64,000 nt of DNA, taken from contig JAOUEV010000007.1 of the NCBI GenBank assembly GCA_029858565.1, positions 1 to 64,000 of the forward strand, given 5' to 3'. The translations under genes and the position numbers were made by a program. The number at the start of each line of letters is the position of its first letter. The first letter of the stretch is position 1. Below, one piece after another: positions 1 through 64,000 of the stretch. The notes under the pieces are model-generated. The model did no database searches and was not told where the DNA came from. It was given only the letters and a program-made list of their open reading frames with translations. The stretch is from Nitrospirota bacterium. Its GTDB lineage: Bacteria > Nitrospirota > UBA9217.

Positions 1-115
1 GCATCGACGCGGAAACTGCCAAAAGCCGCGTAGATGCTATGTGAAAGATCAATAGGGCAATGCTGAAATCGTCGTAAAAATCGCGACGAGCGGGTCAGCT
101 CGCTCGAAACTCTAG

Positions 116-577
116 ATTAAAGAGTTTCTTTCGTTGATCGGTGCACCAGTTCCCTATTTTATCCAAATACTGGTAAAAGAAAGTCTTTACGAGATGGAAA
201 GACGCGGGCTAAAGACACTTAGCGCTGACATGATCAAGAAAGCCTACCGCGAAGAAGTACTGGGTCCAGCAAGCAGGACGTACTTCGAGCATTATTTCAC
301 GCGGTTGAAGGATTATTACGATGATAATACCGAGCATGTGGCGAAGCGACTTATTCTCGAAGTTGCGCGGAATACGAGGGCCGGTAAAACTGAATTATTC
401 AGATTGTTCCGTTTGGTAAGTCAGGGCAAAATGGGCGACGAAATGTTCAGTTATCTGATGACAGATTTGGAGAATGATTTCTATGTGATCTATGATATCG
501 AGAAAGAACAATATTATTTCTCAACCAATATCTTGAGAGACTGGTGGCTCAGATATCACGATCTGGTGGAGGAATAA
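116..577 (+). pseudogene. 5'-truncated P-loop ATPase (C-terminal part only), partner of the downstream ATPase-TPR gene
   Basis: Frame is open only after TAG at 113-115; no Walker motifs remain. GAPVPYFIQ and the tail LENDFY..Y.FS.NILRDWW resemble C-termini of ATPase_2/AAA_16-type proteins. Stop is 2 bp before the next ATG. Confidence 0.6.
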
Positions 578-579
578 TC

Positions 580-3162
580 ATGCGATTCTATAAATATACA
601 CCAGGATTGCTTTCCCCGGAAATCATCGAGCAAACTCTTATCGGGCGAGATTTAGAACTAAACAATCTTGAACGCATTATAAAAAATACAGCGACGGGGC
701 AAAGCTGTTCTCATGCGATTCTTATCGGGCCGAAAGGCATCGGCAAAAGTCATCTTTTGCAGATTTTCTATCACAGTATCAACGGAACCATAAAAAGAGA
801 CGGATTTTCAACGTATCGCGAGAAGTTCGTTCCTGTTATTTTCCCTGAGGAAGAGTATCCGGGAAATATCGCGAAGTTTATTAAACTTATTCTTTACTAT
901 TTATCACGAAAGCAAGACTTGACATTACCCCCTATGCCTACAGCACTGACCAATGCTGGTGTACTCGGAGAGAAAGCAAAAGAAGAAGGTATCGAATATA
1001 TAAAAACATTCAGGATGAAAACAGGGAAAAGCTTGCTCCTCCTGGTTGACAATCTGAACGACATTATCGAGCGTTTTACAGAAGAAGATCAGGCAACTTT
1101 GCGAGAATTGTTGACCACCTGTGACAGTTTGCTTCTAGTGGGTGCTGCGCCCACACTCTTCGATTCTATCATTAACCATAATAAACCGCTTTATAACTTT
1201 TTCGAAGTCATATGGCTTAAAGATCTATCGTTTGAGGATAGTATCGCACTCCTGAGGAGATATGCGGATCTTGAAGGCAAGACGGATATCGCGCTGGAGC
1301 TAAGGGAAAAAGAAGCAAAATTGAGAGCCATATACGAGCTGGCCGGCGGTAATCCAAGACTACTTCTAAGTCTTTATCACATTATTGCGGAAAAAGATCT
1401 CTCTTCTGTGGAAGAAACTTTTCTAAAGGTTCTCGATGAACTATCCCCGTATTTTCGAGAACGAATGAAGGATTTGTCCGAGCAACAGCAGGAAATTATT
1501 GATGCGATGGCAAAAGCCGACCGCTTGCTCACACCGACTGAAATTGCAGCAAAATGTCACATGCAAGTTAATATAGTTAATGCTCAGCTTAAGCGGTTGG
1601 AAAAAGTTGGATGTGTAAAGATATCCAAAAAGCATGCAAAAAAAACTTTATACGATTTTAGTGAACGTCTCTTTAGCCTTTGGAGACAGATGAGAATTGA
1701 GGCCGGAAGAAAACGCTTAGGCTTTATCGTTAAATTACTGGAAATATGGTTCACTAGAGATGAATTGTTTGCGTACTTAGATAAAACTCTTGGCACTATA
1801 CGTGAGCGATTAACTAGTGATTTAAGTGGTGTTAAACCGTTTATTGATAGACTCTGGTACATAAAGGAGGCAATAAAAGAATTTAAAGGCCACTCAGAAG
1901 CACACACAGCTTTTCAGCGCAAGGAGCATGATGTAGCTCTTTCTTTGTTGAAAGAGGAAATTCATCGAGCGCCTAATAATCCTGTCTTATGGCATAATCT
2001 TGGGGTTGTCTTTTTTAATCTTAGGAAATTTAAGGATGCATTCACGTCATTCCAGAAGGTTACGCAGCTCAAACCAAATGATTCTGAAGGGTGGGCTAAT
2101 CTTGGTTCAGCTGCTTATGAGTTAGGTGACGCAAATACAGCTATTGACGTGTTGAAGAAAGCTGTTGAAGCGCGACCAGATGACGCGGACACGTGGAACA
2201 ATGTTGGTACTGTTTATTTGAACCTTAAGGAATATACAAACGCTCTCCAAGCCTTCAAGGAGGTAATTAGAATTAGGCCTGCTGATGTTCCAGCGTGGAC
2301 GAATTTAGGAAATACTTATAATAGCATGGGTAAATACGATGAGGCTCTGGATGCCTATAATAACGTATTAAAATACAAACCAGATGATAGTGACGCATGG
2401 AATAATATCGGGGTAACACTTGATAACCTCAAACAGTTCCCGCGTGCGATTGACGCATATAAAAAAGCTATAGAGATAAACACTGATAAACAGCGCACAT
2501 GGTATAACTTGGGCATTACATACGCCAATACGTCAAAATATGAAGAAGCAGCCAATGCATTTGAGCATGCGGTTAAGTTGAGACCGGATAGTCCAGAGTC
2601 GTGGAATAATTTAGGGAGCTCGTATGCAGCTCTTCAGCGGTTCGAGGATGCATTGGTGGCCTATCAGAAATCAATTTCACTTCGTGCTGAAGGTAGTGCT
2701 GCAATATACAATTTAGCTGTAACGTATGATCAACTACATCGCTATGATGAGGCTCTCGATAACTACGAGAAAGCGCTGAAAATTAATTCGAACGAAGCCG
2801 GAGCGTGGAATAATCTTGGCGTTATATATGGTCGACGCAAGAATCTTGAGAAGGCAATTGATTGCTTTCGGCGAAGTTTGTTTATTGATGTCAATGATGA
2901 AGATAGTATTGCTAACTTATTATTTGCTTTTAAACAGGCTATCGAACAGGGAAACATCACAGTGGTTAGTGATGCCTTGTTGTCTATGAAGCAATCAGGT
3001 CAAATTGAATTATTAGCGCAACTATCTCCTTTGTCTGCGTTCGTTAACTACGTGAATACTGGAGATGTTTCAGTGCTAGATAGATTACGTGTAGAGGAGC
3101 GATCTGTAGTTGAAGAAATGATAACAATGTTTAACAAGCATAATAAAATCCGCAATAAGTGA
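580..3162 (+). CDS. STAND-like ATPase with winged HTH and about 10 TPR repeats
   Basis: RBS GGAGG at 568-572, ATG 580; Walker A GPKGIGKS, Walker B LLLLVDN, GGNPRLL motif, HTH LTPTEIAAKC..NAQLKRLEKVG, repeated W.NLG TPR units; AT-rich relative to the rest of the window. Confidence 0.85.
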   Translation: MRFYKYTPGLLSPEIIEQTLIGRDLELNNLERIIKNTATGQSCSHAILIGPKGIGKSHLLQIFYHSINGTIKRDGFSTYREKFVPVIFPEEEYPGNIAKFIKLILYYLSRKQDLTLPPMPTALTNAGVLGEKAKEEGIEYIKTFRMKTGKSLLLLVDNLNDIIERFTEEDQATLRELLTTCDSLLLVGAAPTLFDSIINHNKPLYNFFEVIWLKDLSFEDSIALLRRYADLEGKTDIALELREKEAKLRAIYELAGGNPRLLLSLYHIIAEKDLSSVEETFLKVLDELSPYFRERMKDLSEQQQEIIDAMAKADRLLTPTEIAAKCHMQVNIVNAQLKRLEKVGCVKISKKHAKKTLYDFSERLFSLWRQMRIEAGRKRLGFIVKLLEIWFTRDELFAYLDKTLGTIRERLTSDLSGVKPFIDRLWYIKEAIKEFKGHSEAHTAFQRKEHDVALSLLKEEIHRAPNNPVLWHNLGVVFFNLRKFKDAFTSFQKVTQLKPNDSEGWANLGSAAYELGDANTAIDVLKKAVEARPDDADTWNNVGTVYLNLKEYTNALQAFKEVIRIRPADVPAWTNLGNTYNSMGKYDEALDAYNNVLKYKPDDSDAWNNIGVTLDNLKQFPRAIDAYKKAIEINTDKQRTWYNLGITYANTSKYEEAANAFEHAVKLRPDSPESWNNLGSSYAALQRFEDALVAYQKSISLRAEGSAAIYNLAVTYDQLHRYDEALDNYEKALKINSNEAGAWNNLGVIYGRRKNLEKAIDCFRRSLFIDVNDEDSIANLLFAFKQAIEQGNITVVSDALLSMKQSGQIELLAQLSPLSAFVNYVNTGDVSVLDRLRVEERSVVEEMITMFNKHNKIRNK

Positions 3163-3194
3163 CTGTGGACGAGAGAACCAATAGGGGGCCGTCC

Positions 3195-3234
3195 GGGGTC
3201 AGACATGAATCTGTAGTTATTAACAAGACTATCC
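3195..3234 (+). repeat. Repeat family A (GGGTCAGAC core), copy nearly identical to 7214-7251
   Basis: GGTCAGACATGAATCTGTAGTTATTAACAAGACTATCC vs GGTCAGACATGAATCTGTAGTTATTAACGAGACTATCC (one mismatch). Confidence 0.85.
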
Positions 3235-3261
3235 GAACATTTAGCTTCCGGTCTGTACATA

Positions 3262-3308
3262 TGACATCGAGCGCGATCAAGGCCGGGGAGTGAATTCTCT
3301 CCGGCCTT
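3262..3308. repeat. Repeat family B hairpin (REP-like/terminator), nearly identical to 8315-8361
   Basis: TGACATCGAGCGCGATCAAGGCCGGGGAGTGAATTCTCTCCGGCCTT; the AAGGCCGG...CCGGCCTT stem recurs at 4168, 4376, 6431, 8332, 9332, 22587 and 24080. Confidence 0.85.
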
Positions 3309-3428
3309 TCTTGTCCCTCCTGCTGCCTGTAGCCAACGACATCCTGGCGTCAAGCTTCAGAACTGAGATACTATAAAATATGCCTTTTCGCGCAACTTAC
3401 CTTATACTCTAGATATAAGGGAGGACCT

Positions 3429-3599
3429 ATGAAAGACGAAAAAGCTTGTGGAAGTATTTACGGTTTGGCATTCATCGGCGCGGCGGTATATTTCATTCAG
3501 CATTCAACTTCCTTCTGGGGCGGTGTGCTGGGCTTGCTCAAGGCGGCTGTCTGGCCTGCGATCCTCATGTACAAGCTGCTCGGCTACCTCGGCGTGTGA
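3429..3599 (+). CDS. Small 56-aa two-TM membrane protein (not in ORF track)
   Basis: RBS GGAGG, then MKDEKACGSIYGLAFIGAAVYFIQHSTSFWGGVLGLLKAAVWPAILMYKLLGYLGV*. Confidence 0.7.
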   Translation: MKDEKACGSIYGLAFIGAAVYFIQHSTSFWGGVLGLLKAAVWPAILMYKLLGYLGV

Positions 3600-3611
3600 C
3601 GAAGGAATCCC

Positions 3612-3851
3612 ATGAAAGTCATCATCACCGGAACAACAGGCATGGTGGGCGAGGGCGTTCTGCATGAATGCCTTCTTCATCGAGACGTTGAGTCTGTTCT
3701 GTCCATCAGCAAGCGGCCCTGCGGCATGGAGCATGCCAAGCTGAAAGAGATCCTCCATCAGGACTTTTCCGACTTCAGCTCTATTGAACAGGACCTGGCC
3801 GGGTACAATGCCGCGTTCCTCTGCATGGGCGCTTCTTCCGGGACATCCTAG
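3612..3851 (+). pseudogene. 3'-truncated copy of NAD(P)-binding epimerase/SDR (paralog of 7288-7953)
   Basis: ITGTTGMVG Rossmann motif; closely matches the first ~75 aa of 7288-7953, then stops after FLCMGASSGTS. Confidence 0.85.
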
Positions 3852-4036
3852 AAAGGGCGGGACATTGCTGTCCCGCCCCTGCCACTGAGAGCGCGTTGTC
3901 CGGCCGCCCTTTATGGTGTCGGCGGAAGGAATGTCACGAAATCGTAGTCGACAATACTGAGCCGGCCGTACAAATAGTAGCCATGGATCGTGGTCCAGAT
4001 CCCGCTCCACGTGCTCGTCCAATGAACAGGGACCAT

Positions 4037-4225
4037 GGGGTCAGGTATTGAATGTTTGACTTTGGAACGTTCAGGGCCGACCTCAATTTTATGAGCAACT
4101 TAGGGGACGTTGTTTCTGAGCAACTTAGGGGACGTTGTTTCTGAAATTGCGTTGTGATTAAGCGATCAAGGCCGGAAAGAAAATTCTCTCCGGCCTGTTC
4201 GGGTCAGACTTGAATCTGTGGTTAT
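4037..4225 (+). repeat. Cluster of repeat families A, C (25-bp tandem duplication), B and A
   Basis: GGGGTCAGGTATTGAATGTTTGAC 4037; TGAGCAACTTAGGGGACGTTGTTTC twice (4092-4141); hairpin 4168-4196; GGGTCAGACTTGAATCTGTGGTTAT 4201. Confidence 0.8.
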
Positions 4226-4326
4226 CTATGGATACCCAGTGGTTCTGTATGGTATTCAAACATACCTTGGAGGAGTTGCTGAGTGCACTACGTGTTGAAA
4301 GGCTGGCAGGGAAAACTTGGCATCAC

Positions 4327-4606
4327 GGACGGTAGAGGGTCAGACCTGTAATCCTGTAATGTAGAGAACGTCAACGGCCGGAGAGAGAAATCTTTCCGGC
4401 CTTTTTGTCTTGAACGGATGCTTGATACGTGACGTACAATAATACATTATATGTACGTCACATGGGGAGGCACATATGACCACGAAACTGACCCTGCGAT
4501 TGAACGAGGCCGTTATCAATAAGGCGAAAAAGACTGCAAGCAAAAAGGGCGTTAGCCTGTCGCGCATGGTGGAGGACTATTTCAAGGCAGTTGGGGACCA
4601 GGGAGC
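4327..4606 (+). repeat. 280-bp direct repeat, copy 1 (copy 2 at 6384-6663)
   Basis: Constant offset of 2057 bp with about ten mismatches; contains family A core, family B hairpin, TA operator and the antitoxin 5' half. Confidence 0.95.
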
Positions 4607-4634
4607 TAATACTATCCGGGTCGGACCAAGCTAA
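4476..4634 (+). pseudogene. Truncated copy of RHH antitoxin; tail and stop supplied by repeat family D
   Basis: Identical in protein to 6533-6781 up to AVGDQGA, then NTIRVGPS*. Confidence 0.85.
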
Positions 4635-4715
4635 GTGATTGTTGAACAATCGAAAGCCTGGAAAAGTTCCCTTCAAAATTTCCTTAGAGGTGCCTTTTCA
4701 GGGGCAAAAAGGTAC
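4614..4715 (+). repeat. Repeat family D (ATCCGGGTCGGACCAA..., ~100 bp)
   Basis: Aligns with 19294-19397 over ~100 bp and with 10823-10885 over ~60 bp. Confidence 0.85.
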
Positions 4716-4885
4716 CTGTAAGTATCCGTAATCCAAATTTCACCTGTTCGATTATCTTCAAAACAACTCCCCCGACCTCTCCATGGCTAATGGCTCTGGA
4801 TGAGGATCATTTCTCGACGCAATAAACCATCCGGAAATGTTTATAACTCGTTGATTAATTTATCTTATATATTAAATTTGAGGAC

Positions 4886-5020
4886 AAATACTAATTTGTT
4901 ACTAATATCACTCGTATTAGTATTTACTTGACAATGCTTTAGTATAAATGTAAATTGTATTAGTTTTAGTAGATAATGATAACTACTAATTTCCTACTAA
5001 TCTACTTGCTACTAGTAGTT
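4886..5020 (+). promoter_or_regulatory. sigma70 promoter of fic with multiple TACTAA/TTAGTA operator-like half-sites
   Basis: TTGACA 4928-4933, 17 bp, TAAATT 4951-4956; perfect inverted repeat AAATACTAAT 4886-4895 / ATTAGTATTT 4916-4925. Confidence 0.6.
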
Positions 5021-5031
5021 GGAGCGCCAAA

Positions 5032-6354
5032 ATGAAAATTCCAGAGAAAACACCGGATAGTAGACCTATTGACGTGCCATTAACGCCTGAGATATCAATC
5101 CGGCTTAGCGAAATTATAAGAAAAGCAAACAATGAATATATGTATTGGGATGAATTTAAATACCTAACCATGCCGGTGGGGATTGCGCCTGAGCAGGCAT
5201 GGAGTTTGTTGAAAATGTATCGATTGGTACAAAAAAAATTCATTTCACTCGTCGATTCCCATAACAATCCTTTTTCCTATTGTCTCCCGGATTGTGTTCA
5301 CCGGGACATTCATTATATCGACCAGCAGGCGGGTGGATCGATAGTTGTTGATGATCCATCGGTCGCTTCCGAGGAAAGGCGCAGATACATGATGCGGTCC
5401 CTGGTCGAGGAGGCTATATCGTCAAGCCAGATCGAGGGCGCGGCAACTACGCGAGTTGTCGCAAAAGAAATGTTGAGAACCGGGAGAAAACCGAAAGATC
5501 ATTCAGAACAAATGATTTACAATAATTTTCAGTCGATGCAGATGCTAAAAAAGCATTTGAAGGAACCATTATCTATTGAACTGCTATTAGAGATTCACCG
5601 GCACATGACAAGGGACACACTGGAGGACGCTTCCTGGGCGGGGCGGTTCAGAACGCCTGCGGATGATAAAATCTATGTCTTTGACAACGATGAACAAACC
5701 GTTCTTCATGTACCGCCCGATGCTGCCAAGATTGCCGATTTAATGCAGAAGCTCTGCGATTTTGCCAATAGTGACGGACAGGATGAATTTGTTAATCCGA
5801 TCATCAAAGGGATTCTGCTCCATTTTTGGCTGGCCTACGTTCATCCGTTTATGGACGGAAATGGACGAACCGCGAGAGCGCTCTTCTATTGGTATGTACT
5901 TAAGCACGGATATTGGGGATTCGAATATCTCTCGGTATCCACTGCAATCCTGAGCGCACGGGCGCAATACTATCGATCATTTCTGTATTCTGAGATGGAT
6001 GGCAATGATGCAACTTACTTTATCGTCTATAATCTGAAGGCGCTTCACAAGGCGATTGAAATTCTGAACGAATATATTGCCAGAAAACAAAAAGAGAAAG
6101 ACAACGTAAGAAGACTTTCCGGCAAATATCCCATGCTGAATTATCGGCAAAGATCGCTGCTTGCGGCTGCGTTACAAAAAACAAATGCTGTATACACGAT
6201 TGAAACACACGCTAAAATTCACGGCGTAACGTATCAGACGGCAAGAACAGACCTTCTTGGACTCAAAGATTTAGGATTGCTGATTATGGCTAAATCGGGA
6301 AAGAAATTCATATTTTCAGTAACCGTTGAATCGCTAGCACGAATAGAAAAATAG
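5032..6354 (+). CDS. Fic family protein (class II type) with C-terminal wHTH
   Basis: Canonical HPFMDGNGRTAR; N-terminal inhibitory motif SSQIEG; C-terminal GVTYQTARTDL HTH. Confidence 0.92.
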   Translation: MKIPEKTPDSRPIDVPLTPEISIRLSEIIRKANNEYMYWDEFKYLTMPVGIAPEQAWSLLKMYRLVQKKFISLVDSHNNPFSYCLPDCVHRDIHYIDQQAGGSIVVDDPSVASEERRRYMMRSLVEEAISSSQIEGAATTRVVAKEMLRTGRKPKDHSEQMIYNNFQSMQMLKKHLKEPLSIELLLEIHRHMTRDTLEDASWAGRFRTPADDKIYVFDNDEQTVLHVPPDAAKIADLMQKLCDFANSDGQDEFVNPIIKGILLHFWLAYVHPFMDGNGRTARALFYWYVLKHGYWGFEYLSVSTAILSARAQYYRSFLYSEMDGNDATYFIVYNLKALHKAIEILNEYIARKQKEKDNVRRLSGKYPMLNYRQRSLLAAALQKTNAVYTIETHAKIHGVTYQTARTDLLGLKDLGLLIMAKSGKKFIFSVTVESLARIEK

Positions 6355-6383
6355 CAGCCAAGAATCAAGCGTCTTAGGGTATG

Positions 6384-6663
6384 GGACGATAGAGGGTCAG
6401 ACCTGTAATCCTGTAATGTAGAGAACGTCAAAGGCCGGAGAGAGATATCTTTCCGGCCTTTTTGTCTTGAACGGGTGCTTGACACGTGACGTACAATAAT
6501 ATAATATATGTACGTCACATGGGGAGGCACATATGACCACGAAACTGACCCTGCGATTGAACGAGGCCGTTATCAATAAGGCGAAAAAGACTGCGAGCAA
6601 AAAGGGCGTCAGTCTGTCGCGCATGGTGGAGGACTATTTCAAGGCAGTTGGGGACCAGGGAGC
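6384..6663 (+). repeat. 280-bp direct repeat, copy 2
   Basis: See 4327-4606. Confidence 0.95.
6479..6518 (+). promoter_or_regulatory. TA promoter with palindromic operator
   Basis: TTGACA 6479-6484, 17 bp, TAATAT 6502-6507; inverted repeat GTGACGTACA 6486-6495 / TGTACGTCAC 6509-6518 (also at 4429-4461). Confidence 0.7.
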
Positions 6664-6781
6664 GCAGGAAGTGCGGGAATCGCCGGTCCTGTATGAAATA
6701 TCCGGTGTTCTCTCGGGCAAAAAGGATACGGAACAGCTGCGCGCCGGATACCGGAAGCATCTTGCGGAGAAGTACCGGTGA
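6533..6781 (+). CDS. RHH-type antitoxin (DUF6364-like)
   Basis: MTTKLTLRLNEAVINKAKKTA..GVSLSRMVEDYF; overlaps the PIN gene (GTGA). Confidence 0.85.
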   Translation: MTTKLTLRLNEAVINKAKKTASKKGVSLSRMVEDYFKAVGDQGAQEVRESPVLYEISGVLSGKKDTEQLRAGYRKHLAEKYR

Positions 6782-7200
6782 AGTCCGTTCTCTGCGACAT
6801 CAATGTCATCCTCGACATCTTCCTGAAGCGGGACCCGCATTACACTCCTGCCGCCCGGCTGTTCTCCCTTATCGAAGAAAAGAAGATCAACGGATTTCTG
6901 TCAGCGCAAAGCTTTCCGACGATGTTTTATATCCTGTCGAAAGAGCTGAAACGGGACAAGGCCATGCGGGTGCTCGAAAAGCTCAGGATCGTCTTTCGGG
7001 TGGCGGCTGTCGACGAGAAGGTGATCGATCTTTCGCTCGCCTCGACCTTCAAGGATTTTGAGGACGCTGTGCAGTATTATTCAGCGTTGCACGTGAAGGC
7101 TGACTGTCTGATCACCAGAAACAAGAGCGACTACCGCACGGACCGCCTCCCGATCATGACGCCCGAGGAGTTTCTGGCGATCATGAGAGGAAACACCTAG
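6778..7200 (+). CDS. PIN-domain (VapC-like) toxin
   Basis: VLCDINVILD, DFEDAVQY, LITRNKSDY acidic PIN motifs. Confidence 0.9.
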   Translation: MKSVLCDINVILDIFLKRDPHYTPAARLFSLIEEKKINGFLSAQSFPTMFYILSKELKRDKAMRVLEKLRIVFRVAAVDEKVIDLSLASTFKDFEDAVQYYSALHVKADCLITRNKSDYRTDRLPIMTPEEFLAIMRGNT

Positions 7201-7213
7201 GGGGAGCTGTCCA

Positions 7214-7251
7214 GGTCAGACATGAATCTGTAGTTATTAACGAGACTATCC
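7214..7251 (+). repeat. Repeat family A copy
   Basis: One mismatch to the 3195 copy; starts 13 bp after the PIN stop. Confidence 0.85.
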
Positions 7252-7287
7252 AGGAAGACTCGCAATTAACATGAGGCAAACTTTTCC

Positions 7288-7953
7288 ATGAAGATCCGCG
7301 CGATCATAACAGGGGCAACAGGCATGGTGGGGGAGGGTGTTCTGCAGGAATGCCTTCTCCATCCAGACGTTGAGTCCGTCCTGTCCATCAGCAGGCGGCC
7401 TTGCGGCATGCAGCATGCCAAGCTGAAAGAAATCCTCCATCAGGACTTTTCGAACTTCAGCGCTATCGAACAGGAGCTGTCCGGGTACAATGCGGCTTTC
7501 CTCTGCATGGGCGTGTCCTCCGTGGGCATGAGCGAGGAGAAGTACCGCCACCTCACCTATGACCTCACCATGGCCTTGGCCCGCACGCTTTCCAAACTGA
7601 ACCCTGACATGACGATCTGCTATGTCTCCGGCATGGGCACGGACAGCAGCGAAAAAGGGCGGGTCATGTGGGCGCGGGTGAAAGGAAAGACCGAGAACGA
7701 CCTGCTGGGGCTGCCCTTCCGGTCGGCCTATATGTTCCGTCCTGGCTTCATGAAGCCGACCAAGGGACTCAGGAACACCCATGCAATCTACCGAGTGCTC
7801 GACCCGCTCTTTCCGCTCGCAAATCTGCTCTTCCCCCGCGCACTCCTGACCCTGAAGGAGGTCGGCCTTGCCATGATCAACAGCGTGGGAAGCGGCCCTG
7901 AGAAGCGGGTGCTCGAGATACGCGACATCGCGGCGATGGCCCGGAAGTCCTGA
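7288..7953 (+). CDS. NAD(P)-binding epimerase/atypical SDR (CC3/TIP30-like)
   Basis: ITGATGMVG; VSGMGTDS; WARVKGKTEN; FRPG. Confidence 0.85.
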   Translation: MKIRAIITGATGMVGEGVLQECLLHPDVESVLSISRRPCGMQHAKLKEILHQDFSNFSAIEQELSGYNAAFLCMGVSSVGMSEEKYRHLTYDLTMALARTLSKLNPDMTICYVSGMGTDSSEKGRVMWARVKGKTENDLLGLPFRSAYMFRPGFMKPTKGLRNTHAIYRVLDPLFPLANLLFPRALLTLKEVGLAMINSVGSGPEKRVLEIRDIAAMARKS

Positions 7954-7956
7954 AGG

Positions 7957-7991
7957 GCAGCTTAGGGTACGTTGTTCCTGAAATTGCGTTG
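7957..7991 (+). repeat. Repeat family C copy
   Basis: GCAGCTTAGGGTACGTTGTTCCTGAAATTGCGTTG matches 4120-4154 and in part 19461-19481. Confidence 0.8.
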
Positions 7992-8103
7992 GAGACATCC
8001 GGGGGATGCACACGTTGTGCAGTGCATGAACATTAGCATTGCTATCAAATCGATGAGCCGCTAGAATACCAATGCATTCAATTATATTATTCCGGGGGGG
8101 AAC

Positions 8104-8262
8104 ATGAAAAGGATTACAGCGGCGGTTGCAGCAGGGATGATGGTTTGCGGATTGCTGGTGAGCGGGTGTGAACAAAAGAAGGAAGAGCCGAAGCCGACTC
8201 CTGCGGAGCAGAAGCCCGCGGGTGAGCAGGCGCCGGCAAAGAAATCACCAGTAGGCTGCTGA
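8104..8262 (+). CDS. Small 52-aa lipoprotein (not in ORF track)
   Basis: MKRITAAVAAGMMVCGLLVSG-C lipobox, Pro/Lys/Glu linker, C-terminal PVGC*. Confidence 0.7.
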   Translation: MKRITAAVAAGMMVCGLLVSGCEQKKEEPKPTPAEQKPAGEQAPAKKSPVGC

Positions 8263-8314
8263 TGGCCCGAAACCCGAACGTCTTAGGAACATCTTAGGAT
8301 CAAGTCGTTACAAT

Positions 8315-8361
8315 TGACATCGAGCGCGACCAAGGCCGGGGAGTGAACTCTCTCCGGCCTT
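8315..8361. repeat. Repeat family B hairpin
   Basis: Two mismatches to 3262-3308. Confidence 0.85.
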
Positions 8362-8419
8362 GTTGTTCGAATATATCGCACTGCACGTCAGAATACCCGG
8401 AAAAAACCCTGCTGACGGC

Positions 8420-8448
8420 TTTACATATCCTCACGGTGTTGCTACAAT
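8420..8448 (+). promoter_or_regulatory. sigma70 promoter upstream of carbonic anhydrase
   Basis: TTTACA-17bp-TACAAT with extended TG. Confidence 0.55.
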
Positions 8449-8513
8449 AAAATGACCTTGAGGCTGCTGCACGAAGGGCAGTGTCGGGAAATCATCTATG
8501 AGGAGGAGTGGGG

Positions 8514-9236
8514 ATGGTATCAAAGCATGTTGCGGGAAAAGTAGTGGTACTTGTGGGGTGCATGGCGCTTGTCGCCGGATTGGCGTTCTCGAGCGGCGGC
8601 GGCGGGGTGTCGTCTGATGAGGCGTTGCAGATGCTGATGGAGGGCAACAAGCGGTATGTGGAGAGCAAGATGACCAGTTCCGAGCGGTGTACGGCAAGCT
8701 CTCGCGCGGCGATCGCGGCGAGTCAGAAGCCCTACGCGGTCGTTCTTACCTGCTCCGACTCCCGCGTTCCTCCCGAGATCGTCTTTGACAAGGGCCTGGG
8801 CGAGATCTTCGTCGTCCGCGTCGCGGGCAACATTCCCGATCCGGTCGTCGTCGGCAGCATCGAATATTCCGTGGAACATCTGGGCTCGTCGCTCGTGATG
8901 GTGCTCGGGCACGAACGATGCGGCGCTGTCAAGGCAACGGTGGAGTCCAAGGGGAAGAGTAGCGGCAGCGAGAACATCGATGCCATCGTGAGGACCGTCG
9001 AGCCCAGCGTCAAGGCGGCTGCCTCGGCCTGCGCCGCGTGCAAAGGCGAGAAGAACTGCGCGGAGACGAAAACGAGCGAGTTTGTAGAGTGCGTGATCGA
9101 AACGAACGCAGCGGCCGTTGCCGGACAGCTCACGAAGAAATCCAAGATCCTCAAACACCTGGTCGAGGAGAAAAAGATAAAGATTATTGCGGCCAAATAC
9201 GATCTCGATGATGGCGTCGTGACCCTGCTCAAGTAG
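8514..9236 (+). CDS. Beta-class carbonic anhydrase with signal peptide
   Basis: CSDSRV, FVVRVAGN, HERCGAV zinc ligands; hydrophobic N-terminus. Confidence 0.92.
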   Translation: MVSKHVAGKVVVLVGCMALVAGLAFSSGGGGVSSDEALQMLMEGNKRYVESKMTSSERCTASSRAAIAASQKPYAVVLTCSDSRVPPEIVFDKGLGEIFVVRVAGNIPDPVVVGSIEYSVEHLGSSLVMVLGHERCGAVKATVESKGKSSGSENIDAIVRTVEPSVKAAASACAACKGEKNCAETKTSEFVECVIETNAAAVAGQLTKKSKILKHLVEEKKIKIIAAKYDLDDGVVTLLK

Positions 9237-9331
9237 GATGCAGGCATGTTCCGTTCAGTCTGCTGGCCCGGACCGGCAGCGGGCCAGGCTTAATTATTAA
9301 GATTCCGATTCACATGGATATACGCGCAATC

Positions 9332-9365
9332 AAAAGGCCGGAGGGCGAAAGCTTTCCGGCCTTTT
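9332..9365. terminator. Family B hairpin/intrinsic terminator
   Basis: AAAAGGCCGGAGGGCGAAAGCTTTCCGGCCTTTT. Confidence 0.7.
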
Positions 9366-9412
9366 CCGTTTAATCCTCCATCCCCGGCCCCCAGGCCGAT
9401 AACCTGATATAC

Positions 9413-9898
9413 TTGAACCCTGTGATGGACATCCGAGAACCTGATGCAGCAAGTTGCAACGGAACGTGCTGCAGGAAGGAGGTTCCTTTGAGAATCTTCG
9501 GGAAGATCATTCTGGTGGTCGTGGTCACCCTGGGGCTGCTGGTGACCGGATTCGCCCTGGGCTTTCCGATCGGCATGCACCGCGGTTTTTCATCAGGAAG
9601 TGAATGGGCCATGTTGGAGGCAAAGCTCGCGGCCCGGGAGGCAGGGGTGGTCATGCCGGTCTATATCGACGAGGACGGATGGTTTCACGTAGTGCTCCGG
9701 AAGCAGGCCGATGACGAAGGGACGACCAGGAAACAGCCGGTCTCCGGGGACGTGCAGGCCAGTACGCTGCTCTTTCTGTCCGCGACAGAGAGCGGCTCCG
9801 AGGGATCCGCTCTGCCGGCGGTGACGATTCCCCTGCTGGCCCGTGACGACCGGGACGCGGACGCCCGGTGTGTCCGGCTGTCCGATGTGATACAGTGA
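9413..9898 (+). CDS. Hypothetical single-TM protein
   Basis: ORF with one hydrophobic segment; start uncertain (ATG 9425 possible). Confidence 0.45.
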   Translation: MNPVMDIREPDAASCNGTCCRKEVPLRIFGKIILVVVVTLGLLVTGFALGFPIGMHRGFSSGSEWAMLEAKLAAREAGVVMPVYIDEDGWFHVVLRKQADDEGTTRKQPVSGDVQASTLLFLSATESGSEGSALPAVTIPLLARDDRDADARCVRLSDVIQ

Positions 9899-10042
9899 TT
9901 TTTTCTTAATAGTGATTTCGTCTGAAATCGGGTGGCGGAGCGGGATGCTGCCGACGATTGCAATCTTTTCTCCCGGGATTTATAGTGCTTCTCAGCACGG
10001 TGCGGGCAGGATCAGCCGGAACCGGCGTTCTGAGGAGGAGAA

Positions 10043-10798
10043 GTGAAAAAATTCAGCTGCAGTCTTTGCGGTTCCGTGTGGCAGAAGCAGGGCAAGACCA
10101 ATTGCTGGAGCGCGGACCCTGCTGACGCGCCGGCGAAGCCGGGATATTGTCCCTCCCGGGACCATCTGGCGCTCATCAAGAAGAGCTTCGGCAGATACAA
10201 GGGAGCGGGGCAGGACGCCAGGATCGCGCAGGTGGCCACGCAGGTCGAAGGCCTCTGTTATGCGCGGGCGGAAGGCGGGGTCCTGCGGGCACAGTGGACC
10301 CGCGTGGAGGACACGATCGCTTTCGCCAGGCTGATGGGCTGCCGACGCATCGGCATCGCCACATGCATCGGGCTGCTGGACGAGACGAACCGGCTGTCGC
10401 TCATCCTGCAGGCGCAGGGTTTCGAGGCGCTCTCCGTCTGCTGCAAGAGCGGGAGCATTGACAAGCTCGAGCTCGGGCTCACTGAAGCGGACAAGGTCCG
10501 GCCCGGCACGTTCGAACCTGCCTGCAACCCCGTTGCGCAGGCCCGGCTGCTGAACGGCGCGAAAACGGACATGAACATCATCATGGGGCTCTGCGTGGGC
10601 CATGACATGCTGTTCAGCAAACACTCCAAAGCACCGGTCACGACCCTGGTCGTCAAGGACCGGGTGACCGGCCACAATCCCGCAGCCGTGCTCTACGGCC
10701 AGAACTTCTATTACAAGCGTCTCCTGACGCAGCAGCTCCCGGTCGAACTCCGAAGCGGCGCCAGCAGGCGTCGCGGGCCAGCGAAGAAGCGGAAGTAG
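10043..10798 (+). CDS. DUF1847 Cys-rich metal-binding protein
   Basis: TRVEDTI, GIATCIGL, VCCKSG, CNPVAQA, GLCVGHD, VKDRVTGHNP. Confidence 0.88.
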   Translation: MKKFSCSLCGSVWQKQGKTNCWSADPADAPAKPGYCPSRDHLALIKKSFGRYKGAGQDARIAQVATQVEGLCYARAEGGVLRAQWTRVEDTIAFARLMGCRRIGIATCIGLLDETNRLSLILQAQGFEALSVCCKSGSIDKLELGLTEADKVRPGTFEPACNPVAQARLLNGAKTDMNIIMGLCVGHDMLFSKHSKAPVTTLVVKDRVTGHNPAAVLYGQNFYYKRLLTQQLPVELRSGASRRRGPAKKRK

Positions 10799-10822
10799 GG
10801 AAGTGCTGCGGGAAGGGAACAC

Positions 10823-10885
10823 ATCCGGGTCGGACCAAACCAAGTGATTGCTGGACAATCGGAATCCGGAAAAAACGGCCCTCGA
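10823..10885 (+). repeat. Repeat family D copy
   Basis: ATCCGGGTCGGACCAAACCAAGTGATTGCTGGACAATCGGAATCCGGAAAAAACGG, 24 bp after the DUF1847 stop. Confidence 0.85.
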
Positions 10886-11036
10886 TCCCATAGGTCCGGT
10901 TGCCTTTATTGCATGAGACGTGACGAGCGGCAGGGAATCAGACGTAACTCTTCTGAATGCCATTGTATTCCCGATAGCGGGCAACAACCCGTAAAGAGCT
11001 GACCCCCGGTGACGTTGGTAGTTTGCGCCCGGACCG

Positions 11037-12083
11037 TCATGCATGCCGGGTGAAGATCCCGTCCATCTCGGGCGCGATCTCACAGAAGGCCTTGAGCACC
11101 GCCGGATCGAAGTGCTCCGGCATCGTCCGGCCGTCGCCCTCGGTGATGATCCGGAACGCCGCGGGGTGGCTCAGCGGCGGCTTGTAGGGCCGCCGGCACC
11201 GCAGCGCATCATAGTGGTCCACGAGCATAACGATCCTGGCCGCGAGGGGGATCGCCTCGCCCGCGAGGCCGCGCGGATACCCGCCTCCGTCCCACCGCTC
11301 ATGGTGGCTCAGGGCGATCTCCGCTGTCATCTGGATCCGGGGGAACGCCGACCCGGTGAGGATCCGCTCGCCGATGACCGTATGGGTCTTCATGATATCG
11401 AACTCCTCCGGCGTCAGCGGACCGGTCTTCAGGAGGATGCTGTCGGGGATCCCGATCTTCCCGATGTCATGCAGCTGGGCTGCGAAGGTGATCGTCTCGA
11501 CGAAATCCGGCGGCAGGTCCATGACCCGGGCGACCCTGCCCGAGTACGTTCCGATCCGTGCGATGTGGGTGCCGGTGTCCGTGTCCCGGTATTCGGCTGC
11601 GGCGGTGAGCCTGCGGATCATTTCGTCGCTCATGGTCCGAACCTGCTGCGTCCGCTCGCGCACCTCCTGTTCGAGGAGCTGGTTGTGCCGGAGCATGAAG
11701 TCGCCGTACGCCTTGATCACCAGCAGGTTCCTGAGCCGGATGGTCAGTTCCGTCCGGTCGATGGGCTTGGACAGGAACTCGTTGGCGCCGGCATCGAGAC
11801 CGCGGAGCCGGGATGCCCGGTCGTGCAGCGCCGTCACCATGATGACCGGGATGGTCCGGGTGGCGGGGTCGTCCTTGATGCGCCGGCACGCCTCGTAGCC
11901 GTCCAGGACCGGCATCATGATGTCGAGGATGATCAGGTCGGGCGCGCCGTCACGGGCCCGCTGCACCGCTTCCTCGCCGTTGGCCGCGGTGTCCACGGCA
12001 TATCCCAGGGGGACGATCCAGTTGATGAGCAGACGGACGTTGCTTTCCTCGTCGTCCACGATCAGGATCTTTTCGCCGGGCAT
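11037..12083 (-). CDS. Response regulator with HD-GYP phosphodiesterase domain (RpfG-like)
   Basis: REC (LIVDDE, LDIMMP), [21 protein letters not shown]. Confidence 0.93.
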
Positions 12084-12130
12084 GTCGAGCTCCTTTCACA
12101 GGGTACGGCCGGCCTGGCCGGGACCGCGGG

Positions 12131-14815
12131 TCACCGATCCAGGATCTCCCGCACTTTGTGCAGGAGGTCCCGCGGGGCAATGGGCTTCTGGACGAAGTCG
12201 GCGCCTGTTTCGGCAAGCCCTTTGGACGTGAGGGTGTCCATTGTATAACCGCTCACGAAGAGGGCTTTGATGCCGGGACGCGCCTTCCGGATCTCCTCGT
12301 AGGCTTCTTTCCCGCTCTTCTTCGGCATGATCACGTCCAGGATGACCAGTTGGATCGCGTCCCGCTGCTCGCTGAACCGGGCGATGGCCTCGGCTCCGTC
12401 CTGTGCGGGTACGACCTGATAGCCGAAGGACTCGAGGATCGTCCGGGTCATGCTGCGCAGCGCGGCGTCGTCCTCGGCCAGGAGAATGGTCTCGGTCCCG
12501 ACGAGGACGGCGGCCGGGGCCTCCGCCCGGTTCGCCCGGACGGCTTCCTCCTCGAGGAGCGGCAGGTAGACGTTGAAGACCGAGCCGTGGCCCGGCTCGC
12601 TGTAGACGGTGAGGTAGCCGTTGTGCTGCTTGATGATCCCGTAGGAGATCGCGAGGCCGAGCCCGGTGCCTTCCCCGACGGGCTTCGTCGTGAAGAAGGG
12701 CTCGAAGATCTTCTTTTGCGTCTCCGCGTCGATTCCGTGGCCCGTGTCGGCGACCGTGAGGAGCGCATACCTGCCAGGCTTGCCGTAGCCGTAGGCGGCG
12801 ACCTGCTTCGCCTCCATCTCGGTGAGCCGCGTGGCAATCGTCAGGGACCCGCCGTTCGGCATCGCGTCCTTCGCGTTCGTGGCGAGGTTCATCAGCACCT
12901 GCTCGATCTGCCCGGCATCGACCATTACCGGCAGCGGCCGGTCCGCCAGCTCCAGGCGGAGGTCGATGTTCTCCTTGATCAGGCGGCCGATCAATTTCCT
13001 GAGGCCCCGGACGATCTCGTTGAGGTTCACGGTCCGCACGTCGACGACCTGTTTCCGGCTGAATGTCAGCAGCCGCCGGGTGATGGACTCGGCCCGCTCG
13101 GCGGCGGCGAGCACCTCGTGCAGCTGCTCCTTTTCCGGCCGCCCGGCGTCCAGTTTTTCCAGCATCAGCGAGCTGTACCCCATGATGACGTTCAGGATAT
13201 TGTTGAAGTCGTGCGCGATGCCGCCCGCCAGCGTGCCGACCGCCTCCATCTTCTGCGCGTGCCGGAGCTGCTCTTCCAGCTGTGCCCGCTCGTCGGCCAT
13301 GCGCAGGTGTTCGGTAATGTCCCGCTTGACCGCCACGTAGTTGACGATCCGGCCCGCGGCGTCGTGGACCGGCGAGATCGTCGCGTTCTCGGTATAGAGC
13401 GTCCCATCCTTTTTCCGGTTGACGATCCGGCCTTCCCAGGTCCGGCCCGACGTGATGGTGTCCCAGAGGACGCGATAGAACGCATCGTCCTGCCTGCCGC
13501 TCTTGAGGAGGCGCGGGTTCCGGCCGATCGCCTCGGCGCGCGTGTAGCCCGTCACGGTCTCGAACATGGGGTTGACGTACTGGATCGTGCCCTGCGCGTC
13601 GGTGACCACCACGGTTTCGCCCGCCTGCTCGATTGCGACGGTGAGCCGCTCGCGCTCCTGCTCCGCGCGCTTGCGCTCGGTGATGTCCTGGTACAGCCCG
13701 ATGAAATGGTGCGGCGCGCCCGCGGCGTCCCGGATGATCGCGGGACTGATGATGAAGTGGACGATACCGCCGTCCTTTTTCACGAACCGCTTCTCGAAGG
13801 AGGCGAACTCCAGGTCGCCGGCGATCATCCGCTGCAGGTATCCGATCCCGATCGGGACGTCATCGGGATGGGTAATGTCGGAGAAGGTCCTGGTCAGGAG
13901 CTCAGCCTCCGTATATCCCAGCGTCTCGCACAGGAGCCGGTTGACCTTGATGAACCGGCCCGTCAGGTCGACGATGGCCCCGCAGACCGCGGCGTTCTCG
14001 AAGGCGCCGCGGAAGCGCTGCTCGCTCTCCAGCAGCGCCTGCTCCGCGGCGTCGCGGTCGCGCATGTTTTTCCGCAGGCGCCGGCCGATAAACCCGAGGC
14101 CGAGCAGTCCCAGCGCCCAGACCGTGCCGTAGCCGGCCGCCATGGAGCGGGTGTGGAAGCTGATCGCGGCCAGGTGGGATTCGAGCGGGATCGAGCCGCT
14201 GATGCCGCCGCGGATATCGCCGACCCTGTAGCCCTGCTTGGCATGGCACTTCAGGCAGTCCTGCTCTGTGAGCAGAGGCCGCATGAGGCGCAGATGGGGC
14301 TTGCCGTCGAGTTCGACCACGGAGCTGTACTCAGCCTCACCCTGGGCGATCTTCTGCAGGGCAAGGGTCTCCCACGCATCCGGCGCGTTCCCGGGCCGGA
14401 CCGGTTTGAGGCTGGTGACGTGGCCCCGCTGGCCGTAGAGGTCCTTTCCCCGCTCATGGACCTGCCGCATCATGTACGACGGGTTTACCAGCGTCAGGCG
14501 GCGGCCCGAAGGCGTGGTGATGTCGCGCTCCGGCACATGGGCCAGGTAGGGATTTGGCGGCGTGGTGTCCGTGACCGGCACGTACGCCCCGCCGTGGGAG
14601 GCCAGCCATTCCCGGTAAGCGACGTCCTTGATCAGGGCCTCCCGCGCTTCGAACCGCGCCTGGTCGAACAGGTTCCGCGTCACTTCCCGGGTGTCCAGCG
14701 TCAGAAGCAGCACGATCAGGGCGGTCCAGAGCGCTGCAACGGTCCACTGGTAGCGGGTGAGGTTGATCGAACGAAATGCCTCGGGTACCCTGGTATGGTC
14801 GTCGCTTGTAAGCAT
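12131..14815 (-). CDS. Hybrid histidine kinase: periplasmic c-heme sensor (DUF3365-like), 2 PAS, HisKA, HATPase, REC
   Basis: CLKCH between two TMs; GGIAHDFNN; PFFTTK..GTGLGL; C-terminal REC. Confidence 0.92.
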
Positions 14816-14934
14816 GGTCCTTTGTCTTCTGCTGATGGTGTTCTCTCGTAGAGGGCTTCGCCTGTGAGCGTACCGCGCATCAGCCTTCGCACTCATATAA
14901 GTATAGCAGGTTGTCCGACGGCATCGGAGGGTTG

Positions 14935-15312
14935 TCAGACGTTTCCATCGATTCGGATATCCCCGGTCTCCTTCGTTCTACTATATGATTCGGCCAAGAG
15001 ATCGGTCTGCAGCAGGCGGGCAAGGATCTTAGCGTCGAGCTTGTCGGTGTTGATCTTCGCTTCTGCAATTGCCCGGGTTTTGCGTGGATGGACGAGATGG
15101 ATCTCCGGGCTCTTGCCCTCCGGCAGTCCGTAGCAGGAGTAGCGGCCGCCGGTTGCCTCGATGGCGATCTTGCTGTCTACGGGAGGCCGGTCAGCGAAAC
15201 CGATGTGGTCATCCGGCTTATTCTTGAGCCGAACCGTCTCTATGACCTGGCCTTTGTCGTCCATGCCGGCTGCAACAGCGTAAGGCTCATGATAGTTTAC
15301 TCCTACGTGCAT
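14935..15312 (-). mobile_element. IS110-family transposase relic (N-terminal DEDD domain, degenerate)
   Basis: MHVGVNYH, IAIEATG, LVHPRKTRAIAEAKINTDKLDA match IS110 motifs with the first Asp mutated; C-terminal domain absent. Confidence 0.8.
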
Positions 15313-15769
15313 GGCTGCACCGCAGCTTGGGTTTGTGCCATTCCGCCAGGATGGGCGCCAAATATCCCGTGTATGCGGGATTGGTCCTGTAAGACCGATT
15401 ATAGTCAACGGCTGTTGCAGTCTTTTCCTGTTGTCAGGCTTTAGACGTGCAACTATCGACTGACATCCGGTTCGTTCTCTCCGACCGTTTGTCAGAAAAA
15501 AATGATCTTCCTTGTCTCCAGCCCTACCCTTGGGTAAAAAAACTTTCCTCCGCATGTATGCAAAATTCGACTTACCGCTACAAAGAATAATATCCTGCAA
15601 AAGAACGATTCTTTGTGAGCAAAATCACAGGTGCGTTTTATCACGTCAAGGAAGAGTCTGCTATGCTGATAGGAAGTCGCGGTGATATCCGGAGGGAATG
15701 CTCTCTCTGAGAGAGATGGACCGATTGCCGAACGTTCCCCGTGCCCAAGCAAAAGGAGGACCTGCATCC

Positions 15770-16339
15770 ATGCAATTCATCGAAGCGTCATTCACGCGCC
15801 CCTACTATCGAAGAAAACTCTTCTTCTCCACTCTCGTGATCGTCGTGCTTGCATCCCTCTGCGCCGCCGCCGGGCTGCTCGCGGTCTTCCCGTCGGTGTC
15901 CGGGGCCTGCTACGGCGCCGTGATCACGACGCTCCATGCTTTCGAAAGGATGCTGGTCCCGACGATCGCGACGCTTTTCGCGGTCATGACGGGGCTGCTC
16001 GCGCTGGCGGTCTCTTTCCTGCACCTGTTCTATTCCCACCGCATTGCAGGACCGGCGTTCCGGCTCGGACAAGAGGCTGCGCGGATCGGCAGCGGTGACC
16101 TGCGTGCGGATTTTCGACTGCGCCGTAAGGACAACCTGACCGATCTTGAGGACAGCCTGAAGCAGGTGGCCTGCCGGTACCGGGAAACCGTCGATGCTCT
16201 CGAACAGCTGACGTCCGTCCTGGACAGGCAAGCGGCTTCGCTCGACGGATCGAACAGGCCTGCAGTTGAAAAAGCCGTCCGCGAAATGACCGTTGCGGCG
16301 GCCGCCATGGAAAAAATCGTTTCGGAGATACGGGCATGA
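15770..16339 (+). CDS. Two-TM HAMP-domain protein (no MCP signalling domain)
   Basis: RBS AGGAGG; two TMs; SHRIAGPAFRL..IGSGDL..RLRRKD. Confidence 0.75.
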   Translation: MQFIEASFTRPYYRRKLFFSTLVIVVLASLCAAAGLLAVFPSVSGACYGAVITTLHAFERMLVPTIATLFAVMTGLLALAVSFLHLFYSHRIAGPAFRLGQEAARIGSGDLRADFRLRRKDNLTDLEDSLKQVACRYRETVDALEQLTSVLDRQAASLDGSNRPAVEKAVREMTVAAAAMEKIVSEIRA

Positions 16340-17142
16340 AAAGAGCAATCGTCGGGACGCTGCTGTTCCTTGCAATCGCCGGTTCCCTGTGGTCATCGCT
16401 CCGAACCGGCGTCCATGATTTTACCGGAGACCGCTGCGGCGACTGCCATGCCGTTGCGCCGGTGAAGGGCGACCCGCGGGCGGCAATCATGAAGGCTCCG
16501 ATCAGCGAGCTCTGCGGCAGATGCCATCGAAGGGAGGACACTATTCTCTCCCATCCCGTGGAGATGATTCCTCTTGACGCGGTTGTGCCCCGGGATCTGC
16601 CGCTGTCCTGGGACGGGAAAATGACCTGCAGCACCTGCCACGATATGCACGCGACAGCCCCCCTTGCCGGGGAAGGGCTCCGGCGCTTGCTGCGGCGGCC
16701 CGTCGACGGCCGCGCATTCTGCGAGGTCTGTCATAACCACGGCGTACTCGCTTCACAGGACGGGGCCAGGCACTCGCAGCGGTTGGCTGCGGCTCACCTG
16801 AGGACCAGCGGGAGGCAGAACGTGAGAACCGATAGAGTTTCGAGTTTCTGCATGGAATGCCATGATGGGACTACCGGCCAACTGGTTGCGGTAAAAAACG
16901 GTTCCTGCCGCCGCGTGAGCGGGGCTGATTCGCCCCAGGACCGTTCGCATCCCGTCGGCATCAACTACCGCGCCGCGATGGCAAAACGCGGAGGCCTGCA
17001 TGCGCCGGAAGAAATCGTCGCCAAGATCAAACTTGTCAATGGCCGGGTGAGCTGCATTTCCTGCCACGACCTGTATTCCCGAAATTCGAAATTGCTCGCA
17101 GCGACGCCGACGAACCTGTGCACGACCTGCCATGATAAATGA
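16336..17142 (+). CDS. Periplasmic heptaheme cytochrome c
   Basis: Signal peptide; 7 CxxCH (CGDCH, CGRCH, CSTCH, CEVCH, CMECH, CISCH, CTTCH); SHPV motifs. Confidence 0.9.
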   Translation: MKRAIVGTLLFLAIAGSLWSSLRTGVHDFTGDRCGDCHAVAPVKGDPRAAIMKAPISELCGRCHRREDTILSHPVEMIPLDAVVPRDLPLSWDGKMTCSTCHDMHATAPLAGEGLRRLLRRPVDGRAFCEVCHNHGVLASQDGARHSQRLAAAHLRTSGRQNVRTDRVSSFCMECHDGTTGQLVAVKNGSCRRVSGADSPQDRSHPVGINYRAAMAKRGGLHAPEEIVAKIKLVNGRVSCISCHDLYSRNSKLLAATPTNLCTTCHDK

Positions 17143-17161
17143 TGCGGAGAGGGAGGAAATC

Positions 17162-17743
17162 ATGAGAACAAACCGCAGGAAGCAGTATTTCATCGACAAA
17201 AGCTATCAGACGAGGTTCATCCTGAGATTCGTCATCGTCACCGCCCTGTGGTCGGCGGCGGCGCTTTTGCTGTTCGCCTGGATCGCACGTCAACGGATCG
17301 AGACGGAGATGTATTCCAGCCATCTCACTATCGCATCGTCCCAAGAACTGCTCCTCCCGTCGGCGCTCTATTCCGAAGGAATCGCGCTGCTGCTCTACTC
17401 AGTCCTGCTTGCCTACGCCATCTTCGACCTCGGAAAAAGGATTTCGGCGCCCCTCTTCATGCTTAAAAAGGACCTTGCGAGGATCGGAGCCGGGGACCTG
17501 GCAATTCCCGTTCGTCTGCGGCCTGGCGACGAGTTTCAGGACCTTGCCGGGGAGGTGGACCGCATGCGCGCAGGATTGGGCTCGCGTTTCGCGGAAATCA
17601 AGGGCGCACAGCAACGGCTATCCCGGGCCGTTTCCGAACTGGATCTGTCCATGCGCCAGGGCCTGCCCCTGTCGGAGCCGATCGGTGAAATCAGGAAGGC
17701 TGCGTCCGCTGCGCAGGAATCGCTGCGCCCATTTACGCTGTAG
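17162..17743 (+). CDS. Two-TM HAMP-domain protein
   Basis: RRKQYFIDKSYQTRFILRF; two TMs; IGAGDL..RLRPGDEF. Confidence 0.78.
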   Translation: MRTNRRKQYFIDKSYQTRFILRFVIVTALWSAAALLLFAWIARQRIETEMYSSHLTIASSQELLLPSALYSEGIALLLYSVLLAYAIFDLGKRISAPLFMLKKDLARIGAGDLAIPVRLRPGDEFQDLAGEVDRMRAGLGSRFAEIKGAQQRLSRAVSELDLSMRQGLPLSEPIGEIRKAASAAQESLRPFTL

Positions 17744-17844
17744 AAGCGCGGGTTGGGATCGTCTTCTACGCTTGCGCCGAAACCAGGAAGCGTCTTCGGG
17801 TCTCTTTTGAGGCACTCCTGCCGGTTCTCTGCTACCCTTGCCTC

Positions 17845-17990
17845 ATGTCCCGCTCCCTTCGCATAGAGTATGCAGGTGCCGTCTATCACATGACTCCCGA
17901 CGAAACGAGAAGAAGCCTTTCTTCTAGGCTGACCAGGATCGCGATAGATTTCTCAATACGCTTCAGCGCGTCAACAGACGGAACCGGTCG
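17845..17990 (+). mobile_element. Decayed RAYT/REP-associated Y1 (HUH, IS200-like) transposase, 5' fragment
   Basis: MSRSLRIEYAGAVYHMT then, across frameshifts, NEKKP and DQDRDRFLNTLQRVNRR, matching the MARPLRIEYPGAVYHVTSRGN N-terminus of this family. Confidence 0.78.
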
Positions 17991-18424
17991 TGAAATGCGG
18001 CTATCATCAAAGCCGGCCTGCACGGCATCTGCCGGTCCACCGTTCGACGATCAGCCGTTGACTGCGAGCATGCGAAATTGCAACAAACGAGACGTAATAA
18101 TCATATGAAGGCACCTCGAACCGTACTGGCGTATGCATCGCGGCAGGCGGGCGGATAGTGTCGTCCGAAGATCTGGCTGATTACCGCGAAGAGCAGCCCC
18201 GCGCCGTGGACGTACCTGACCAGCCGGAGCTTCCCGTCCCCACCATGCGTCTGCGATCAAGAAAACGGGTCCAGAAGAAATGATCAAAAAGCAACGGGGC
18301 CCGCAAGCGAGCGGGCGAGCATGCACGGTCCGTTCTTTTGCTATACTGAGACATTCATATCAGACGATCGCGGCATGCCCTGTCAGAGACCGAAAATACC
18401 AAGCAAGCACATTGGGCCGAATCC

Positions 18425-19318
18425 ATGAAGACGCATATTCTGCAAATAGTCCTTATCCTCTGTCTGCCGCTGAACGCTATTGCAGCCGCTGCGGAGGAGG
18501 TCATGACGGGTGGAGAAGAGGTCTATCGCGTGCTGGAGGGCGACAGCCTCCTCCTGATCAGCGCGAAGTTCGGCGTGAATCTGGAAAGAATCAGGAATGA
18601 GAACAGTCTCGATCCCGAGCAGCCGCTCCGGCCGGGGACGGAACTTTTGATCACGACGCGGAAGATCGCGCCCGCGAAGGTCGATCAGGGGCTCGTGATC
18701 GATATCCCCGGCAGGATGCTCTACTATTTCAAGGCAGGCAGACTGGAGCTGTCCTGTAGCGTGGGCCTCGGCAGGCCGGGGTGGAGGACGCCTGCGGGCG
18801 GCTTTGTCATTACCGGCAAGGAAGAGAATCCCGTCTGGCACGTGCCCGCGTCGATCCAGGCAATCATGCAGGAGAAGGGCATGCCTGTTCTGACCGCGGT
18901 CCCGCCGGGGCCGGACAATCCACTCGGCAAGTATGCTCTCTACACCTCCCGGAAGGGGATCTGTATTCACGAGACCATCTGGCCCACGACGGTGTACCGG
19001 TTCCGGAGCCATGGATGCATCCGATTGCTGCCGCAGGACATCGAGCGGCTGTACCGGGACGTCGATGATGGAACTCCGGGAGAGTTGATCTACGAACCGG
19101 TGAAGGTCGCCGTGTCCGGCGACGGGAAGGTGTTTCTGCAGGTAGACCCGGATATATACAAAAAAGCGCGAGACCCGATGGATGTGGTCCGGCGGCGGCT
19201 CGATGAGCTCGGTGCAGCAGGCAAGGTGGATTGGGGCAAGGTCGCAGCCGTCGTTGCCGAAGAGGCGGGCGTTGCCGAAGAGGTCACGGATATATCCGGG
19301 TCGAACCAAACCAACTGA
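18425..19318 (+). CDS. LysM + L,D-transpeptidase (YkuD/ErfK family)
   Basis: Signal peptide, LysM, PPGPDNPLG, IHET..SHGCIRL. Confidence 0.9.
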   Translation: MKTHILQIVLILCLPLNAIAAAAEEVMTGGEEVYRVLEGDSLLLISAKFGVNLERIRNENSLDPEQPLRPGTELLITTRKIAPAKVDQGLVIDIPGRMLYYFKAGRLELSCSVGLGRPGWRTPAGGFVITGKEENPVWHVPASIQAIMQEKGMPVLTAVPPGPDNPLGKYALYTSRKGICIHETIWPTTVYRFRSHGCIRLLPQDIERLYRDVDDGTPGELIYEPVKVAVSGDGKVFLQVDPDIYKKARDPMDVVRRRLDELGAAGKVDWGKVAAVVAEEAGVAEEVTDISGSNQTN

Positions 19319-19397
19319 TTGTTGAACGATCGAAATCCGAAAAAAATGGTCCTCGGAATTGCCTTAGCGCTGCTTTTCCCGGGGTAGAATAGGCCTT
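19294..19397 (+). repeat. Repeat family D copy overlapping the transpeptidase stop
   Basis: ATCCGGGTCGAACCAAACCAACTGATTGTTGAACGATCGAAATCC...; aligns with 4614-4715. Confidence 0.85.
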
Positions 19398-19815
19398 GAA
19401 GAATCAGCGGCTTTAATTCCCTCCTTCTCGATCGTTTTCAAGTCAGCGACGCTAGCTGGAGATGTTGTTCCTGGAATTGCGCAGTGACTGAACATTGTGC
19501 ATAACAGACCGGGAAGAAGGGAGTCTGGCGGCGACTGCCAGATCGACGAGGGAGTGCATTTTGGGAACGCCGGCCGGACATGCTGCTCCGATACGTCAGG
19601 CGCCACGATAAGTTCGAGCCAGGTGAACGCGGACTTCGATGCGCTGAAGACAGCGGTCGACGCCAAACAGGACAAGCCGGGGCTCGGGTCCTGCCCGACG
19701 ACGAGCGCAGGCCAGGTGGCCTGGGCCCACATCAGCTGCCCCAATGCGGGGGGAGGCTGCTTTGTCGTGAACAGCTACAACCCGACAGGCGGGGCTTTCG
19801 TGGTCCACGGTGCCG

Positions 19816-19938
19816 AAGAAGCGGGGCTTTACGTTAGTGGGCTCGATTATCTGCTACGCCTGTATGCAGGCCGCGGGCATGGTCAATGACCACCTGGTGG
19901 ACTGCTTTCGCTACCACAAGGCCGGGAGAGGGTCATGA
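19816..19938 (+). pseudogene. tag: C-terminal relic of DNA-3-methyladenine glycosylase I
   Basis: KKRGFTLVGSIICYACMQAAGMVNDHLVDCFRY matches the Tag C-terminal signature; TGA overlaps the rsgA ATG. Confidence 0.8.
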
Positions 19939-21020
19939 TGGAACATTCGCTCGCACAACTTGGCTGGAACAGAACCTTTGAGGCGGCCATGGCCCCCTTT
20001 GTTGGCCAGGGGTTCGAGCCTGCACGCGTGATCGCCGAGCACCGGGGTGCCTACCGTGTCGCGACCGCAACGGGCGAGATGGCCGCGGAAGTGACCGGTC
20101 GTCTGATGCACCTTGCCGAGGACCGGCTGGACTATCCTGTGGTGGGCGACTGGGTGGCTGCCGCGGTGCTCGACCAGGGAGAGCTGGCGGTGATCCACGC
20201 GGTCCTGCCGAGGACCAGCGTGCTGGCGAGGAAGTCTGCGGGAAGGAAGTTCGAGGGGCAGGCCATTGCCGCGAACGTGGATATTGTCTTTGTGGTGATC
20301 GGCATGGACCACAATTTCAACCTGAACCGGATGGAGCGCTACCTCGCTGCCGCGGCAGGGACCGCCGCCCGTCCGGTGGCGCTGCTGTCCAAGAGCGACC
20401 TGGCGCCGGATGCCGATGCAGCACTACGGTCCGCTGCAGGCCGCTCGCAGGGAGCGGAGGTGCTCGCGGTCAGCAGCAGGACCGGCGCGGGCATGGAGCG
20501 GCTGCAAGCGCTCCTGACCGAAGGCGTGACAGCCTGCTTCATCGGGTCCTCGGGTGTGGGCAAGTCGTCGATCATCAACCATCTGGCTGGCAGGGAGCTG
20601 CTCAGGACCGCTGAGGTGCGGGAGGGCGATTCCCGGGGGCGCCACACCACGACCCACCGCGAGCTGTTCCTGCTGCCGTCGGGCGGCATCGTGATCGACA
20701 CGCCGGGCATGCGCGAACTGGGGCTCTGGGACGCAGGGGCAGGCATCGAACGGGCCTTCGGCGACATCGAGGCGCTCGTCCCGGCCTGCGCGTTCAGGGA
20801 CTGCACGCACCGTGTGGAGCCCGGGTGCGCGGTCCGGGATGCAGTGGAACGCGGGGACCTGGACCGCGACCGGTACGAAAGCTTCCTCAAGCTGGGGCGG
20901 GAGCAGGAGCATCTGGAGGCAAAGACGGACTGGTTCAAGCTGCAGGTGCGCAAGGCCCATGGCAAGTCGATAGCGAAGGCGGTGAAGGAATTGTACAATA
21001 TGCGGTATAATAAGACCTGA
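19935..21020 (+). CDS. rsgA: Ribosome small subunit-dependent GTPase A
   Basis: VVGDWV OB-fold, SKSD, GSSGVGKSS, GRHTTT, DTPG, C.FRDC.H..EPGC. Confidence 0.95.
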   Translation: MMEHSLAQLGWNRTFEAAMAPFVGQGFEPARVIAEHRGAYRVATATGEMAAEVTGRLMHLAEDRLDYPVVGDWVAAAVLDQGELAVIHAVLPRTSVLARKSAGRKFEGQAIAANVDIVFVVIGMDHNFNLNRMERYLAAAAGTAARPVALLSKSDLAPDADAALRSAAGRSQGAEVLAVSSRTGAGMERLQALLTEGVTACFIGSSGVGKSSIINHLAGRELLRTAEVREGDSRGRHTTTHRELFLLPSGGIVIDTPGMRELGLWDAGAGIERAFGDIEALVPACAFRDCTHRVEPGCAVRDAVERGDLDRDRYESFLKLGREQEHLEAKTDWFKLQVRKAHGKSIAKAVKELYNMRYNKT

Positions 21021-21022
21021 TC

Positions 21023-22513
21023 ATGGCAACCCGACCCGACCAGGAACTGCACCACGCGATATTCGGCTCCATCCTCGACCAGGCGGAGATGACGCCCTTT
21101 CTGCTGCAGCCGGCGACGGACTATTTCACGTCGCTCAAGCAGGCCACGCGGATGATGGCCAACCGGGGCTTCGACACCCTGGGAAGCGACATGCTCCGGA
21201 CCAGCGAGCGCGAGCGGGCGGCCCAGTATATCCGCCGCTCTTTTGACTACTGCTTCAAGGCGCTCTTTCCCTTTGTCAGCAGCCAGCTCGAAGGGCTCGT
21301 GTCGCTCCGCTCTCCCAACCAGGGTCTCTACCGCTCCTGCCTGGCATCGATCAGCGCGGTGTCGCAGATCCTGAACGACCGCTCCTTCCAGGCCCTCCTG
21401 GCCGATGACCCCCGCCATCTTCTTCTGCTTGCGTCGTCGCGCAAGTACTCCTTTGTCTTTTCCGGGTACCAGGGGCGGGAATTCGCGATCCCGGCCTACT
21501 GGCAGGAGGCGGCCTGCTGTCTGCTCAAGACGATCTACCTGATCAAGTCGGTGGAGGAGGACAGCCAGGACATCAACGACGTGGCGCAGCTCGGGTTCTT
21601 CTTCGAGGACCGCGGCATCGGGCTGAACGACCTGTATTGGTTCGACTGGGAGCATCCGGCTGTTGTCCCGGACACCGAAGCGGCTCAGCGGGCCTACGTG
21701 AAGATCGCCACGTTCTTCCACCGCCTGAACGAGTCCCTGGGTTTCGACCGGGAGAAAGGCTGCCTGGTGTTCAACAGCGGCGACGGCGTGGAGATCAAGA
21801 TCGCGGAGGTGAAGGCGCGTCTCAAGAGCCCCGAGAGCATGGTCACCAAGCTGGGCAAGACCGTCGAGGGCGAAGCCTTCGATATCCGGGACATCCTGGC
21901 GATCACCTTCATCCTGCAGGACATGCACGACACGCTCAAACTCTTCCATGCGCTCCAGAAGCAGGGCGTGATCCTGCAGGACAACACCGTCTCCCCGTCG
22001 ATAACCCAGACGCTCTTCGACGACCCCGCGGCCATGCAGGAAGCGGTGCGCCGGCTGATGGTGAGCCTCGCCAAAGGCAGGGGGCGGGACGAGCTGCCGG
22101 ACGAAGAGCAGGTGGCCCTCTCGTCGTCGGCCTTCTACGACGCCTTGAGCAAGAACGCTGACAGCAACGCCCATACTTCCAAGGGCCACCGGAAGTTCCA
22201 GTGCAAGATCGGGTTCTCCGTGCCGATCCACCGGGCAGTTGACACGAACGAGATCCTGATCCCCGGCACGGCGCAGTATGCCCGCCGCGACAGCGTGAGC
22301 AAGAAGACGGAGCAGCATACGCTGGGCGTGGAGCTGCGCATTTCCGACGTGAAGAGCTGGCGGAAATCGGAGCAGACCGGCGAGTCCCATCACGATGCCT
22401 ACAAGTTCCGGCAGCTCATCTCGGTCATGAACCGGCTGTTCAAGGGCATGTTTCATTTCCCCAGGGACAACCATGACCAGTTGCGCAAGGACCAGGCAGC
22501 GTTGTTTTCCTGA
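21023..22513 (+). CDS. RelA/SpoT-synthetase-like nucleotidyltransferase (TIGR04552/TIGR04562-like) with uncharacterised N-terminal domain
   Basis: RLKSPESMVTK, DIRDILAI, ELRISD, GESHHDAYKFRQ. Confidence 0.65.
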   Translation: MATRPDQELHHAIFGSILDQAEMTPFLLQPATDYFTSLKQATRMMANRGFDTLGSDMLRTSERERAAQYIRRSFDYCFKALFPFVSSQLEGLVSLRSPNQGLYRSCLASISAVSQILNDRSFQALLADDPRHLLLLASSRKYSFVFSGYQGREFAIPAYWQEAACCLLKTIYLIKSVEEDSQDINDVAQLGFFFEDRGIGLNDLYWFDWEHPAVVPDTEAAQRAYVKIATFFHRLNESLGFDREKGCLVFNSGDGVEIKIAEVKARLKSPESMVTKLGKTVEGEAFDIRDILAITFILQDMHDTLKLFHALQKQGVILQDNTVSPSITQTLFDDPAAMQEAVRRLMVSLAKGRGRDELPDEEQVALSSSAFYDALSKNADSNAHTSKGHRKFQCKIGFSVPIHRAVDTNEILIPGTAQYARRDSVSKKTEQHTLGVELRISDVKSWRKSEQTGESHHDAYKFRQLISVMNRLFKGMFHFPRDNHDQLRKDQAALFS

Positions 22514-22586
22514 AAAAGTGCCGGAGCAGAGGAAGCATGATGTTCCTGTGACTGCATTGCATATACTTCACTACGTTGGCAACAAC

Positions 22587-22619
22587 AAAGGCCGGAGAGA
22601 ATGAACTCTCCGGCCTTTT
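22587..22619. terminator. Family B hairpin, likely bidirectional terminator between convergent genes
   Basis: AAAGGCCGGAGAGAATGAACTCTCCGGCCTTTT. Confidence 0.75.
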
Positions 22620-22669
22620 GCCTGTACGGCTATCTTTACTGCGCTTCTTTATCGTCCGCTATGTGCTGC

Positions 22670-23671
22670 CTACCGGCTCAAAAATGCCTTCGGCGCTCTG
22701 TATTCATGGCACTCAACGCAGGTCTTCTTTGCCTGCGCATCCGTCACGGTCCAGACATGAGGTTTGTGGCACTGCTTGCATTCCATGCCCGTGTCCTGAA
22801 TGTGGAGCTTGTGCTTGCCGATTGCCATGATGTTCTTATGGCACGAGAGGCAGTTGCCCCAGTCGGGCCGCGAGGCCTTGTGCGGCTTATGGCACTCATA
22901 GCAGTTGAACTGCATGGGCCCGTTCTCCGGCCGGTCGATCTTGATCGCCCGTTTGATCGTCTTTTCATCAGGCTGGAAGTGGGTGGTATCCATCGTTCCG
23001 TCAGCCAGCAGTTCCTTCCGGTATTTTTCAGCTCCGTGGCAGTACAAACACTTCTTGATGCCCGGCTTCAGGTCTTTGGTCCTGTCGGTGTGGCAGTTGA
23101 GGCACGGAAGCTTCTCCATCCCCGTCCCGTGCACTTGCCGGTCCTCGTGGCACGTCAGGCAGTATCGTTCTTCAAGGCTGAACTGATGGGTCCGGTAGCC
23201 GTGGCATTTGGTGCATTCGATCTTTTCCATGAACACATGTTTTGCGTGGTACCGCGAACCGGCGATGCTCGGCGCGTTCGGCTCTTTCTCGTTCGTTTCC
23301 CAATGGCAGCCAAAGCAGGTCTTCCAGGGCACGATTACCTCTCCGTGCCTCGGCGAGACCTTATTATGGCCGAGCACGACAAAAGCAAAGAGCTGTTTCA
23401 TCTGGTCGAGCTTGGTTGAATGGTGGCACTCATGGCAGTTCACCCCATGATGCACACTGGTCGACCAGGCTATGTTCGCTTCATCGTGGACATGACAGGC
23501 GGAACATGCCTTGGGATCGTTCTCGAAATAATCGTTGATCAGGTAGGCGGCTACGAGGGCCGCGATCGAGAACAGGACCAGGATCGTTATGATGATGATC
23601 TTCGCCCTGCTGGAAAGCTCCGTGCTGAACCATTCGCTGATTTTGTTGATAAGCTGCTTCGGACTGAACAT
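22670..23671 (-). CDS. Membrane-anchored 11-heme cytochrome c with NapC/NirT-like N-terminus
   Basis: One N-terminal TM; 11 CxxCH; ACSACH..WSTSVH.GVNCHECH pattern. Confidence 0.88.
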   Translation of the reverse strand: MFSPKQLINKISEWFSTELSSRAKIIIITILVLFSIAALVAAYLINDYFENDPKACSACHVHDEANIAWSTSVHHGVNCHECHHSTKLDQMKQLFAFVVLGHNKVSPRHGEVIVPWKTCFGCHWETNEKEPNAPSIAGSRYHAKHVFMEKIECTKCHGYRTHQFSLEERYCLTCHEDRQVHGTGMEKLPCLNCHTDRTKDLKPGIKKCLYCHGAEKYRKELLADGTMDTTHFQPDEKTIKRAIKIDRPENGPMQFNCYECHKPHKASRPDWGNCLSCHKNIMAIGKHKLHIQDTGMECKQCHKPHVWTVTDAQAKKTCVECHEYRAPKAFLSR

Positions 23672-24079
23672 GAAAAACTCCTCTCCTTAAAGGGCTACTG
23701 CGTTTTACCGGCTGCGCAAGCCGGCGCCGTCGGATCAAAGCGTATCTGGAATTGACGCAAAGGGCGAATATTTTGCGCCCTCAATGCATAAACTACTGTG
23801 CAATAAAATGCAAGAAGAATCATGCCAGAAGGAGCTATTGCCCGCCGGCAAAAAGGGGAAAGCACAGGAGATGCTTTTTGCAGCACTTGTGCGGAAAAGG
23901 GGGCCAAGGGATGATTGGGGGCACCCTTATCTATGCATATTTTCCGCCATGGAGCTCAGATAATGCGGTCTGACAACAACGGGGGGGCTGATCGTCGGGA
24001 AGAATTGCGCTCACTGCGCCATTGAGATCGAGGGGCCATCAGGCAAGAGTGTCGGCAGCGCGTCCTTCCAGAAACAGAT

Positions 24080-24108
24080 AAGGCCGGAGAGAGCGATCTC
24101 TCCGGCCT
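24080..24108. terminator. Family B hairpin downstream of DsrE gene
   Basis: AAGGCCGGAGAGAGCGATCTCTCCGGCCT. Confidence 0.65.
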
Positions 24109-24152
24109 CGTGCATTTCAAACCGCATATCCGGCCTCGTGGCCGCGTTGCCG

Positions 24153-24539
24153 CTACATTGCCATGTTGAAGGGAACATAGCCGGCCAGGAGCAGCTCGCC
24201 GAGGTAGGAGCTACCCTTCATCTCCGCGCCTTCGATCAGGTCCTCCTTGAGAACGTTATGCAGCGGCATGAAGGCATGGCAGGCGTAGAACTTCACGTTG
24301 AACTCGGGCATCAGGTCCAGCAGGTCGCCCACATTGACCTGGTTGCCTTCCAGTTCCATGGTCATGGACTTGCCCACTCCCTTCTTCGCGAGCTCGACAC
24401 CCTCTCCGACGAGGAACACCGCGATTTCAACGGTGTCGTCGAAAGCTTTCATATTCGAAATGATCTTCAGCATAACGATCACTTCCTTGAGATTTGACTT
24501 CGCATGGGACAGGACGAACAGGAACTTCTTTGCTTCCAT
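24153..24539 (-). CDS. DsrE/DsrF-like family protein
   Basis: RBS GGAGG; VFLVGEGVELA, KFYACH. Confidence 0.75.
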   Translation of the reverse strand: MEAKKFLFVLSHAKSNLKEVIVMLKIISNMKAFDDTVEIAVFLVGEGVELAKKGVGKSMTMELEGNQVNVGDLLDLMPEFNVKFYACHAFMPLHNVLKEDLIEGAEMKGSSYLGELLLAGYVPFNMAM

Positions 24540-25128
24540 GGTAAACCTCCTTGTCGGCAACGGGCCGTAGATGTTGGTCATTATTATAACAAAATGAGTG
24601 CCCTCCATGCCAGCACATTGCGCGATCACTGATCGGAAATAGAACGCCGTTCTTAAGCAAGCGTCCGCGAAGTCACCTCATCAGGACGTGCTGTCTGATA
24701 TTGACAGTTAGCGTGAAACGGCCGCCCGCGGTAGCCGGATCATTCTTGACAAAACACGCCTCCCTCTATAATCAAACATCTATGCCATCGGAATCTCACG
24801 AAATGACCCCGCCTTCGTCGCGGGAGGTCCGCATCGTCTTTGCGTTCATTCTTGTTCTCTTTCTTCCGGAACATCCGCTCAGATCGGCGCGTGGAGCGGC
24901 GGACAGGGGCTGATCCGTGACAGGGGTATCTTGGGGACTGTCTGTTCACGCTGCGCAAGTGTCCGGTCCCGGGATACTGCGCTGTCCACGAATGCACCAT
25001 CAGGGCCGGCATCGGGATCAGCCTGTTTCCCGCGGGCATCCGGGTAGTTTAGTAGTTGCTAATCTTGTTGACCTGATCTTCTTTTCCGTGCTATGCTTTG
25101 CCATCCAAACTTCGGAAGGAGGAACACC

Positions 25129-26016
25129 ATGGCGTATCCGTCTCTTCTTGCGTTCTGTCTTTTCGTACTTTCGATCGTCACCGCTTTTCCCGCGCCCGCA
25201 GCTGACCAACCGTTGAAGCCTTATCTGCTGGGCTACCGGGGCGCAGGGGCCATTGAGGCAAAAGCTCCCGAACTCAAGGCTGCTCTCGAACAAAATGGGT
25301 TCCAGATCGTCGGGAGCTATACGCCCTACCCGGGCGCGCAGGTGATCGTTGCGACGAGCGACGCGCTCAAGGCGGCGGCAGCGAAGTCCGACTTCGGCGC
25401 CTACGGGTCGGTTGTTCGCGTCTCGATCACGAACACGGGCAAGGAACTGCAGGTCGCGGCAACGAACCCGCGGTACTTTGCCGCTGCATACCGGATGAAG
25501 GAGGGACTTGAAGATGTTGCAGCGTCGCTCGAGCAGGCCATCGGCAGGACCGCGGATTTCGGGTCCAGGGACGGCATCACGGCGGCGAAGCTCCGGAAGT
25601 ACCACTATATGGTGATGATGCCCTATTTCACCGATCCCGTGAAGCTCGCGACCTTCCCTTCCCAGGACGAGGCGCTTGCCGCAGTGGAGGCGAACCTTTC
25701 CGCGAAGAAGGGCGGCGCGGCCAAGGTCTATCGTGTTGACCTGCCTGGCAAGAAGGAATCGATCTTCGGCGCGGCCCTGGCAGAGGGCGAGGGCGCGGAC
25801 GCGGCGATCATGAAGGTCATCGACATCGGAGACCTGAAGCATACAGCACACCTGCCCTATGAGCTGGTGGTGTCCGAGGGATCGGTGTACATGCTGCACG
25901 GCAAGTTCCGCATCGCCCTGGACTTCCCTGATCTCACCATGGGCACGTTCATGAAGATCTCCGGCGCGCCGTCGGCGATCGAGGAAAAACTGAAAGCAGC
26001 GGCAGGGGGAAAGTAG
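25129..26016 (+). CDS. Conserved periplasmic hypothetical protein
   Basis: Signal peptide, strong GC3 bias, LRKYHYMVMMPYF, HLPYE. Confidence 0.75.
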   Translation: MAYPSLLAFCLFVLSIVTAFPAPAADQPLKPYLLGYRGAGAIEAKAPELKAALEQNGFQIVGSYTPYPGAQVIVATSDALKAAAAKSDFGAYGSVVRVSITNTGKELQVAATNPRYFAAAYRMKEGLEDVAASLEQAIGRTADFGSRDGITAAKLRKYHYMVMMPYFTDPVKLATFPSQDEALAAVEANLSAKKGGAAKVYRVDLPGKKESIFGAALAEGEGADAAIMKVIDIGDLKHTAHLPYELVVSEGSVYMLHGKFRIALDFPDLTMGTFMKISGAPSAIEEKLKAAAGGK

Positions 26017-26055
26017 CGGACTCATTTTCGGACGACGGTTCCAGCAGGCATGAAC

Positions 26056-26091
26056 AGCACGGGTTCGGGTGATCCCGGGCCCGTGTTTTTT
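26056..26091 (+). terminator. Intrinsic terminator
   Basis: CACGGGTTCGGG-TGAT-CCCGGGCCCGTG followed by a T tract. Confidence 0.7.
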
Positions 26092-26239
26092 ATTCCGCCA
26101 TACATTCCTTTCCGTGACACAATATCACCGGGGAAGGCGGCTTCTTTCTCGGACCGCTCCCGCTGCAGCCGCGCTTGACTGCTCCTTACAACGGTTCGAT
26201 TCTCATGTAATCGGCAATACGGGAAAATAATCCTGAAGC

Positions 26240-26460
26240 ATGATGTCCTGCGTCGAACTCAGGTGACCCTCTGATCTATAAAACTGCACTGGCATGTGTT
26301 TCTGATACATTTTCCTATCTCGCTCTTCGGGCCAGCTTTTCTCTTTCAGGTCTTGCACCTCCTCCGGCATCCAGCGTGTCTTGAGCTTTCCACGAACGTC
26401 ACGCTGGTCGACGGAGGGTACTGGTCTCCATCAGAACGGCACGGTCGACGTGATCCTTGA
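26240..26460 (+). pseudogene. Relic of a DUF2231-like membrane protein
   Basis: KLHWHVFLIHFPISLFG (HFP motif) with no intact start or full length. Confidence 0.45.
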
Positions 26461-26805
26461 TCCGGCCTATGCCGCACGGTCCGGCAGCGCAACGTACAGC
26501 ATGGCGGCGCAGACCAGCTCCAATATCGGCTGACATGGCGGTCCTCTTCACGATGGTCATTCGGAACCGTCATCGTCTGCCTGCGTGAGCCCGTTAACCG
26601 ACGTGTTTTTGTGATTGCCTTTTTCGTCCGGTTGCAGTACTTTCCTCGCAACGGCTGCTTGTAGCAGCCGGAGATGCTTCCCCCTCCTTGCTCTCCACGA
26701 TATTCCCGGATCGCACCATGCAGGCAGTGCATGGCTGCCGCGCCCCGCGCGCTGGCCGGTCCGGCTGATAGCTCACGCTGGTGGCGTGAACCCCGAGGTA
26801 GGTTA

Positions 26806-27579
26806 ATGGATGCCGTCGCATTCTATATCGAGCACTTGAAACAGATCAACGAAGCGATCCGGATCATCTGCCGCAGGAGCGGGATGGGTCACGACGAAGA
26901 AATGGACTTTGCGCAGCATGTCCATCTTCAACTGATCGAGAACGATTACCGGCGGCTGCGGGCTTTTAAAGGGTCCAGCAGCATCAAGACCTATCTGCAT
27001 ACCGTGGTGAGCAGGATATTCATCGATTCGGTGCGCTCAAAATGGCATCCGTCCACCGAGGCTCAGCGGATGGGCGCCGCGGCTGTTGAGCTCGAACGGC
27101 TGGTGCACCGGCAACGGTATGCGGTCCATGAAGCCTGTCAGATAATGGCGGCCAACCCGGTGACCGTGCTGGAAGAGAGCGCAGCATACGCCATCCTCGA
27201 TAAACTGCAGGTCAGATGGACGCGTCCCCGGCCGGTGGACGATCCCGAGGCATACCTGCCGAACGTCCCCGATCAGGCCCCCGATCCGGAGAAGCGCGCC
27301 TCCCAACAGCAGGTCCGGAAGGAACGGCAACGGATCATCGCGCTGATCGGGACCATCTCCTCTTCCCTGTCAGGCGAGGATAAGCTGCTGATCAAGCTCC
27401 TGTTCATCGGGGACCGCAAAGTATCGGAGATCGCCCGCCTGCTCGGGAAGAGCGATCGTCAACTGTATAAAAGGATACAGACGATCCTCCGCCGCCTGAG
27501 GGATGCCATGGCCGATGCGGGGATCAGGGAGGACGATGTCCGGAACATCCTGGACGGCATGGGTGAACACGATGATTGA
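26806..27579 (+). CDS. sigma-70 family (ECF-like) sigma factor
   Basis: FKGSSSIKTYLHTVV region 2; LSGEDKLLIKL..VSEIARLLG region 4 HTH. Confidence 0.82.
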   Translation: MDAVAFYIEHLKQINEAIRIICRRSGMGHDEEMDFAQHVHLQLIENDYRRLRAFKGSSSIKTYLHTVVSRIFIDSVRSKWHPSTEAQRMGAAAVELERLVHRQRYAVHEACQIMAANPVTVLEESAAYAILDKLQVRWTRPRPVDDPEAYLPNVPDQAPDPEKRASQQQVRKERQRIIALIGTISSSLSGEDKLLIKLLFIGDRKVSEIARLLGKSDRQLYKRIQTILRRLRDAMADAGIREDDVRNILDGMGEHDD

Positions 27580-28633
27580 GAAAAACGATCGAACTGTCCG
27601 TCTAAGCGGTCAGGACGTTGCTCTGGGCAGGCTGCTGGCCCGGAAGACCGCCGGAGGGCCGAATATGACCGATTGTCCCGACCCCGAATCACTGTCGCAG
27701 TTCATCGAGGGAAAGCTCGCCCCGGATGCCCGGGACTGCCTGGCGACCCATCTGGGCGATTGTGAGGGCTGCTATGCCACGCTGTATCACTGTCTGGTGA
27801 TCCGCGAGGAGCTTGAGAGCGAACTGCGCAAGCGAAGAAGGAAGCACCTGCTCTATGCCATCCCTGCATCGATCGCCGCCGCAGCCGTTCTGGTCCTTGC
27901 CGTGAGGGTTTTGCGTCCGGAATCGGGAGGCACGCTGTCGGCGGAGCGCGCACCGGCCTCCCGGGTCGCTCCTGTCAGCGTCACGCCGCCGCGGAAGCCC
28001 GAGCCTGCAGCAGCGGTCCGTTCATATGCAGCCGAACTGTCAAAAGGCCTCGCCGGGAAGGTCGATGCGGCGCAGCAGGCCAGGACCGTCGGGAACGACC
28101 GCGGACCGGAACCTGCCTACGGATTCAGTTCTATCGTGCCGCTGGACAAGACGGTCTTCCGGATCGGCGTCGGCCTGGTCGATCTTGAGCTAGCTTTGCA
28201 GGCGAAGGACCGGGCCAGTGGCGAACTGATCGCGCGGAAGGTGGTCGAACTCCTGAAGTCTCTGGGATCATCGCACGGTCCGCTTCCGGCCCTTGCATCG
28301 CAAGGACCGGGGAGGCAGGGCGGCGCTACAGACGGTCTTGCGGAGTTCAGCGGTGCGGTGGAGGCGATGTTCAGGGACCGGCCGGAATCGGTCTATCTGG
28401 ACTTTGGCGCATGGGTAGAAGCTGCCGCATTTGCTGCTGACACACGGGATGCCTCATTCTTCCGGCGCGCGGACATCAGGCGTTTCAGGCAACGGCTGGA
28501 GCTGAGCGGTGTGCCTATCGGCACTCTGAAGAACCTGTCCTCGCTGGAGGAGTCCTTTACTTCCGACGGCATCCGGCGGGACCGGTTGAAGAGCTGCGGC
28601 CGCCTGCTCGCCGACATCAAGGAGATGTTTTGA
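27572..28633 (+). CDS. zf-HC2 transmembrane anti-sigma factor
   Basis: CPD..L..F..G....HLGDCEGC, basic stretch plus TM, extracytoplasmic domain; overlaps the sigma stop. Confidence 0.8.
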   Translation: MIEKNDRTVRLSGQDVALGRLLARKTAGGPNMTDCPDPESLSQFIEGKLAPDARDCLATHLGDCEGCYATLYHCLVIREELESELRKRRRKHLLYAIPASIAAAAVLVLAVRVLRPESGGTLSAERAPASRVAPVSVTPPRKPEPAAAVRSYAAELSKGLAGKVDAAQQARTVGNDRGPEPAYGFSSIVPLDKTVFRIGVGLVDLELALQAKDRASGELIARKVVELLKSLGSSHGPLPALASQGPGRQGGATDGLAEFSGAVEAMFRDRPESVYLDFGAWVEAAAFAADTRDASFFRRADIRRFRQRLELSGVPIGTLKNLSSLEESFTSDGIRRDRLKSCGRLLADIKEMF

Positions 28634-30537
28634 CCGCATCCGGGGCGATGGCCTGTGTCCGCAACAGCATAACGGCAATGACGACAGGCATGGTCCGGCT
28701 CCGCCTGGCTGCCCGGGCAGCCGGACGCTTGCTGCTGCCGGGGATCTGGCTGATCGCCCTGTGCGGGACGTCCGCACATGCGGCCGACCTGTCCAAGGAT
28801 CAGCGGCAGTGGTGGATCGACAGCTATGGCGCCGTTGACGCCTCGACCGATCCGCTTGCAGCCCGGGCGGAGCAGATATTCGGCCGGGTCGCGGCTGCAG
28901 CGGACCGGAAGGGGAATTGGCCGCCCAAGCTCGTGGTGATCGGAGGGACCGGCGACCCGTATGCCTTGGCGATCAGGGACGGAAGTATCCTCCTGACGCT
29001 TGAGGGGTTGAAGATATGCTACCGCAATGCCCCCCCGGACGTCGGCGACTCGCGGCTCGCTTTTCTCATCGGTCACGAACTGGCGCACCTCGCAAAGGAC
29101 GATTTCTGGCACAAGAATGCCTTCGCAACGTTCAACAGATACAAGAACGACGCGCAGGTGCGTCGTTCGCTGGCAAGCCAGCTGGAAAAGACCGGAGGAT
29201 CTCCCGATTTCGTCAAGATCCAGGAGCTCCAGGCGGATTCCTACGGCATCATGTACATGACCATGGCCGGATTCGATCCCCGGGTGATCATCGGTCAGGA
29301 TAAGGACGATTTCTTTCAGTTCTGGGTCGCTCAGATCGCCGGCAAGCGTACCCATGGTGATGCGGTCCACGTGTCGGCCGAGGCGCGGGCCGAATTCGTC
29401 CGCACCGAACTGCAGCAGTTCATCGGTTCCCTTGCCCGTTTCCGCCAGGGGATCCGGGACTACCGGTCCGGCGACTATCAGGCATCCATCCATTCTTTCG
29501 AGAACTTCATCGAAAAGTACCCGGGGCGGGAGGTCTATAATGACCTCGGACTGAGCCATTACCAGCTTGCCGTGCAGGCGCTCTCCGCATGCAGCGCGCG
29601 GCAGCTGCCGTTCAAGCTGCCAATAACACTTGATCCGAGAACCACGGCCCAACGACTGGATCCGTCGACAGCCGCGGAAGGGGACGCGCCGGTTCGGGAT
29701 GAGCCGGTCCGAGCCGATCCGCAAGGGACCATCGGGCTCGTTGACGAATATCTGAAGAGCGGAGGCGTCGCATGCTGGGCGAATGAATCCTCCCGGGCAG
29801 GACTGCAGGAGGCGATACGCTTCCTGGAGGAGGCGGAGAAGAAGGACGCAGCCTATTTGCCGGCAAGGATCAATCTCTCCTCGGCGCTGATCCTATCGGG
29901 AAATTACGCAAAGGCGATCAGCGTGACCGAGGAGGCGCTCAAGATAGATCCGACGAGCCGGGAACTCCTGCACAATAAGGCGGTGGCGGAGCATCTCTTC
30001 GCCAGAAAGAACACGCCGGAAAATCCCGACGCCCTCGGTCTGGTGCGATCACGGCCGGCCCCTGATGCGGCTGAACAGGAGAATGGTCCTGCTGCCCTGC
30101 CCGCCGGTTCTCTCGGGATCGGCGTTTCGGCCGATATGGGGAATTTCACCATCGGTCCGTCGATCCAGTGGTGGCCGGTCGCCTCCGCAGGATTTCAAGC
30201 GTCCTATGGCCGCGGTACGTTCACCACCTATTCCTTCCGCGGCCTTGTGCGATTTGGCGCGGTCGCCGGAGTGACGCCCTACGCGGGCCTCGGTTACTTG
30301 AGCGTCCAACGGGAGGCGAACGTCCTTGGCGCGGACACGACCTTCATCGGGCGGGGCGGGGAGATCTCGGCCGGCGCCATCCTGCCGCTGTCCGGCCGGA
30401 TATCGCTGCTCGCTGCCGTTACCGCCAACAATCTGCGGATCGCGGAAACGGTCTCCGCAGGCGGGCGGGGCCTGCCGGTCACCATGACCTGGAACGCATT
30501 GTCCGTTACGACAACTTTTGTCTATACGATATTTTGA
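28630..30537 (+). CDS. M48-family metalloprotease with TPRs and putative C-terminal outer-membrane beta-barrel
   Basis: Signal peptide; PYALA..DGSI; GHELAH; ELQADSYG; TPRs; amphipathic beta strands (TPYAGLGY) ending in F. True start may be 28678 or 28690. Confidence 0.8.
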   Translation: MTASGAMACVRNSITAMTTGMVRLRLAARAAGRLLLPGIWLIALCGTSAHAADLSKDQRQWWIDSYGAVDASTDPLAARAEQIFGRVAAAADRKGNWPPKLVVIGGTGDPYALAIRDGSILLTLEGLKICYRNAPPDVGDSRLAFLIGHELAHLAKDDFWHKNAFATFNRYKNDAQVRRSLASQLEKTGGSPDFVKIQELQADSYGIMYMTMAGFDPRVIIGQDKDDFFQFWVAQIAGKRTHGDAVHVSAEARAEFVRTELQQFIGSLARFRQGIRDYRSGDYQASIHSFENFIEKYPGREVYNDLGLSHYQLAVQALSACSARQLPFKLPITLDPRTTAQRLDPSTAAEGDAPVRDEPVRADPQGTIGLVDEYLKSGGVACWANESSRAGLQEAIRFLEEAEKKDAAYLPARINLSSALILSGNYAKAISVTEEALKIDPTSRELLHNKAVAEHLFARKNTPENPDALGLVRSRPAPDAAEQENGPAALPAGSLGIGVSADMGNFTIGPSIQWWPVASAGFQASYGRGTFTTYSFRGLVRFGAVAGVTPYAGLGYLSVQREANVLGADTTFIGRGGEISAGAILPLSGRISLLAAVTANNLRIAETVSAGGRGLPVTMTWNALSVTTTFVYTIF

Positions 30538-30700
30538 GCTGTTCGGCGATGTTTCCTCGGCGCGTTTTATTCCCGGTGATTTTTTTTATCCGGACCGGGG
30601 AAAAAGGAAGTTTTGTCCGTCTATAGGGTAGGACCCGACCGGGGGATGCGGCCGGGAGCGGTTTGGACCAATGCATGGCCATTCTGTTGAGGAGGGGACC

Positions 30701-32119
30701 ATGAAGCGGCAAAGGGGATCATGGGCCGTGATCACAGGCCTGCTGTCACTGATGCTCGTTGCAGGATGTACGCAATCCGGAATTCCGGAGATCAAAGAGA
30801 AGAGCAATACCGCGCCCGTTGCCCTGGCAGGCCCCGGCCAGCAGGTGATCACCGGGGCCGTCGTGACGCTGGACGGCAGCGGGAGCAGCGATGCTGACGG
30901 CGATACGCTCACGTATCGCTGGTCGTTCTCGTCGATGCCTGCCGGCAGCACGGCAGCGCTGTCGAGCGAGATCGCCGGCATGCCGACGTTCACCACGGAT
31001 AAGGACGGGGACTACCTGCTCACGCTGGTGGTCAATGACGGCACCGTGGACAGTTCCGCAGCCGCGGTCGTCGTGACCGCGACAGCGAACACCGCGCCGG
31101 TCGCCGATGCAGGTTTGGACCGGGCAGTGTCCACCGGGACCGTGGTGACGCTCGACGGCAGTGCGAGCAGCGACGCAGAAGGCGGCACGCTGACCTATGT
31201 TTGGTCGTTCATCACCAAGCCCGCCGGCAGCACGGCCGTGTTCTCGAACGCAACCGGCACGAATCCTACGTTCACCGCGGACAAGGATGGGAACTATGTG
31301 GTCAGCCTGGTGGTCAATGACGGGATGACGGACAGTGCGCCGGCCGTCGTCACCCTGAGCGCTACCACGGCGAACGTGCCTCCTGTTGCGAATGCCGGTT
31401 CCGATCGCAATGTGACGACCGGGAGCGTGGCGACGCTCGACGGCAGCAAGAGCAGCGATGCCGAGGGCAGCGCTCTGACCTACCAGTGGACGTTCACGTC
31501 GATGCCGGTCGGGAGTTCGGCGGTCCTGTCGAGCGAGACGTCCGGCCAACCTACGTTCACCGCCGACAAGGATGGCGCCTATGTATTCGGTCTGGTGGTC
31601 AACGACGGGATCGCGGACAGTGCACCGGCCACGGTCACGCTCACGGCCGTCATGCATGGCGTGAAGTTCAAAATGCCGGATACCCGGCAGCTCGCGAGCT
31701 ATACGACCACGACCGGCGAGGATTCGGACTATACCATCAACCAGCCGTCCTATACGGATAATGGCGACGGCACGGTCACGGACAACGTGACCACCCTGAT
31801 CTGGCAGCAGGGCGGGGACGGTGTGAGGAAGACCTGGAATGAAGCGGACACGTATTGCAGGGACCTTGCCCTGGCCGGACAATCGGACTGGCGGCTTCCG
31901 AACCGCCTGGAACTTGCCAGTCTGGTCGTGGACAACGGCATCGGCAATACAATGATCGATGCGGTCTTCCCTACCTGGTCCTCCTACTACTGGGCGTCCA
32001 CAACGAGTGTGAGCCATACCGTCCCTTATGCGTGGAGCGTGGACTTTTACGACGGGGTCTCGCTCTATAATCTGAAATCGAGACCGTACTATGCGCGGTG
32101 TGTGCGTGGCGGGCCCTGA
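30701..32119 (+). CDS. Lipoprotein with three PKD/Ig-like repeats and C-terminal DUF1566 (Lcl) domain
   Basis: LVAG-C lipobox; three (A/P)PVA.AG..LDGS.SSDA repeats; DNGDGTVTD, WRLPN..EL, RCVRG. Confidence 0.88.
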   Translation: MKRQRGSWAVITGLLSLMLVAGCTQSGIPEIKEKSNTAPVALAGPGQQVITGAVVTLDGSGSSDADGDTLTYRWSFSSMPAGSTAALSSEIAGMPTFTTDKDGDYLLTLVVNDGTVDSSAAAVVVTATANTAPVADAGLDRAVSTGTVVTLDGSASSDAEGGTLTYVWSFITKPAGSTAVFSNATGTNPTFTADKDGNYVVSLVVNDGMTDSAPAVVTLSATTANVPPVANAGSDRNVTTGSVATLDGSKSSDAEGSALTYQWTFTSMPVGSSAVLSSETSGQPTFTADKDGAYVFGLVVNDGIADSAPATVTLTAVMHGVKFKMPDTRQLASYTTTTGEDSDYTINQPSYTDNGDGTVTDNVTTLIWQQGGDGVRKTWNEADTYCRDLALAGQSDWRLPNRLELASLVVDNGIGNTMIDAVFPTWSSYYWASTTSVSHTVPYAWSVDFYDGVSLYNLKSRPYYARCVRGGP

Positions 32120-32197
32120 TCGCGGGGGACGAAGCTCAGCGACGGGCAGTGAGATGGCAGCGGCGGCGAGCGAAGAATGGAACGGAGGCGTATCTCT

Positions 32198-32656
32198 ATG
32201 ATAAGATCGATCATGATCGGCTTGATCATCCTATGCGGCATGGCAGGACCGGCAAAGGCCGGCACGCTGGTTGATAACGGTGACGGAACGGTAACGGACA
32301 CAGGAACAAATTTGATGTGGGAGCAGGCGCAGACCGTTCCGCCGGCCACATATACCTGGGAAGAGGTGATAACCCGCTGCGAGGACCTTGTCCTTCCTGC
32401 AGCCGGATATGCGGACTGGCGGCTTCCCAATGTGAAAGAGCTGCTGACGATCGTGGATGACACGAGATACGATCCCGCGATCGATCCCGTGTGCTTTCCT
32501 AATACGCAAAGTTACGCATTCTGGTCATCGTCAACAAACTTCCTCAGCAGCACCGGCGCGATCGCCTGGGGAGTGGAGTTCTATCACGGGAGCGCGTCAC
32601 GCAATCTGAATAAGACCATGAAATTTCCCGCGCGGTGCGTCCGCGGCGGAGGGTGA
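32198..32656 (+). CDS. Secreted DUF1566 (Lcl) domain protein
   Basis: Signal peptide; DNGDGTVTD..LMW, DWRLPNVKEL, RCVRG. Confidence 0.88.
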   Translation: MIRSIMIGLIILCGMAGPAKAGTLVDNGDGTVTDTGTNLMWEQAQTVPPATYTWEEVITRCEDLVLPAAGYADWRLPNVKELLTIVDDTRYDPAIDPVCFPNTQSYAFWSSSTNFLSSTGAIAWGVEFYHGSASRNLNKTMKFPARCVRGGG

Positions 32657-32707
32657 CAAGCACCAAAGGCTCTTCACATGAAGAAGAGCTCAGTGAGCAT
32701 ACTGGCA

Positions 32708-32741
32708 GAGGGCCCGGAAGATTCCCGGGCCCTCTTTTTTA
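32708..32741 (+). terminator. Intrinsic terminator
   Basis: AGAGGGCCCGGAAGATTCCCGGGCCCTCT plus T tract. Confidence 0.75.
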
Positions 32742-32897
32742 TTTGAACGATCCTGTCCGGGCCGGCAGCCGTTTGCGGAGCCCCTGGCCGTACGGCGGCC
32801 GTCCGACAAAGAACGCTCCGGGTATTTTTTTTCCTTTCCCGGTCCTGCAGGTGCGCAAAGTAGGCTACAATAGGGTAAGTTCAGAAAGGAAGGCAAT

Positions 32898-34256
32898 ATG
32901 GGGTTTAACGCATTCAAGCTCGATCCCAGGATCATGACCGGTGTCAGGGCGCTCGGGTACACAACACCCACGCCCATCCAGCTCCAGGCGATCCCGCCGG
33001 TTCTCGAAGGCAAGGATGTCATGGGTCTTGCCCAGACCGGCACCGGCAAGACCGCGGCGTTCGTACTGCCGATCCTGCAGCGCCTGCTCCCCGGTCCGCG
33101 CAGCAGGGTCCGCACACTCATTATCGCGCCCACGCGGGAGCTGGCGGAGCAGATCCACGTGGCGATCGTGGCGCTCGGCCGCGACACGCGCTTCAGGAGC
33201 TGCACCATCTACGGCGGGGTGAGCCTGAACCCGCAGATCCAGAACCTGCGGCACGGCGTCGAGATCGTTGTGGCGTGCCCGGGCAGGCTGCTCGACCACA
33301 TCAACCAGAAAACGATCGACCTGTCGCATCTCGAGGTCCTGGTCCTGGACGAGGCGGACCGCATGTTCGATATGGGCTTCCTGCCGGATATCCGGAAGAT
33401 CATCAAACACCTGCCGCACAAGCGTCAGAACCTCATGTTCTCGGCAACCATGGCCGACGACATACGAAAGCTCGCGCATGAAGTGCTCCACAACCCGGTC
33501 ACGGTCCAGGTGGGCCATACGGCTCCGGCGAGCACGGTGTCCCACGCGCTCTATCCCGTGGAGCAGCACCTGAAGACCGGGCTGTTGATGGAGCTCCTGA
33601 AGCACACGGACACGGAATCGATCCTGATCTTCACGCGCACCAAGCACCGGGCCAAACGCATCGGTCAGCAGCTCGAGAAGGCGGGATATAAGGCCGCGTC
33701 GCTCCAGGGGAACCTGTCGCAGAACAAGCGGCAGGAGGCGCTTGATGGATTCCGGAGGGGCAGGTACCAGATCCTCGTGGCAACTGACATCGCGGCGCGG
33801 GGCATCGATGTGTCGAGCATATCCCACGTGATCAACTATGACATCCCGGATACCACCGATGCCTATACGCACCGGATCGGCAGGACCGGCCGTGCGGCAA
33901 AGACCGGTGACGCCTTCACCTTTGTGAGCCGCGAGGACGAGCCGCTGGTCAGGAGCATCGAGCGGGTGCTGGGCCAGAAGATCGAACGTCGGACGCTCAA
34001 GGATTTCGATTACAAAAAGTCCGTGCCAAGCCGGGACGCTGAGTTCGCCCGCCCTCCCCGCGAACCGCGGCACCACAAGCCGAGGCCGAAACCGGGCGGG
34101 GGCAGCACCCCTGGATCAACTGCCAGCCGTCCGCAGGCTCACCATGGAAAGCCGCAGGGAGGAGACGCGCCCCGCGGCACGGCGACCGGTATGCCGCGGC
34201 CCTCAAGCACGCGGAGCTTCAAGCCCCGCACGCGCAGGTCCGGGCCCGGACGCTGA
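32898..34256 (+). CDS. rhlE: DEAD-box RNA helicase (RhlE-like)
   Basis: AQTGTGKT, PTRELA, DEAD, SAT, ARGID, HRIGRTGRA. Confidence 0.93.
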   Translation: MGFNAFKLDPRIMTGVRALGYTTPTPIQLQAIPPVLEGKDVMGLAQTGTGKTAAFVLPILQRLLPGPRSRVRTLIIAPTRELAEQIHVAIVALGRDTRFRSCTIYGGVSLNPQIQNLRHGVEIVVACPGRLLDHINQKTIDLSHLEVLVLDEADRMFDMGFLPDIRKIIKHLPHKRQNLMFSATMADDIRKLAHEVLHNPVTVQVGHTAPASTVSHALYPVEQHLKTGLLMELLKHTDTESILIFTRTKHRAKRIGQQLEKAGYKAASLQGNLSQNKRQEALDGFRRGRYQILVATDIAARGIDVSSISHVINYDIPDTTDAYTHRIGRTGRAAKTGDAFTFVSREDEPLVRSIERVLGQKIERRTLKDFDYKKSVPSRDAEFARPPREPRHHKPRPKPGGGSTPGSTASRPQAHHGKPQGGDAPRGTATGMPRPSSTRSFKPRTRRSGPGR

Positions 34257-34351
34257 CCCGGGTGCAGTGAAGGGCAGATCGGAGCAAGGACCTGACAAAA
34301 AGATGGCTGTCGCGCTGTTGACGTATCGATGGATCACCTCATAAAAACGCA

Positions 34352-34377
34352 AAGGCCCGGGAACATCCCGGGCCTTA
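34352..34377. terminator. Hairpin terminator
   Basis: AAGGCCCGGGAACATCCCGGGCCTT. Confidence 0.6.
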
Positions 34378-34939
34378 TGTCATTGGCCATGCCTTGACCT
34401 AACCTGATCCTGATCTTCAACTTGAATAGGAATGGAGATCACTGTGCTGTGATCATATACAGGTCCTGCTAAATTCTGCTGTGTTTCGTTTCGTCATATG
34501 AACAGAATTCGACCATCTTTACAATTTGTTCCTTATTGTAAAAATAAAGGTCCTCGCGGCCGCTCAGGATCTCGGGGCAGTTGAAAAACGTCCTGTCCTT
34601 AAAGTCCACAGATGAGGTAAAAGAATAAAAACCGAAAACAAATGCCAGTGCATAAGCGATCATGAACAACTCCTTGTCTGCGTGGTCCCCGGGTAAAGTC
34701 ATGCAAAGGCGCATGCTGGTAATTTATCCGGCACCGGAATTCACCCTGTTCAAATCATTGGGCCCGCTTTATATCTCGAATACCCTGATAACAGCCTGAA
34801 AACGCATGATCTTCCTGTGGTCACTCACTGCGCGGCGTCTTTATCAGACGGCCTGAAGAGCCGCGATAAGCTGCAGAAACCTGTCCAGCGATCGATAACG
34901 CACAGGAGCGCGCCTGCTTCGCCCGAGAAGCAGCACCCG

Positions 34940-35386
34940 CTATTTTGCGAGCAGTTTCCCCATGGCGCGGCCATAGTCCTGGCAGGCCCGCATTCCCTCC
35001 GAGGTGTCCACCTGGGCCTCCCGGAGCCCGAACGGGCCGAGGTTCGTCATTTCCATCTTGAACACATGTTCCATGGTATCGAAGATGAATCCCGGCGCCT
35101 CACCGCTGTGCGTACTGGACCCGAAAGCACCGCCGAGCTTTCCCGCAAGGGTGCCTTTCTGAGCCAGGAACAGGAAGGTCTTGAAATTCTCGGTCATGTC
35201 CTTGTGGTAGGTAGGGCACCCGAAAATGAACCCGTCATAACCCTCCAGATCCTTTTCGGTCTTGATGTCGGATATTTTTTTCACGTCGGCGACGGTGCCG
35301 GTGAACCGGACCCCTTCGGCAATATCCTCGGCCATCTTTTCCGTTTTCCCGGTCCTGCTGTAATAGACGATTACGATCTTCTTCAA
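34940..35386 (-). CDS. Flavodoxin-like protein
   Basis: TTG start with RBS; YYSRTGKTEKMA; GCPTY; GAFGS. Confidence 0.88.
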   Translation of the reverse strand: MKKIVIVYYSRTGKTEKMAEDIAEGVRFTGTVADVKKISDIKTEKDLEGYDGFIFGCPTYHKDMTENFKTFLFLAQKGTLAGKLGGAFGSSTHSGEAPGFIFDTMEHVFKMEMTNLGPFGLREAQVDTSEGMRACQDYGRAMGKLLAK

Positions 35387-35420
35387 AGTTCGACTCCCTC
35401 CTGCGACATATCCGGGCCGC

Positions 35421-35798
35421 TCACGCCTGCTGGATAGTGATCTCCTTGGTCGCTTCCCAGGCGCCGTGGAGATTGCACCGTTCAATAACTCGAAGCGTTC
35501 CCTTTGGATGTTTCGCCTGCTTTACCAGGGTGACCACGACCGCAGGTTTTGATACTTTCGGCGAGAGCTCGATCCGGGAGTAGAGACTTTCCCCGAACTT
35601 CACCTCGATCCACTGTACAAAGTGACCCTCTTCCATGACATGAGGAATGCTCCCGACGTTGATCCTGACCTCAAAAGGTTCTCCCGATCTCACCGAGTCA
35701 GGACAGTCAATGACCGGCAGATGCTTCTTTTCAAGGTCCGTCATGGCAGTCAGGTCCTTGGGTCTATTGTTGCCGCAGAACAATCCTTTTTCAGGCAT
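35421..35798 (-). CDS. Superoxide reductase (neelaredoxin/class II SOR-like)
   Basis: EKKHLP, PHVMEEGHFVQWI, CNLHG iron ligands. Confidence 0.9.
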   Translation of the reverse strand: MPEKGLFCGNNRPKDLTAMTDLEKKHLPVIDCPDSVRSGEPFEVRINVGSIPHVMEEGHFVQWIEVKFGESLYSRIELSPKVSKPAVVVTLVKQAKHPKGTLRVIERCNLHGAWEATKEITIQQA

Positions 35799-35966
35799 TC
35801 CCTTGCTCCCTTTTCCCGGCTGGCCGTAAAGCTCAACTTGCCTTCGTCGACCAGGGACATAAAAATTGCAGTGGTCAATAAATGAGAGAAAGCCCGGCAA
35901 ATATCCGGGCCATCTCTGCGGTTCGATCTCAACGTCATCTCTCCTGGAAAGAGAGGCAATTCGCTC

Positions 35967-36476
35967 TCAGGCCGCCTTTTGCTTCGCGATCGGCGGCGGG
36001 GCCATTTCCTTGTAATTCGGTATGCTCACGGACTCGAGCAGGCGCTGAGTAGCCGCGGGGTCCAGGCCGTCCTGGACCTTGACATTCGAATCACAGGCTG
36101 TCAGGATCGTCTGGACAAGGTCTCTCGCGCTGAAGGCGAGGATCTCCTTGATCACCTCTGGAGAGGCGTCCTCGATCAGGAGGGAGCTTTCCTGGTACCA
36201 TCCGTCGCCATGGCCGGATGCCGCGGGTATGCCTGCGTCACTGGTCGCGATCCCCCGCTGGAGAGCGAAGAAGGAAACATCGGCGCGCAGCTGCTGCAGC
36301 CCCTTGAACGCGGCATTGGAGCAGATGCCGGTCCTGCCCCAGATGATAGGATTGAACTTGGGCAGGCTGACCCCGCTTGAAAAGATATAACTTCCCGGAC
36401 GGTTCTCGGATTCCTGGATATCGATCGAAAAGAAATCATTCCTGTATTCCAATGAACTGACGGCTGCTGTCTGCAT
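35967..36476 (-). CDS. Hypothetical protein
   Basis: RBS GGAGG, ATG, coding-like codon bias; no recognised domain. Confidence 0.6.
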   Translation of the reverse strand: MQTAAVSSLEYRNDFFSIDIQESENRPGSYIFSSGVSLPKFNPIIWGRTGICSNAAFKGLQQLRADVSFFALQRGIATSDAGIPAASGHGDGWYQESSLLIEDASPEVIKEILAFSARDLVQTILTACDSNVKVQDGLDPAATQRLLESVSIPNYKEMAPPPIAKQKAA

Positions 36477-36659
36477 GGCAATTACCTCCTTGGGTGCGGT
36501 TATGTGTATCCCTTTGCTGAAGCCTGCGGGGAACCGCAGGACTGGTCCATGGTCGCTATCCTATCCAAAACAAAACCAATCCTATCCTGTTTAAAAGGAG
36601 TATACAGCAACTTCCTGCCGGGCGCAAGTAAAAAAGAGTGATTCTAACCTGTATTTCTG

Positions 36660-36952
36660 ACTTTATATCTCCTGATAATGGCGGCAGGACGCAAAAGCCG
36701 GAACCGCGGGGGAGCTGTTGTATCTCCGGCTGCCGACCTCGAAGGCGATCAGCGCCGGTCGATCGTGACGGCGGGAATGTATGGGGTGGAAAAGATCGTC
36801 TTCTCCCGCACGTTGCGCACGCATGTTGGAACAACACACGGCTGGGGGAGGACGATGTTCAAATGCCTGCAGAACAGGCTTGCATCAAGGCTCATGGAGA
36901 CCCGACGATTCGGCATGGGGACATACTGCTGAAGTATCTGCCGGCGCGGTGA
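36660..36952 (+). pseudogene. Relic of dihydrofolate reductase/RibD-C family gene
   Basis: KIVFSRTL, LMETRRFG and GDILLKY pieces in different frames. Confidence 0.55.
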
Positions 36953-37175
36953 GGGAGACCGGAATCCCTCATGAGGCCACGACCGCTGAAAGTACCGTAT
37001 CAATACGATCACGTCAGATACTATGATCTTGCTCCGGGTCTTCTATTCTTCTGGCGCGGAACAGTGATATCTGCTATTCTGTATGCGAAAAGACCTGCAG
37101 CCGGAGCCGTGAGCCCCGAGGGGAAGCCGCAGTATCCAGATACCGTGACCAGAAGGGAGTGTTTTGGAAAACAGC

Positions 37176-37997
37176 ATGAACGACGCTCTTACGAGGATAA
37201 TTACTGATCTGCTCGCAATAACCATGGACGGCAAAGATGCGTCCCTCCAGGCACAGCATCTCGGCGATGCGGTACGCAGGATCATTCAACGGGATGATAC
37301 CCTGTACGGAAAGTTCCGCGGCATCCTTGACTCCTTTCGGGCGATCATTCCTGATGAGCAGCAGCGCTATCTTGCGGCTATCCAGGCGTTATCAACGACC
37401 GCGAAGCTCAACCGGGATGAGATTACCGCGGCGATCAACCGCCAGGTTGATGAGCTGAAACTGATCGAGCAGGGATTGACGCCCTTTCTCGTCAGCTGGC
37501 GCGACACGCTCAAGGCCATGGAGGCGAGGCAGCAGGCCATCAAGGCCGAGCTTGCGCAGCTCCGTGACCGGATAACGCAGCTTGAGAATGAGGACCGGTC
37601 CCTTGTGGTCATGAAGTTGGCGAGGGAACAGAACCTGGCGCTGGCGGAGAAAAAGATCAGCGGCATTTTTGCAAGCATCGGCGCGGAGCTACAGGGGGTT
37701 AGCAGGAAAATGGCGGAATTGCCCGGCGATGTACCGGCGCCGCCGGCAGCTGTTCAGCCGGTCCCGCCAACCGCACCGCCTGTCGTCCAGACAGCTCCGG
37801 CGAAGAGCGCTGCTCCCGCCGAACCGGTGGGCGGCGTGCAGGAAAAATCAGGGATCACGTTGCCTCCTGCGCCGGTGGATTCGAAATTCCAGAAAAAATG
37901 CCCCATGTGCGGGGGGCAGTTCAATCTGCTTGAACTGCAGAACCTGTGGCAGTGCTTTACCTGCGGCCATGAGGAGTCGGCGGCAGGTACTGTCTGA
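37176..37997 (+). CDS. Coiled-coil protein with C-terminal zinc ribbon; may continue out of frame to 38199
   Basis: Heptad region, Pro-rich linker, CPMC..WQCFTC; second CPGC..WRCPDC in another frame. Confidence 0.65.
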   Translation: MNDALTRIITDLLAITMDGKDASLQAQHLGDAVRRIIQRDDTLYGKFRGILDSFRAIIPDEQQRYLAAIQALSTTAKLNRDEITAAINRQVDELKLIEQGLTPFLVSWRDTLKAMEARQQAIKAELAQLRDRITQLENEDRSLVVMKLAREQNLALAEKKISGIFASIGAELQGVSRKMAELPGDVPAPPAAVQPVPPTAPPVVQTAPAKSAAPAEPVGGVQEKSGITLPPAPVDSKFQKKCPMCGGQFNLLELQNLWQCFTCGHEESAAGTV

Positions 37998-38442
37998 CCT
38001 GCCGTCGCCCTCTATTGAACCGCTGGCGTCGATGGTAGGCACCTCGGGGCAGACCGCAGGGGACAGATCGCACGACGAACACCAGCCTGCCGTTAAGAAA
38101 AAGACCTGCCCCGGATGCCGCAAGAAGATGTACTGGTATCCTGACGAGAAGGCTTGGCGGTGTCCGGACTGCCACTATGAGCGAAGAGATCTGAAATAGT
38201 CGTCACCTGAGCCCTGGAATATGTCCGTAGTGTTCCGCCGGGCCGTCCGGATCAGCAGATGCTGCAGCCCGTCAGGGATCGCCGGAGGGCGGCCGAGTGA
38301 GATCCGCCAGCGTCTCCTTTGGTTGCCTGCAGCTGCTGCGTGGCAGCGTTCAGTGCGTTCACGTAAAAAATGCCGGAGCTGATGACCTCTCCGGCATTTC
38401 CTGTCTTCGGGAGCTTCTTTGCTGATACGCAATGGCGTCGTA

Positions 38443-39198
38443 TCAATCCTGCGCTAGCCCGTGCATCATTTCCCTGTTAATGAAGTCTTTTATGAACTCC
38501 CGCTCCGCATCGCCGATATTCTGGAATTTCACGCCCATGCCCGGCCGTTTGCTGCGGCCTGATCCCAGATGCATATGAAGGACCTGTCCCCGGATGCGCA
38601 CAACCCAACCCGGCGCGTTGGGCAGGTGGAACGCGAAAGTGTGGATGCTCCCGTAGGGAAGGGGGGCGGTGGTGCTCACGAACATGCCGTCCTCGGAGAG
38701 GTCGGAGATGAAGTCGAGCCGCTCCTCGTCCGTGTCCTCGATGACCACTTCAAGCCGTGTGGAGAGGCGGACGAACTTTCGGGGTCGGTTTCCTGCCGCG
38801 TTCTGGACCGCGGCATAGAGTTCGTCAAGGCTGCAGGGATTTCGCAGGAAACCGGCGCATCCGAATTCCTTGCAGGATTGTTCTACCCCGGGATCCCTGT
38901 TGGACGTATAGATGATGACCGGAACGCTGTTGGTGCGCTCCTCCTGCTTGATATATTGAAGCAGCACCAGTCCGTTCATACCGGGCAGGTCGTAATTGGT
39001 GATCACCGCCAGCGGAACGGTCAGCTCAAGGAAGAGCATGGCGTCCTCGGCCGTCCGCGCCATGATCACGTCGTAGTCCATCCGCTGCAGGTGAATGCTG
39101 GTGTAGAACTGACGCTTGACCTTGTTGTCTATGACCAGCAGGACCTTCCTCGGACCCTGGCCGTCCTTCTGCTCCCCGTTTGCTTCCGATCCGTTCAT
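38443..39198 (-). CDS. Atypical receiver + PilZ domain protein
   Basis: REC-like fold; PilZ RKFVR and DLSEDG, GMGVKF. Confidence 0.85.
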   Translation of the reverse strand: MNGSEANGEQKDGQGPRKVLLVIDNKVKRQFYTSIHLQRMDYDVIMARTAEDAMLFLELTVPLAVITNYDLPGMNGLVLLQYIKQEERTNSVPVIIYTSNRDPGVEQSCKEFGCAGFLRNPCSLDELYAAVQNAAGNRPRKFVRLSTRLEVVIEDTDEERLDFISDLSEDGMFVSTTAPLPYGSIHTFAFHLPNAPGWVVRIRGQVLHMHLGSGRSKRPGMGVKFQNIGDAEREFIKDFINREMMHGLAQD

Positions 39199-39531
39199 GA
39201 CCGCTCCCTGTCTCCTGCTTAACCGTTTTCAGCCTGCTCGCAGCTGCCCAGCAGACTACAACGCTTTGCCTGGATTTGCAAGGATTGCGACGGGGTAAAT
39301 TAGGGTAGTGAAAGAGTCCTGCGCCGGTAGTCTTGGTATTCAGAAGCAGCCTGCTCACCAAGTCTGGAGTGGTGGTCACGGAAGGAAGTCTGTTGGATAC
39401 TGGTGATCACTTAAGATGGTCAGTCTGTCGATGGTGGGAGTTCAATATGAGCCGGGATATCTGCGCGATTCCTGCGTTGTTTATGCCCTTTACATTTTGA
39501 ATAATAGGCAGAACTGTCGTGAAAGATCCAC

Positions 39532-39957
39532 CTAGTTCCTTGTCGCCATTGGCCTGATAGTGTTGCAAATCGCGATGGCGTCGTTGAAGGTCTTGAGCAT
39601 AGGACCTACCATGTCCTTTTGGAACCGAAGGGTAAGCTGCTCAAAGGACTCCGGTGCATTGCCATTGATCGAACGTGTCATGTTCGTGTTCTTCACTACG
39701 ACGGCGTCCTCAGCGTCCGAAGGTGAGACTATAGTGCCTTGCAGGGGCAGATCAAAGGCTGCGTTCATTTTTTCAAAATGTATATGCAGGCGGCATGCAT
39801 CGGCCCGTGCCTCGACATTTGATTTGCGACAGATGATCTTTGATGATACCTCTTTCGCCAGGATGTCTGCAGCCGATGCCGGATTCTTTTTTTCTCCATA
39901 GGCAGTTGAGGCGGTGACGAGGACAATCAGTAATCCGATGAACGTCGCATGTCGCAT
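39532..39957 (-). CDS. Secreted hypothetical protein
   Basis: RBS AGGAG; MRHATFIGLLIVLVTASTAYG signal peptide. Confidence 0.6.
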   Translation of the reverse strand: MRHATFIGLLIVLVTASTAYGEKKNPASAADILAKEVSSKIICRKSNVEARADACRLHIHFEKMNAAFDLPLQGTIVSPSDAEDAVVVKNTNMTRSINGNAPESFEQLTLRFQKDMVGPMLKTFNDAIAICNTIRPMATRN

Positions 39958-40256
39958 AGCAAGCTCCTGCATAAATAACTTTCTCCCTGCTTCAAAAGTA
40001 CACGTGCTTATGAACAGCAAGCGCTGATGGGTATGTTGAGAGTTTATCCAATAATCAAAATAAATGCATAGCCTGTCCGGGGTATTTTAAGGGTATTGCA
40101 AAAAAAAGCAGAAATCACGGGGCCGAACGAATATGGCCTCGATATTAACAGGTAATATGCCGGGATAGTATCGTTATCCATAATATGAAATTGAGTGGTC
40201 AACTTGAGGATATCTCAATTTGTCCAAAGTGACGATACTTCCCTGGTGAGGTACCC

Positions 40257-40460
40257 ATGAAGCTGCTGAAAGGGCTTCTCGATGATCATATGGCGATTGC
40301 CGGCATGCTGGAAAAGGTCGTAGAGCCGGGCACCGTCACCGACGAAGCGCTTGCTGCTTTTCGGTTGGTCAGGGCGCTGATGCTCTCTCACCTGAAGAAG
40401 GAGAATGAAGAGTTTTACCCCGTCCTCAGGAAGGCGGCCGGGACCTTGAGGCCATCTACG
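40257..40460 (+). pseudogene. Truncated hemerythrin-like protein
   Basis: DH...HLKKENEEFYPVL first half only. Confidence 0.6.
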
Positions 40461-40518
40461 CCATGGCATTCCGGTTCTTTGACACATATTCTACGGGAGG
40501 GAACAGAAAGGAATTCGG

Positions 40519-41312
40519 TCAGAAGTCGTAATCCAGGGCGATCGTGGTGAACATGCCGGTCAGGCGGTCCTGATGGTACTGGTACGGGATGTTCTCGTGG
40601 CGAGAGGTTGCGAAAAAGTCCGCACTCAGTTTCACTTTGATCTTGTCGCTGTCAAAGCGGCCCAGAAAGCTCCTTCTCGGTCTGATAATGGCCATTGCCC
40701 CGATAGTATTGGAATGGAACGCGTACATGCGGTAGTCCACGGCGACCAGGGGATCGGTCTGCGCATCGGCCGCGAGTTCCTTTGAGAAATAGGCCTTTCC
40801 CTGTTGGTAGTAGCGGTAGCGGCATCCCAGGACCAGGGATTGCGAAATGTCGCGGTAGAGCTCGATGTTCGTCGTATCAGACTGGATGTGCCAATCGTCA
40901 CGGTAATAGCGGTAATGGATATGGAGACTCGTGGGCTCGCTCAGGAGCGTGATGAAACGGACCGCGTACGCGTTCCCATGGACCGTTCACTGCGGCGGTC
41001 CGTGGGCAGCCGGCGGCCGGCACTGGGTGTCCACCGGTCAAAGGATTTGCTGAATCCGATCCCCAGGGCGGTATTGTTCAAGTTCAGGCGCCGTGTATAG
41101 TTCTCGAACAGGGACCTGCCGGTATAGGTGTCCTCGTAGGAATAATAGCCTCCCGCGGTGAGGGTATCATCGTTTTTGTCATAGGTGAGCGACAGGGACA
41201 GGGGGACGCGGATGCTTATGTTGCCGCCTTCTGATTCATCCTCCTTTCCTGAGGGGGGCGGAGCTGGCACCGGCTGCTGGGCCGTCTTGGTGGCTGAGGT
41301 GATCGCGTCCAC
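40519..41312 (-). pseudogene. Frameshifted outer-membrane beta-barrel relic
   Basis: Beta-strand-like pieces in three frames ending IALDYDF*; GGYYSYE.TYTG. Confidence 0.55.
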
Positions 41313-41545
41313 TCAATGAGGTAGGACGTAGGCATACTGCGCTGGCGGTAGTCCCGTGGCACGGTCTTGTCCTTGTCATAGAGCATGATGAAGCCCGGCC
41401 GTTTCTTTGTCCTCAACTCGAACCGTTTCACGAAATCAATTGCCGCAGCAGGGGAGTTGTCGATATTCACGGCCGCAAGCGCGAACCCCCGGGACCCGAA
41501 TTGTTCCTGGACCGAGACCAGGTCCTCCATCTCAACTTCCTCGTG
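41313..41545 (-). pseudogene. TlpA/thioredoxin-like relic lacking CxxC
   Basis: GFALAAVNID, LYDKDK, MPTSYLI. Confidence 0.6.
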
Positions 41546-41614
41546 CAGGGACCCGGGTCCGGTCATGGGGTCATCCTGTATTGCGTTCGCGGGAATCGGC
41601 AGCACGCCTTTGAT

Positions 41615-42121
41615 CCGGTTCGGCAAGCGGGTAACCTTTGAAGAGTGGATCAAGCACGAGCAAAAGGCCCTGGTCAAGAAGATCACCCGTTCATCCGCGA
41701 ATCCACATGGCCGGTCATCCTGACCGCGCCGGTCGTCTGGTCAGTGCTGCCGGCCGCCTTCCTGTTCGACCTGATGATGACCCTGTTCCAGTCGCTTTGC
41801 TTCCCGATCTACGGTATCCCCCATGTTCAACGGGGCGATTATATCATCCTTGACCGGCACGCGCTGCCGTACCTGAACCTTGTCGAGAAGCTCAACTGCG
41901 AATATTGCGCTTATGTCAACGGGCTGCTCGCGTACACGTGGGAGATCGCCGGCCGCACGGAGCAGTACTGGTGTCCCATCAAGCATGCCCGCAAGATGAC
42001 GACCATTCATCTGCGCTATGTCAAATTCCTGGAATACGGGGATGGCGCGGGATACCGGGAGCATATTGAAAAGACCAGAATGGATTTTGAGGACCTGCCG
42101 GAAGGCCGGGAAGGCGGATAG
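41615..42121 (+). pseudogene. 5'-truncated/frameshifted conserved membrane protein
   Basis: CFPIYGIP, YLN.VEKLNCEYC, RTEQYWCPIKHA; upstream RVTFEEWIKHEQK is in another frame. Confidence 0.55.
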
Positions 42122-42132
42122 CCGCCGATCCC

Positions 42133-43791
42133 TCAGCGGGGACGGTGGCTCGACGGCGCCGCTGCCAGTGTTTTGACGGACCTGCACTGTGCAAAGATAT
42201 CCCGGTTCTGTCTGTAGACATCGGTCCGGACATCAAAGGCGCCGAGGAGCGTGTGAAAAATATTGGAATGGGAGAACTGCTCGTGGCGCTTCGCCTGCAG
42301 GCACTCCTGGTCGAGGTTCTGGTTTGCCGCGTAGCCCTTGGACATCCAGAGAATGAGCGGGACGCGGGTCTGCTCTTCAGGAGCGAGAAAATAGGGCAGA
42401 CCATGCAGGTAGACCCCGTTCTCCCCGAGCGATTCCCCGTGATCGGAGAAATACACCAGGAGGGTGTCGTAGGCCCCCGAGTTCCGTCTCAGGAGATCGA
42501 TGGTCCGGTGCAGGAAATAGTCTGTGTAGAGGATCGTGTTGTCATAGGCATTGATGATATCGTTGTTCGCGCAGGTTTCCGGCGAGCTGTTGCTGCATTC
42601 CGGTTCAAAGACGCTGAAGTTTTCGGGATGCCGCTTGAAGTAGGCGGGGCCGTGGCTTCCCTTCTGATGGAGCACGATGAGCGCGTCGGAATCTGAGCTC
42701 TGCAGCCGTTCCGGCAGTCCGGAGAGCAGAATCTCGTCATAGCACTCCCCGCTGGTGCAGACGCCGTCCGTTGAGCCATGCGAGAGGTCCTCCATGGTCA
42801 CCCGCGCGCAGACGCCCTTGCAGCCGGCATTGTTGTCGCGCCAGAGCACGCTGATCCCCGCCCGCGACAGCACATCCAGCACATTCTCGAACTGCGCCGC
42901 CTTGCTCACCGAGTATTCGGTCCGGTCAAGATGGGAGAACATGCAGGGAAGGGATTCGGCGGTCGCGGTGCCGCAGGCATAGGCCCTGGTGAAACTGATC
43001 ACCCCGTCCTCTTCCAGGAAGGGGTTCGTGTTACGCTCATAGCCATTGAGCGAGAATTCCTTGCTGCGGGCTGTTTCGCCCACCACGAGGATCACCACAG
43101 TCTTCTTTTTGCCCGGGCGGGCCGGTTTCCGGCTGGCATCCGTGCCGATCGCCGCTACGGCCGCAGGCGTTCGCTCTCGGTGCCGGCCGTAGGTGAGTGC
43201 GGAATAGACAGCGTAGAGGGGATTGACCGCCATGCGAAGCTCCTTGTGCTCTCTCCCCATCAAGGTCAGATCCTTGTAGCTCAGCAGCGCGGCACCTGCA
43301 GCCACGGTGAGCGCCATGCCGATCGAGGCCAATCGAAAGGTGATCTCCTTGAGCAACGGGCGGGACCGGACGCGGACCAGCGCGGCCGCCAGCGCCGGCA
43401 GGATACCGAACAGCAGGACATGAACCGCGAAGGCTGCCGACAGCAGTTCGGCCGCCTCCCGGTTGTCCGTTTCCAGGACGCTCTGCAGCATGACGCGATC
43501 TATGATCACGCCGTAGCCCGAGGAGAAGTACCTGATGACCGACGAGAGAATGAGGACCGCCATCAACAGGGGCTGGAACAGGTAGGAGACACTCAAGAGG
43601 AGGAAGATCGCCGTCAATGCGCCGGTCAGGATGGCGAATGCGGCGACGGCAAATAAAACGCCATGCGCCGTGCGCGGATCAACGACCTTGAACAGGGAGC
43701 TCCAGAAGAGGCTGTTGTCGACCAGGATGATGAACGCCGCGCAAACTGCCGCCAGGGCAGGTGCATTTATGGCAGGTCTTGTCAATTTCAT
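42133..43791 (-). CDS. eptA: Lipid A phosphoethanolamine transferase (EptA/MCR family)
   Basis: 5 TMs; VVGETAR, CGTATAESLPCMFS, HQKGSHGPAY, SDHGESLGE. Confidence 0.93.
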   Translation of the reverse strand: MKLTRPAINAPALAAVCAAFIILVDNSLFWSSLFKVVDPRTAHGVLFAVAAFAILTGALTAIFLLLSVSYLFQPLLMAVLILSSVIRYFSSGYGVIIDRVMLQSVLETDNREAAELLSAAFAVHVLLFGILPALAAALVRVRSRPLLKEITFRLASIGMALTVAAGAALLSYKDLTLMGREHKELRMAVNPLYAVYSALTYGRHRERTPAAVAAIGTDASRKPARPGKKKTVVILVVGETARSKEFSLNGYERNTNPFLEEDGVISFTRAYACGTATAESLPCMFSHLDRTEYSVSKAAQFENVLDVLSRAGISVLWRDNNAGCKGVCARVTMEDLSHGSTDGVCTSGECYDEILLSGLPERLQSSDSDALIVLHQKGSHGPAYFKRHPENFSVFEPECSNSSPETCANNDIINAYDNTILYTDYFLHRTIDLLRRNSGAYDTLLVYFSDHGESLGENGVYLHGLPYFLAPEEQTRVPLILWMSKGYAANQNLDQECLQAKRHEQFSHSNIFHTLLGAFDVRTDVYRQNRDIFAQCRSVKTLAAAPSSHRPR

Positions 43792-44099
43792 GTGAAAAAA
43801 TATGGAAATATCTTCGGATTGCGCGTACGAACGAGGTCGTGTCGTGTTCTGCAATTGAAAGGGGACTCGAAACTGTCGGTGCCCGCGCCCGGAGAGAACC
43901 TGTCAGAACGGAGACAAGTTAGCTCTTTTATTGGTCATTGTAAAGAACAAAGCGCTGTCCCGCCGCGCAGCCCGGCAATGTTCTCCATCAATGGCTCCTG
44001 TGTCCGCCGGTCCCATCGCCCGATTTGACTCGTTGTGCCTTGTCTGCTATCCTGCAGATCAGAGGATCTTTTCGCGCGGCGGTCGACAGAAAACAACTT

Positions 44100-44681
44100 A
44101 TGTTACCTCTCTGGATCAAGATTTCCTATACGTTCTTCGCGGTGGTCACGGTCGCTGTCTATGCGGTCAAATACCCGCCGGCGAACTTCCTCTGGTTCTC
44201 GGACATAGCCCTGGTGCTGACCGTGCCCGCGCTCTGGCTCGAGAGCAGCCTTCTCGCCAGCACGCTGATCGTCGGCGTGCTGCTGCCCGAGGTGTTCTGG
44301 AACGCAGGATACTTCGGGCGCCTCCTGACCGGGAAGCGGCTCGCGGGGCTCACAGACTACATGTTCGATCCGGGAAAACCGCTTTACCTCCGGGCGCTGT
44401 CGCTGTTTCATGTGTTCCTGCCCCTTTTGCTGCTCTGGATGGTCCGGCGTCTCGGATATGCGCCGCAGGCATGGCTTGTGCAGACCCTCCTTGCCTGGAT
44501 CGTTCTTCCGCTGACCTATGGCTTGGCGGACCCGAAGCTGAACGTGAACTGGGTCCGCGGCTTTGGAAGTGCCGGGCGATTGAGGTTGCCTCCGCTCGTG
44601 CATCTGTGCCTGCTGATGATCGGCTTTCCCGCGCTGGTGTACCTACCCGCGCATTTCCTGCTCGCGGCGCTGTTCAATTGA
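44100..44681 (+). CDS. Conserved integral membrane protein
   Basis: NFLWFSDIAL, LSLFHV, NVNW; multiple TMs. Confidence 0.75.
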   Translation: MLPLWIKISYTFFAVVTVAVYAVKYPPANFLWFSDIALVLTVPALWLESSLLASTLIVGVLLPEVFWNAGYFGRLLTGKRLAGLTDYMFDPGKPLYLRALSLFHVFLPLLLLWMVRRLGYAPQAWLVQTLLAWIVLPLTYGLADPKLNVNWVRGFGSAGRLRLPPLVHLCLLMIGFPALVYLPAHFLLAALFN

Positions 44682-44704
44682 TCTCCCTGCGGCTCCGGCA
44701 AATA

Positions 44705-44806
44705 TTGACATCCTCAGCTGCGAGTGGTATTAACTGTACTGGCAAATGCAGTTGGTCCGCTGTTTGAACCGTTGTATTGATCGTTGCGGAATCAGTTATT
44801 TGCCAG
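44705..44806 (+). promoter_or_regulatory. sigma70 promoter followed by long leader hairpin
   Basis: TTGACA-17bp-TATTAA; CTGGCAAAT 44739 pairs with ATTTGCCAG 44798. Confidence 0.55.
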
Positions 44807-45005
44807 CTCATTCCTTCCGGGTGCTCATTTCCGGGTTTTGCACAGGACGAATTCGTCTGTTCTTCATCTTTTCCGCCGAGATCTGGAATCAGCGGAACGA
44901 GCTTGTCGCGGAATACGATCGGATCGTGGGCGCGGTTCCGGGCAAGGGCCGGTCAGCATAAACATCCCGGGCCGCGCAACCGCGGTCCCGTCCTCCTCCA
45001 TCCCT

Positions 45006-45554
45006 ATGGCCCTCAAATCAACCATCTTCAAGGCCGACCTGTCGATCTCCGACATGACGCGCAACTATTACCACGACCACAGCGTAACCATTGCCCGCCA
45101 TCCGTCGGAGAACGACGAACGCATGATGGTGCGACTCCTGGCGTTCGGCCTGCACGCCGATGAGGCGCTGATCTTCGGCAATAAGATCGGCAATGATGAT
45201 GAGCCGGATCTTTGGCAGCGCGACCTTACCGGAGCGATCGATCTCTGGATCGACGTGGGCCAGCCCGATGAGAAACTGGTGCGCAGGGCCTGCGGACGGT
45301 CCCGAATGGTCTGTATTTATCCTTACAGCGGACACAGTGCCGCGGTCTGGTGGGATCAGGCGAAACACAGTCTCGAAAAGATCAGGAACCTGCAGGTGGT
45401 CTCTGTGCCGGAGGAAGCGTCCCGGTCTCTCGCGAAACTTGCACAGCGCACCATGAAACTGCAGTTCACCATTCAGGACAACCAGATCTGGGTCTCCAAC
45501 GGGAACGAGACCGTGCATGTTGAGCTGCGGCCATTCCTGTTGCGCACGAGGTAG
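45006..45554 (+). CDS. yaeQ: YaeQ family protein
   Basis: MALKSTIFKA, ARHPSENDERMMVRLLA, DEPDLW, WIDVGQP. Confidence 0.92.
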   Translation: MALKSTIFKADLSISDMTRNYYHDHSVTIARHPSENDERMMVRLLAFGLHADEALIFGNKIGNDDEPDLWQRDLTGAIDLWIDVGQPDEKLVRRACGRSRMVCIYPYSGHSAAVWWDQAKHSLEKIRNLQVVSVPEEASRSLAKLAQRTMKLQFTIQDNQIWVSNGNETVHVELRPFLLRTR

Positions 45555-45720
45555 GGGATGATAGGCGGCTTCCGCAGGCAATTCGGTCTGATACCCCGGT
45601 CAGCACGGATCTTCGCGGGTTCCCCGATTGACTTGATCGGGCAATGCTCCTATACTGGAGGCGGTCACAGGTTCCGGTGTAGAAAGCACAGTGCATTTCT
45701 TTCCTGGAGGACGACCGGCT

Positions 45721-46692
45721 GTGGAATTCCTGAACATGACCTTTTCCGTTTCCGGTGTCAGCACCAACGTGCTGCTCCCGCCGCTGATCTCCCTTGTCAT
45801 TTCCTACTTCACGTCCATGGGCGGCATCTCGGGCGCTTTTCTTCTTCTTCCGTTCCAGATGAGCATTCTGAATTATACGGCGCCGTCGGTCAGCGGGACG
45901 AACCACGTTTTCAACATCATTGCCATTCCGAGCGGCGTGTACCGGTATATTAAGGAACGCCGCATGGCCTGGCCTTTGACCTGGGTGGTCATTGCCGGTA
46001 CGCTGCCGGGAGTGTTCATCGGATATTATCTTCGTGTGCTCTATCTCCCTGATCCGAAGACATTCAAGCTGTTTGCTGGATGCGTACTGCTGTACATAGG
46101 GCTCAGGCTTATGAAGGACCTGCTCAGCGGAAACACGGCGCAGTCCTCGGGAGCGCAGGCGCTTGAGGAAAAATTCAAGACCCGTGTCGCGGAGCGCAGG
46201 AGAGCGCAGGGTTCAAAGATGGCCGCGGGCATTCCAACTGACGCGGTTGTGAGGACTATCAGCGTGTCGCTCAAAAAGGTGGAGTACGAATTCTGGGGCG
46301 AACGGTTCTCGTTCAACACCCTGGGCATGTTCGGCCTTGCATGTATCGTCGGCATCATCGGCGGAGCCTATGGCATCGGAGGCGGCGCCATCATCGCGCC
46401 CTTCTGCGTGGCCTTCTTCCAACTCCCTGTTTACACGATCGCCGGAGCGACCCTGATGGGCACCTTTATCACTTCGATCGCCGGCGCGCTGTTCTTCACC
46501 CTCTTGCCCCCGGCGCAGGGGGTCTCTCCACTGCCCGACTGGCCCCTGGGCATTCTTTTCGGCATCGGCGGATTCGCGGGCATGTACCTCGGAGCGAAGT
46601 CCCAGAAATACCTGCCTCAGAATCTCATCAAGATCATAGTCGGCAGCGCGATTCTGTTCCTGGCGATAAAATATATTGTTCAGTACTTCTAG
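45721..46692 (+). CDS. TauE/SafE (TSUP) family exporter
   Basis: SMGGISGAFLLLP, GAYGIGGGAIIAP; multiple TMs. Confidence 0.88.
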   Translation: MEFLNMTFSVSGVSTNVLLPPLISLVISYFTSMGGISGAFLLLPFQMSILNYTAPSVSGTNHVFNIIAIPSGVYRYIKERRMAWPLTWVVIAGTLPGVFIGYYLRVLYLPDPKTFKLFAGCVLLYIGLRLMKDLLSGNTAQSSGAQALEEKFKTRVAERRRAQGSKMAAGIPTDAVVRTISVSLKKVEYEFWGERFSFNTLGMFGLACIVGIIGGAYGIGGGAIIAPFCVAFFQLPVYTIAGATLMGTFITSIAGALFFTLLPPAQGVSPLPDWPLGILFGIGGFAGMYLGAKSQKYLPQNLIKIIVGSAILFLAIKYIVQYF

Positions 46693-46728
46693 GGACCAGG
46701 AGCAGCCGCACGGATCCCGGAGCATGTC

Positions 46729-47367
46729 ATGACCTGTCCCCTATGCAGCGCGAAGACGGTAGCTGATTACTGCCGCGACACTGTCCGGGAGTATCTTCGC
46801 TGTGACCGGTGCGGTCTGGTCTTTGTCCCTGGCCGGTTCCATCTTTCTCCGGAGGACGAAAAAAAAAGATATGACCTGCACCGGAACGCGCCGGATGATC
46901 CCGGGTATCGGGGATTTCTGAATCGCTTGTTCATTCCTGTGAACGAACGTCTGGCGCCGGCAAGTACGGGCCTCGATTTCGGCTCAGGTCCTGAACCGCT
47001 GCTCTCCCGGATGTTCGGGGAAGCGGGCCACACCATGCGGTCTTATGATCCTTTTTACGGTCCTTTTTCCATTCCCGGAGAACAGCGCTTCGATTTTATC
47101 ACAGCGAGCGAGGTGGTCGAGCATCTGCGTCAGCCGCGGAAGGAACTGGACCAGCTCTGGGCCCTTCTGCGGCCGGGAGGATTTCTCGGCATCATGACGC
47201 AGCCGCTTGTGGAGCAGAGCGCATTCCCTGCCTGGCATTACAAGAACGACCGCACCCATATTCTCTTCTTCTCGCCGCCGACCTTTCTCTGGCTGGCGGA
47301 GCATTGGGGCGCAGACCTGACATTCCCGGAGAAGGACCTTGTTATCTTCCGGAAGCGCAGAGCGTAA
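46729..47367 (+). CDS. Class I SAM-dependent methyltransferase with N-terminal zinc ribbon
   Basis: CPLC..CDRC; LDFGSG; SEVVEH; LRPGG. Confidence 0.87.
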   Translation: MTCPLCSAKTVADYCRDTVREYLRCDRCGLVFVPGRFHLSPEDEKKRYDLHRNAPDDPGYRGFLNRLFIPVNERLAPASTGLDFGSGPEPLLSRMFGEAGHTMRSYDPFYGPFSIPGEQRFDFITASEVVEHLRQPRKELDQLWALLRPGGFLGIMTQPLVEQSAFPAWHYKNDRTHILFFSPPTFLWLAEHWGADLTFPEKDLVIFRKRRA

Positions 47368-47383
47368 GGGTGTATAATCCGCC

Positions 47384-48136
47384 ATGCGCTCCCTCCCCAT
47401 CATTTATCTGGACGAACGCCTGGTCGCGGTGAACAAGCCCGCGGGTCTTCTTGTGCACAGGAGCGCTATCGACCGCAGCGAGACCGAGTATGCCATGCAG
47501 ATACTGCGTGACCAGCTTGGCCGCTGGGTCTATCCGCTGCACCGGCTGGACAAGGCAACCTCCGGAGCATTGCTCTTCGCACTGGACAGGGATTACGCCG
47601 GCATCATGACGGGGATCTTTTCCCGAGGGAGGGTCTCCAAAACCTATCTGGCCGTGGTGCGCGGGTTCACCGCCGAGCAGGGCAGTATTGACCATCCTCT
47701 GAAAGTACTGCAGGACAGAACGACCGATCATCTTGCTGCGCCGGACAAACCGGCACAGGAAGCGGTAACCGATTATGAACGCCTTGCAACTGTCGAATTT
47801 CCTTATCCCGTGGGGCGCTATGCCACGGCACGGTTCTCTCTCATCAAAGCACATCCCCGGACCGGCCGCATGCATCAATTGCGGCGTCATATGAAGCACA
47901 TCTTCCATCCGATCATCGGCGATACGACCTACGGGGACGGCAAACAGAACGAGTTCTTCCGCCGGGAACTCGGGTGCCGGCGCCTGCTGCTGCACAGCAG
48001 CGAGATCTCCTTCCCGCACCCCGCCACCGGACATCCGGTCCGCATTCTCGCGCACCCGGAACCTGATCTCAGGGCGTTCCTGCTGAGACTGAACTGGGAC
48101 AGAAACATCACCGACCTGCTGATGACTTCACCATGA
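47384..48136 (+). CDS. truC: RluA-family pseudouridine synthase, TruC-like
   Basis: NKPAGLLVH, HRLDKATSG, TGRMHQLRRH, HPIIGD. Confidence 0.85.
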   Translation: MRSLPIIYLDERLVAVNKPAGLLVHRSAIDRSETEYAMQILRDQLGRWVYPLHRLDKATSGALLFALDRDYAGIMTGIFSRGRVSKTYLAVVRGFTAEQGSIDHPLKVLQDRTTDHLAAPDKPAQEAVTDYERLATVEFPYPVGRYATARFSLIKAHPRTGRMHQLRRHMKHIFHPIIGDTTYGDGKQNEFFRRELGCRRLLLHSSEISFPHPATGHPVRILAHPEPDLRAFLLRLNWDRNITDLLMTSP

Positions 48137-48283
48137 ACGGGAAAAAACAGGAGCCGACCACGGTCCTTTTCGACTTTCAACAGGATGAGTACCATCCTGC
48201 AGGAAGAGTTATATCATATCGAAACAAAGCAATTTGTGCCTAAGGTTGTACGGTTTTTTTTTGTGATGGAATTTGTTTCTTTG

Positions 48284-48312
48284 TTGACAGGACAACATGC
48301 GGTCATTATATT
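48284..48312 (+). promoter_or_regulatory. sigma70 promoter giving a predicted leaderless mRNA
   Basis: TTGACA 48284-48289, 17 bp, TATATT 48307-48312; ATG at 48319. Confidence 0.6.
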
Positions 48313-48318
48313 GACGTA

Positions 48319-48609
48319 ATGCGTCTTGGAATCACAATATTGCTTCTCGCTCTCGTTGCTGCGTCAATTATGCCCGCGTTATCCACGCTTGCATATTCAG
48401 GTAATCACACAAGCGAGCATGTGTACTGCACACTGGATGTTTGCCATGGTGCAGTTCATGTCATCTCGTCGAGCGGCATGATGCCCTGTCTTCTTGAGGG
48501 AACCTGCTGTACGCTCCCGGTCCTGACCGCGGGGTCTGTTGATACCTCAACCGCTCAGTTTTCTGATTTCCTCCTCGTCTTTTCGAACGAACGTCCTCCC
48601 CAGTCCTGA
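48319..48609 (+). CDS. Small secreted Cys/His peptide, DUF2946/CutF-like
   Basis: Signal peptide, CTLDVCH, PC..CC, C-terminal ERPP. Confidence 0.6.
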   Translation: MRLGITILLLALVAASIMPALSTLAYSGNHTSEHVYCTLDVCHGAVHVISSSGMMPCLLEGTCCTLPVLTAGSVDTSTAQFSDFLLVFSNERPPQS

Positions 48610-48960
48610 TCAATATTACATAACCTAACGGTGTACTGCCGGATGCGAGATCATAATTCTCGAAGGGATCAGCGCAGCCGGATTCTGCACGCGATGATCA
48701 CCACCCTGTTCGCGTCGGCGCATATCCTTACGCAGGACTGCTCATGCGTTTTCGTGAAGAAACCGCTCTAGCAGGCAGGGGTTATCCGTGCATATGCCGT
48801 ATTGGTTCTAAGGTATTAATCATGCGCGTGCTTTTGGCATAAAAAAAGACGGTATAACAACAAGTTCCAGTGAATGTTTATGTGCTACAATAAATTCAGG
48901 ACGGAACTTCGGCCGCTCGCCAAGCACGAGAGGTGTTTTCCCCTTTGCAAGGAGCAGGCC

Positions 48961-51900
48961 ATGGAAGTAGCAAAACATCGTTACCTGAAGTTTGCAGCAA
49001 TCTTATGCATTTTGTCAGCTCTCTATTTCGGACCGGGCAGGGGGGCAATCCTCGCACTCGATTCACCGCACAGCCCGCAATCGAGCAGCCGGCCGATGAC
49101 ATGTTCATCGTGCCATATCTCTCCTTCCGGACCAACGCCTCTCTGGAAAACGCTGCCGACATCAACGGACAATACCTATAAGAACAACCTTTGCACAAGC
49201 TGCCACTCAGCGGGAAAACTGACCACCAGCAAGTACGAGGACATCAAGACGCATACCGCCGGCATCACCGGCAGTTCTTATTGGGGTGGCGCCTGGGCGG
49301 TGGAGTGCGTTACCTGTCATTCGCCGCACTTTCAAATGCAGTCCATAACCTACGGTTCCGATCCCGCGATCAAGCTTGCCAGTGGCACTATATCTGCTCT
49401 TGTATCGTCTCCCAACGCCACGATGTCGACTTTGACGGACAGCACGAAGAATTTCATTCCTGACGAGTATATCGGTCATCTCCTCATTCCGAATACAGCC
49501 TATCCGACCGGGATCTACCGCATCAAGTCAAACACCAGCGCCACCGTCACGGTGGAAGGCGCCATCAACCTGAGCCGTACAGGCGTAGGAAAATCCTATG
49601 CGATCCACTACGGGAAGATGATAAACAGCCAGGTGCGCACGCCCGCTAGCGGGAATCTGCCGGTCAGATTCTTTCACAACACAGGCGCGAACTCCTATGC
49701 AACGAGCACGTCACCGACCGGCATGACATCGATATGTCAGATCTGTCATACCCAGACGGCTTCGTTCAACAACAGCGGCGAGCTGGAGGGGCCGCGTCAT
49801 CCTGCGAACAAGGCGGGGACGAACTGCATGGTCTGTCATCCTCACTCGAAAGGATTCAAGGCAGATTGCGCTCTATGCCATGGAGAGCCGCCGGTGAGTG
49901 CGGACCAGTTGGCCGTACCTCCAACGGGTTCAGATAATCCCGGGAAGCACGAGGGGCATGTGTCGAATGCGGGCATTGCATGCGCGGCCTGCCACCGGGA
50001 CTATCAAATGCCCGATGACACGACCCACAGTATTGACATCGGATTCGACAATTTCGGTTCCGGCGGCGGACAGTACCGGGGCCAGTCTGCGGTTAATTAC
50101 CAGGGACGGAACGGTACGGACGTTAGCGTCCGGGACGATTCGCGGATCTGTACGAACATTACCTGCCACAGCACGGGCAACCTGTCCGTGACCGGCGGCC
50201 AGCTTCCGGCCGTCTACGGCGGGAACAAGTACGCATCGCCCCTCTGGATGACCACGGCTCCCGCCGCGGCATGCGGTTCCTGCCATGGACGGAGCACCTC
50301 GACCGGCATGCCGGACTACACGAACGGAGGCGCGGGTTCGACCACGGCAAACAGCCATCCCAGGCACGTGGTGAGCGGCAATATCGAATGCTCCTGGTGT
50401 CATGTCCGAACCGTACCCGCAGGCATGAGTCCGGTGGACTACAGCCAGGGTAAGCACGTGAATGGGAGCAGCCAGGATGTTTACTTCGCGGCGCCGAACG
50501 AGAGCGCCGCGTATGCCGGCGGAACAAAGACCTGCTCGGCGACCTACTGCCACGGAAGCGCCGCACCGCAATGGGGCGGCACCGCGCCCTGCGGGAGCTG
50601 TCATGCCGCCACGGCGGAGACCATTACGAGCGGGAGCCACCAGGTCCATCTTTCCACAACAGGCGGCCGCGGGCCCAATGGGGTGAGCGTCATCGTGACC
50701 TGCGACACCTGTCATGGCACGGGAGCCGTTTCAGGTGCGCACAGCGGTCACGTGGACGGCTCCGTGACCTTTACCGACGTCAATGCGATCGCCGCTACCA
50801 GTGCATGCAATTCCTGTCATAGTCCGGGAGGCGACTATGACGGCGTGAGTGATGCATCCATCGGCGCGAAAACGAACTGGGCCGGCGGGGTCTATTCCGG
50901 AGGCACATTGGCCGCGGGAAAGGAAAAATGGTGCGCTGGCTGCCACGACAAGTCCCCGTCGGTGATAAACACCGTAAACGCGCCTAACATCGCGGGCGAT
51001 GAGTCCGGCTCCTTCATCTACGGCACCGGTTGGGGATTCTATAAGACCGGCCACGGCCTTCCGAGTGCGGGCACCATGCCTGCAAGCGGCGGCGCAACGA
51101 ATGGTCCCGGCAGCAGCTGCACCGATTGCCATGATATATCCAAAGGGCATATCGACGGGGATGCGCGGACCTTTGCTTGCGCCTCCGGCACCGGCGGCGC
51201 CTGCACTACCGCTTACAAGACCGCATATCGTCTGAAGGACGTGGCCGGCGGTTCGCCGCTTGAGATGCCGCCGACAGGTACGAATGCGGAAAGTTTCCGT
51301 CTCTGTTTCAGCTGTCATACCAGCACCGAGGCCTGGCTGACGAACAACCGGGCAGGCACCAACTTCTACCAGGAAGGAACGTCTAGGAACGATCATTACT
51401 ATCACCTTACCGCTGTCGCAAAAACAGCCGAGATCGACTGGGACGGCGCATTCGAAGGGAAAATGTCCTGCATAACCTGCCACAATGTGCATGGCTCCAA
51501 AAATCCGGCCATGATCCGCGCGGATGAACTGACAGGGTTCCCGTCGCTCAGTGTCCGCTACGGCAATGCCGGCAGCACCCACACGGCCGGGCAGATCGAG
51601 CCGGTGCCGAACAATATCACGCTCGTGGAGAGCACCAAGCTGACTATGCTGGGAACCCTGGCAAACACCTATTGTCAGCACTGCCACGGGTCCGGAACCG
51701 CCATTATGACCGTTTCCCGCACTCCGACGGGCATTGAACCGCGTCCGCCTGTGCTTACCTGGGTCGGCTATCCGGGATTCGAGACCGACGGTGCAACGCC
51801 CGATAGCAGCGAGAGCAATAGCGCATTTACCTTCCGTGTCACCTATACGGATATCAATCAGGACGCGCCGACCAAGGTCCAGCTATGGATCGACCTGAAC

Positions 51901-54186
51901 AATGATGGTGATTACAGCGACGCAGGCGAGAAGATCGATATGCAGTCGGCCTTTGTTGTTCTCGACCCCTATGCCCCTTATTCGCGCGGCGTTGACTATG
52001 TCACCACGGTCGCGATCAGCAAGACCGCTCCTGCGGGGAACACCGTTAAATACCGGTTCTACGCGGAGTCGGGCGCAGATGTCGCGACCGGCGCGCCGAC
52101 CAGCGACAGCACTTTGACGCTCCTGAACAAAGCGCCGGTGCTCGCCTGGACGGGGGAGGCTAGCTTCACCGAAGACGGCGTCAATCCGGATTACGGACCG
52201 AAGGACGGGAGCTACGCGTTCCGGATCAGGTATGTCGATGATGACGGCGATTCCTGCCCGGCGAGCGGTTCGGCCGCTATTCAGGTCTGGCTCGATCTGA
52301 ACGGCGACCTGCAGTACGGCGCTGACGAGAAGTTCAACCTGAACGAGGCCGACCCGGGCGATACGAACTGCACGACCTCGGGCGGCGGCAAGCTCTATGC
52401 GCTGGGCGCCATCCTGCCGAACACGAGCGGCGGCAACAAGGTCGCTGCCTACCGGTTCTTCGCAACTGACGGCACGAGCGCGGCAGCCGGTCCTCCCGTA
52501 TCCGGCGGCACGGTCACGGTTGCGGCAACAACGAACAGGCCGCCCTCACTTGCCTGGGACGGCGGCGTCTGTCGGCCGCAGGGCGCCATGCCGCCGAAGA
52601 GCGCGACGAGCTCCTCGATCAACTTCAGCATTCGCTATTACGACGATGACAACCAGTGTCCGGCGAGCGGGACACCGGCGATCCAGGTCTGGGTGGACTT
52701 GGACAAATCCGGATCGTACTCAAGCGGTGAAAAGTTCAATCTTGCCGAGGAATCACCGGCGGACACCGATTGCACGACCGCAGGCGGCGGCAAGGTGTAC
52801 GGCGTGACCGTGGTTCCGACCATGGCTGCTGATGATATTCCCTACGAATTCCACGCGTCTGACGGCATCGACACCGCGCTCGGCGCTCCTGCGACCGTCG
52901 GCGCCACGGTGGATGTCATCGCGGCCACCTATGTTGTAAGACAGGACGGGACCGAGGATTACACGACGATCACTGCCGCCATTGCCGCGGTCGGGGCGAA
53001 CAACAGCAGGACCATCCTTGTGTACAACGGGACCTATGCGGAAAACCTGACCATCACGCAGGACCCACTGACCTTGGTGTCGGCTTGCGGCGCAAGCGAG
53101 ACGATTATCACGTCCGCGGTCGATCCGGTCGTGCATTTCAACCTGAGCGTCGGCAGCGTGTTCGATGGCTTTACGGTCACCGGCGGCGCCGGATCAGGCA
53201 TCAAGGCAACAGGGAACAACTTCAACGGCCTCACCAGCACGCCGTCGATCAAGAACAGCATCATTTTCGGCAACGGAGGCCGGGGCATTTACGGCTACCG
53301 TGCCACGGTCACGATAACAGGTTCGGAGATCTACGACAATCTCGGCGGAGGGGTGTCCCTCTACGCTGGATCGATCTCCGATTCAACGATAAGGAACAAC
53401 TCGGTGACCGGTAACGGCGGCGGGGTCTCGACCGACGCAAGCGACAAAGGAGCGTTCACGCTCACCAATGTCACGATCAAGGACAACAGCGCCAGCGGGT
53501 ACGGCGGCGGGATCTACTGTCAGAACTCGGACGGCGGTTACGCGCCTTCCTTCTCGAAGCTTATCGTGTCGCGCAACACGGGCAGCGTCGGCGGCGGCGG
53601 TTATTTCACTTCCTGCAACCCGACCTTTACAAACAGCCTGGTCGTCGACAACAACGCGGTGAACGGCGGCGGTATGGGCGCCGGGACCTCTGCCTCTACC
53701 TGGTTCCTGAACAGCACAGTCGTGAACAATAGCGCGTCCGCTGACGGCGGCGGATTCTACACCTCCGGTTTGAGCGACACGGTCAACTTCGCCAACAGCA
53801 TCCTCTGGGGGAACCGCGCGAACGGGTCCGGTCATCTCGGCCGTTTCGCCCAATCGAGCGGCAGCGTGGTCAGCGCCTATCTTTATGATTCGATTATCGA
53901 AAACAACGGTGATACCAATATCACCGATGATAATTACTTCAGCACAACGATCTATGTCGCCATTGTCGACGGTGGGGGAAATCATGACGCAGACCCGAAC
54001 TTCATCGACCGGATCAACGGAGACAAGACTATGCGGAATTACCGCGTCCAGTCGCCTTCGATCGCCATCGATCGTGCGGGAAATACCTCGGGCAAGGGCA
54101 TTCCGACCGACGACCTTGACGGGAACAGCCGTCCCGCGGGGAGCGAGGATATCGGCGCGTATGAATATGTTGGCGCCGCGCCTTAG
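48961..54186 (+). CDS. Giant extracellular multiheme cytochrome with Ig-like repeats and C-terminal beta-helix
   Basis: Signal peptide; 17 CxxCH plus 2 CxxxxCH; three P.L.W..Y.D..Q.W.DL repeats; GGG/N-rich parallel beta-helix; SIAID..DLDGNSR..DIGAYEY tail. Confidence 0.9.
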   Translation: MEVAKHRYLKFAAILCILSALYFGPGRGAILALDSPHSPQSSSRPMTCSSCHISPSGPTPLWKTLPTSTDNTYKNNLCTSCHSAGKLTTSKYEDIKTHTAGITGSSYWGGAWAVECVTCHSPHFQMQSITYGSDPAIKLASGTISALVSSPNATMSTLTDSTKNFIPDEYIGHLLIPNTAYPTGIYRIKSNTSATVTVEGAINLSRTGVGKSYAIHYGKMINSQVRTPASGNLPVRFFHNTGANSYATSTSPTGMTSICQICHTQTASFNNSGELEGPRHPANKAGTNCMVCHPHSKGFKADCALCHGEPPVSADQLAVPPTGSDNPGKHEGHVSNAGIACAACHRDYQMPDDTTHSIDIGFDNFGSGGGQYRGQSAVNYQGRNGTDVSVRDDSRICTNITCHSTGNLSVTGGQLPAVYGGNKYASPLWMTTAPAAACGSCHGRSTSTGMPDYTNGGAGSTTANSHPRHVVSGNIECSWCHVRTVPAGMSPVDYSQGKHVNGSSQDVYFAAPNESAAYAGGTKTCSATYCHGSAAPQWGGTAPCGSCHAATAETITSGSHQVHLSTTGGRGPNGVSVIVTCDTCHGTGAVSGAHSGHVDGSVTFTDVNAIAATSACNSCHSPGGDYDGVSDASIGAKTNWAGGVYSGGTLAAGKEKWCAGCHDKSPSVINTVNAPNIAGDESGSFIYGTGWGFYKTGHGLPSAGTMPASGGATNGPGSSCTDCHDISKGHIDGDARTFACASGTGGACTTAYKTAYRLKDVAGGSPLEMPPTGTNAESFRLCFSCHTSTEAWLTNNRAGTNFYQEGTSRNDHYYHLTAVAKTAEIDWDGAFEGKMSCITCHNVHGSKNPAMIRADELTGFPSLSVRYGNAGSTHTAGQIEPVPNNITLVESTKLTMLGTLANTYCQHCHGSGTAIMTVSRTPTGIEPRPPVLTWVGYPGFETDGATPDSSESNSAFTFRVTYTDINQDAPTKVQLWIDLNNDGDYSDAGEKIDMQSAFVVLDPYAPYSRGVDYVTTVAISKTAPAGNTVKYRFYAESGADVATGAPTSDSTLTLLNKAPVLAWTGEASFTEDGVNPDYGPKDGSYAFRIRYVDDDGDSCPASGSAAIQVWLDLNGDLQYGADEKFNLNEADPGDTNCTTSGGGKLYALGAILPNTSGGNKVAAYRFFATDGTSAAAGPPVSGGTVTVAATTNRPPSLAWDGGVCRPQGAMPPKSATSSSINFSIRYYDDDNQCPASGTPAIQVWVDLDKSGSYSSGEKFNLAEESPADTDCTTAGGGKVYGVTVVPTMAADDIPYEFHASDGIDTALGAPATVGATVDVIAATYVVRQDGTEDYTTITAAIAAVGANNSRTILVYNGTYAENLTITQDPLTLVSACGASETIITSAVDPVVHFNLSVGSVFDGFTVTGGAGSGIKATGNNFNGLTSTPSIKNSIIFGNGGRGIYGYRATVTITGSEIYDNLGGGVSLYAGSISDSTIRNNSVTGNGGGVSTDASDKGAFTLTNVTIKDNSASGYGGGIYCQNSDGGYAPSFSKLIVSRNTGSVGGGGYFTSCNPTFTNSLVVDNNAVNGGGMGAGTSASTWFLNSTVVNNSASADGGGFYTSGLSDTVNFANSILWGNRANGSGHLGRFAQSSGSVVSAYLYDSIIENNGDTNITDDNYFSTTIYVAIVDGGGNHDADPNFIDRINGDKTMRNYRVQSPSIAIDRAGNTSGKGIPTDDLDGNSRPAGSEDIGAYEYVGAAP

Positions 54187-54224
54187 CAGCTCGGCTGAGC
54201 GTGACGAGCCGGAAGGAGGAAGAC

Positions 54225-56882
54225 GTGAACGTCAAGACAAAAGCGCTGGTCATGGTAAGCCTGCTCATGCTGATCCTGGCGGGATTCTTCCTGGTCCAGG
54301 GGATCCTCGAACACAATCAGGACCTGGCAAGAGCGGTCAGCGATGAGGAAAAGACCATCGACGATACCTTCGCTGATATACAGCGTTACGCCTTCTCTCC
54401 CTATCGCGTCAGGATCAGGCAGATGATGCGAAATCGGCCGGAGATCGTCTCGGCTTTTGCCGACCGCGACCGCGAGCGGCTCTATCGGCTAACGCTGCCA
54501 CTGTATAAGGACCTGCGGGAAGCGAATGGGTATGTGCATGCCGTCGACTTCACCCTTCCCGACGGAACGGTTTTTCTCCGCATGCAGAAGCCTCATGACC
54601 ACGGCGACAAGATCAATCTGTCCCGCTCCATCATCCGGACGGTCCACGAAAAGAAGGAGCAGCAGGCGGGCTACGATGTGGGCAGGCACGGGCTCATGTA
54701 CTGGGTGGCGCAGCCCCTGTTCGACGGGGCTCGCTATGTCGGTGCGGTCGAGATCGGTATTCACGTAAGCCAGCTTACCTTTGCCCTGGCGGACCGGTTC
54801 AGGACGGAAGTGACGACGGTCATCGAGCAGGAAGAGTGGCGGAAGGCAACGGGTGTCAAGGAGGGCTTCCGCCGGTTCGGCCGGTACGTCGTTATGATGA
54901 ATAGCGGATCAATCTACACCCAGCTTCCCGATACCTTTGATTTCTCTCGCACCCAGGATTCCCGGATCCTGCTGAACGGCAAGCCACACGTGCTCCATAT
55001 CTGTGCTGGTCTCCTGGATCACGAAGGGAAGCAGATCGGAAGCATTCTGGTGGCCCAGGACATCTCCGAGAAGATCGCAAACCGGCAGGAGTTTGTCCGG
55101 AACGCGGCCGCCGTCACGGTGACGTCGCTCGGTATTTCCTTTCTTTTTCTCTATTTCACTTTCGGCGGTCTGATCGGGAAATTCGAAGAGTATGCCAACG
55201 AGAACCGGCGCGCCAAGGAAGAGGTCGAGCAGGCGAACAGCGCGCTCGAGGCCCGCGTTCAGGAGCGGACCGAGGACCTGGCTCGAGTGAACAACTCTCT
55301 GCAGGAACAGCACCGGTTCCTGCAAACGATCATCGAATCGATGACCCAGCCGTTCTACGTCATTGACGCTGAAACCTACCGGATCGTGCTGGCCAACAGC
55401 GCGGCATACGGGAACCTGGACCGTGCGGACGCGACCCTCACCTGCTACCGCATGACCCATCACCGGGACAAACCCTGTTCCGGCGACGACCACCCCTGCG
55501 CGATCAAGGAAGTGAAACGGACGGGACGCCCGGCGGTGCTTGAGCATGTCCACATGGACCAGAACGGGGCAGAGCATATCAACGAGATCTATGCGTATCC
55601 GATCCAGGGCGCCGACGGCGCGATCCGGAACGTTATCGAATACTGCATCGATGTCACCGACCGCAGGAAGGCCGATGAGGAAAAGAAGAAGATGCTCGTG
55701 CAGCTCAACCAGATGCAGAAGATGGAGGCGATCGGCGCGCTTGCCGGCGGCATCGCGCACGATTTCAATAATATCCTCGCTGCCATGCTGGGCTATGCGG
55801 ATCTTGCGCGGCGAAGGACGTCGGAGGGGAGCGATACGCGGGACATGCTGTGCAAGGTCATCGAGGCAGGCGACCGCGCCAAGCTTCTGGTGCGCCAGAT
55901 ACTCTCGTTCAGCCGGCAGACCGATCAGCAGCTGACGCCGATCAAGGTCCAGGATGTCCTATACGAAGCATTGCGTCTCCTCCGCGCATCGATACCCTCG
56001 ACCATCGAGTTGCGCCAGAACATCGACGATGGGTGCGATCACGTCCTTGCGGACCCGACCCAGATCCATCAGATCATCATGAACCTTGGCACCAATGCCT
56101 ACCAAGCCATGCGGGAAAAGGGCGGCGTGCTTGCGGTCAGTCTCCGGCCGGTGACTGTAGGCGGTGACACGCACCGCACCGCCAGCCTAGTGCTGCCGCC
56201 GGGCGAATATGTCAAGCTCGAGGTGAGCGACACCGGCCACGGTATGAAGCCGGAGATCATGAAGCGGATCTTCGATCCCTACTTCACGACGAAGAAACCG
56301 GGCGAAGGCACCGGCATGGGCCTGGCAGTGGTCCACGGTATCGTCAAGAGCCATGGAGGCCAGGTCACGGTTTATAGCGAGCCCGAGGTGGGAACGACCT
56401 TCAATGTATACCTGCCGCAGCTCAAGGCCGCCGAGCGGGCCGGGCATGCGCAGGAGACCGGACCGGCGGTCGAGCTGCTGCCCGGGGGTCATGAGCGCAT
56501 CCTTTTCGTCGATGACGAGGTACAGATCGCAGCGATGGGTCGGCAGATGCTGGAAAATATGGGTTACCGGGTCGTCTCGTGCAACGACAGCCTTGAAGCG
56601 CTTCGCGTGTTCCAGGAGCGGCCCGATGCATTCGATCTGGTGATCACGGACATGACGATGCCGAACCTGACCGGCGCGGACCTGGCCAGGCAACTACTCG
56701 TCATCCGTCGTGACATTCCGATCATCCTCTGCACGGGTTTCAGCGAACTGATCAATGCTGATAAGGCTCGGGAGATCGGCATTCGGGAATACCTCATGAA
56801 GCCACTACTGGCCGGCGAGATTGCCAAAGCCGTACGGAAGGTCCTGTCGTCCGCGACCCAGCCGGGGGCCCCGATAGGGTAG
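54225..56882 (+). CDS. Hybrid histidine kinase (Cache-like sensor, Cys-rich PAS, HisKA, HATPase, REC)
   Basis: RBS GGAGGA plus GTG; GGIAHDFNN; PYFTTK..GTGMGL; REC ITDMTMP. Confidence 0.92.
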   Translation: MNVKTKALVMVSLLMLILAGFFLVQGILEHNQDLARAVSDEEKTIDDTFADIQRYAFSPYRVRIRQMMRNRPEIVSAFADRDRERLYRLTLPLYKDLREANGYVHAVDFTLPDGTVFLRMQKPHDHGDKINLSRSIIRTVHEKKEQQAGYDVGRHGLMYWVAQPLFDGARYVGAVEIGIHVSQLTFALADRFRTEVTTVIEQEEWRKATGVKEGFRRFGRYVVMMNSGSIYTQLPDTFDFSRTQDSRILLNGKPHVLHICAGLLDHEGKQIGSILVAQDISEKIANRQEFVRNAAAVTVTSLGISFLFLYFTFGGLIGKFEEYANENRRAKEEVEQANSALEARVQERTEDLARVNNSLQEQHRFLQTIIESMTQPFYVIDAETYRIVLANSAAYGNLDRADATLTCYRMTHHRDKPCSGDDHPCAIKEVKRTGRPAVLEHVHMDQNGAEHINEIYAYPIQGADGAIRNVIEYCIDVTDRRKADEEKKKMLVQLNQMQKMEAIGALAGGIAHDFNNILAAMLGYADLARRRTSEGSDTRDMLCKVIEAGDRAKLLVRQILSFSRQTDQQLTPIKVQDVLYEALRLLRASIPSTIELRQNIDDGCDHVLADPTQIHQIIMNLGTNAYQAMREKGGVLAVSLRPVTVGGDTHRTASLVLPPGEYVKLEVSDTGHGMKPEIMKRIFDPYFTTKKPGEGTGMGLAVVHGIVKSHGGQVTVYSEPEVGTTFNVYLPQLKAAERAGHAQETGPAVELLPGGHERILFVDDEVQIAAMGRQMLENMGYRVVSCNDSLEALRVFQERPDAFDLVITDMTMPNLTGADLARQLLVIRRDIPIILCTGFSELINADKAREIGIREYLMKPLLAGEIAKAVRKVLSSATQPGAPIG

Positions 56883-56916
56883 CCGTGCTAAGACCGGGCG
56901 TGCCGGGGAGGATGCT

Positions 56917-58563
56917 ATGGAAGAACTGAAAAATAATCAGGACAGAGACCGAGCCGGCTGGCTGCAGCGGTACAAGAAAACGATCATCCTGTCCACGGTT
57001 CTCGTTCTCGCGGCCGTCATCGCCGTTGTCATGGTGTTCATCGGCGCAACGCTGCGGAGCCGGCTGATCCAGGACAGCAGGATGAAAACAGAAGAGCTGG
57101 CCGGGGTGATCGAGCTGAGTCTTCGGCACCTGATGACCGCGCGGAATCCCGGGAAGATCCAGCAGTCGCTGGAAGTGATCAGCGCGGGCGGCTCTTCGAT
57201 CGTGAATGCATTTATTCTCGACAACCAGGGGAGGATCGCCTATTCGTCAAGAACGAGCGATATCGGGGCGCGCATCGACCGGTTTTGCGAGCCTTCCTGC
57301 ACCGGATGTCATGCCGGCGCCGCTACCCTTTCACAGGAGACCGCGACGTTATTGACAACGGACGGCGGGTCCTACCTGCGATGCGTCAAGGTCATTCGAA
57401 ATAATGGCGCCTGTTTTGCGTGCCATCCCCCCTCGTCCCGCACGGTCGGAAAGCTGATCATCGACCGATCCATGCTGCCGACCTCCCAGCTGATCACGGC
57501 GGTCATGCTTATTCTGGCAATCTCGGGGGTGCTCTCGCTTGCCGTCCTCGTTCCCTTCATTGTCAAGTTCCTCTCCCGGGGCGTGGATAAATACATATCC
57601 GAGATCCTGTTCAAGTCGTCCGAGCTCTCCATGCTTTATGCGATCGTCAAGCGCTTGAGCAAGACGATCGAGCTGGAAGAGCTGAAGCAGGTGGTGATCG
57701 ACATAGTCCGCGACCTGTACCGCGCCGACGAGGTCCATATCCTGCTGCCCAAGGGCGGCAAGGAGTACGGCGGCGTTTTCTGGAGCAATAAGGATAACAA
57801 GATCGATCGCCGGGTCGTGCCCGACCAGGACCCCTATCGCGACCTTATCCTCGACTGGCTTGACGGCGGCCTGCTGCAGGAACGGCTTGTCGACGGAGGG
57901 CGGACGGTCGTCATCCCTCTTGAGAAGGGCGGCACACGACTTGGGATGATCATCGCAACACGGTCCGACAGGTTGTTCAACGACCACGATCTTGAACTGG
58001 TCCGGGCCATGGGGAGCCATATATCCGTCGCCCTGGAAAACGCTTCGCTCTATCGTATCGCCATCACGGACGAGCTGACGGGCCTTTATTCCAAGCGGCA
58101 CTTCCGCACCATGATCGAGAAGAAATTCGAGCTGTACGAGAAATACGGAGAAAAGCTGACGCTCCTCATTCTGGACATCGATGATTTCAAGAAAGTGAAT
58201 GACACCTACGGACATCCGGCGGGAGATAGCATCCTGCGCGAAGTGGCTTCCCGCGTTATGAACACCACCCGCGAGGGGGACCTTGATTTTCGCTACGGTG
58301 GCGAGGAGTTCATCGTACTTCTGCCCGCGACAGCCGATGCGGGAGGGGTCTATGTGGCAGAGCGGATATGCGAGCAGATCAACAGCGCCGGCTTTGATAT
58401 CGGGGAAACGAGACTTCGTATCACCGTCAGCATCGGCGTGGCATGCGTTCCGGAACATGCGGTGACCATCCGCGATCTGGTGAGCGAGGCGGACAAGGCG
58501 CTGTACGAAGCGAAAAAAACGGGAAAAAACCGGGTCGTGTTGAGCCGGAATCGGCCGGTGTAG
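56917..58563 (+). CDS. Diguanylate cyclase with periplasmic two-CxxCH sensor and GAF
   Basis: CTGCH and CFACH between TMs; DIDDFK.VNDTYGH; REGD I-site; GGEEF. Confidence 0.92.
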   Translation: MEELKNNQDRDRAGWLQRYKKTIILSTVLVLAAVIAVVMVFIGATLRSRLIQDSRMKTEELAGVIELSLRHLMTARNPGKIQQSLEVISAGGSSIVNAFILDNQGRIAYSSRTSDIGARIDRFCEPSCTGCHAGAATLSQETATLLTTDGGSYLRCVKVIRNNGACFACHPPSSRTVGKLIIDRSMLPTSQLITAVMLILAISGVLSLAVLVPFIVKFLSRGVDKYISEILFKSSELSMLYAIVKRLSKTIELEELKQVVIDIVRDLYRADEVHILLPKGGKEYGGVFWSNKDNKIDRRVVPDQDPYRDLILDWLDGGLLQERLVDGGRTVVIPLEKGGTRLGMIIATRSDRLFNDHDLELVRAMGSHISVALENASLYRIAITDELTGLYSKRHFRTMIEKKFELYEKYGEKLTLLILDIDDFKKVNDTYGHPAGDSILREVASRVMNTTREGDLDFRYGGEEFIVLLPATADAGGVYVAERICEQINSAGFDIGETRLRITVSIGVACVPEHAVTIRDLVSEADKALYEAKKTGKNRVVLSRNRPV

Positions 58564-58773
58564 TCCCCTCGGCCTTGACATGCACAGTATCGCAGCAGAA
58601 CCAGCTTGCCCGTCGCCGGGAGGGGGTCCCGTCGATGCCGTCATTCGGATCGTTAACACAGCATTTTATCAGCATCATCGTGGCCAACTCTTGCGCAGTA
58701 TCTTTGATGACCTCATGTCGGGGAGGAAATTACGCAGGGGAATTCCGTGATCTGATGGGGAGAGGGAGAATGC

Positions 58774-59375
58774 ATGTTGGAAGAAACGGGAATAAATGCA
58801 GTGTTGGACAGGATCTTTTTTATCACCGAACGCGTTGTTGCTCTTGACAGTATCGACGATATCTTCGATCACGTTGTCAGGACCGCCGTCCAGATCACCA
58901 ACTCGGAGGCGGGTACGATACGGATGTTCGATCATGGTACAGGCCTGCTCAAGATCGTCAAGGGATACGGCGTGTCGACCGGTTTCCTATCGCAGCCGGC
59001 CGTCAGGATCGGAGAGGGGATCGCCGGACGGGTGGTGCTCCAGGGACGTCCCTATGCAACGGTCAATATCACAAAGACCCCCTATAGCGTGAACAAGGAA
59101 TTCGCGAGACCGGAGGGGATCAAGAGCTTGATGAGCGTGCCGCTCAAATCGAGGGGTGTGACGCTGGGATGCATCACGGTCTGCCGCAAGAAGGCTGACG
59201 GCTTTTCCGAGCAAGAGCTGATCATGCTCAGCATCTTTTCAGCGCAAGCTGCTGAAGCCATGGAGAAGATGCAGCTGATAGTTTCGGTCTGCTCAGAAAA
59301 GCGGATAACGCCATGTATGCTGCCAAGCGAGCGGGAAAGAACCGTGTCCTGCCCTGCAGCGCCGGTGAGGGATAA
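58774..59375 (+). pseudogene. GAF-GGDEF gene with internal deletion and frameshift
   Basis: Intact GAF, then out-of-frame GGDEF tail ADNAMYAAKRAGKNRV ending at TAA 59373-59375. Confidence 0.8.
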
Positions 59376-59412
59376 TAGGCCATTGCAGCGGTCGTTGCAT
59401 GTCGCGTGGCGC

Positions 59413-59444
59413 GAACCGCCGGCAGAAACTACTGCCGGCGGTTC
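59413..59444. terminator. Hairpin between convergent genes
   Basis: GAACCGCCGGCAG-AAACTA-CTGCCGGCGGTTC. Confidence 0.7.
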
Positions 59445-59460
59445 TGTTTCAGATGACGGA

Positions 59461-59820
59461 TCAGGGCCTTGTGTCCATTCCGGGCTGTCCCGGCTGCTGA
59501 CCGCGCGGACCGCTGCGGAACTGTCCACCTTGTCCGCCCATCGGACCCATGGGGGGCTCGGGCCGGCACTTTCGGAGCTCGTCGGCGGTCTTGGATGCCT
59601 CGACACATGCCTTTTCCTGCGCCAATCGGGTGCTGCGCTCCTCGAGCATGGAGAGTACCCGTGCCTTCATCTCTGCGAACTGCTCGGGTGTGATCTCCCT
59701 AGCGCCCTTGTCGTGCATCATGGGCGCGCTTCCTCCTCCGGCCCGCTGCTGTGCAGGAGCGGGTCCCGCAAGCATGACCACCAACAGCGCACTACAGACA
59801 ACCATAACAAGATATCTCAT
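59461..59820 (-). CDS. Small periplasmic helical protein
   Basis: RBS AGGAGG; signal peptide; ACVEA..LRKC. Confidence 0.7.
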   Translation of the reverse strand: MRYLVMVVCSALLVVMLAGPAPAQQRAGGGSAPMMHDKGAREITPEQFAEMKARVLSMLEERSTRLAQEKACVEASKTADELRKCRPEPPMGPMGGQGGQFRSGPRGQQPGQPGMDTRP

Positions 59821-60125
59821 GATTCTTTCCTCCTTGCGTACCGGAAATGTTCAGATCCTCTGAAATATATGACACGGTGAACAAGTAAAAGTTAAAGTTG
59901 CCGTGTTGAAGTAACAGATCATCCCGTTCCAGCAAGTATACCCCAAAAATACCCTTTCGGCTTTCTTGTAATCCCCTGACGCCGCCGCTAATATGTGTTG
60001 CGACCATGGTCTTTTCCCGGTCGCGCGCTGGCAATCGTTGCGATATCTTGTAATGATCGTCCGGTCCTGTTCACGGCGAGCGATCATAGACGGGAAAAGC
60101 GGTTCTGAAAGCGAGCGAAGGCGAC

Positions 60126-62807
60126 ATGCGGAGCAAGCTGTCTGACGCGGTTCTTGATCCGATCTACCGAAAGTACACACTCCTGGCGCTCCTGGGATGG
60201 ACCCTTCTTGTTGCGCTCCTCCTGGCCTACGTTATCATCGAGCATCGTCAGCAGGATATCTCTATTCTGGCCAATCAGGCCCGGGCGTCGTTCTCCAAGG
60301 ACCTGCTCTACCGGCGCTGGAATGCGAGGCTCGGCGGCGTGTACGCGCCGGTTTCCGACGAGCTTCGTCCCAATCCCTATCTCGCACACGTTCCCGAACG
60401 GGACATCACAACGTCTTCGGGCAGGAAGCTTACGCTTGTCAATCCCTCCTACATGACCAGGCAGGTCCATGAACTGCAGCTGCGGGACGACGGGACCGTC
60501 AGCCATATCACGAGCCTTCGCCCGCTTCGTCCGGAGAACGCGCCTGATCCCTGGGAAAGAAAAGCTCTGGAACAATTCAACCGCGGCGACAGGGAGGTTG
60601 TCTCAGTGGAGCAGGTGGGAGGGGAAGAACATCTTCGACTGATGCGGCCGCTCCGGACCGAGGCGCCCTGTCTTGCCTGCCATGCCCTCCAGGGCTACCG
60701 CGTGGGTGATGTCCTAGGCGGGATCAGCGTTACTCTGCCCGTCAAGGCCGGCTGGCTCCAGCATGACAAAGACCTCATCGAGCCGCTGATCGTCTTCGGC
60801 ACCATGTGGCTGGCAGGCATCGCGGTCATCGCGGCCGGCTCGGCGAAATTGTCCCTCAGGTCCCGGGCGCTCCGTGACAGCGAGGTGCGGTATCGAACGT
60901 TGTTCGATACGATCCAGGACGGCATCTTCCAGGTCGATGAACAGCGGAACATCCGGTTCATCAATCCCGCGGGAGCCCGCATGCTCGGATACGGGCGTCC
61001 GGATGAAGCTGTCGGCGCTCCCCTGTCGCGTCACTGGCAGGATTATCAGGACTACGTATCCTATGAGAATGACCTGGCAAAGCAGAAGCGGCTTGCGTTG
61101 CTCCTGGTCAATGCCGTCCGACTGGACGGAAGCAGGGCCATCTTCGAGCTAACCGCTCGGGCCCTGGAATCGGCCGACGGTGCCGTGAGCGGCCAGGAGG
61201 GTATCTTCCGCGATATCACGGCCCGGATCGAAGCGGGGATCAAGGCGCAGGAGTTATCGAAGACCATGCGGGAGATCCTTGATCACGCGCCATTCGGGAT
61301 CTACCTGGTCGGTGAAGGTGGCGTCATAGAGTATGTCAATCCTGCAATGCTCGCCATCGCCGGTGACAATTATGAGCAGTTCACCGAGATGAACGTTCTG
61401 GAGTTCCCCAACTACCGGGCCATCGGTCTCTCCGACCGCATAGAGAAGGCATTTTCCGGAGAATACTTCCGGATGGAGCACATCGAGTATGTCTCCTATT
61501 TCGGGAACCGGCGCTCGATACGCAACTTTATCGGGATTCCGATCACTGAACGGGGCGGGCGGAAGGTGTTGATGATCGTCGAAGACATTACGCACCGGGT
61601 GACCGCCGAAGAACGGCATGAGAAGCTGCGCGAGCAGCTTGTCCAGGCCCAGAAGATAGAATCCCTTGGACGGCTTGCGGGGGGAGTTGCTCACGACTTC
61701 AACAACATCCTGTCCGCGATCATAGGCTACAGCGACCTTGCCCTTCGCAAGCTGCCTGAGGACGCCCCGGTCGCAAAGGATATCAGGATCATCCGCTCAT
61801 CAGGCGAACGTGCGGCCCAGGTGGCCCATCAGCTCCTGGCATTCAGCCGGAAACAGGTGCTGGAGATGCGCATTGTGGATGTTAACGCGCTGGTTGCCAA
61901 TCTGGCAAAGATGCTGTCCCGACTGATCGGAGAGGATATCACATTCCGGATCCTGAATGGGACCGCGGCCCTGAACGTTCACGCCGATCCCACTCAGGTG
62001 GAGCAGGTTATTATCAATCTGATGGTCAACGCCCGTGATGCCATGCCCAAGGGGGGAGAGTTGATCCTGGAGACCGGGTTAACAGAACTGACGGAAGCCG
62101 ACGCACAGGAGCACCGGGAGATCGTTCCCGGCCGCTACGTACGAATAGCAGTCACGGATACAGGCGTGGGCATGCCGAAAGCGGTGCAGGATCGGATCTT
62201 CGAACCCTTCTTCACGACCAAGGAGATCGGCAAAGGGACCGGATTGGGTTTGGCAACGGTTTACGGCATCGTGAAGCAGCATAAGGGATATATATATGTT
62301 GCCAGCGAACCGCATAAGGGATCGACATTCACGGTCTATCTGCCGACAGAGATGACTGCCGGTGTTTCCGGAGTACGCGAGGAACGGTCCGTAGAACTGC
62401 CCTGCGGCTCCGGCGCAGTGCTGGTGGTAGAGGACGATGAATCGGTACGCAGCCTGGTCGGAGAGATGATCGGGACGCTCGGCTATACGCCGATCATCGC
62501 ACGGGACAGTCTGGAGGCGCTTGAGATCGTGGAGAAGGACCTGCGCCCGATCGAACTGCTGCTGACCGATGTGGTGATGCCGATCATGAACGGGAAGGAC
62601 CTGTCCGACCTTATCCGGTCAAAGCGGCCGGACATCCGAACGGTCTTCATGTCAGGATACACCGAGGAAGTGATCAGCAGGCATGGAATGCTCGATCCCG
62701 GAATCCTGTTCATCCAGAAGCCGGTCACCCCGGCCAAGCTCGCGGCCAAGCTTTCCGAGGCTCTGCAGCCGGTGCCGAGGGACCAGCCTTCCCATGGATC
62801 TTCCTGA
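60126..62807 (+). CDS. Hybrid histidine kinase with DUF3365-like c-heme sensor, 2 PAS, REC
   Basis: CLACH; [15 protein letters not shown] shared with 12131-14815; GGVAHDFNN; REC LTDVVMP. Confidence 0.92.
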   Translation: MRSKLSDAVLDPIYRKYTLLALLGWTLLVALLLAYVIIEHRQQDISILANQARASFSKDLLYRRWNARLGGVYAPVSDELRPNPYLAHVPERDITTSSGRKLTLVNPSYMTRQVHELQLRDDGTVSHITSLRPLRPENAPDPWERKALEQFNRGDREVVSVEQVGGEEHLRLMRPLRTEAPCLACHALQGYRVGDVLGGISVTLPVKAGWLQHDKDLIEPLIVFGTMWLAGIAVIAAGSAKLSLRSRALRDSEVRYRTLFDTIQDGIFQVDEQRNIRFINPAGARMLGYGRPDEAVGAPLSRHWQDYQDYVSYENDLAKQKRLALLLVNAVRLDGSRAIFELTARALESADGAVSGQEGIFRDITARIEAGIKAQELSKTMREILDHAPFGIYLVGEGGVIEYVNPAMLAIAGDNYEQFTEMNVLEFPNYRAIGLSDRIEKAFSGEYFRMEHIEYVSYFGNRRSIRNFIGIPITERGGRKVLMIVEDITHRVTAEERHEKLREQLVQAQKIESLGRLAGGVAHDFNNILSAIIGYSDLALRKLPEDAPVAKDIRIIRSSGERAAQVAHQLLAFSRKQVLEMRIVDVNALVANLAKMLSRLIGEDITFRILNGTAALNVHADPTQVEQVIINLMVNARDAMPKGGELILETGLTELTEADAQEHREIVPGRYVRIAVTDTGVGMPKAVQDRIFEPFFTTKEIGKGTGLGLATVYGIVKQHKGYIYVASEPHKGSTFTVYLPTEMTAGVSGVREERSVELPCGSGAVLVVEDDESVRSLVGEMIGTLGYTPIIARDSLEALEIVEKDLRPIELLLTDVVMPIMNGKDLSDLIRSKRPDIRTVFMSGYTEEVISRHGMLDPGILFIQKPVTPAKLAAKLSEALQPVPRDQPSHGSS

Positions 62808-63042
62808 TCCCGCCGGATTCTTCATCCTGTTCGTTGCAGGTCATTTGTGTCGCTCCCATGGTTTGTCAGGTCGGGGAGAATACTTTGCCAGCCATGTCAT
62901 GCTATGGCGGTGGGTGACAATAGAGATTAATAATTCGCGTATGAATTTTTTTTATGCTATTTTATCTTGATTTTTGAATAGCATGTTGCTAGTATTCAAA
63001 ACTTGTCACATCCGCTTTTCAAGTTGCTAAATGTGAATTGAA

Positions 63043-63072
63043 GTAACATAAAATTCTATTTGGTAACATAAA
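63043..63072 (+). promoter_or_regulatory. Direct repeat GTAACATAAA x2 in AT-rich promoter region
   Basis: 63043-63052 and 63063-63072, 20-bp period. Confidence 0.45.
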
Positions 63073-63236
63073 TAAATTGCTCTTTAAATACAGCTAGTTA
63101 TCATCGGTACGCGAATCTTCATTTTGTATTCATGTAGTCCGCACTTCATTCACCAGATCAAGGTTACCAGTTCCCCCTGATATTCCGAATGACGGGAAAG
63201 GTGTCTTTTCAGGGCAGAACGAGGGAGGTCTTAGCC

Positions 63237-63725
63237 GTGCTCGAACAAGCGGAAGTCAAATCCATCGACGCTATTTTGAACGATGCCCAGGGCCAGCGGG
63301 GCATGCTGATCGCTGTTCTGCAGAAGGTGCAGGAAAAGGTCGGCTATCTTCCCGAGGACGCCATGCAGATGATCTCGGACCGGCTCGAGCTGTCCTTTTC
63401 CCAGGTCTACGGTGTGGCGTCGTTCTATAAACATTTCCATTTCAAACCCCGAGGGAAGAAGATCGTCAAGGTCTGCATGGGCACGGCCTGCCACGTGCGC
63501 GGCGCCAAGGCCGTGCTGAACGAGCTCGAGTCCAAGCTCGGGGTCAAGGAAGGCGAGACCACCGCGGACCGGTCCGTGACGCTCGAGACCGTGGGCTGCG
63601 TGGGCTGCTGCGCCCTGGCCCCGGTGCTCACGGTGAACGACCAGGACCTCTATGGCGAGCTGACGCCCAAAATGGTGGACGATATCATCGGAACGGTGAG
63701 GAGCGAACATGGAACTCACGTTTAA
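63237..63725 (+). CDS. nuoE: NuoE/HydC-like [2Fe-2S] subunit
   Basis: RBS GGAGG plus GTG; VCMGTACH..GCVGCCALAP. Confidence 0.88.
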   Translation: MLEQAEVKSIDAILNDAQGQRGMLIAVLQKVQEKVGYLPEDAMQMISDRLELSFSQVYGVASFYKHFHFKPRGKKIVKVCMGTACHVRGAKAVLNELESKLGVKEGETTADRSVTLETVGCVGCCALAPVLTVNDQDLYGELTPKMVDDIIGTVRSEHGTHV

Positions 63726-64000
63726 GCGGCTCGAGAATATTGCCGAACTCGCTGCCCTGCGCGAGCGGCTCAAAAAGGAACGCAAGGAGAGCGACGCCCA
63801 CCGCGTGCGCGTCTGCTGCGGAACCGCCTGCCAGGCAACGGGAGCGAACAAGCTGGTCAGCAAGTTCGAGGACGAGGCGGCGAAAAAGGGCGTGAAGCTC
63901 GAGATCGTGAAGACCGGGTGCCAGGGGTTCTGCCAGCGCGGCCCGGTCATGATCCAGGAGCCCCAGGAGATCTTCTACCAGAAGGTGAAGGTCGACGACA
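63709..64000 (+). CDS. nuoF: NuoF/HydB-like subunit, N-terminal thioredoxin-like [2Fe-2S] domain (runs off the window)
   Basis: MELTFKR..RVCCGTAC..TGCQGFCQRGP; overlaps the nuoE end. Confidence 0.8.
   Translation, partial: MELTFKRLENIAELAALRERLKKERKESDAHRVRVCCGTACQATGANKLVSKFEDEAAKKGVKLEIVKTGCQGFCQRGPVMIQEPQEIFYQKVKVDD

Follow-up and report, generated by a model that had tools for sequence, protein, structure and literature searches.

Gene content of the island and position of the repeats

We analysed a stretch of 64,000 nucleotides (the window) at the start of a contig, JAOUEV010000007.1, of a Nitrospirota metagenome-assembled genome. The features of the island are given in Table 1. Between 134 and 10798, every gene with Pfam support is encoded on the + strand, as had been claimed for the region 0.1-10.8 kb. 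The Fic gene gave a Pfam Fic match and is SoFic-like (PADLOC SoFic, E=4.8e-46); in a relative (G015) the Fic module is set between unrelated genes. The H''-RHH-PIN unit is 77-85% conserved at four loci in relatives, where the neighbours differ and the A motif is absent. A DNA-level homologue of the STAND NTPase gene was not found among the 40 relatives searched.

Table 1 Features of the island, with identities to other copies and distances to stop codons (TIR, terminal inverted repeat; solo, single copy)
Position	Strand	Feature	Remarks
1..117	+	End segment of an unrelated multicopy IS, contig start	Holds the "core at 92"
544..3162	+	STAND-type NTPase with TPR repeats (AAA_16 + TPR)	Low GC, 40-43%
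3184..3234	+	Solo TIR, family A-long (GGGGTCAGACATGAATCTGTAGTTATT)	22 nt past STAND stop codon
3235..3308	+	H unit: conserved 5' flank and GC-rich terminator-like hairpin (GGCCGGGGAG..CTCTCCGGCC)	85% to 8287-8361
3612..3851	+	Epimerase truncated duplicate (epimerase'), 79 aa	Homology to 7303-7522 stops at 3840
4037..4062	+	Left end of a second A-type TIRtron, solo relic (GGGGTCAGGTATTGAATGTTTGAC)	
4095..4154	+	Solo TIR, family C	Flank and tip duplicated in tandem, 25 nt (copies 4100, 4125)
4162..4196	+	H hairpin copy	89% to 3273-3307
4201..4239	+	Solo TIR, family A-long variant (GGGTCAGACTTGAATCTGTGGTTAT)	
4327..4606	+	Duplicated block: A'' TIR 4337-4366; H'' terminator hairpin 4376-4401; palindromic promoter/operator; RHH codons 1-44	
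4476..4634		RHH' ORF	Terminates within family D TIR
4612..4711	+	Family D TIR, solo and long (about 100 nt)	Abuts truncated RHH'
4840..6383	+	Fic module: AT-rich leader with ACTAAT-type repeats and Fic gene 5032-6354	Low GC
6384..7200	+	A'' TIR 6394-6423; H'' hairpin 6430-6461; RHH antitoxin (DUF6364) 6533-6781; PIN toxin 6778-7200	
7202..7251	+	Solo TIR, family A-long, paralogue of 3184-3234	2 nt past PIN stop codon
7288..7953	+	Complete epimerase gene (NAD-dependent family)	
7957..7991	+	Solo TIR, family C	4 nt past epimerase stop codon; 91% to 4120-4154
8104..8262		Small lipoprotein ORF	
8287..8361	+	H unit	After small lipoprotein ORF
10821..10924	+	Solo TIR, family D	25 nt past DUF1847 stop codon
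17799..18092	+	Decayed TIRtron: Y1 gene	Internal deletion of about 625 nt, left TIR damaged
18425..19318		LysM/YkuD-type gene	Last codons overlapped by family D TIR
19292..19384	+	Solo TIR, family D	Over last codons of LysM/YkuD-type gene

The motif sites reported by the sequence-only reading were correct to ±1 nt. They lie on the + strand without exception, and their density is far above that expected by chance. Using a repeat finder and regex scans, family A (GGGTCAG/GGTCAGRY) was located at 3196-3197, 4038-4039, 4201-4202, 4337-4338, 6394-6395 and 7214 on the + strand; the 7214 copy, cAGGTCAGA, has one mismatch to the core, but over 38 nt its identity to the copy at 3197 is 97%. GGTCAGRY occurs 15 times in the 64-kb window (8.58 expected), and six of these matches, all +, lie in 3197-7221, where about 0.5 are expected; two pairs of the six arose by larger duplications, leaving about 4 independent copies. 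Genome-wide, the bare GGGTCAG[AG] was not enriched (302 matches against roughly 340 by our composition estimate), so only the extended motifs carry meaning. A "bare core at 92", previously counted as family A, was rejected: it reads GGGTCAGC and sits in a segment of 115-118 nt that is 100% identical at six other contig ends, from which the window diverges right after ...AAACTCTAG.

The family C sites at 4100, 4125 and 7962 are all three matches of that pattern in the genome; a possible degenerate copy lies near 19467. Family D had been noticed at 4614 and 10823, but a third copy at 19294 had been missed, and another is located at C90:6474. Hairpins of the type GGCCGGRRAG..CTYYCCGGCC were found at seven loci genome-wide, every one of them in the window between 3281 and 24107.

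The motifs are TIRs of Y1 transposase genes

The proposed link to Y1/HUH enzymes of the RAYT type turned out to be real and specific. Every motif family is the TIR of a subfamily of Y1 genes, those of TIR-associated tyrosine transposases (TIRYT), which occur in other parts of this genome as well as in relatives. Family C repeats flank a 325-aa Y1 gene (C44:1685-711), whose two inverted repeats are matched by the TIR at 4095..4154 over 24/24 and 27/28 nt. Family D matches both ends of a 268-aa Y1 gene over about 100 nt (C55:1479-2414), and the copy at 4612..4711 aligns with these ends as well as with the copies at 10823 and 19294 and on C90 and C138. In a same-genus genome (G003), a 309-aa Y1 gene has inverted ends that correspond to family A-long, the TIR at 3184..3234 matching one end at 27/28 nt and the other with 90% over 42 nt. 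A-type tips flank Y1 genes on C72, C51, C88, C120 and C66, the relic at 4037..4062 matches the leader of a further Y1 gene at 25/25 nt (C118:144-120), and an A''-like TIR, GGGGTCAGACCTGGAATGCTGGAATG, flanks TIRYT genes at two loci in public genomes (L080, L095). The tips of the three TIRYT subfamilies read GGGGTCAG.., GGGGACGTTGTT.. or GGGTCGGACC... Among 34 full-length homologue loci in public genomes 30 had TIRs, 29 of them with a GGG(G)TCAGRC tip, which was 44-69 nt from the ATG in 28 of 29 cases and 149 nt in the remaining one (L100).

The Y1 proteins matched Pfam Y1_Tnp above the cut-off and Bac_DnaA_C or HTH_23 below the cut-offs; their best NCBIfam match was REP_Tyr_transpos with 70.6-92 bits (cut-off 80). 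Twelve Y1_Tnp matches were found, and the genes are multicopy and partly decayed; the seven intact copies elsewhere in the genome all have HUH, and six have [RK]Y..NP. The Y1 relic reported at 17845 is genuine: 17799-17984 and 17993-18092 match the 5' part (77%) and the 3' part (84%) of the Y1 gene on C66. In sum, about 12 solo TIRs and a single decayed TIRtron are present in the window. An intact TIRYT cognate to A-long or A'' was not found in this assembly, the nearest (C88) sharing only the first ~13 nt of the tip, and therefore action in trans is unproven here.

Judged by their sequence, the island motifs are a fresh instance of the already described TIRYT/TIRtron kind, published with a GGGGWSAS tip (Di Nocera et al. 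2013, PMC3733652) and close to the subclass 2.1 TnpA_REP-like proteins (Quentin et al. 2018, PMC6006769). As far as the accessible parts of these descriptions go, in both the Y1/HUH protein is RAYT-like and carries a Bac_DnaA_C/HTH_23-like domain at its C-terminus, the gene lies between TIRs placed at a fixed distance and with a GGGGWSAS tip (here GGGGTCAG), and solo TIRs are dispersed at low to moderate copy number and sometimes clustered. Unlike in those parts, three TIR families here share one 20-kb stretch in a single orientation, TIRs lie where gene truncations and duplications begin or end, the tips of families C and D deviate from GGGGWSAS, and the host is a Nitrospirota genome. REP/BIME sequences with their RAYT genes (REPtrons) and REPINs are likewise short extragenic repeats, inverted around a Y1 gene and dispersed, mostly directly 3' of genes, and the REP_Tyr_transpos match adds to the resemblance. 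In contrast to REPs and REPINs, the motifs here are non-palindromic (positive fold z-scores), form no inverted doublets and number about 5-15 copies per family instead of hundreds, and the Y1 genes are IS-like in being multicopy and decaying, whereas those of REPtrons are single-copy and domesticated.

Duplications, junctions and the gene-capture reading

Partial duplicates of two genes had been reported beside the motifs, and both cases were found. The segments 4327-4606 and 6384-6663, spanning RHH residues 1-44, are 96% identical with 10 differences, of which the three coding ones are synonymous throughout; 3621-3840 is 88% identical to 7303-7522 and covers the epimerase N-terminus. One gene truncation falls at a tip, RHH' homology stopping at 4606 and the D tip starting at 4612-4614, and so does one duplication edge, as the 280-bp block starts (4327/6384) at the A'' tip. 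Tandem duplications of flank plus tip were detected at 26 of 207 tips but at only 2 of 780 control positions in a scan of A-type tips alone, and family C shows the same footprint at 4095-4144.

Mis-joined metagenomic contigs of related strains could in principle create such duplications and junctions: the genome is a 144-contig assembly, the window begins in a collapsed IS repeat and other samples hold related strains. Separately assembled contigs of the probable source run span 89-4362, 4448-4606, 4577-6412 and 6634-11938 with 0 mismatches, although they come from the same reads and are not fully independent, and they have copy-specific bases at 4332, 4538-4556 and 6389. Furthermore, depth is flat (12.6-14), and both copies of the block must exist since they differ at 10 positions. 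We regard an artefact as very improbable.

The sequence-only reading took the motifs as junctions of a gene-capture system analogous to an integron. Indeed, the island resembles integron cassette arrays and CALINs in its co-oriented run of accessory genes with a toxin-antitoxin pair and related short repeats in between. Unlike in integrons, the repeats derive from three unrelated transposon end families and, by eye, have neither R''/L''/L'/R' architecture nor a GTTRRRY core, the "cassettes" have their own promoters and terminators, and the contig lacks a tyrosine recombinase (PF00589: 0 on this contig, 10 in the genome). The same modules in relatives are mostly devoid of motifs, which were present at 0 of 4 RHH-PIN, 0 of 1 Fic, 1 of 4 epimerase and 1 of 5 DUF1847 loci. 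Motifs and hairpins also adjoin housekeeping genes, a finding that the sequence-only reading itself had named as speaking against it: they lie beside htpG, groEL and an S41 peptidase in G012 and beside cytochrome c peroxidase and MscS in G001. No inverted TIR pair was found around non-transposase cargo, the pairs seen (G003, G048, L061, L066) all enclosing a TIRYT gene. Good evidence for a dedicated integron-like capture array is thus lacking, and capture is unproven.

A weakened version of this reading that needs no integrase is polar shuffling. TIR tips would serve as origins of one-ended recombination, and every array segment would begin at a co-oriented tip, joined there by a Y1 transposase working on one DNA strand, so that genes are captured, duplicated and reordered. 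HUH enzymes of IS91/ISCR and IS200/IS605 act on one strand at specific ends, and one end suffices for ISCR elements to mobilise genes next to them; IS91/ISCR enzymes are Y2 and use rolling circles, whereas IS200/IS605 are Y1, with subterminal hairpins and without TIRs. The likeness of the island to one-ended capture and peel-and-paste transposition lies in this one-strand action, but here no transposase gene is next to the cargo and an ori/ter asymmetry is not evident. Segments indeed begin at tips (A|H-smORF-epimerase', C-C-H, A, A''-H''-RHH', D-Fic, A''-H''-RHH-PIN, A-epimerase, C-lipoprotein), every copy is on the + strand, the D tip is no more than 7 nt from the point where RHH' is cut, the 280-bp duplicate begins at the A'' tip, and the flank-plus-tip duplications show that DNA joining happens at tips. 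In addition, an epimerase homologue in a relative (G011) again lies between co-oriented A-type tips. Against the model stand the module borders without tips in relatives, the housekeeping neighbours and the restriction of TIR-bounded cargo to TIRYT genes in the loci examined. At 3184 and 7202, the two A copies (90% identity) share flanks that extend past the TIR and are therefore duplicates, not independent junctions; like the two A'' copies they are products of larger segmental duplications. The claimed co-orientation holds for the copies of the island, which are locally polar, but is not general, as elsewhere in the genome roughly 8 solo copies are co-oriented with the upstream gene and 8 are not, by our reading of the table. 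Among the joints listed for the source run, none at 3-11 kb was alternative, which is weak evidence as it comes from contigs only. We consider polar shuffling unlikely.

Solo TIRs in 3' untranslated space

We favour as likely the reading that families A, C and D are TIRs of three TIRYT subfamilies whose solo copies lie in a partly low-GC, horizontally acquired patchwork of a STAND-TPR gene, a SoFic-like Fic gene, an RHH-PIN toxin-antitoxin pair and ordinary genes, and not in a capture array. By analogy to RAYT/REP and IS200/IS605, the TIRYT transposases most likely nick single-stranded DNA at the tip of the TIR and join it again, which would disperse single TIRs and make breaks; no enzymology of TIRYT was found in the accessible parts of the published descriptions (PMC3733652, PMC6006769). 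Breaks at tips, together with homologous recombination between repeated TIR/hairpin units, may then have caused the local truncations, partial duplications and deletions. The solo TIRs behave like low-copy REPs and occupy the 3' untranslated space between stop codon and terminator hairpin. Of the 13 ORFs from 134 to 10798, six (STAND, RHH', Fic, PIN, epimerase and DUF1847) have a tip that overlaps their 3' end or is no more than 40 nt away from it, and the TIR cluster 4037-4239 lies ~190 nt downstream of epimerase'. What the leftover-TIR explanation accommodates less well is the striking local density and uniform + orientation of about 8 independent copies, for which duplication accounts incompletely, as well as the bracketed epimerase homologue of G011 and the missing cognate TIRYT for A-long and A''.

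The TIR-A pattern was found in 16 of 61 family genomes with 1-5 copies each (control matches: 0), and 20-21 of its 21 nt are kept across 8 of 19 genera, mostly with no TIRYT adjacent: a TIRYT was absent within 1.5 kb at 22 of 30 fetched loci, and a TIRYT match was absent at 16 of 23 metagenome loci. A co-oriented gene precedes 13 of the 18 solo copies in relatives, with its stop codon within 80 nt in eight cases, which could mean a polar mechanism beyond mere tolerance of insertions. The same placement, the conservation and the position of tips 2-35 nt past stop codons, upstream of terminator-like hairpins, would also fit domesticated 3'-UTR modules, that is, TIR-derived motifs and H hairpins selected as transcript-end elements that terminate transcription or stabilise mRNA in the manner of REP/BIME, and co-oriented with genes on account of RNA function and not of recombination. 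This we find slightly less probable still than polar shuffling: A, C and A'' fold no better than shuffled sequences (z = +0.5 to +1.3), a match in Rfam was not obtained, orthologous genes in relatives usually lack the motifs, and the D copies at 4614 and 19294 overwrite gene 3' ends, resembling insertion damage more than design.

Terminal repeats of Y1 transposase genes in the window

The first 26 kb of the window were compared by blastn with the whole source genome (G000; 3.9 Mb in 144 contigs, 57% GC) and the matches were inspected. Each family of short intergenic motifs (A, with the forms A-long and A'', C and D) was found to be the terminal inverted repeat (TIR) of one subfamily of Y1 transposase genes. 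This confirms the connection with Y1 enzymes that the sequence-only reading had proposed, in a more exact form than that reading could have known. Inverted copies of family C, GGGGACGTT(G/C)TTTCTGAAATTGCG, flank a 325-aa gene on contig C44, and variants headed by GGGACGTTGTT flank genes on C123, C138 and C99. A-type tips border genes on C72, C51, C88 (GGGGTCAGACTTCAT..), C120 and C66, and window positions 4038-4062 are identical in 25 of 25 nt to the leader of the copy on C118. In G003, a genome of the same genus, a 309-aa gene (L014:6398-7327) carries the A-long form of the window (GGGGTCAGACATGAATCTGTAGTTATT) at each end, one end matching in 27/28 nt and the other with 90% identity over 42 nt. 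A'' (4337 and 6394, GGGTCAGACCTGTAATCCTGTAATG) is similar to TIRs that flank homologues in other Nitrospirota records, e.g. GGGGTCAGACCTGGAATGCTGGAATG; an intact gene cognate to A-long or A'' was not found in G000, the copy on C88 being the nearest. Family D aligns over ~100 nt with each end of a gene of 268 aa on C55.

REP/REPIN sequences are palindromic stem-loop units present in tens to hundreds of copies together with a single-copy RAYT. Unlike strict REPs, the window motifs do not fold and are of low copy number, and their Y1 genes are present in multiple copies, some of them decayed. A REP-type hairpin was rejected since single-stranded folds of A, A'' and C were no better than those of shuffled sequences (z = +0.5 to +1.3); for family D the values were -1.7 and +1.1. 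Elements of the IS200/IS605 type lack TIRs and carry a subterminal hairpin at each end, on one strand, unlike the Y1 elements found here, which bear TIRs of 20-100 nt.

RAYT-like genes between TIRs with a common GGGGWSAS were named TIRtrons or TIRYTs by Di Nocera et al. (2013, PMC3733652), and the cited part of that paper describes some of these TIRs as 'moderately abundant' repeat families, 'organized as REPs in dimers or clusters'. The tip of family A (GGGGTCAG) fits the consensus as given there; for families C (GGGGACGT) and D (CGGGTCGG) the fit is partial. The elements described here are of this TIRtron type, with RAYT-like Y1 cognates, TIR-flanked genes, the family A tip and additional TIRs, which stand singly or in clusters. 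Of 34 full-length homologue loci taken from several phyla in public genomes, 30 had TIRs; at 29 of these the tip was GGG(G)TCAGRC, placed before the ATG at a distance of 44-69 nt in 28 and of 149 nt in locus L100. Homologues with the GGGGTCAG tip occur in Nitrospirota, Clostridia, Desulfobacterota, Planctomycetota and others; TIRYT elements are thus widespread across phyla.

The Y1 proteins matched Pfam Y1_Tnp with 46-54 bits (cut-off 23), and the NCBIfam model REP_Tyr_transpos (REP-associated tyrosine transposase) was their sole or best match with 70.6, 77 and 92 bits (cut-off 80). In intact copies the HUH motif is present in 7/7 and the tyrosine motif [RK]Y..NP in 6/7. The C-termini matched Bac_DnaA_C or HTH_23, in all cases below cut-off; most TIRYTs are placed in subclass 2.1, defined by a DnaA_C/HTH C-terminus, in the cited part of Quentin et al. 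(2018, PMC6006769), and RAYT groups are treated in that of Bertels et al. (2017, PMC5581495). Y1_Tnp has 12 matches in the genome, several of them truncated and none on C89, the contig of the window. The Y1 relic proposed for the window was recovered as a TIRtron from which ~625 nt are deleted.

The motifs themselves were found where the sequence-only reading had placed them (±1 nt), throughout on the plus strand. The family A copy at 7214 reads AGGTCAGA and has one mismatch to the core ascribed to it, yet over 38 nt it shares 97% identity with the 3197 copy and keeps its place in the family. The core proposed at 92 (GGGTCAGC) does not belong there: it lies within the last ~25 nt of the 115-118 nt end segment of an unrelated multicopy IS. 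Window positions 1-117, terminating in ...CGAGCGGGTCAGCTCGCTCGAAACTCTAG, recur with 100% identity at six other contig ends; they represent an IS end at an assembly break. The bare 8-mer occurs genome-wide at chance level (302 matches versus ~340 expected by our own composition estimate); GGTCAGRY has 6 of its 15 window matches packed into 4 kb, where ~0.5 are expected. In genome-wide scans the longer patterns of families C and D are almost confined to this window, the strict patterns having three copies for family C and four for family D; TIR-A-long has three copies. The copies of family D include an additional one in the window at 19294 and one on C90. TIRs without their gene (solo TIRs) number ~12 in the window, and further ones are found on C40, C90, C94, C103, C105, C117, C118 and C135. 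The independent sites amount to ~8 and not 12, since both A'' copies lie inside a 280-bp duplicate and the similarity of the two A copies at 3184 and 7202 extends past the TIR, by 11-13 nt on its upstream side and 12 nt on its downstream side. No TIRYT was nearby at 22/30 family loci and 16/23 metagenome loci.

Duplications at the tips and GGCCGG hairpins

Both partial gene duplicates seen from the sequence alone were recovered (see table). In addition, the contiguous segments 3184-3234 and 3235-3308 are copies of 7202-7251 and 8287-8361, which lie 1035 bp apart with the epimerase and a small lipoprotein ORF between them. Gene order is credible since an independent assembly of the probable source run gave contigs that span 89-4362, 4448-4606, 4577-6412 and 6634-11938 with 0 mismatches and carry copy-specific bases at flat depth; these contigs derive from the same reads as the assembly.

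Several of the borders coincide with or adjoin TIR tips, which hints at activity there. The A'' tip is the start of the 280-bp duplicate, and the last codons and stop of the LysM/YkuD gene come from the D copy at 19294. The truncated RHH copy, RHH', equals RHH over 44 residues; homology ends at 4606 and the D tip begins at 4612-4614. Compared with its counterpart at 6533-6663, the promoter/operator palindrome is kept and 3/3 coding differences are synonymous, so that RHH' may still yield a stub that binds DNA, three differences being a weak basis.

At one family C site a tandem duplication of 25 nt comprises 8 nt of flank and 17 nt of tip. TIR tips of all loci and of the genome were scanned for such duplications, with controls 300-500 nt away. 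The duplicated flank lies just outside the tip, measures 8-19 nt and is often duplicated along with the first 1-6 nt of the tip; such a duplication was found at 26/207 tips versus 2/780 controls, a ~49-fold enrichment. These duplications are probably the footprint of TIRYT cleavage and rejoining at the tip. The cited parts of the TIRYT papers hold no description of them (PMC3733652, PMC6006769) and report nothing on TIRYT biochemistry (the same and PMC5581495). Since the footprint points to the site of cutting and rejoining, the mechanism becomes testable with oligonucleotides; from the duplications of 8-19 nt the cut is predicted to lie within the tip or just 5' of it. The window is a compact natural record of how TIRYT ends behave: it holds solo TIRs from three families, one decayed TIRtron, a gene truncated at a tip and a tandem duplication beside a tip.

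The GGCCGGRRAG..CTYYCCGGCC hairpins (stem GGCCGGAGAG..CTCTCCGGCC) are terminator-like, and two of them score in a consensus scan. All seven loci in G000 lie within window positions 3281-24107, and several are paralogues that arose from local duplications. A relative, G012, also has seven loci, five of them in one 18-kb region (C10:123258-141679); its hairpins stand after htpG, groEL and an S41 peptidase gene and are orthologous to hairpins of two further genera. From these housekeeping-gene positions and orthologues it follows that the hairpins are conserved transcript-end structures of this bacterial family and not cassette sites. In G012, three of four TIR-A copies were seen within ~4 kb of one such hairpin.

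Features of the window and sites of flank-plus-tip duplication
Feature	Position	Strand	Basis or remark
STAND-type protein, AAA_16 and TPR		+	Pfam
Epimerase fragment		+	Pfam
RHH' (DUF6364)	4476-4606	+	Pfam
Fic		+	Pfam
RHH with PIN_3 toxin		+	Pfam
Full epimerase		+	Pfam
Beta-carbonic anhydrase		+	Pfam
DUF1847		+	Pfam
Fic module	4840-6383
Partial gene duplicate	4327-4606 = 6384-6663		96%
Partial gene duplicate	3621-3840 = 7303-7522		88%
Y1 relic (TIRtron)	17799-18092
41-codon ORF	3914-4036	-
ORF, IS110-type	14935-15600	-
Flank-plus-tip duplication, family C	4095-4144		Tandem duplication
Flank-plus-tip duplication, elsewhere in G000	C135:69903-69934; C72, both TIRtron left ends		Tandem duplication
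Flank-plus-tip duplication, other loci	L019, L057, L061, L066, L082, L087, L090, L100, L105, others		Tandem duplication

Gene capture versus accumulated solo ends

The structure of the window is best explained by solo TIRtron ends which have accumulated in, and helped to scramble, a plastic region. The sequence-only reading had taken the motifs as junctions of an integron-like array built by a Y1 transposase. In this alternative, TIR tips would be polar, strand-specific joining sites, and in this lineage a Y1/HUH enzyme acting in trans would repeatedly have joined gene segments one-endedly at co-oriented tips and so built the array without an integrase; we consider this improbable. If it were true, modules for defence, toxin-antitoxin and metabolic functions would stand head to tail in the window, and the flank-plus-tip duplications would be the footprint of the joining reaction. 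The uniform orientation noted in the sequence-only reading does hold locally, Pfam-supported genes between 134 and 10798 being on the plus strand without exception, and in relatives 13/18 solo TIR-A copies follow a gene of the same orientation, eight of these within 80 nt. Elsewhere in G000, ~8 copies are co-oriented versus ~8 that are not (by our reading of the table), and the orientation bias pooled over relatives and G000 is weak.

The module borders speak against capture. The H''-RHH-PIN unit (H'' being a hairpin unit) is 77-85% conserved at four relatives' loci with differing neighbours, and an A motif is on neither side at any of them. The Fic module of G015, leader included, is flanked by P-type ATPase and hydrolase genes with no motif at its border, and tips were present at 1/4 epimerase and 1/5 DUF1847 loci in relatives. 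Nor are the motifs limited to accessory genes: TIR-A and TIR-C copies and hairpins adjoin ordinary genes in G001 and G012, in G001 those for cytochrome c peroxidase, DUF3108, MscS and an AsmA-like protein. Inverted TIR pairs each enclose a TIRYT gene (G003, G048, L061, L066), and a pair around other cargo was not found in the family and metagenome loci examined; on L069, a metagenome contig, an RHH-PIN homologue has nearby a pair of opposed TIR-A copies whose tips face inward, which is no transposon geometry. Among the 15 listed of 174 joints in Logan contigs of the source run, none fell inside 3-11 kb, too small a share to weigh on either reading; short contig pieces from three other sequencing runs (X2-X4) include TIR-hairpin adjacencies with other spacers. 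When the flanks of relatives' solo TIRs were compared with G000 for synteny breaks, none of the 2-3 informative sites was adjacent, versus 23/50 arbitrary control points, too small a number for any inference. Outside the window, only one locus looks like cargo bracketed by TIRs: in G011 (C1; L008/L050) an epimerase homologue lies between two A-type tips of the same orientation, with TTAGGGTAAGGTCTTTCC at 159 nt on the upstream side and TAGGGTCAGGTCTTTCTTC at 104 nt on the downstream side.

Integrons and CALINs have an IntI-type tyrosine recombinase beside the array, and their attC sites are imperfect palindromes (R''-L''..L'-R') with a GTTRRRY core after each cassette. PF00589 recombinases have ten matches in the genome and none on C89, which begins 134 nt before the first ORF, in the IS copy, so that a recombinase gene might lie beyond the contig; no attC-like structure was seen by eye at the junctions, and the motifs do not fold. 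The integron reading was rejected since C89 has no recombinase match and inspection by eye showed nothing like attC. Family D as a tRNA 3' fragment (att site) was also rejected: ARAGORN detected no tRNA on C89, C90 and C138, the contigs which carry the four genome matches of the family D 12-mer CCGGGTCGGACC. A known RNA family was rejected with 0 Rfam matches at the gathering threshold over the whole window. Accumulated TIRtron ends, the reading preferred here, carry a practical lesson for annotation: where co-oriented short repeats separate accessory genes in such genomes, a match to the ends of the resident Y1 genes should be looked for first, and a cassette system considered only afterwards.

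The left part of the window is a defence-flavoured island of acquired DNA which an IS has truncated, and ordinary genes follow from ~7.2 kb. This is based on the GC content of 40-47% over 1-7 kb (genome 57%), the STAND gene, which has no DNA-level homologue among 40 relatives, and the match of the Fic protein to the PADLOC SoFic model (E = 4.8e-46). The Fic module consists of the SoFic-like gene and an AT-rich leader rich in ACTAAT/ATTAGT repeats. Pieces of the gene in X2 and X4 contigs have 0-2 mismatches next to genes that are 88-96% identical (in short pieces), and the copy in G015 is 72% identical in an unrelated context; together, these suggest a recent horizontal spread of the module. 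The 41-codon ORF, which begins against the TIR-relic tip at 4037 and is directed away from it, may be spurious; blastn against the genome gave no homologue. The minus-strand ORF at 14935-15600 has a match to the IS110-type DEDD transposase domain below threshold (26.1 bits, cut-off 29) and is, judged by this match, probably a further IS relic.
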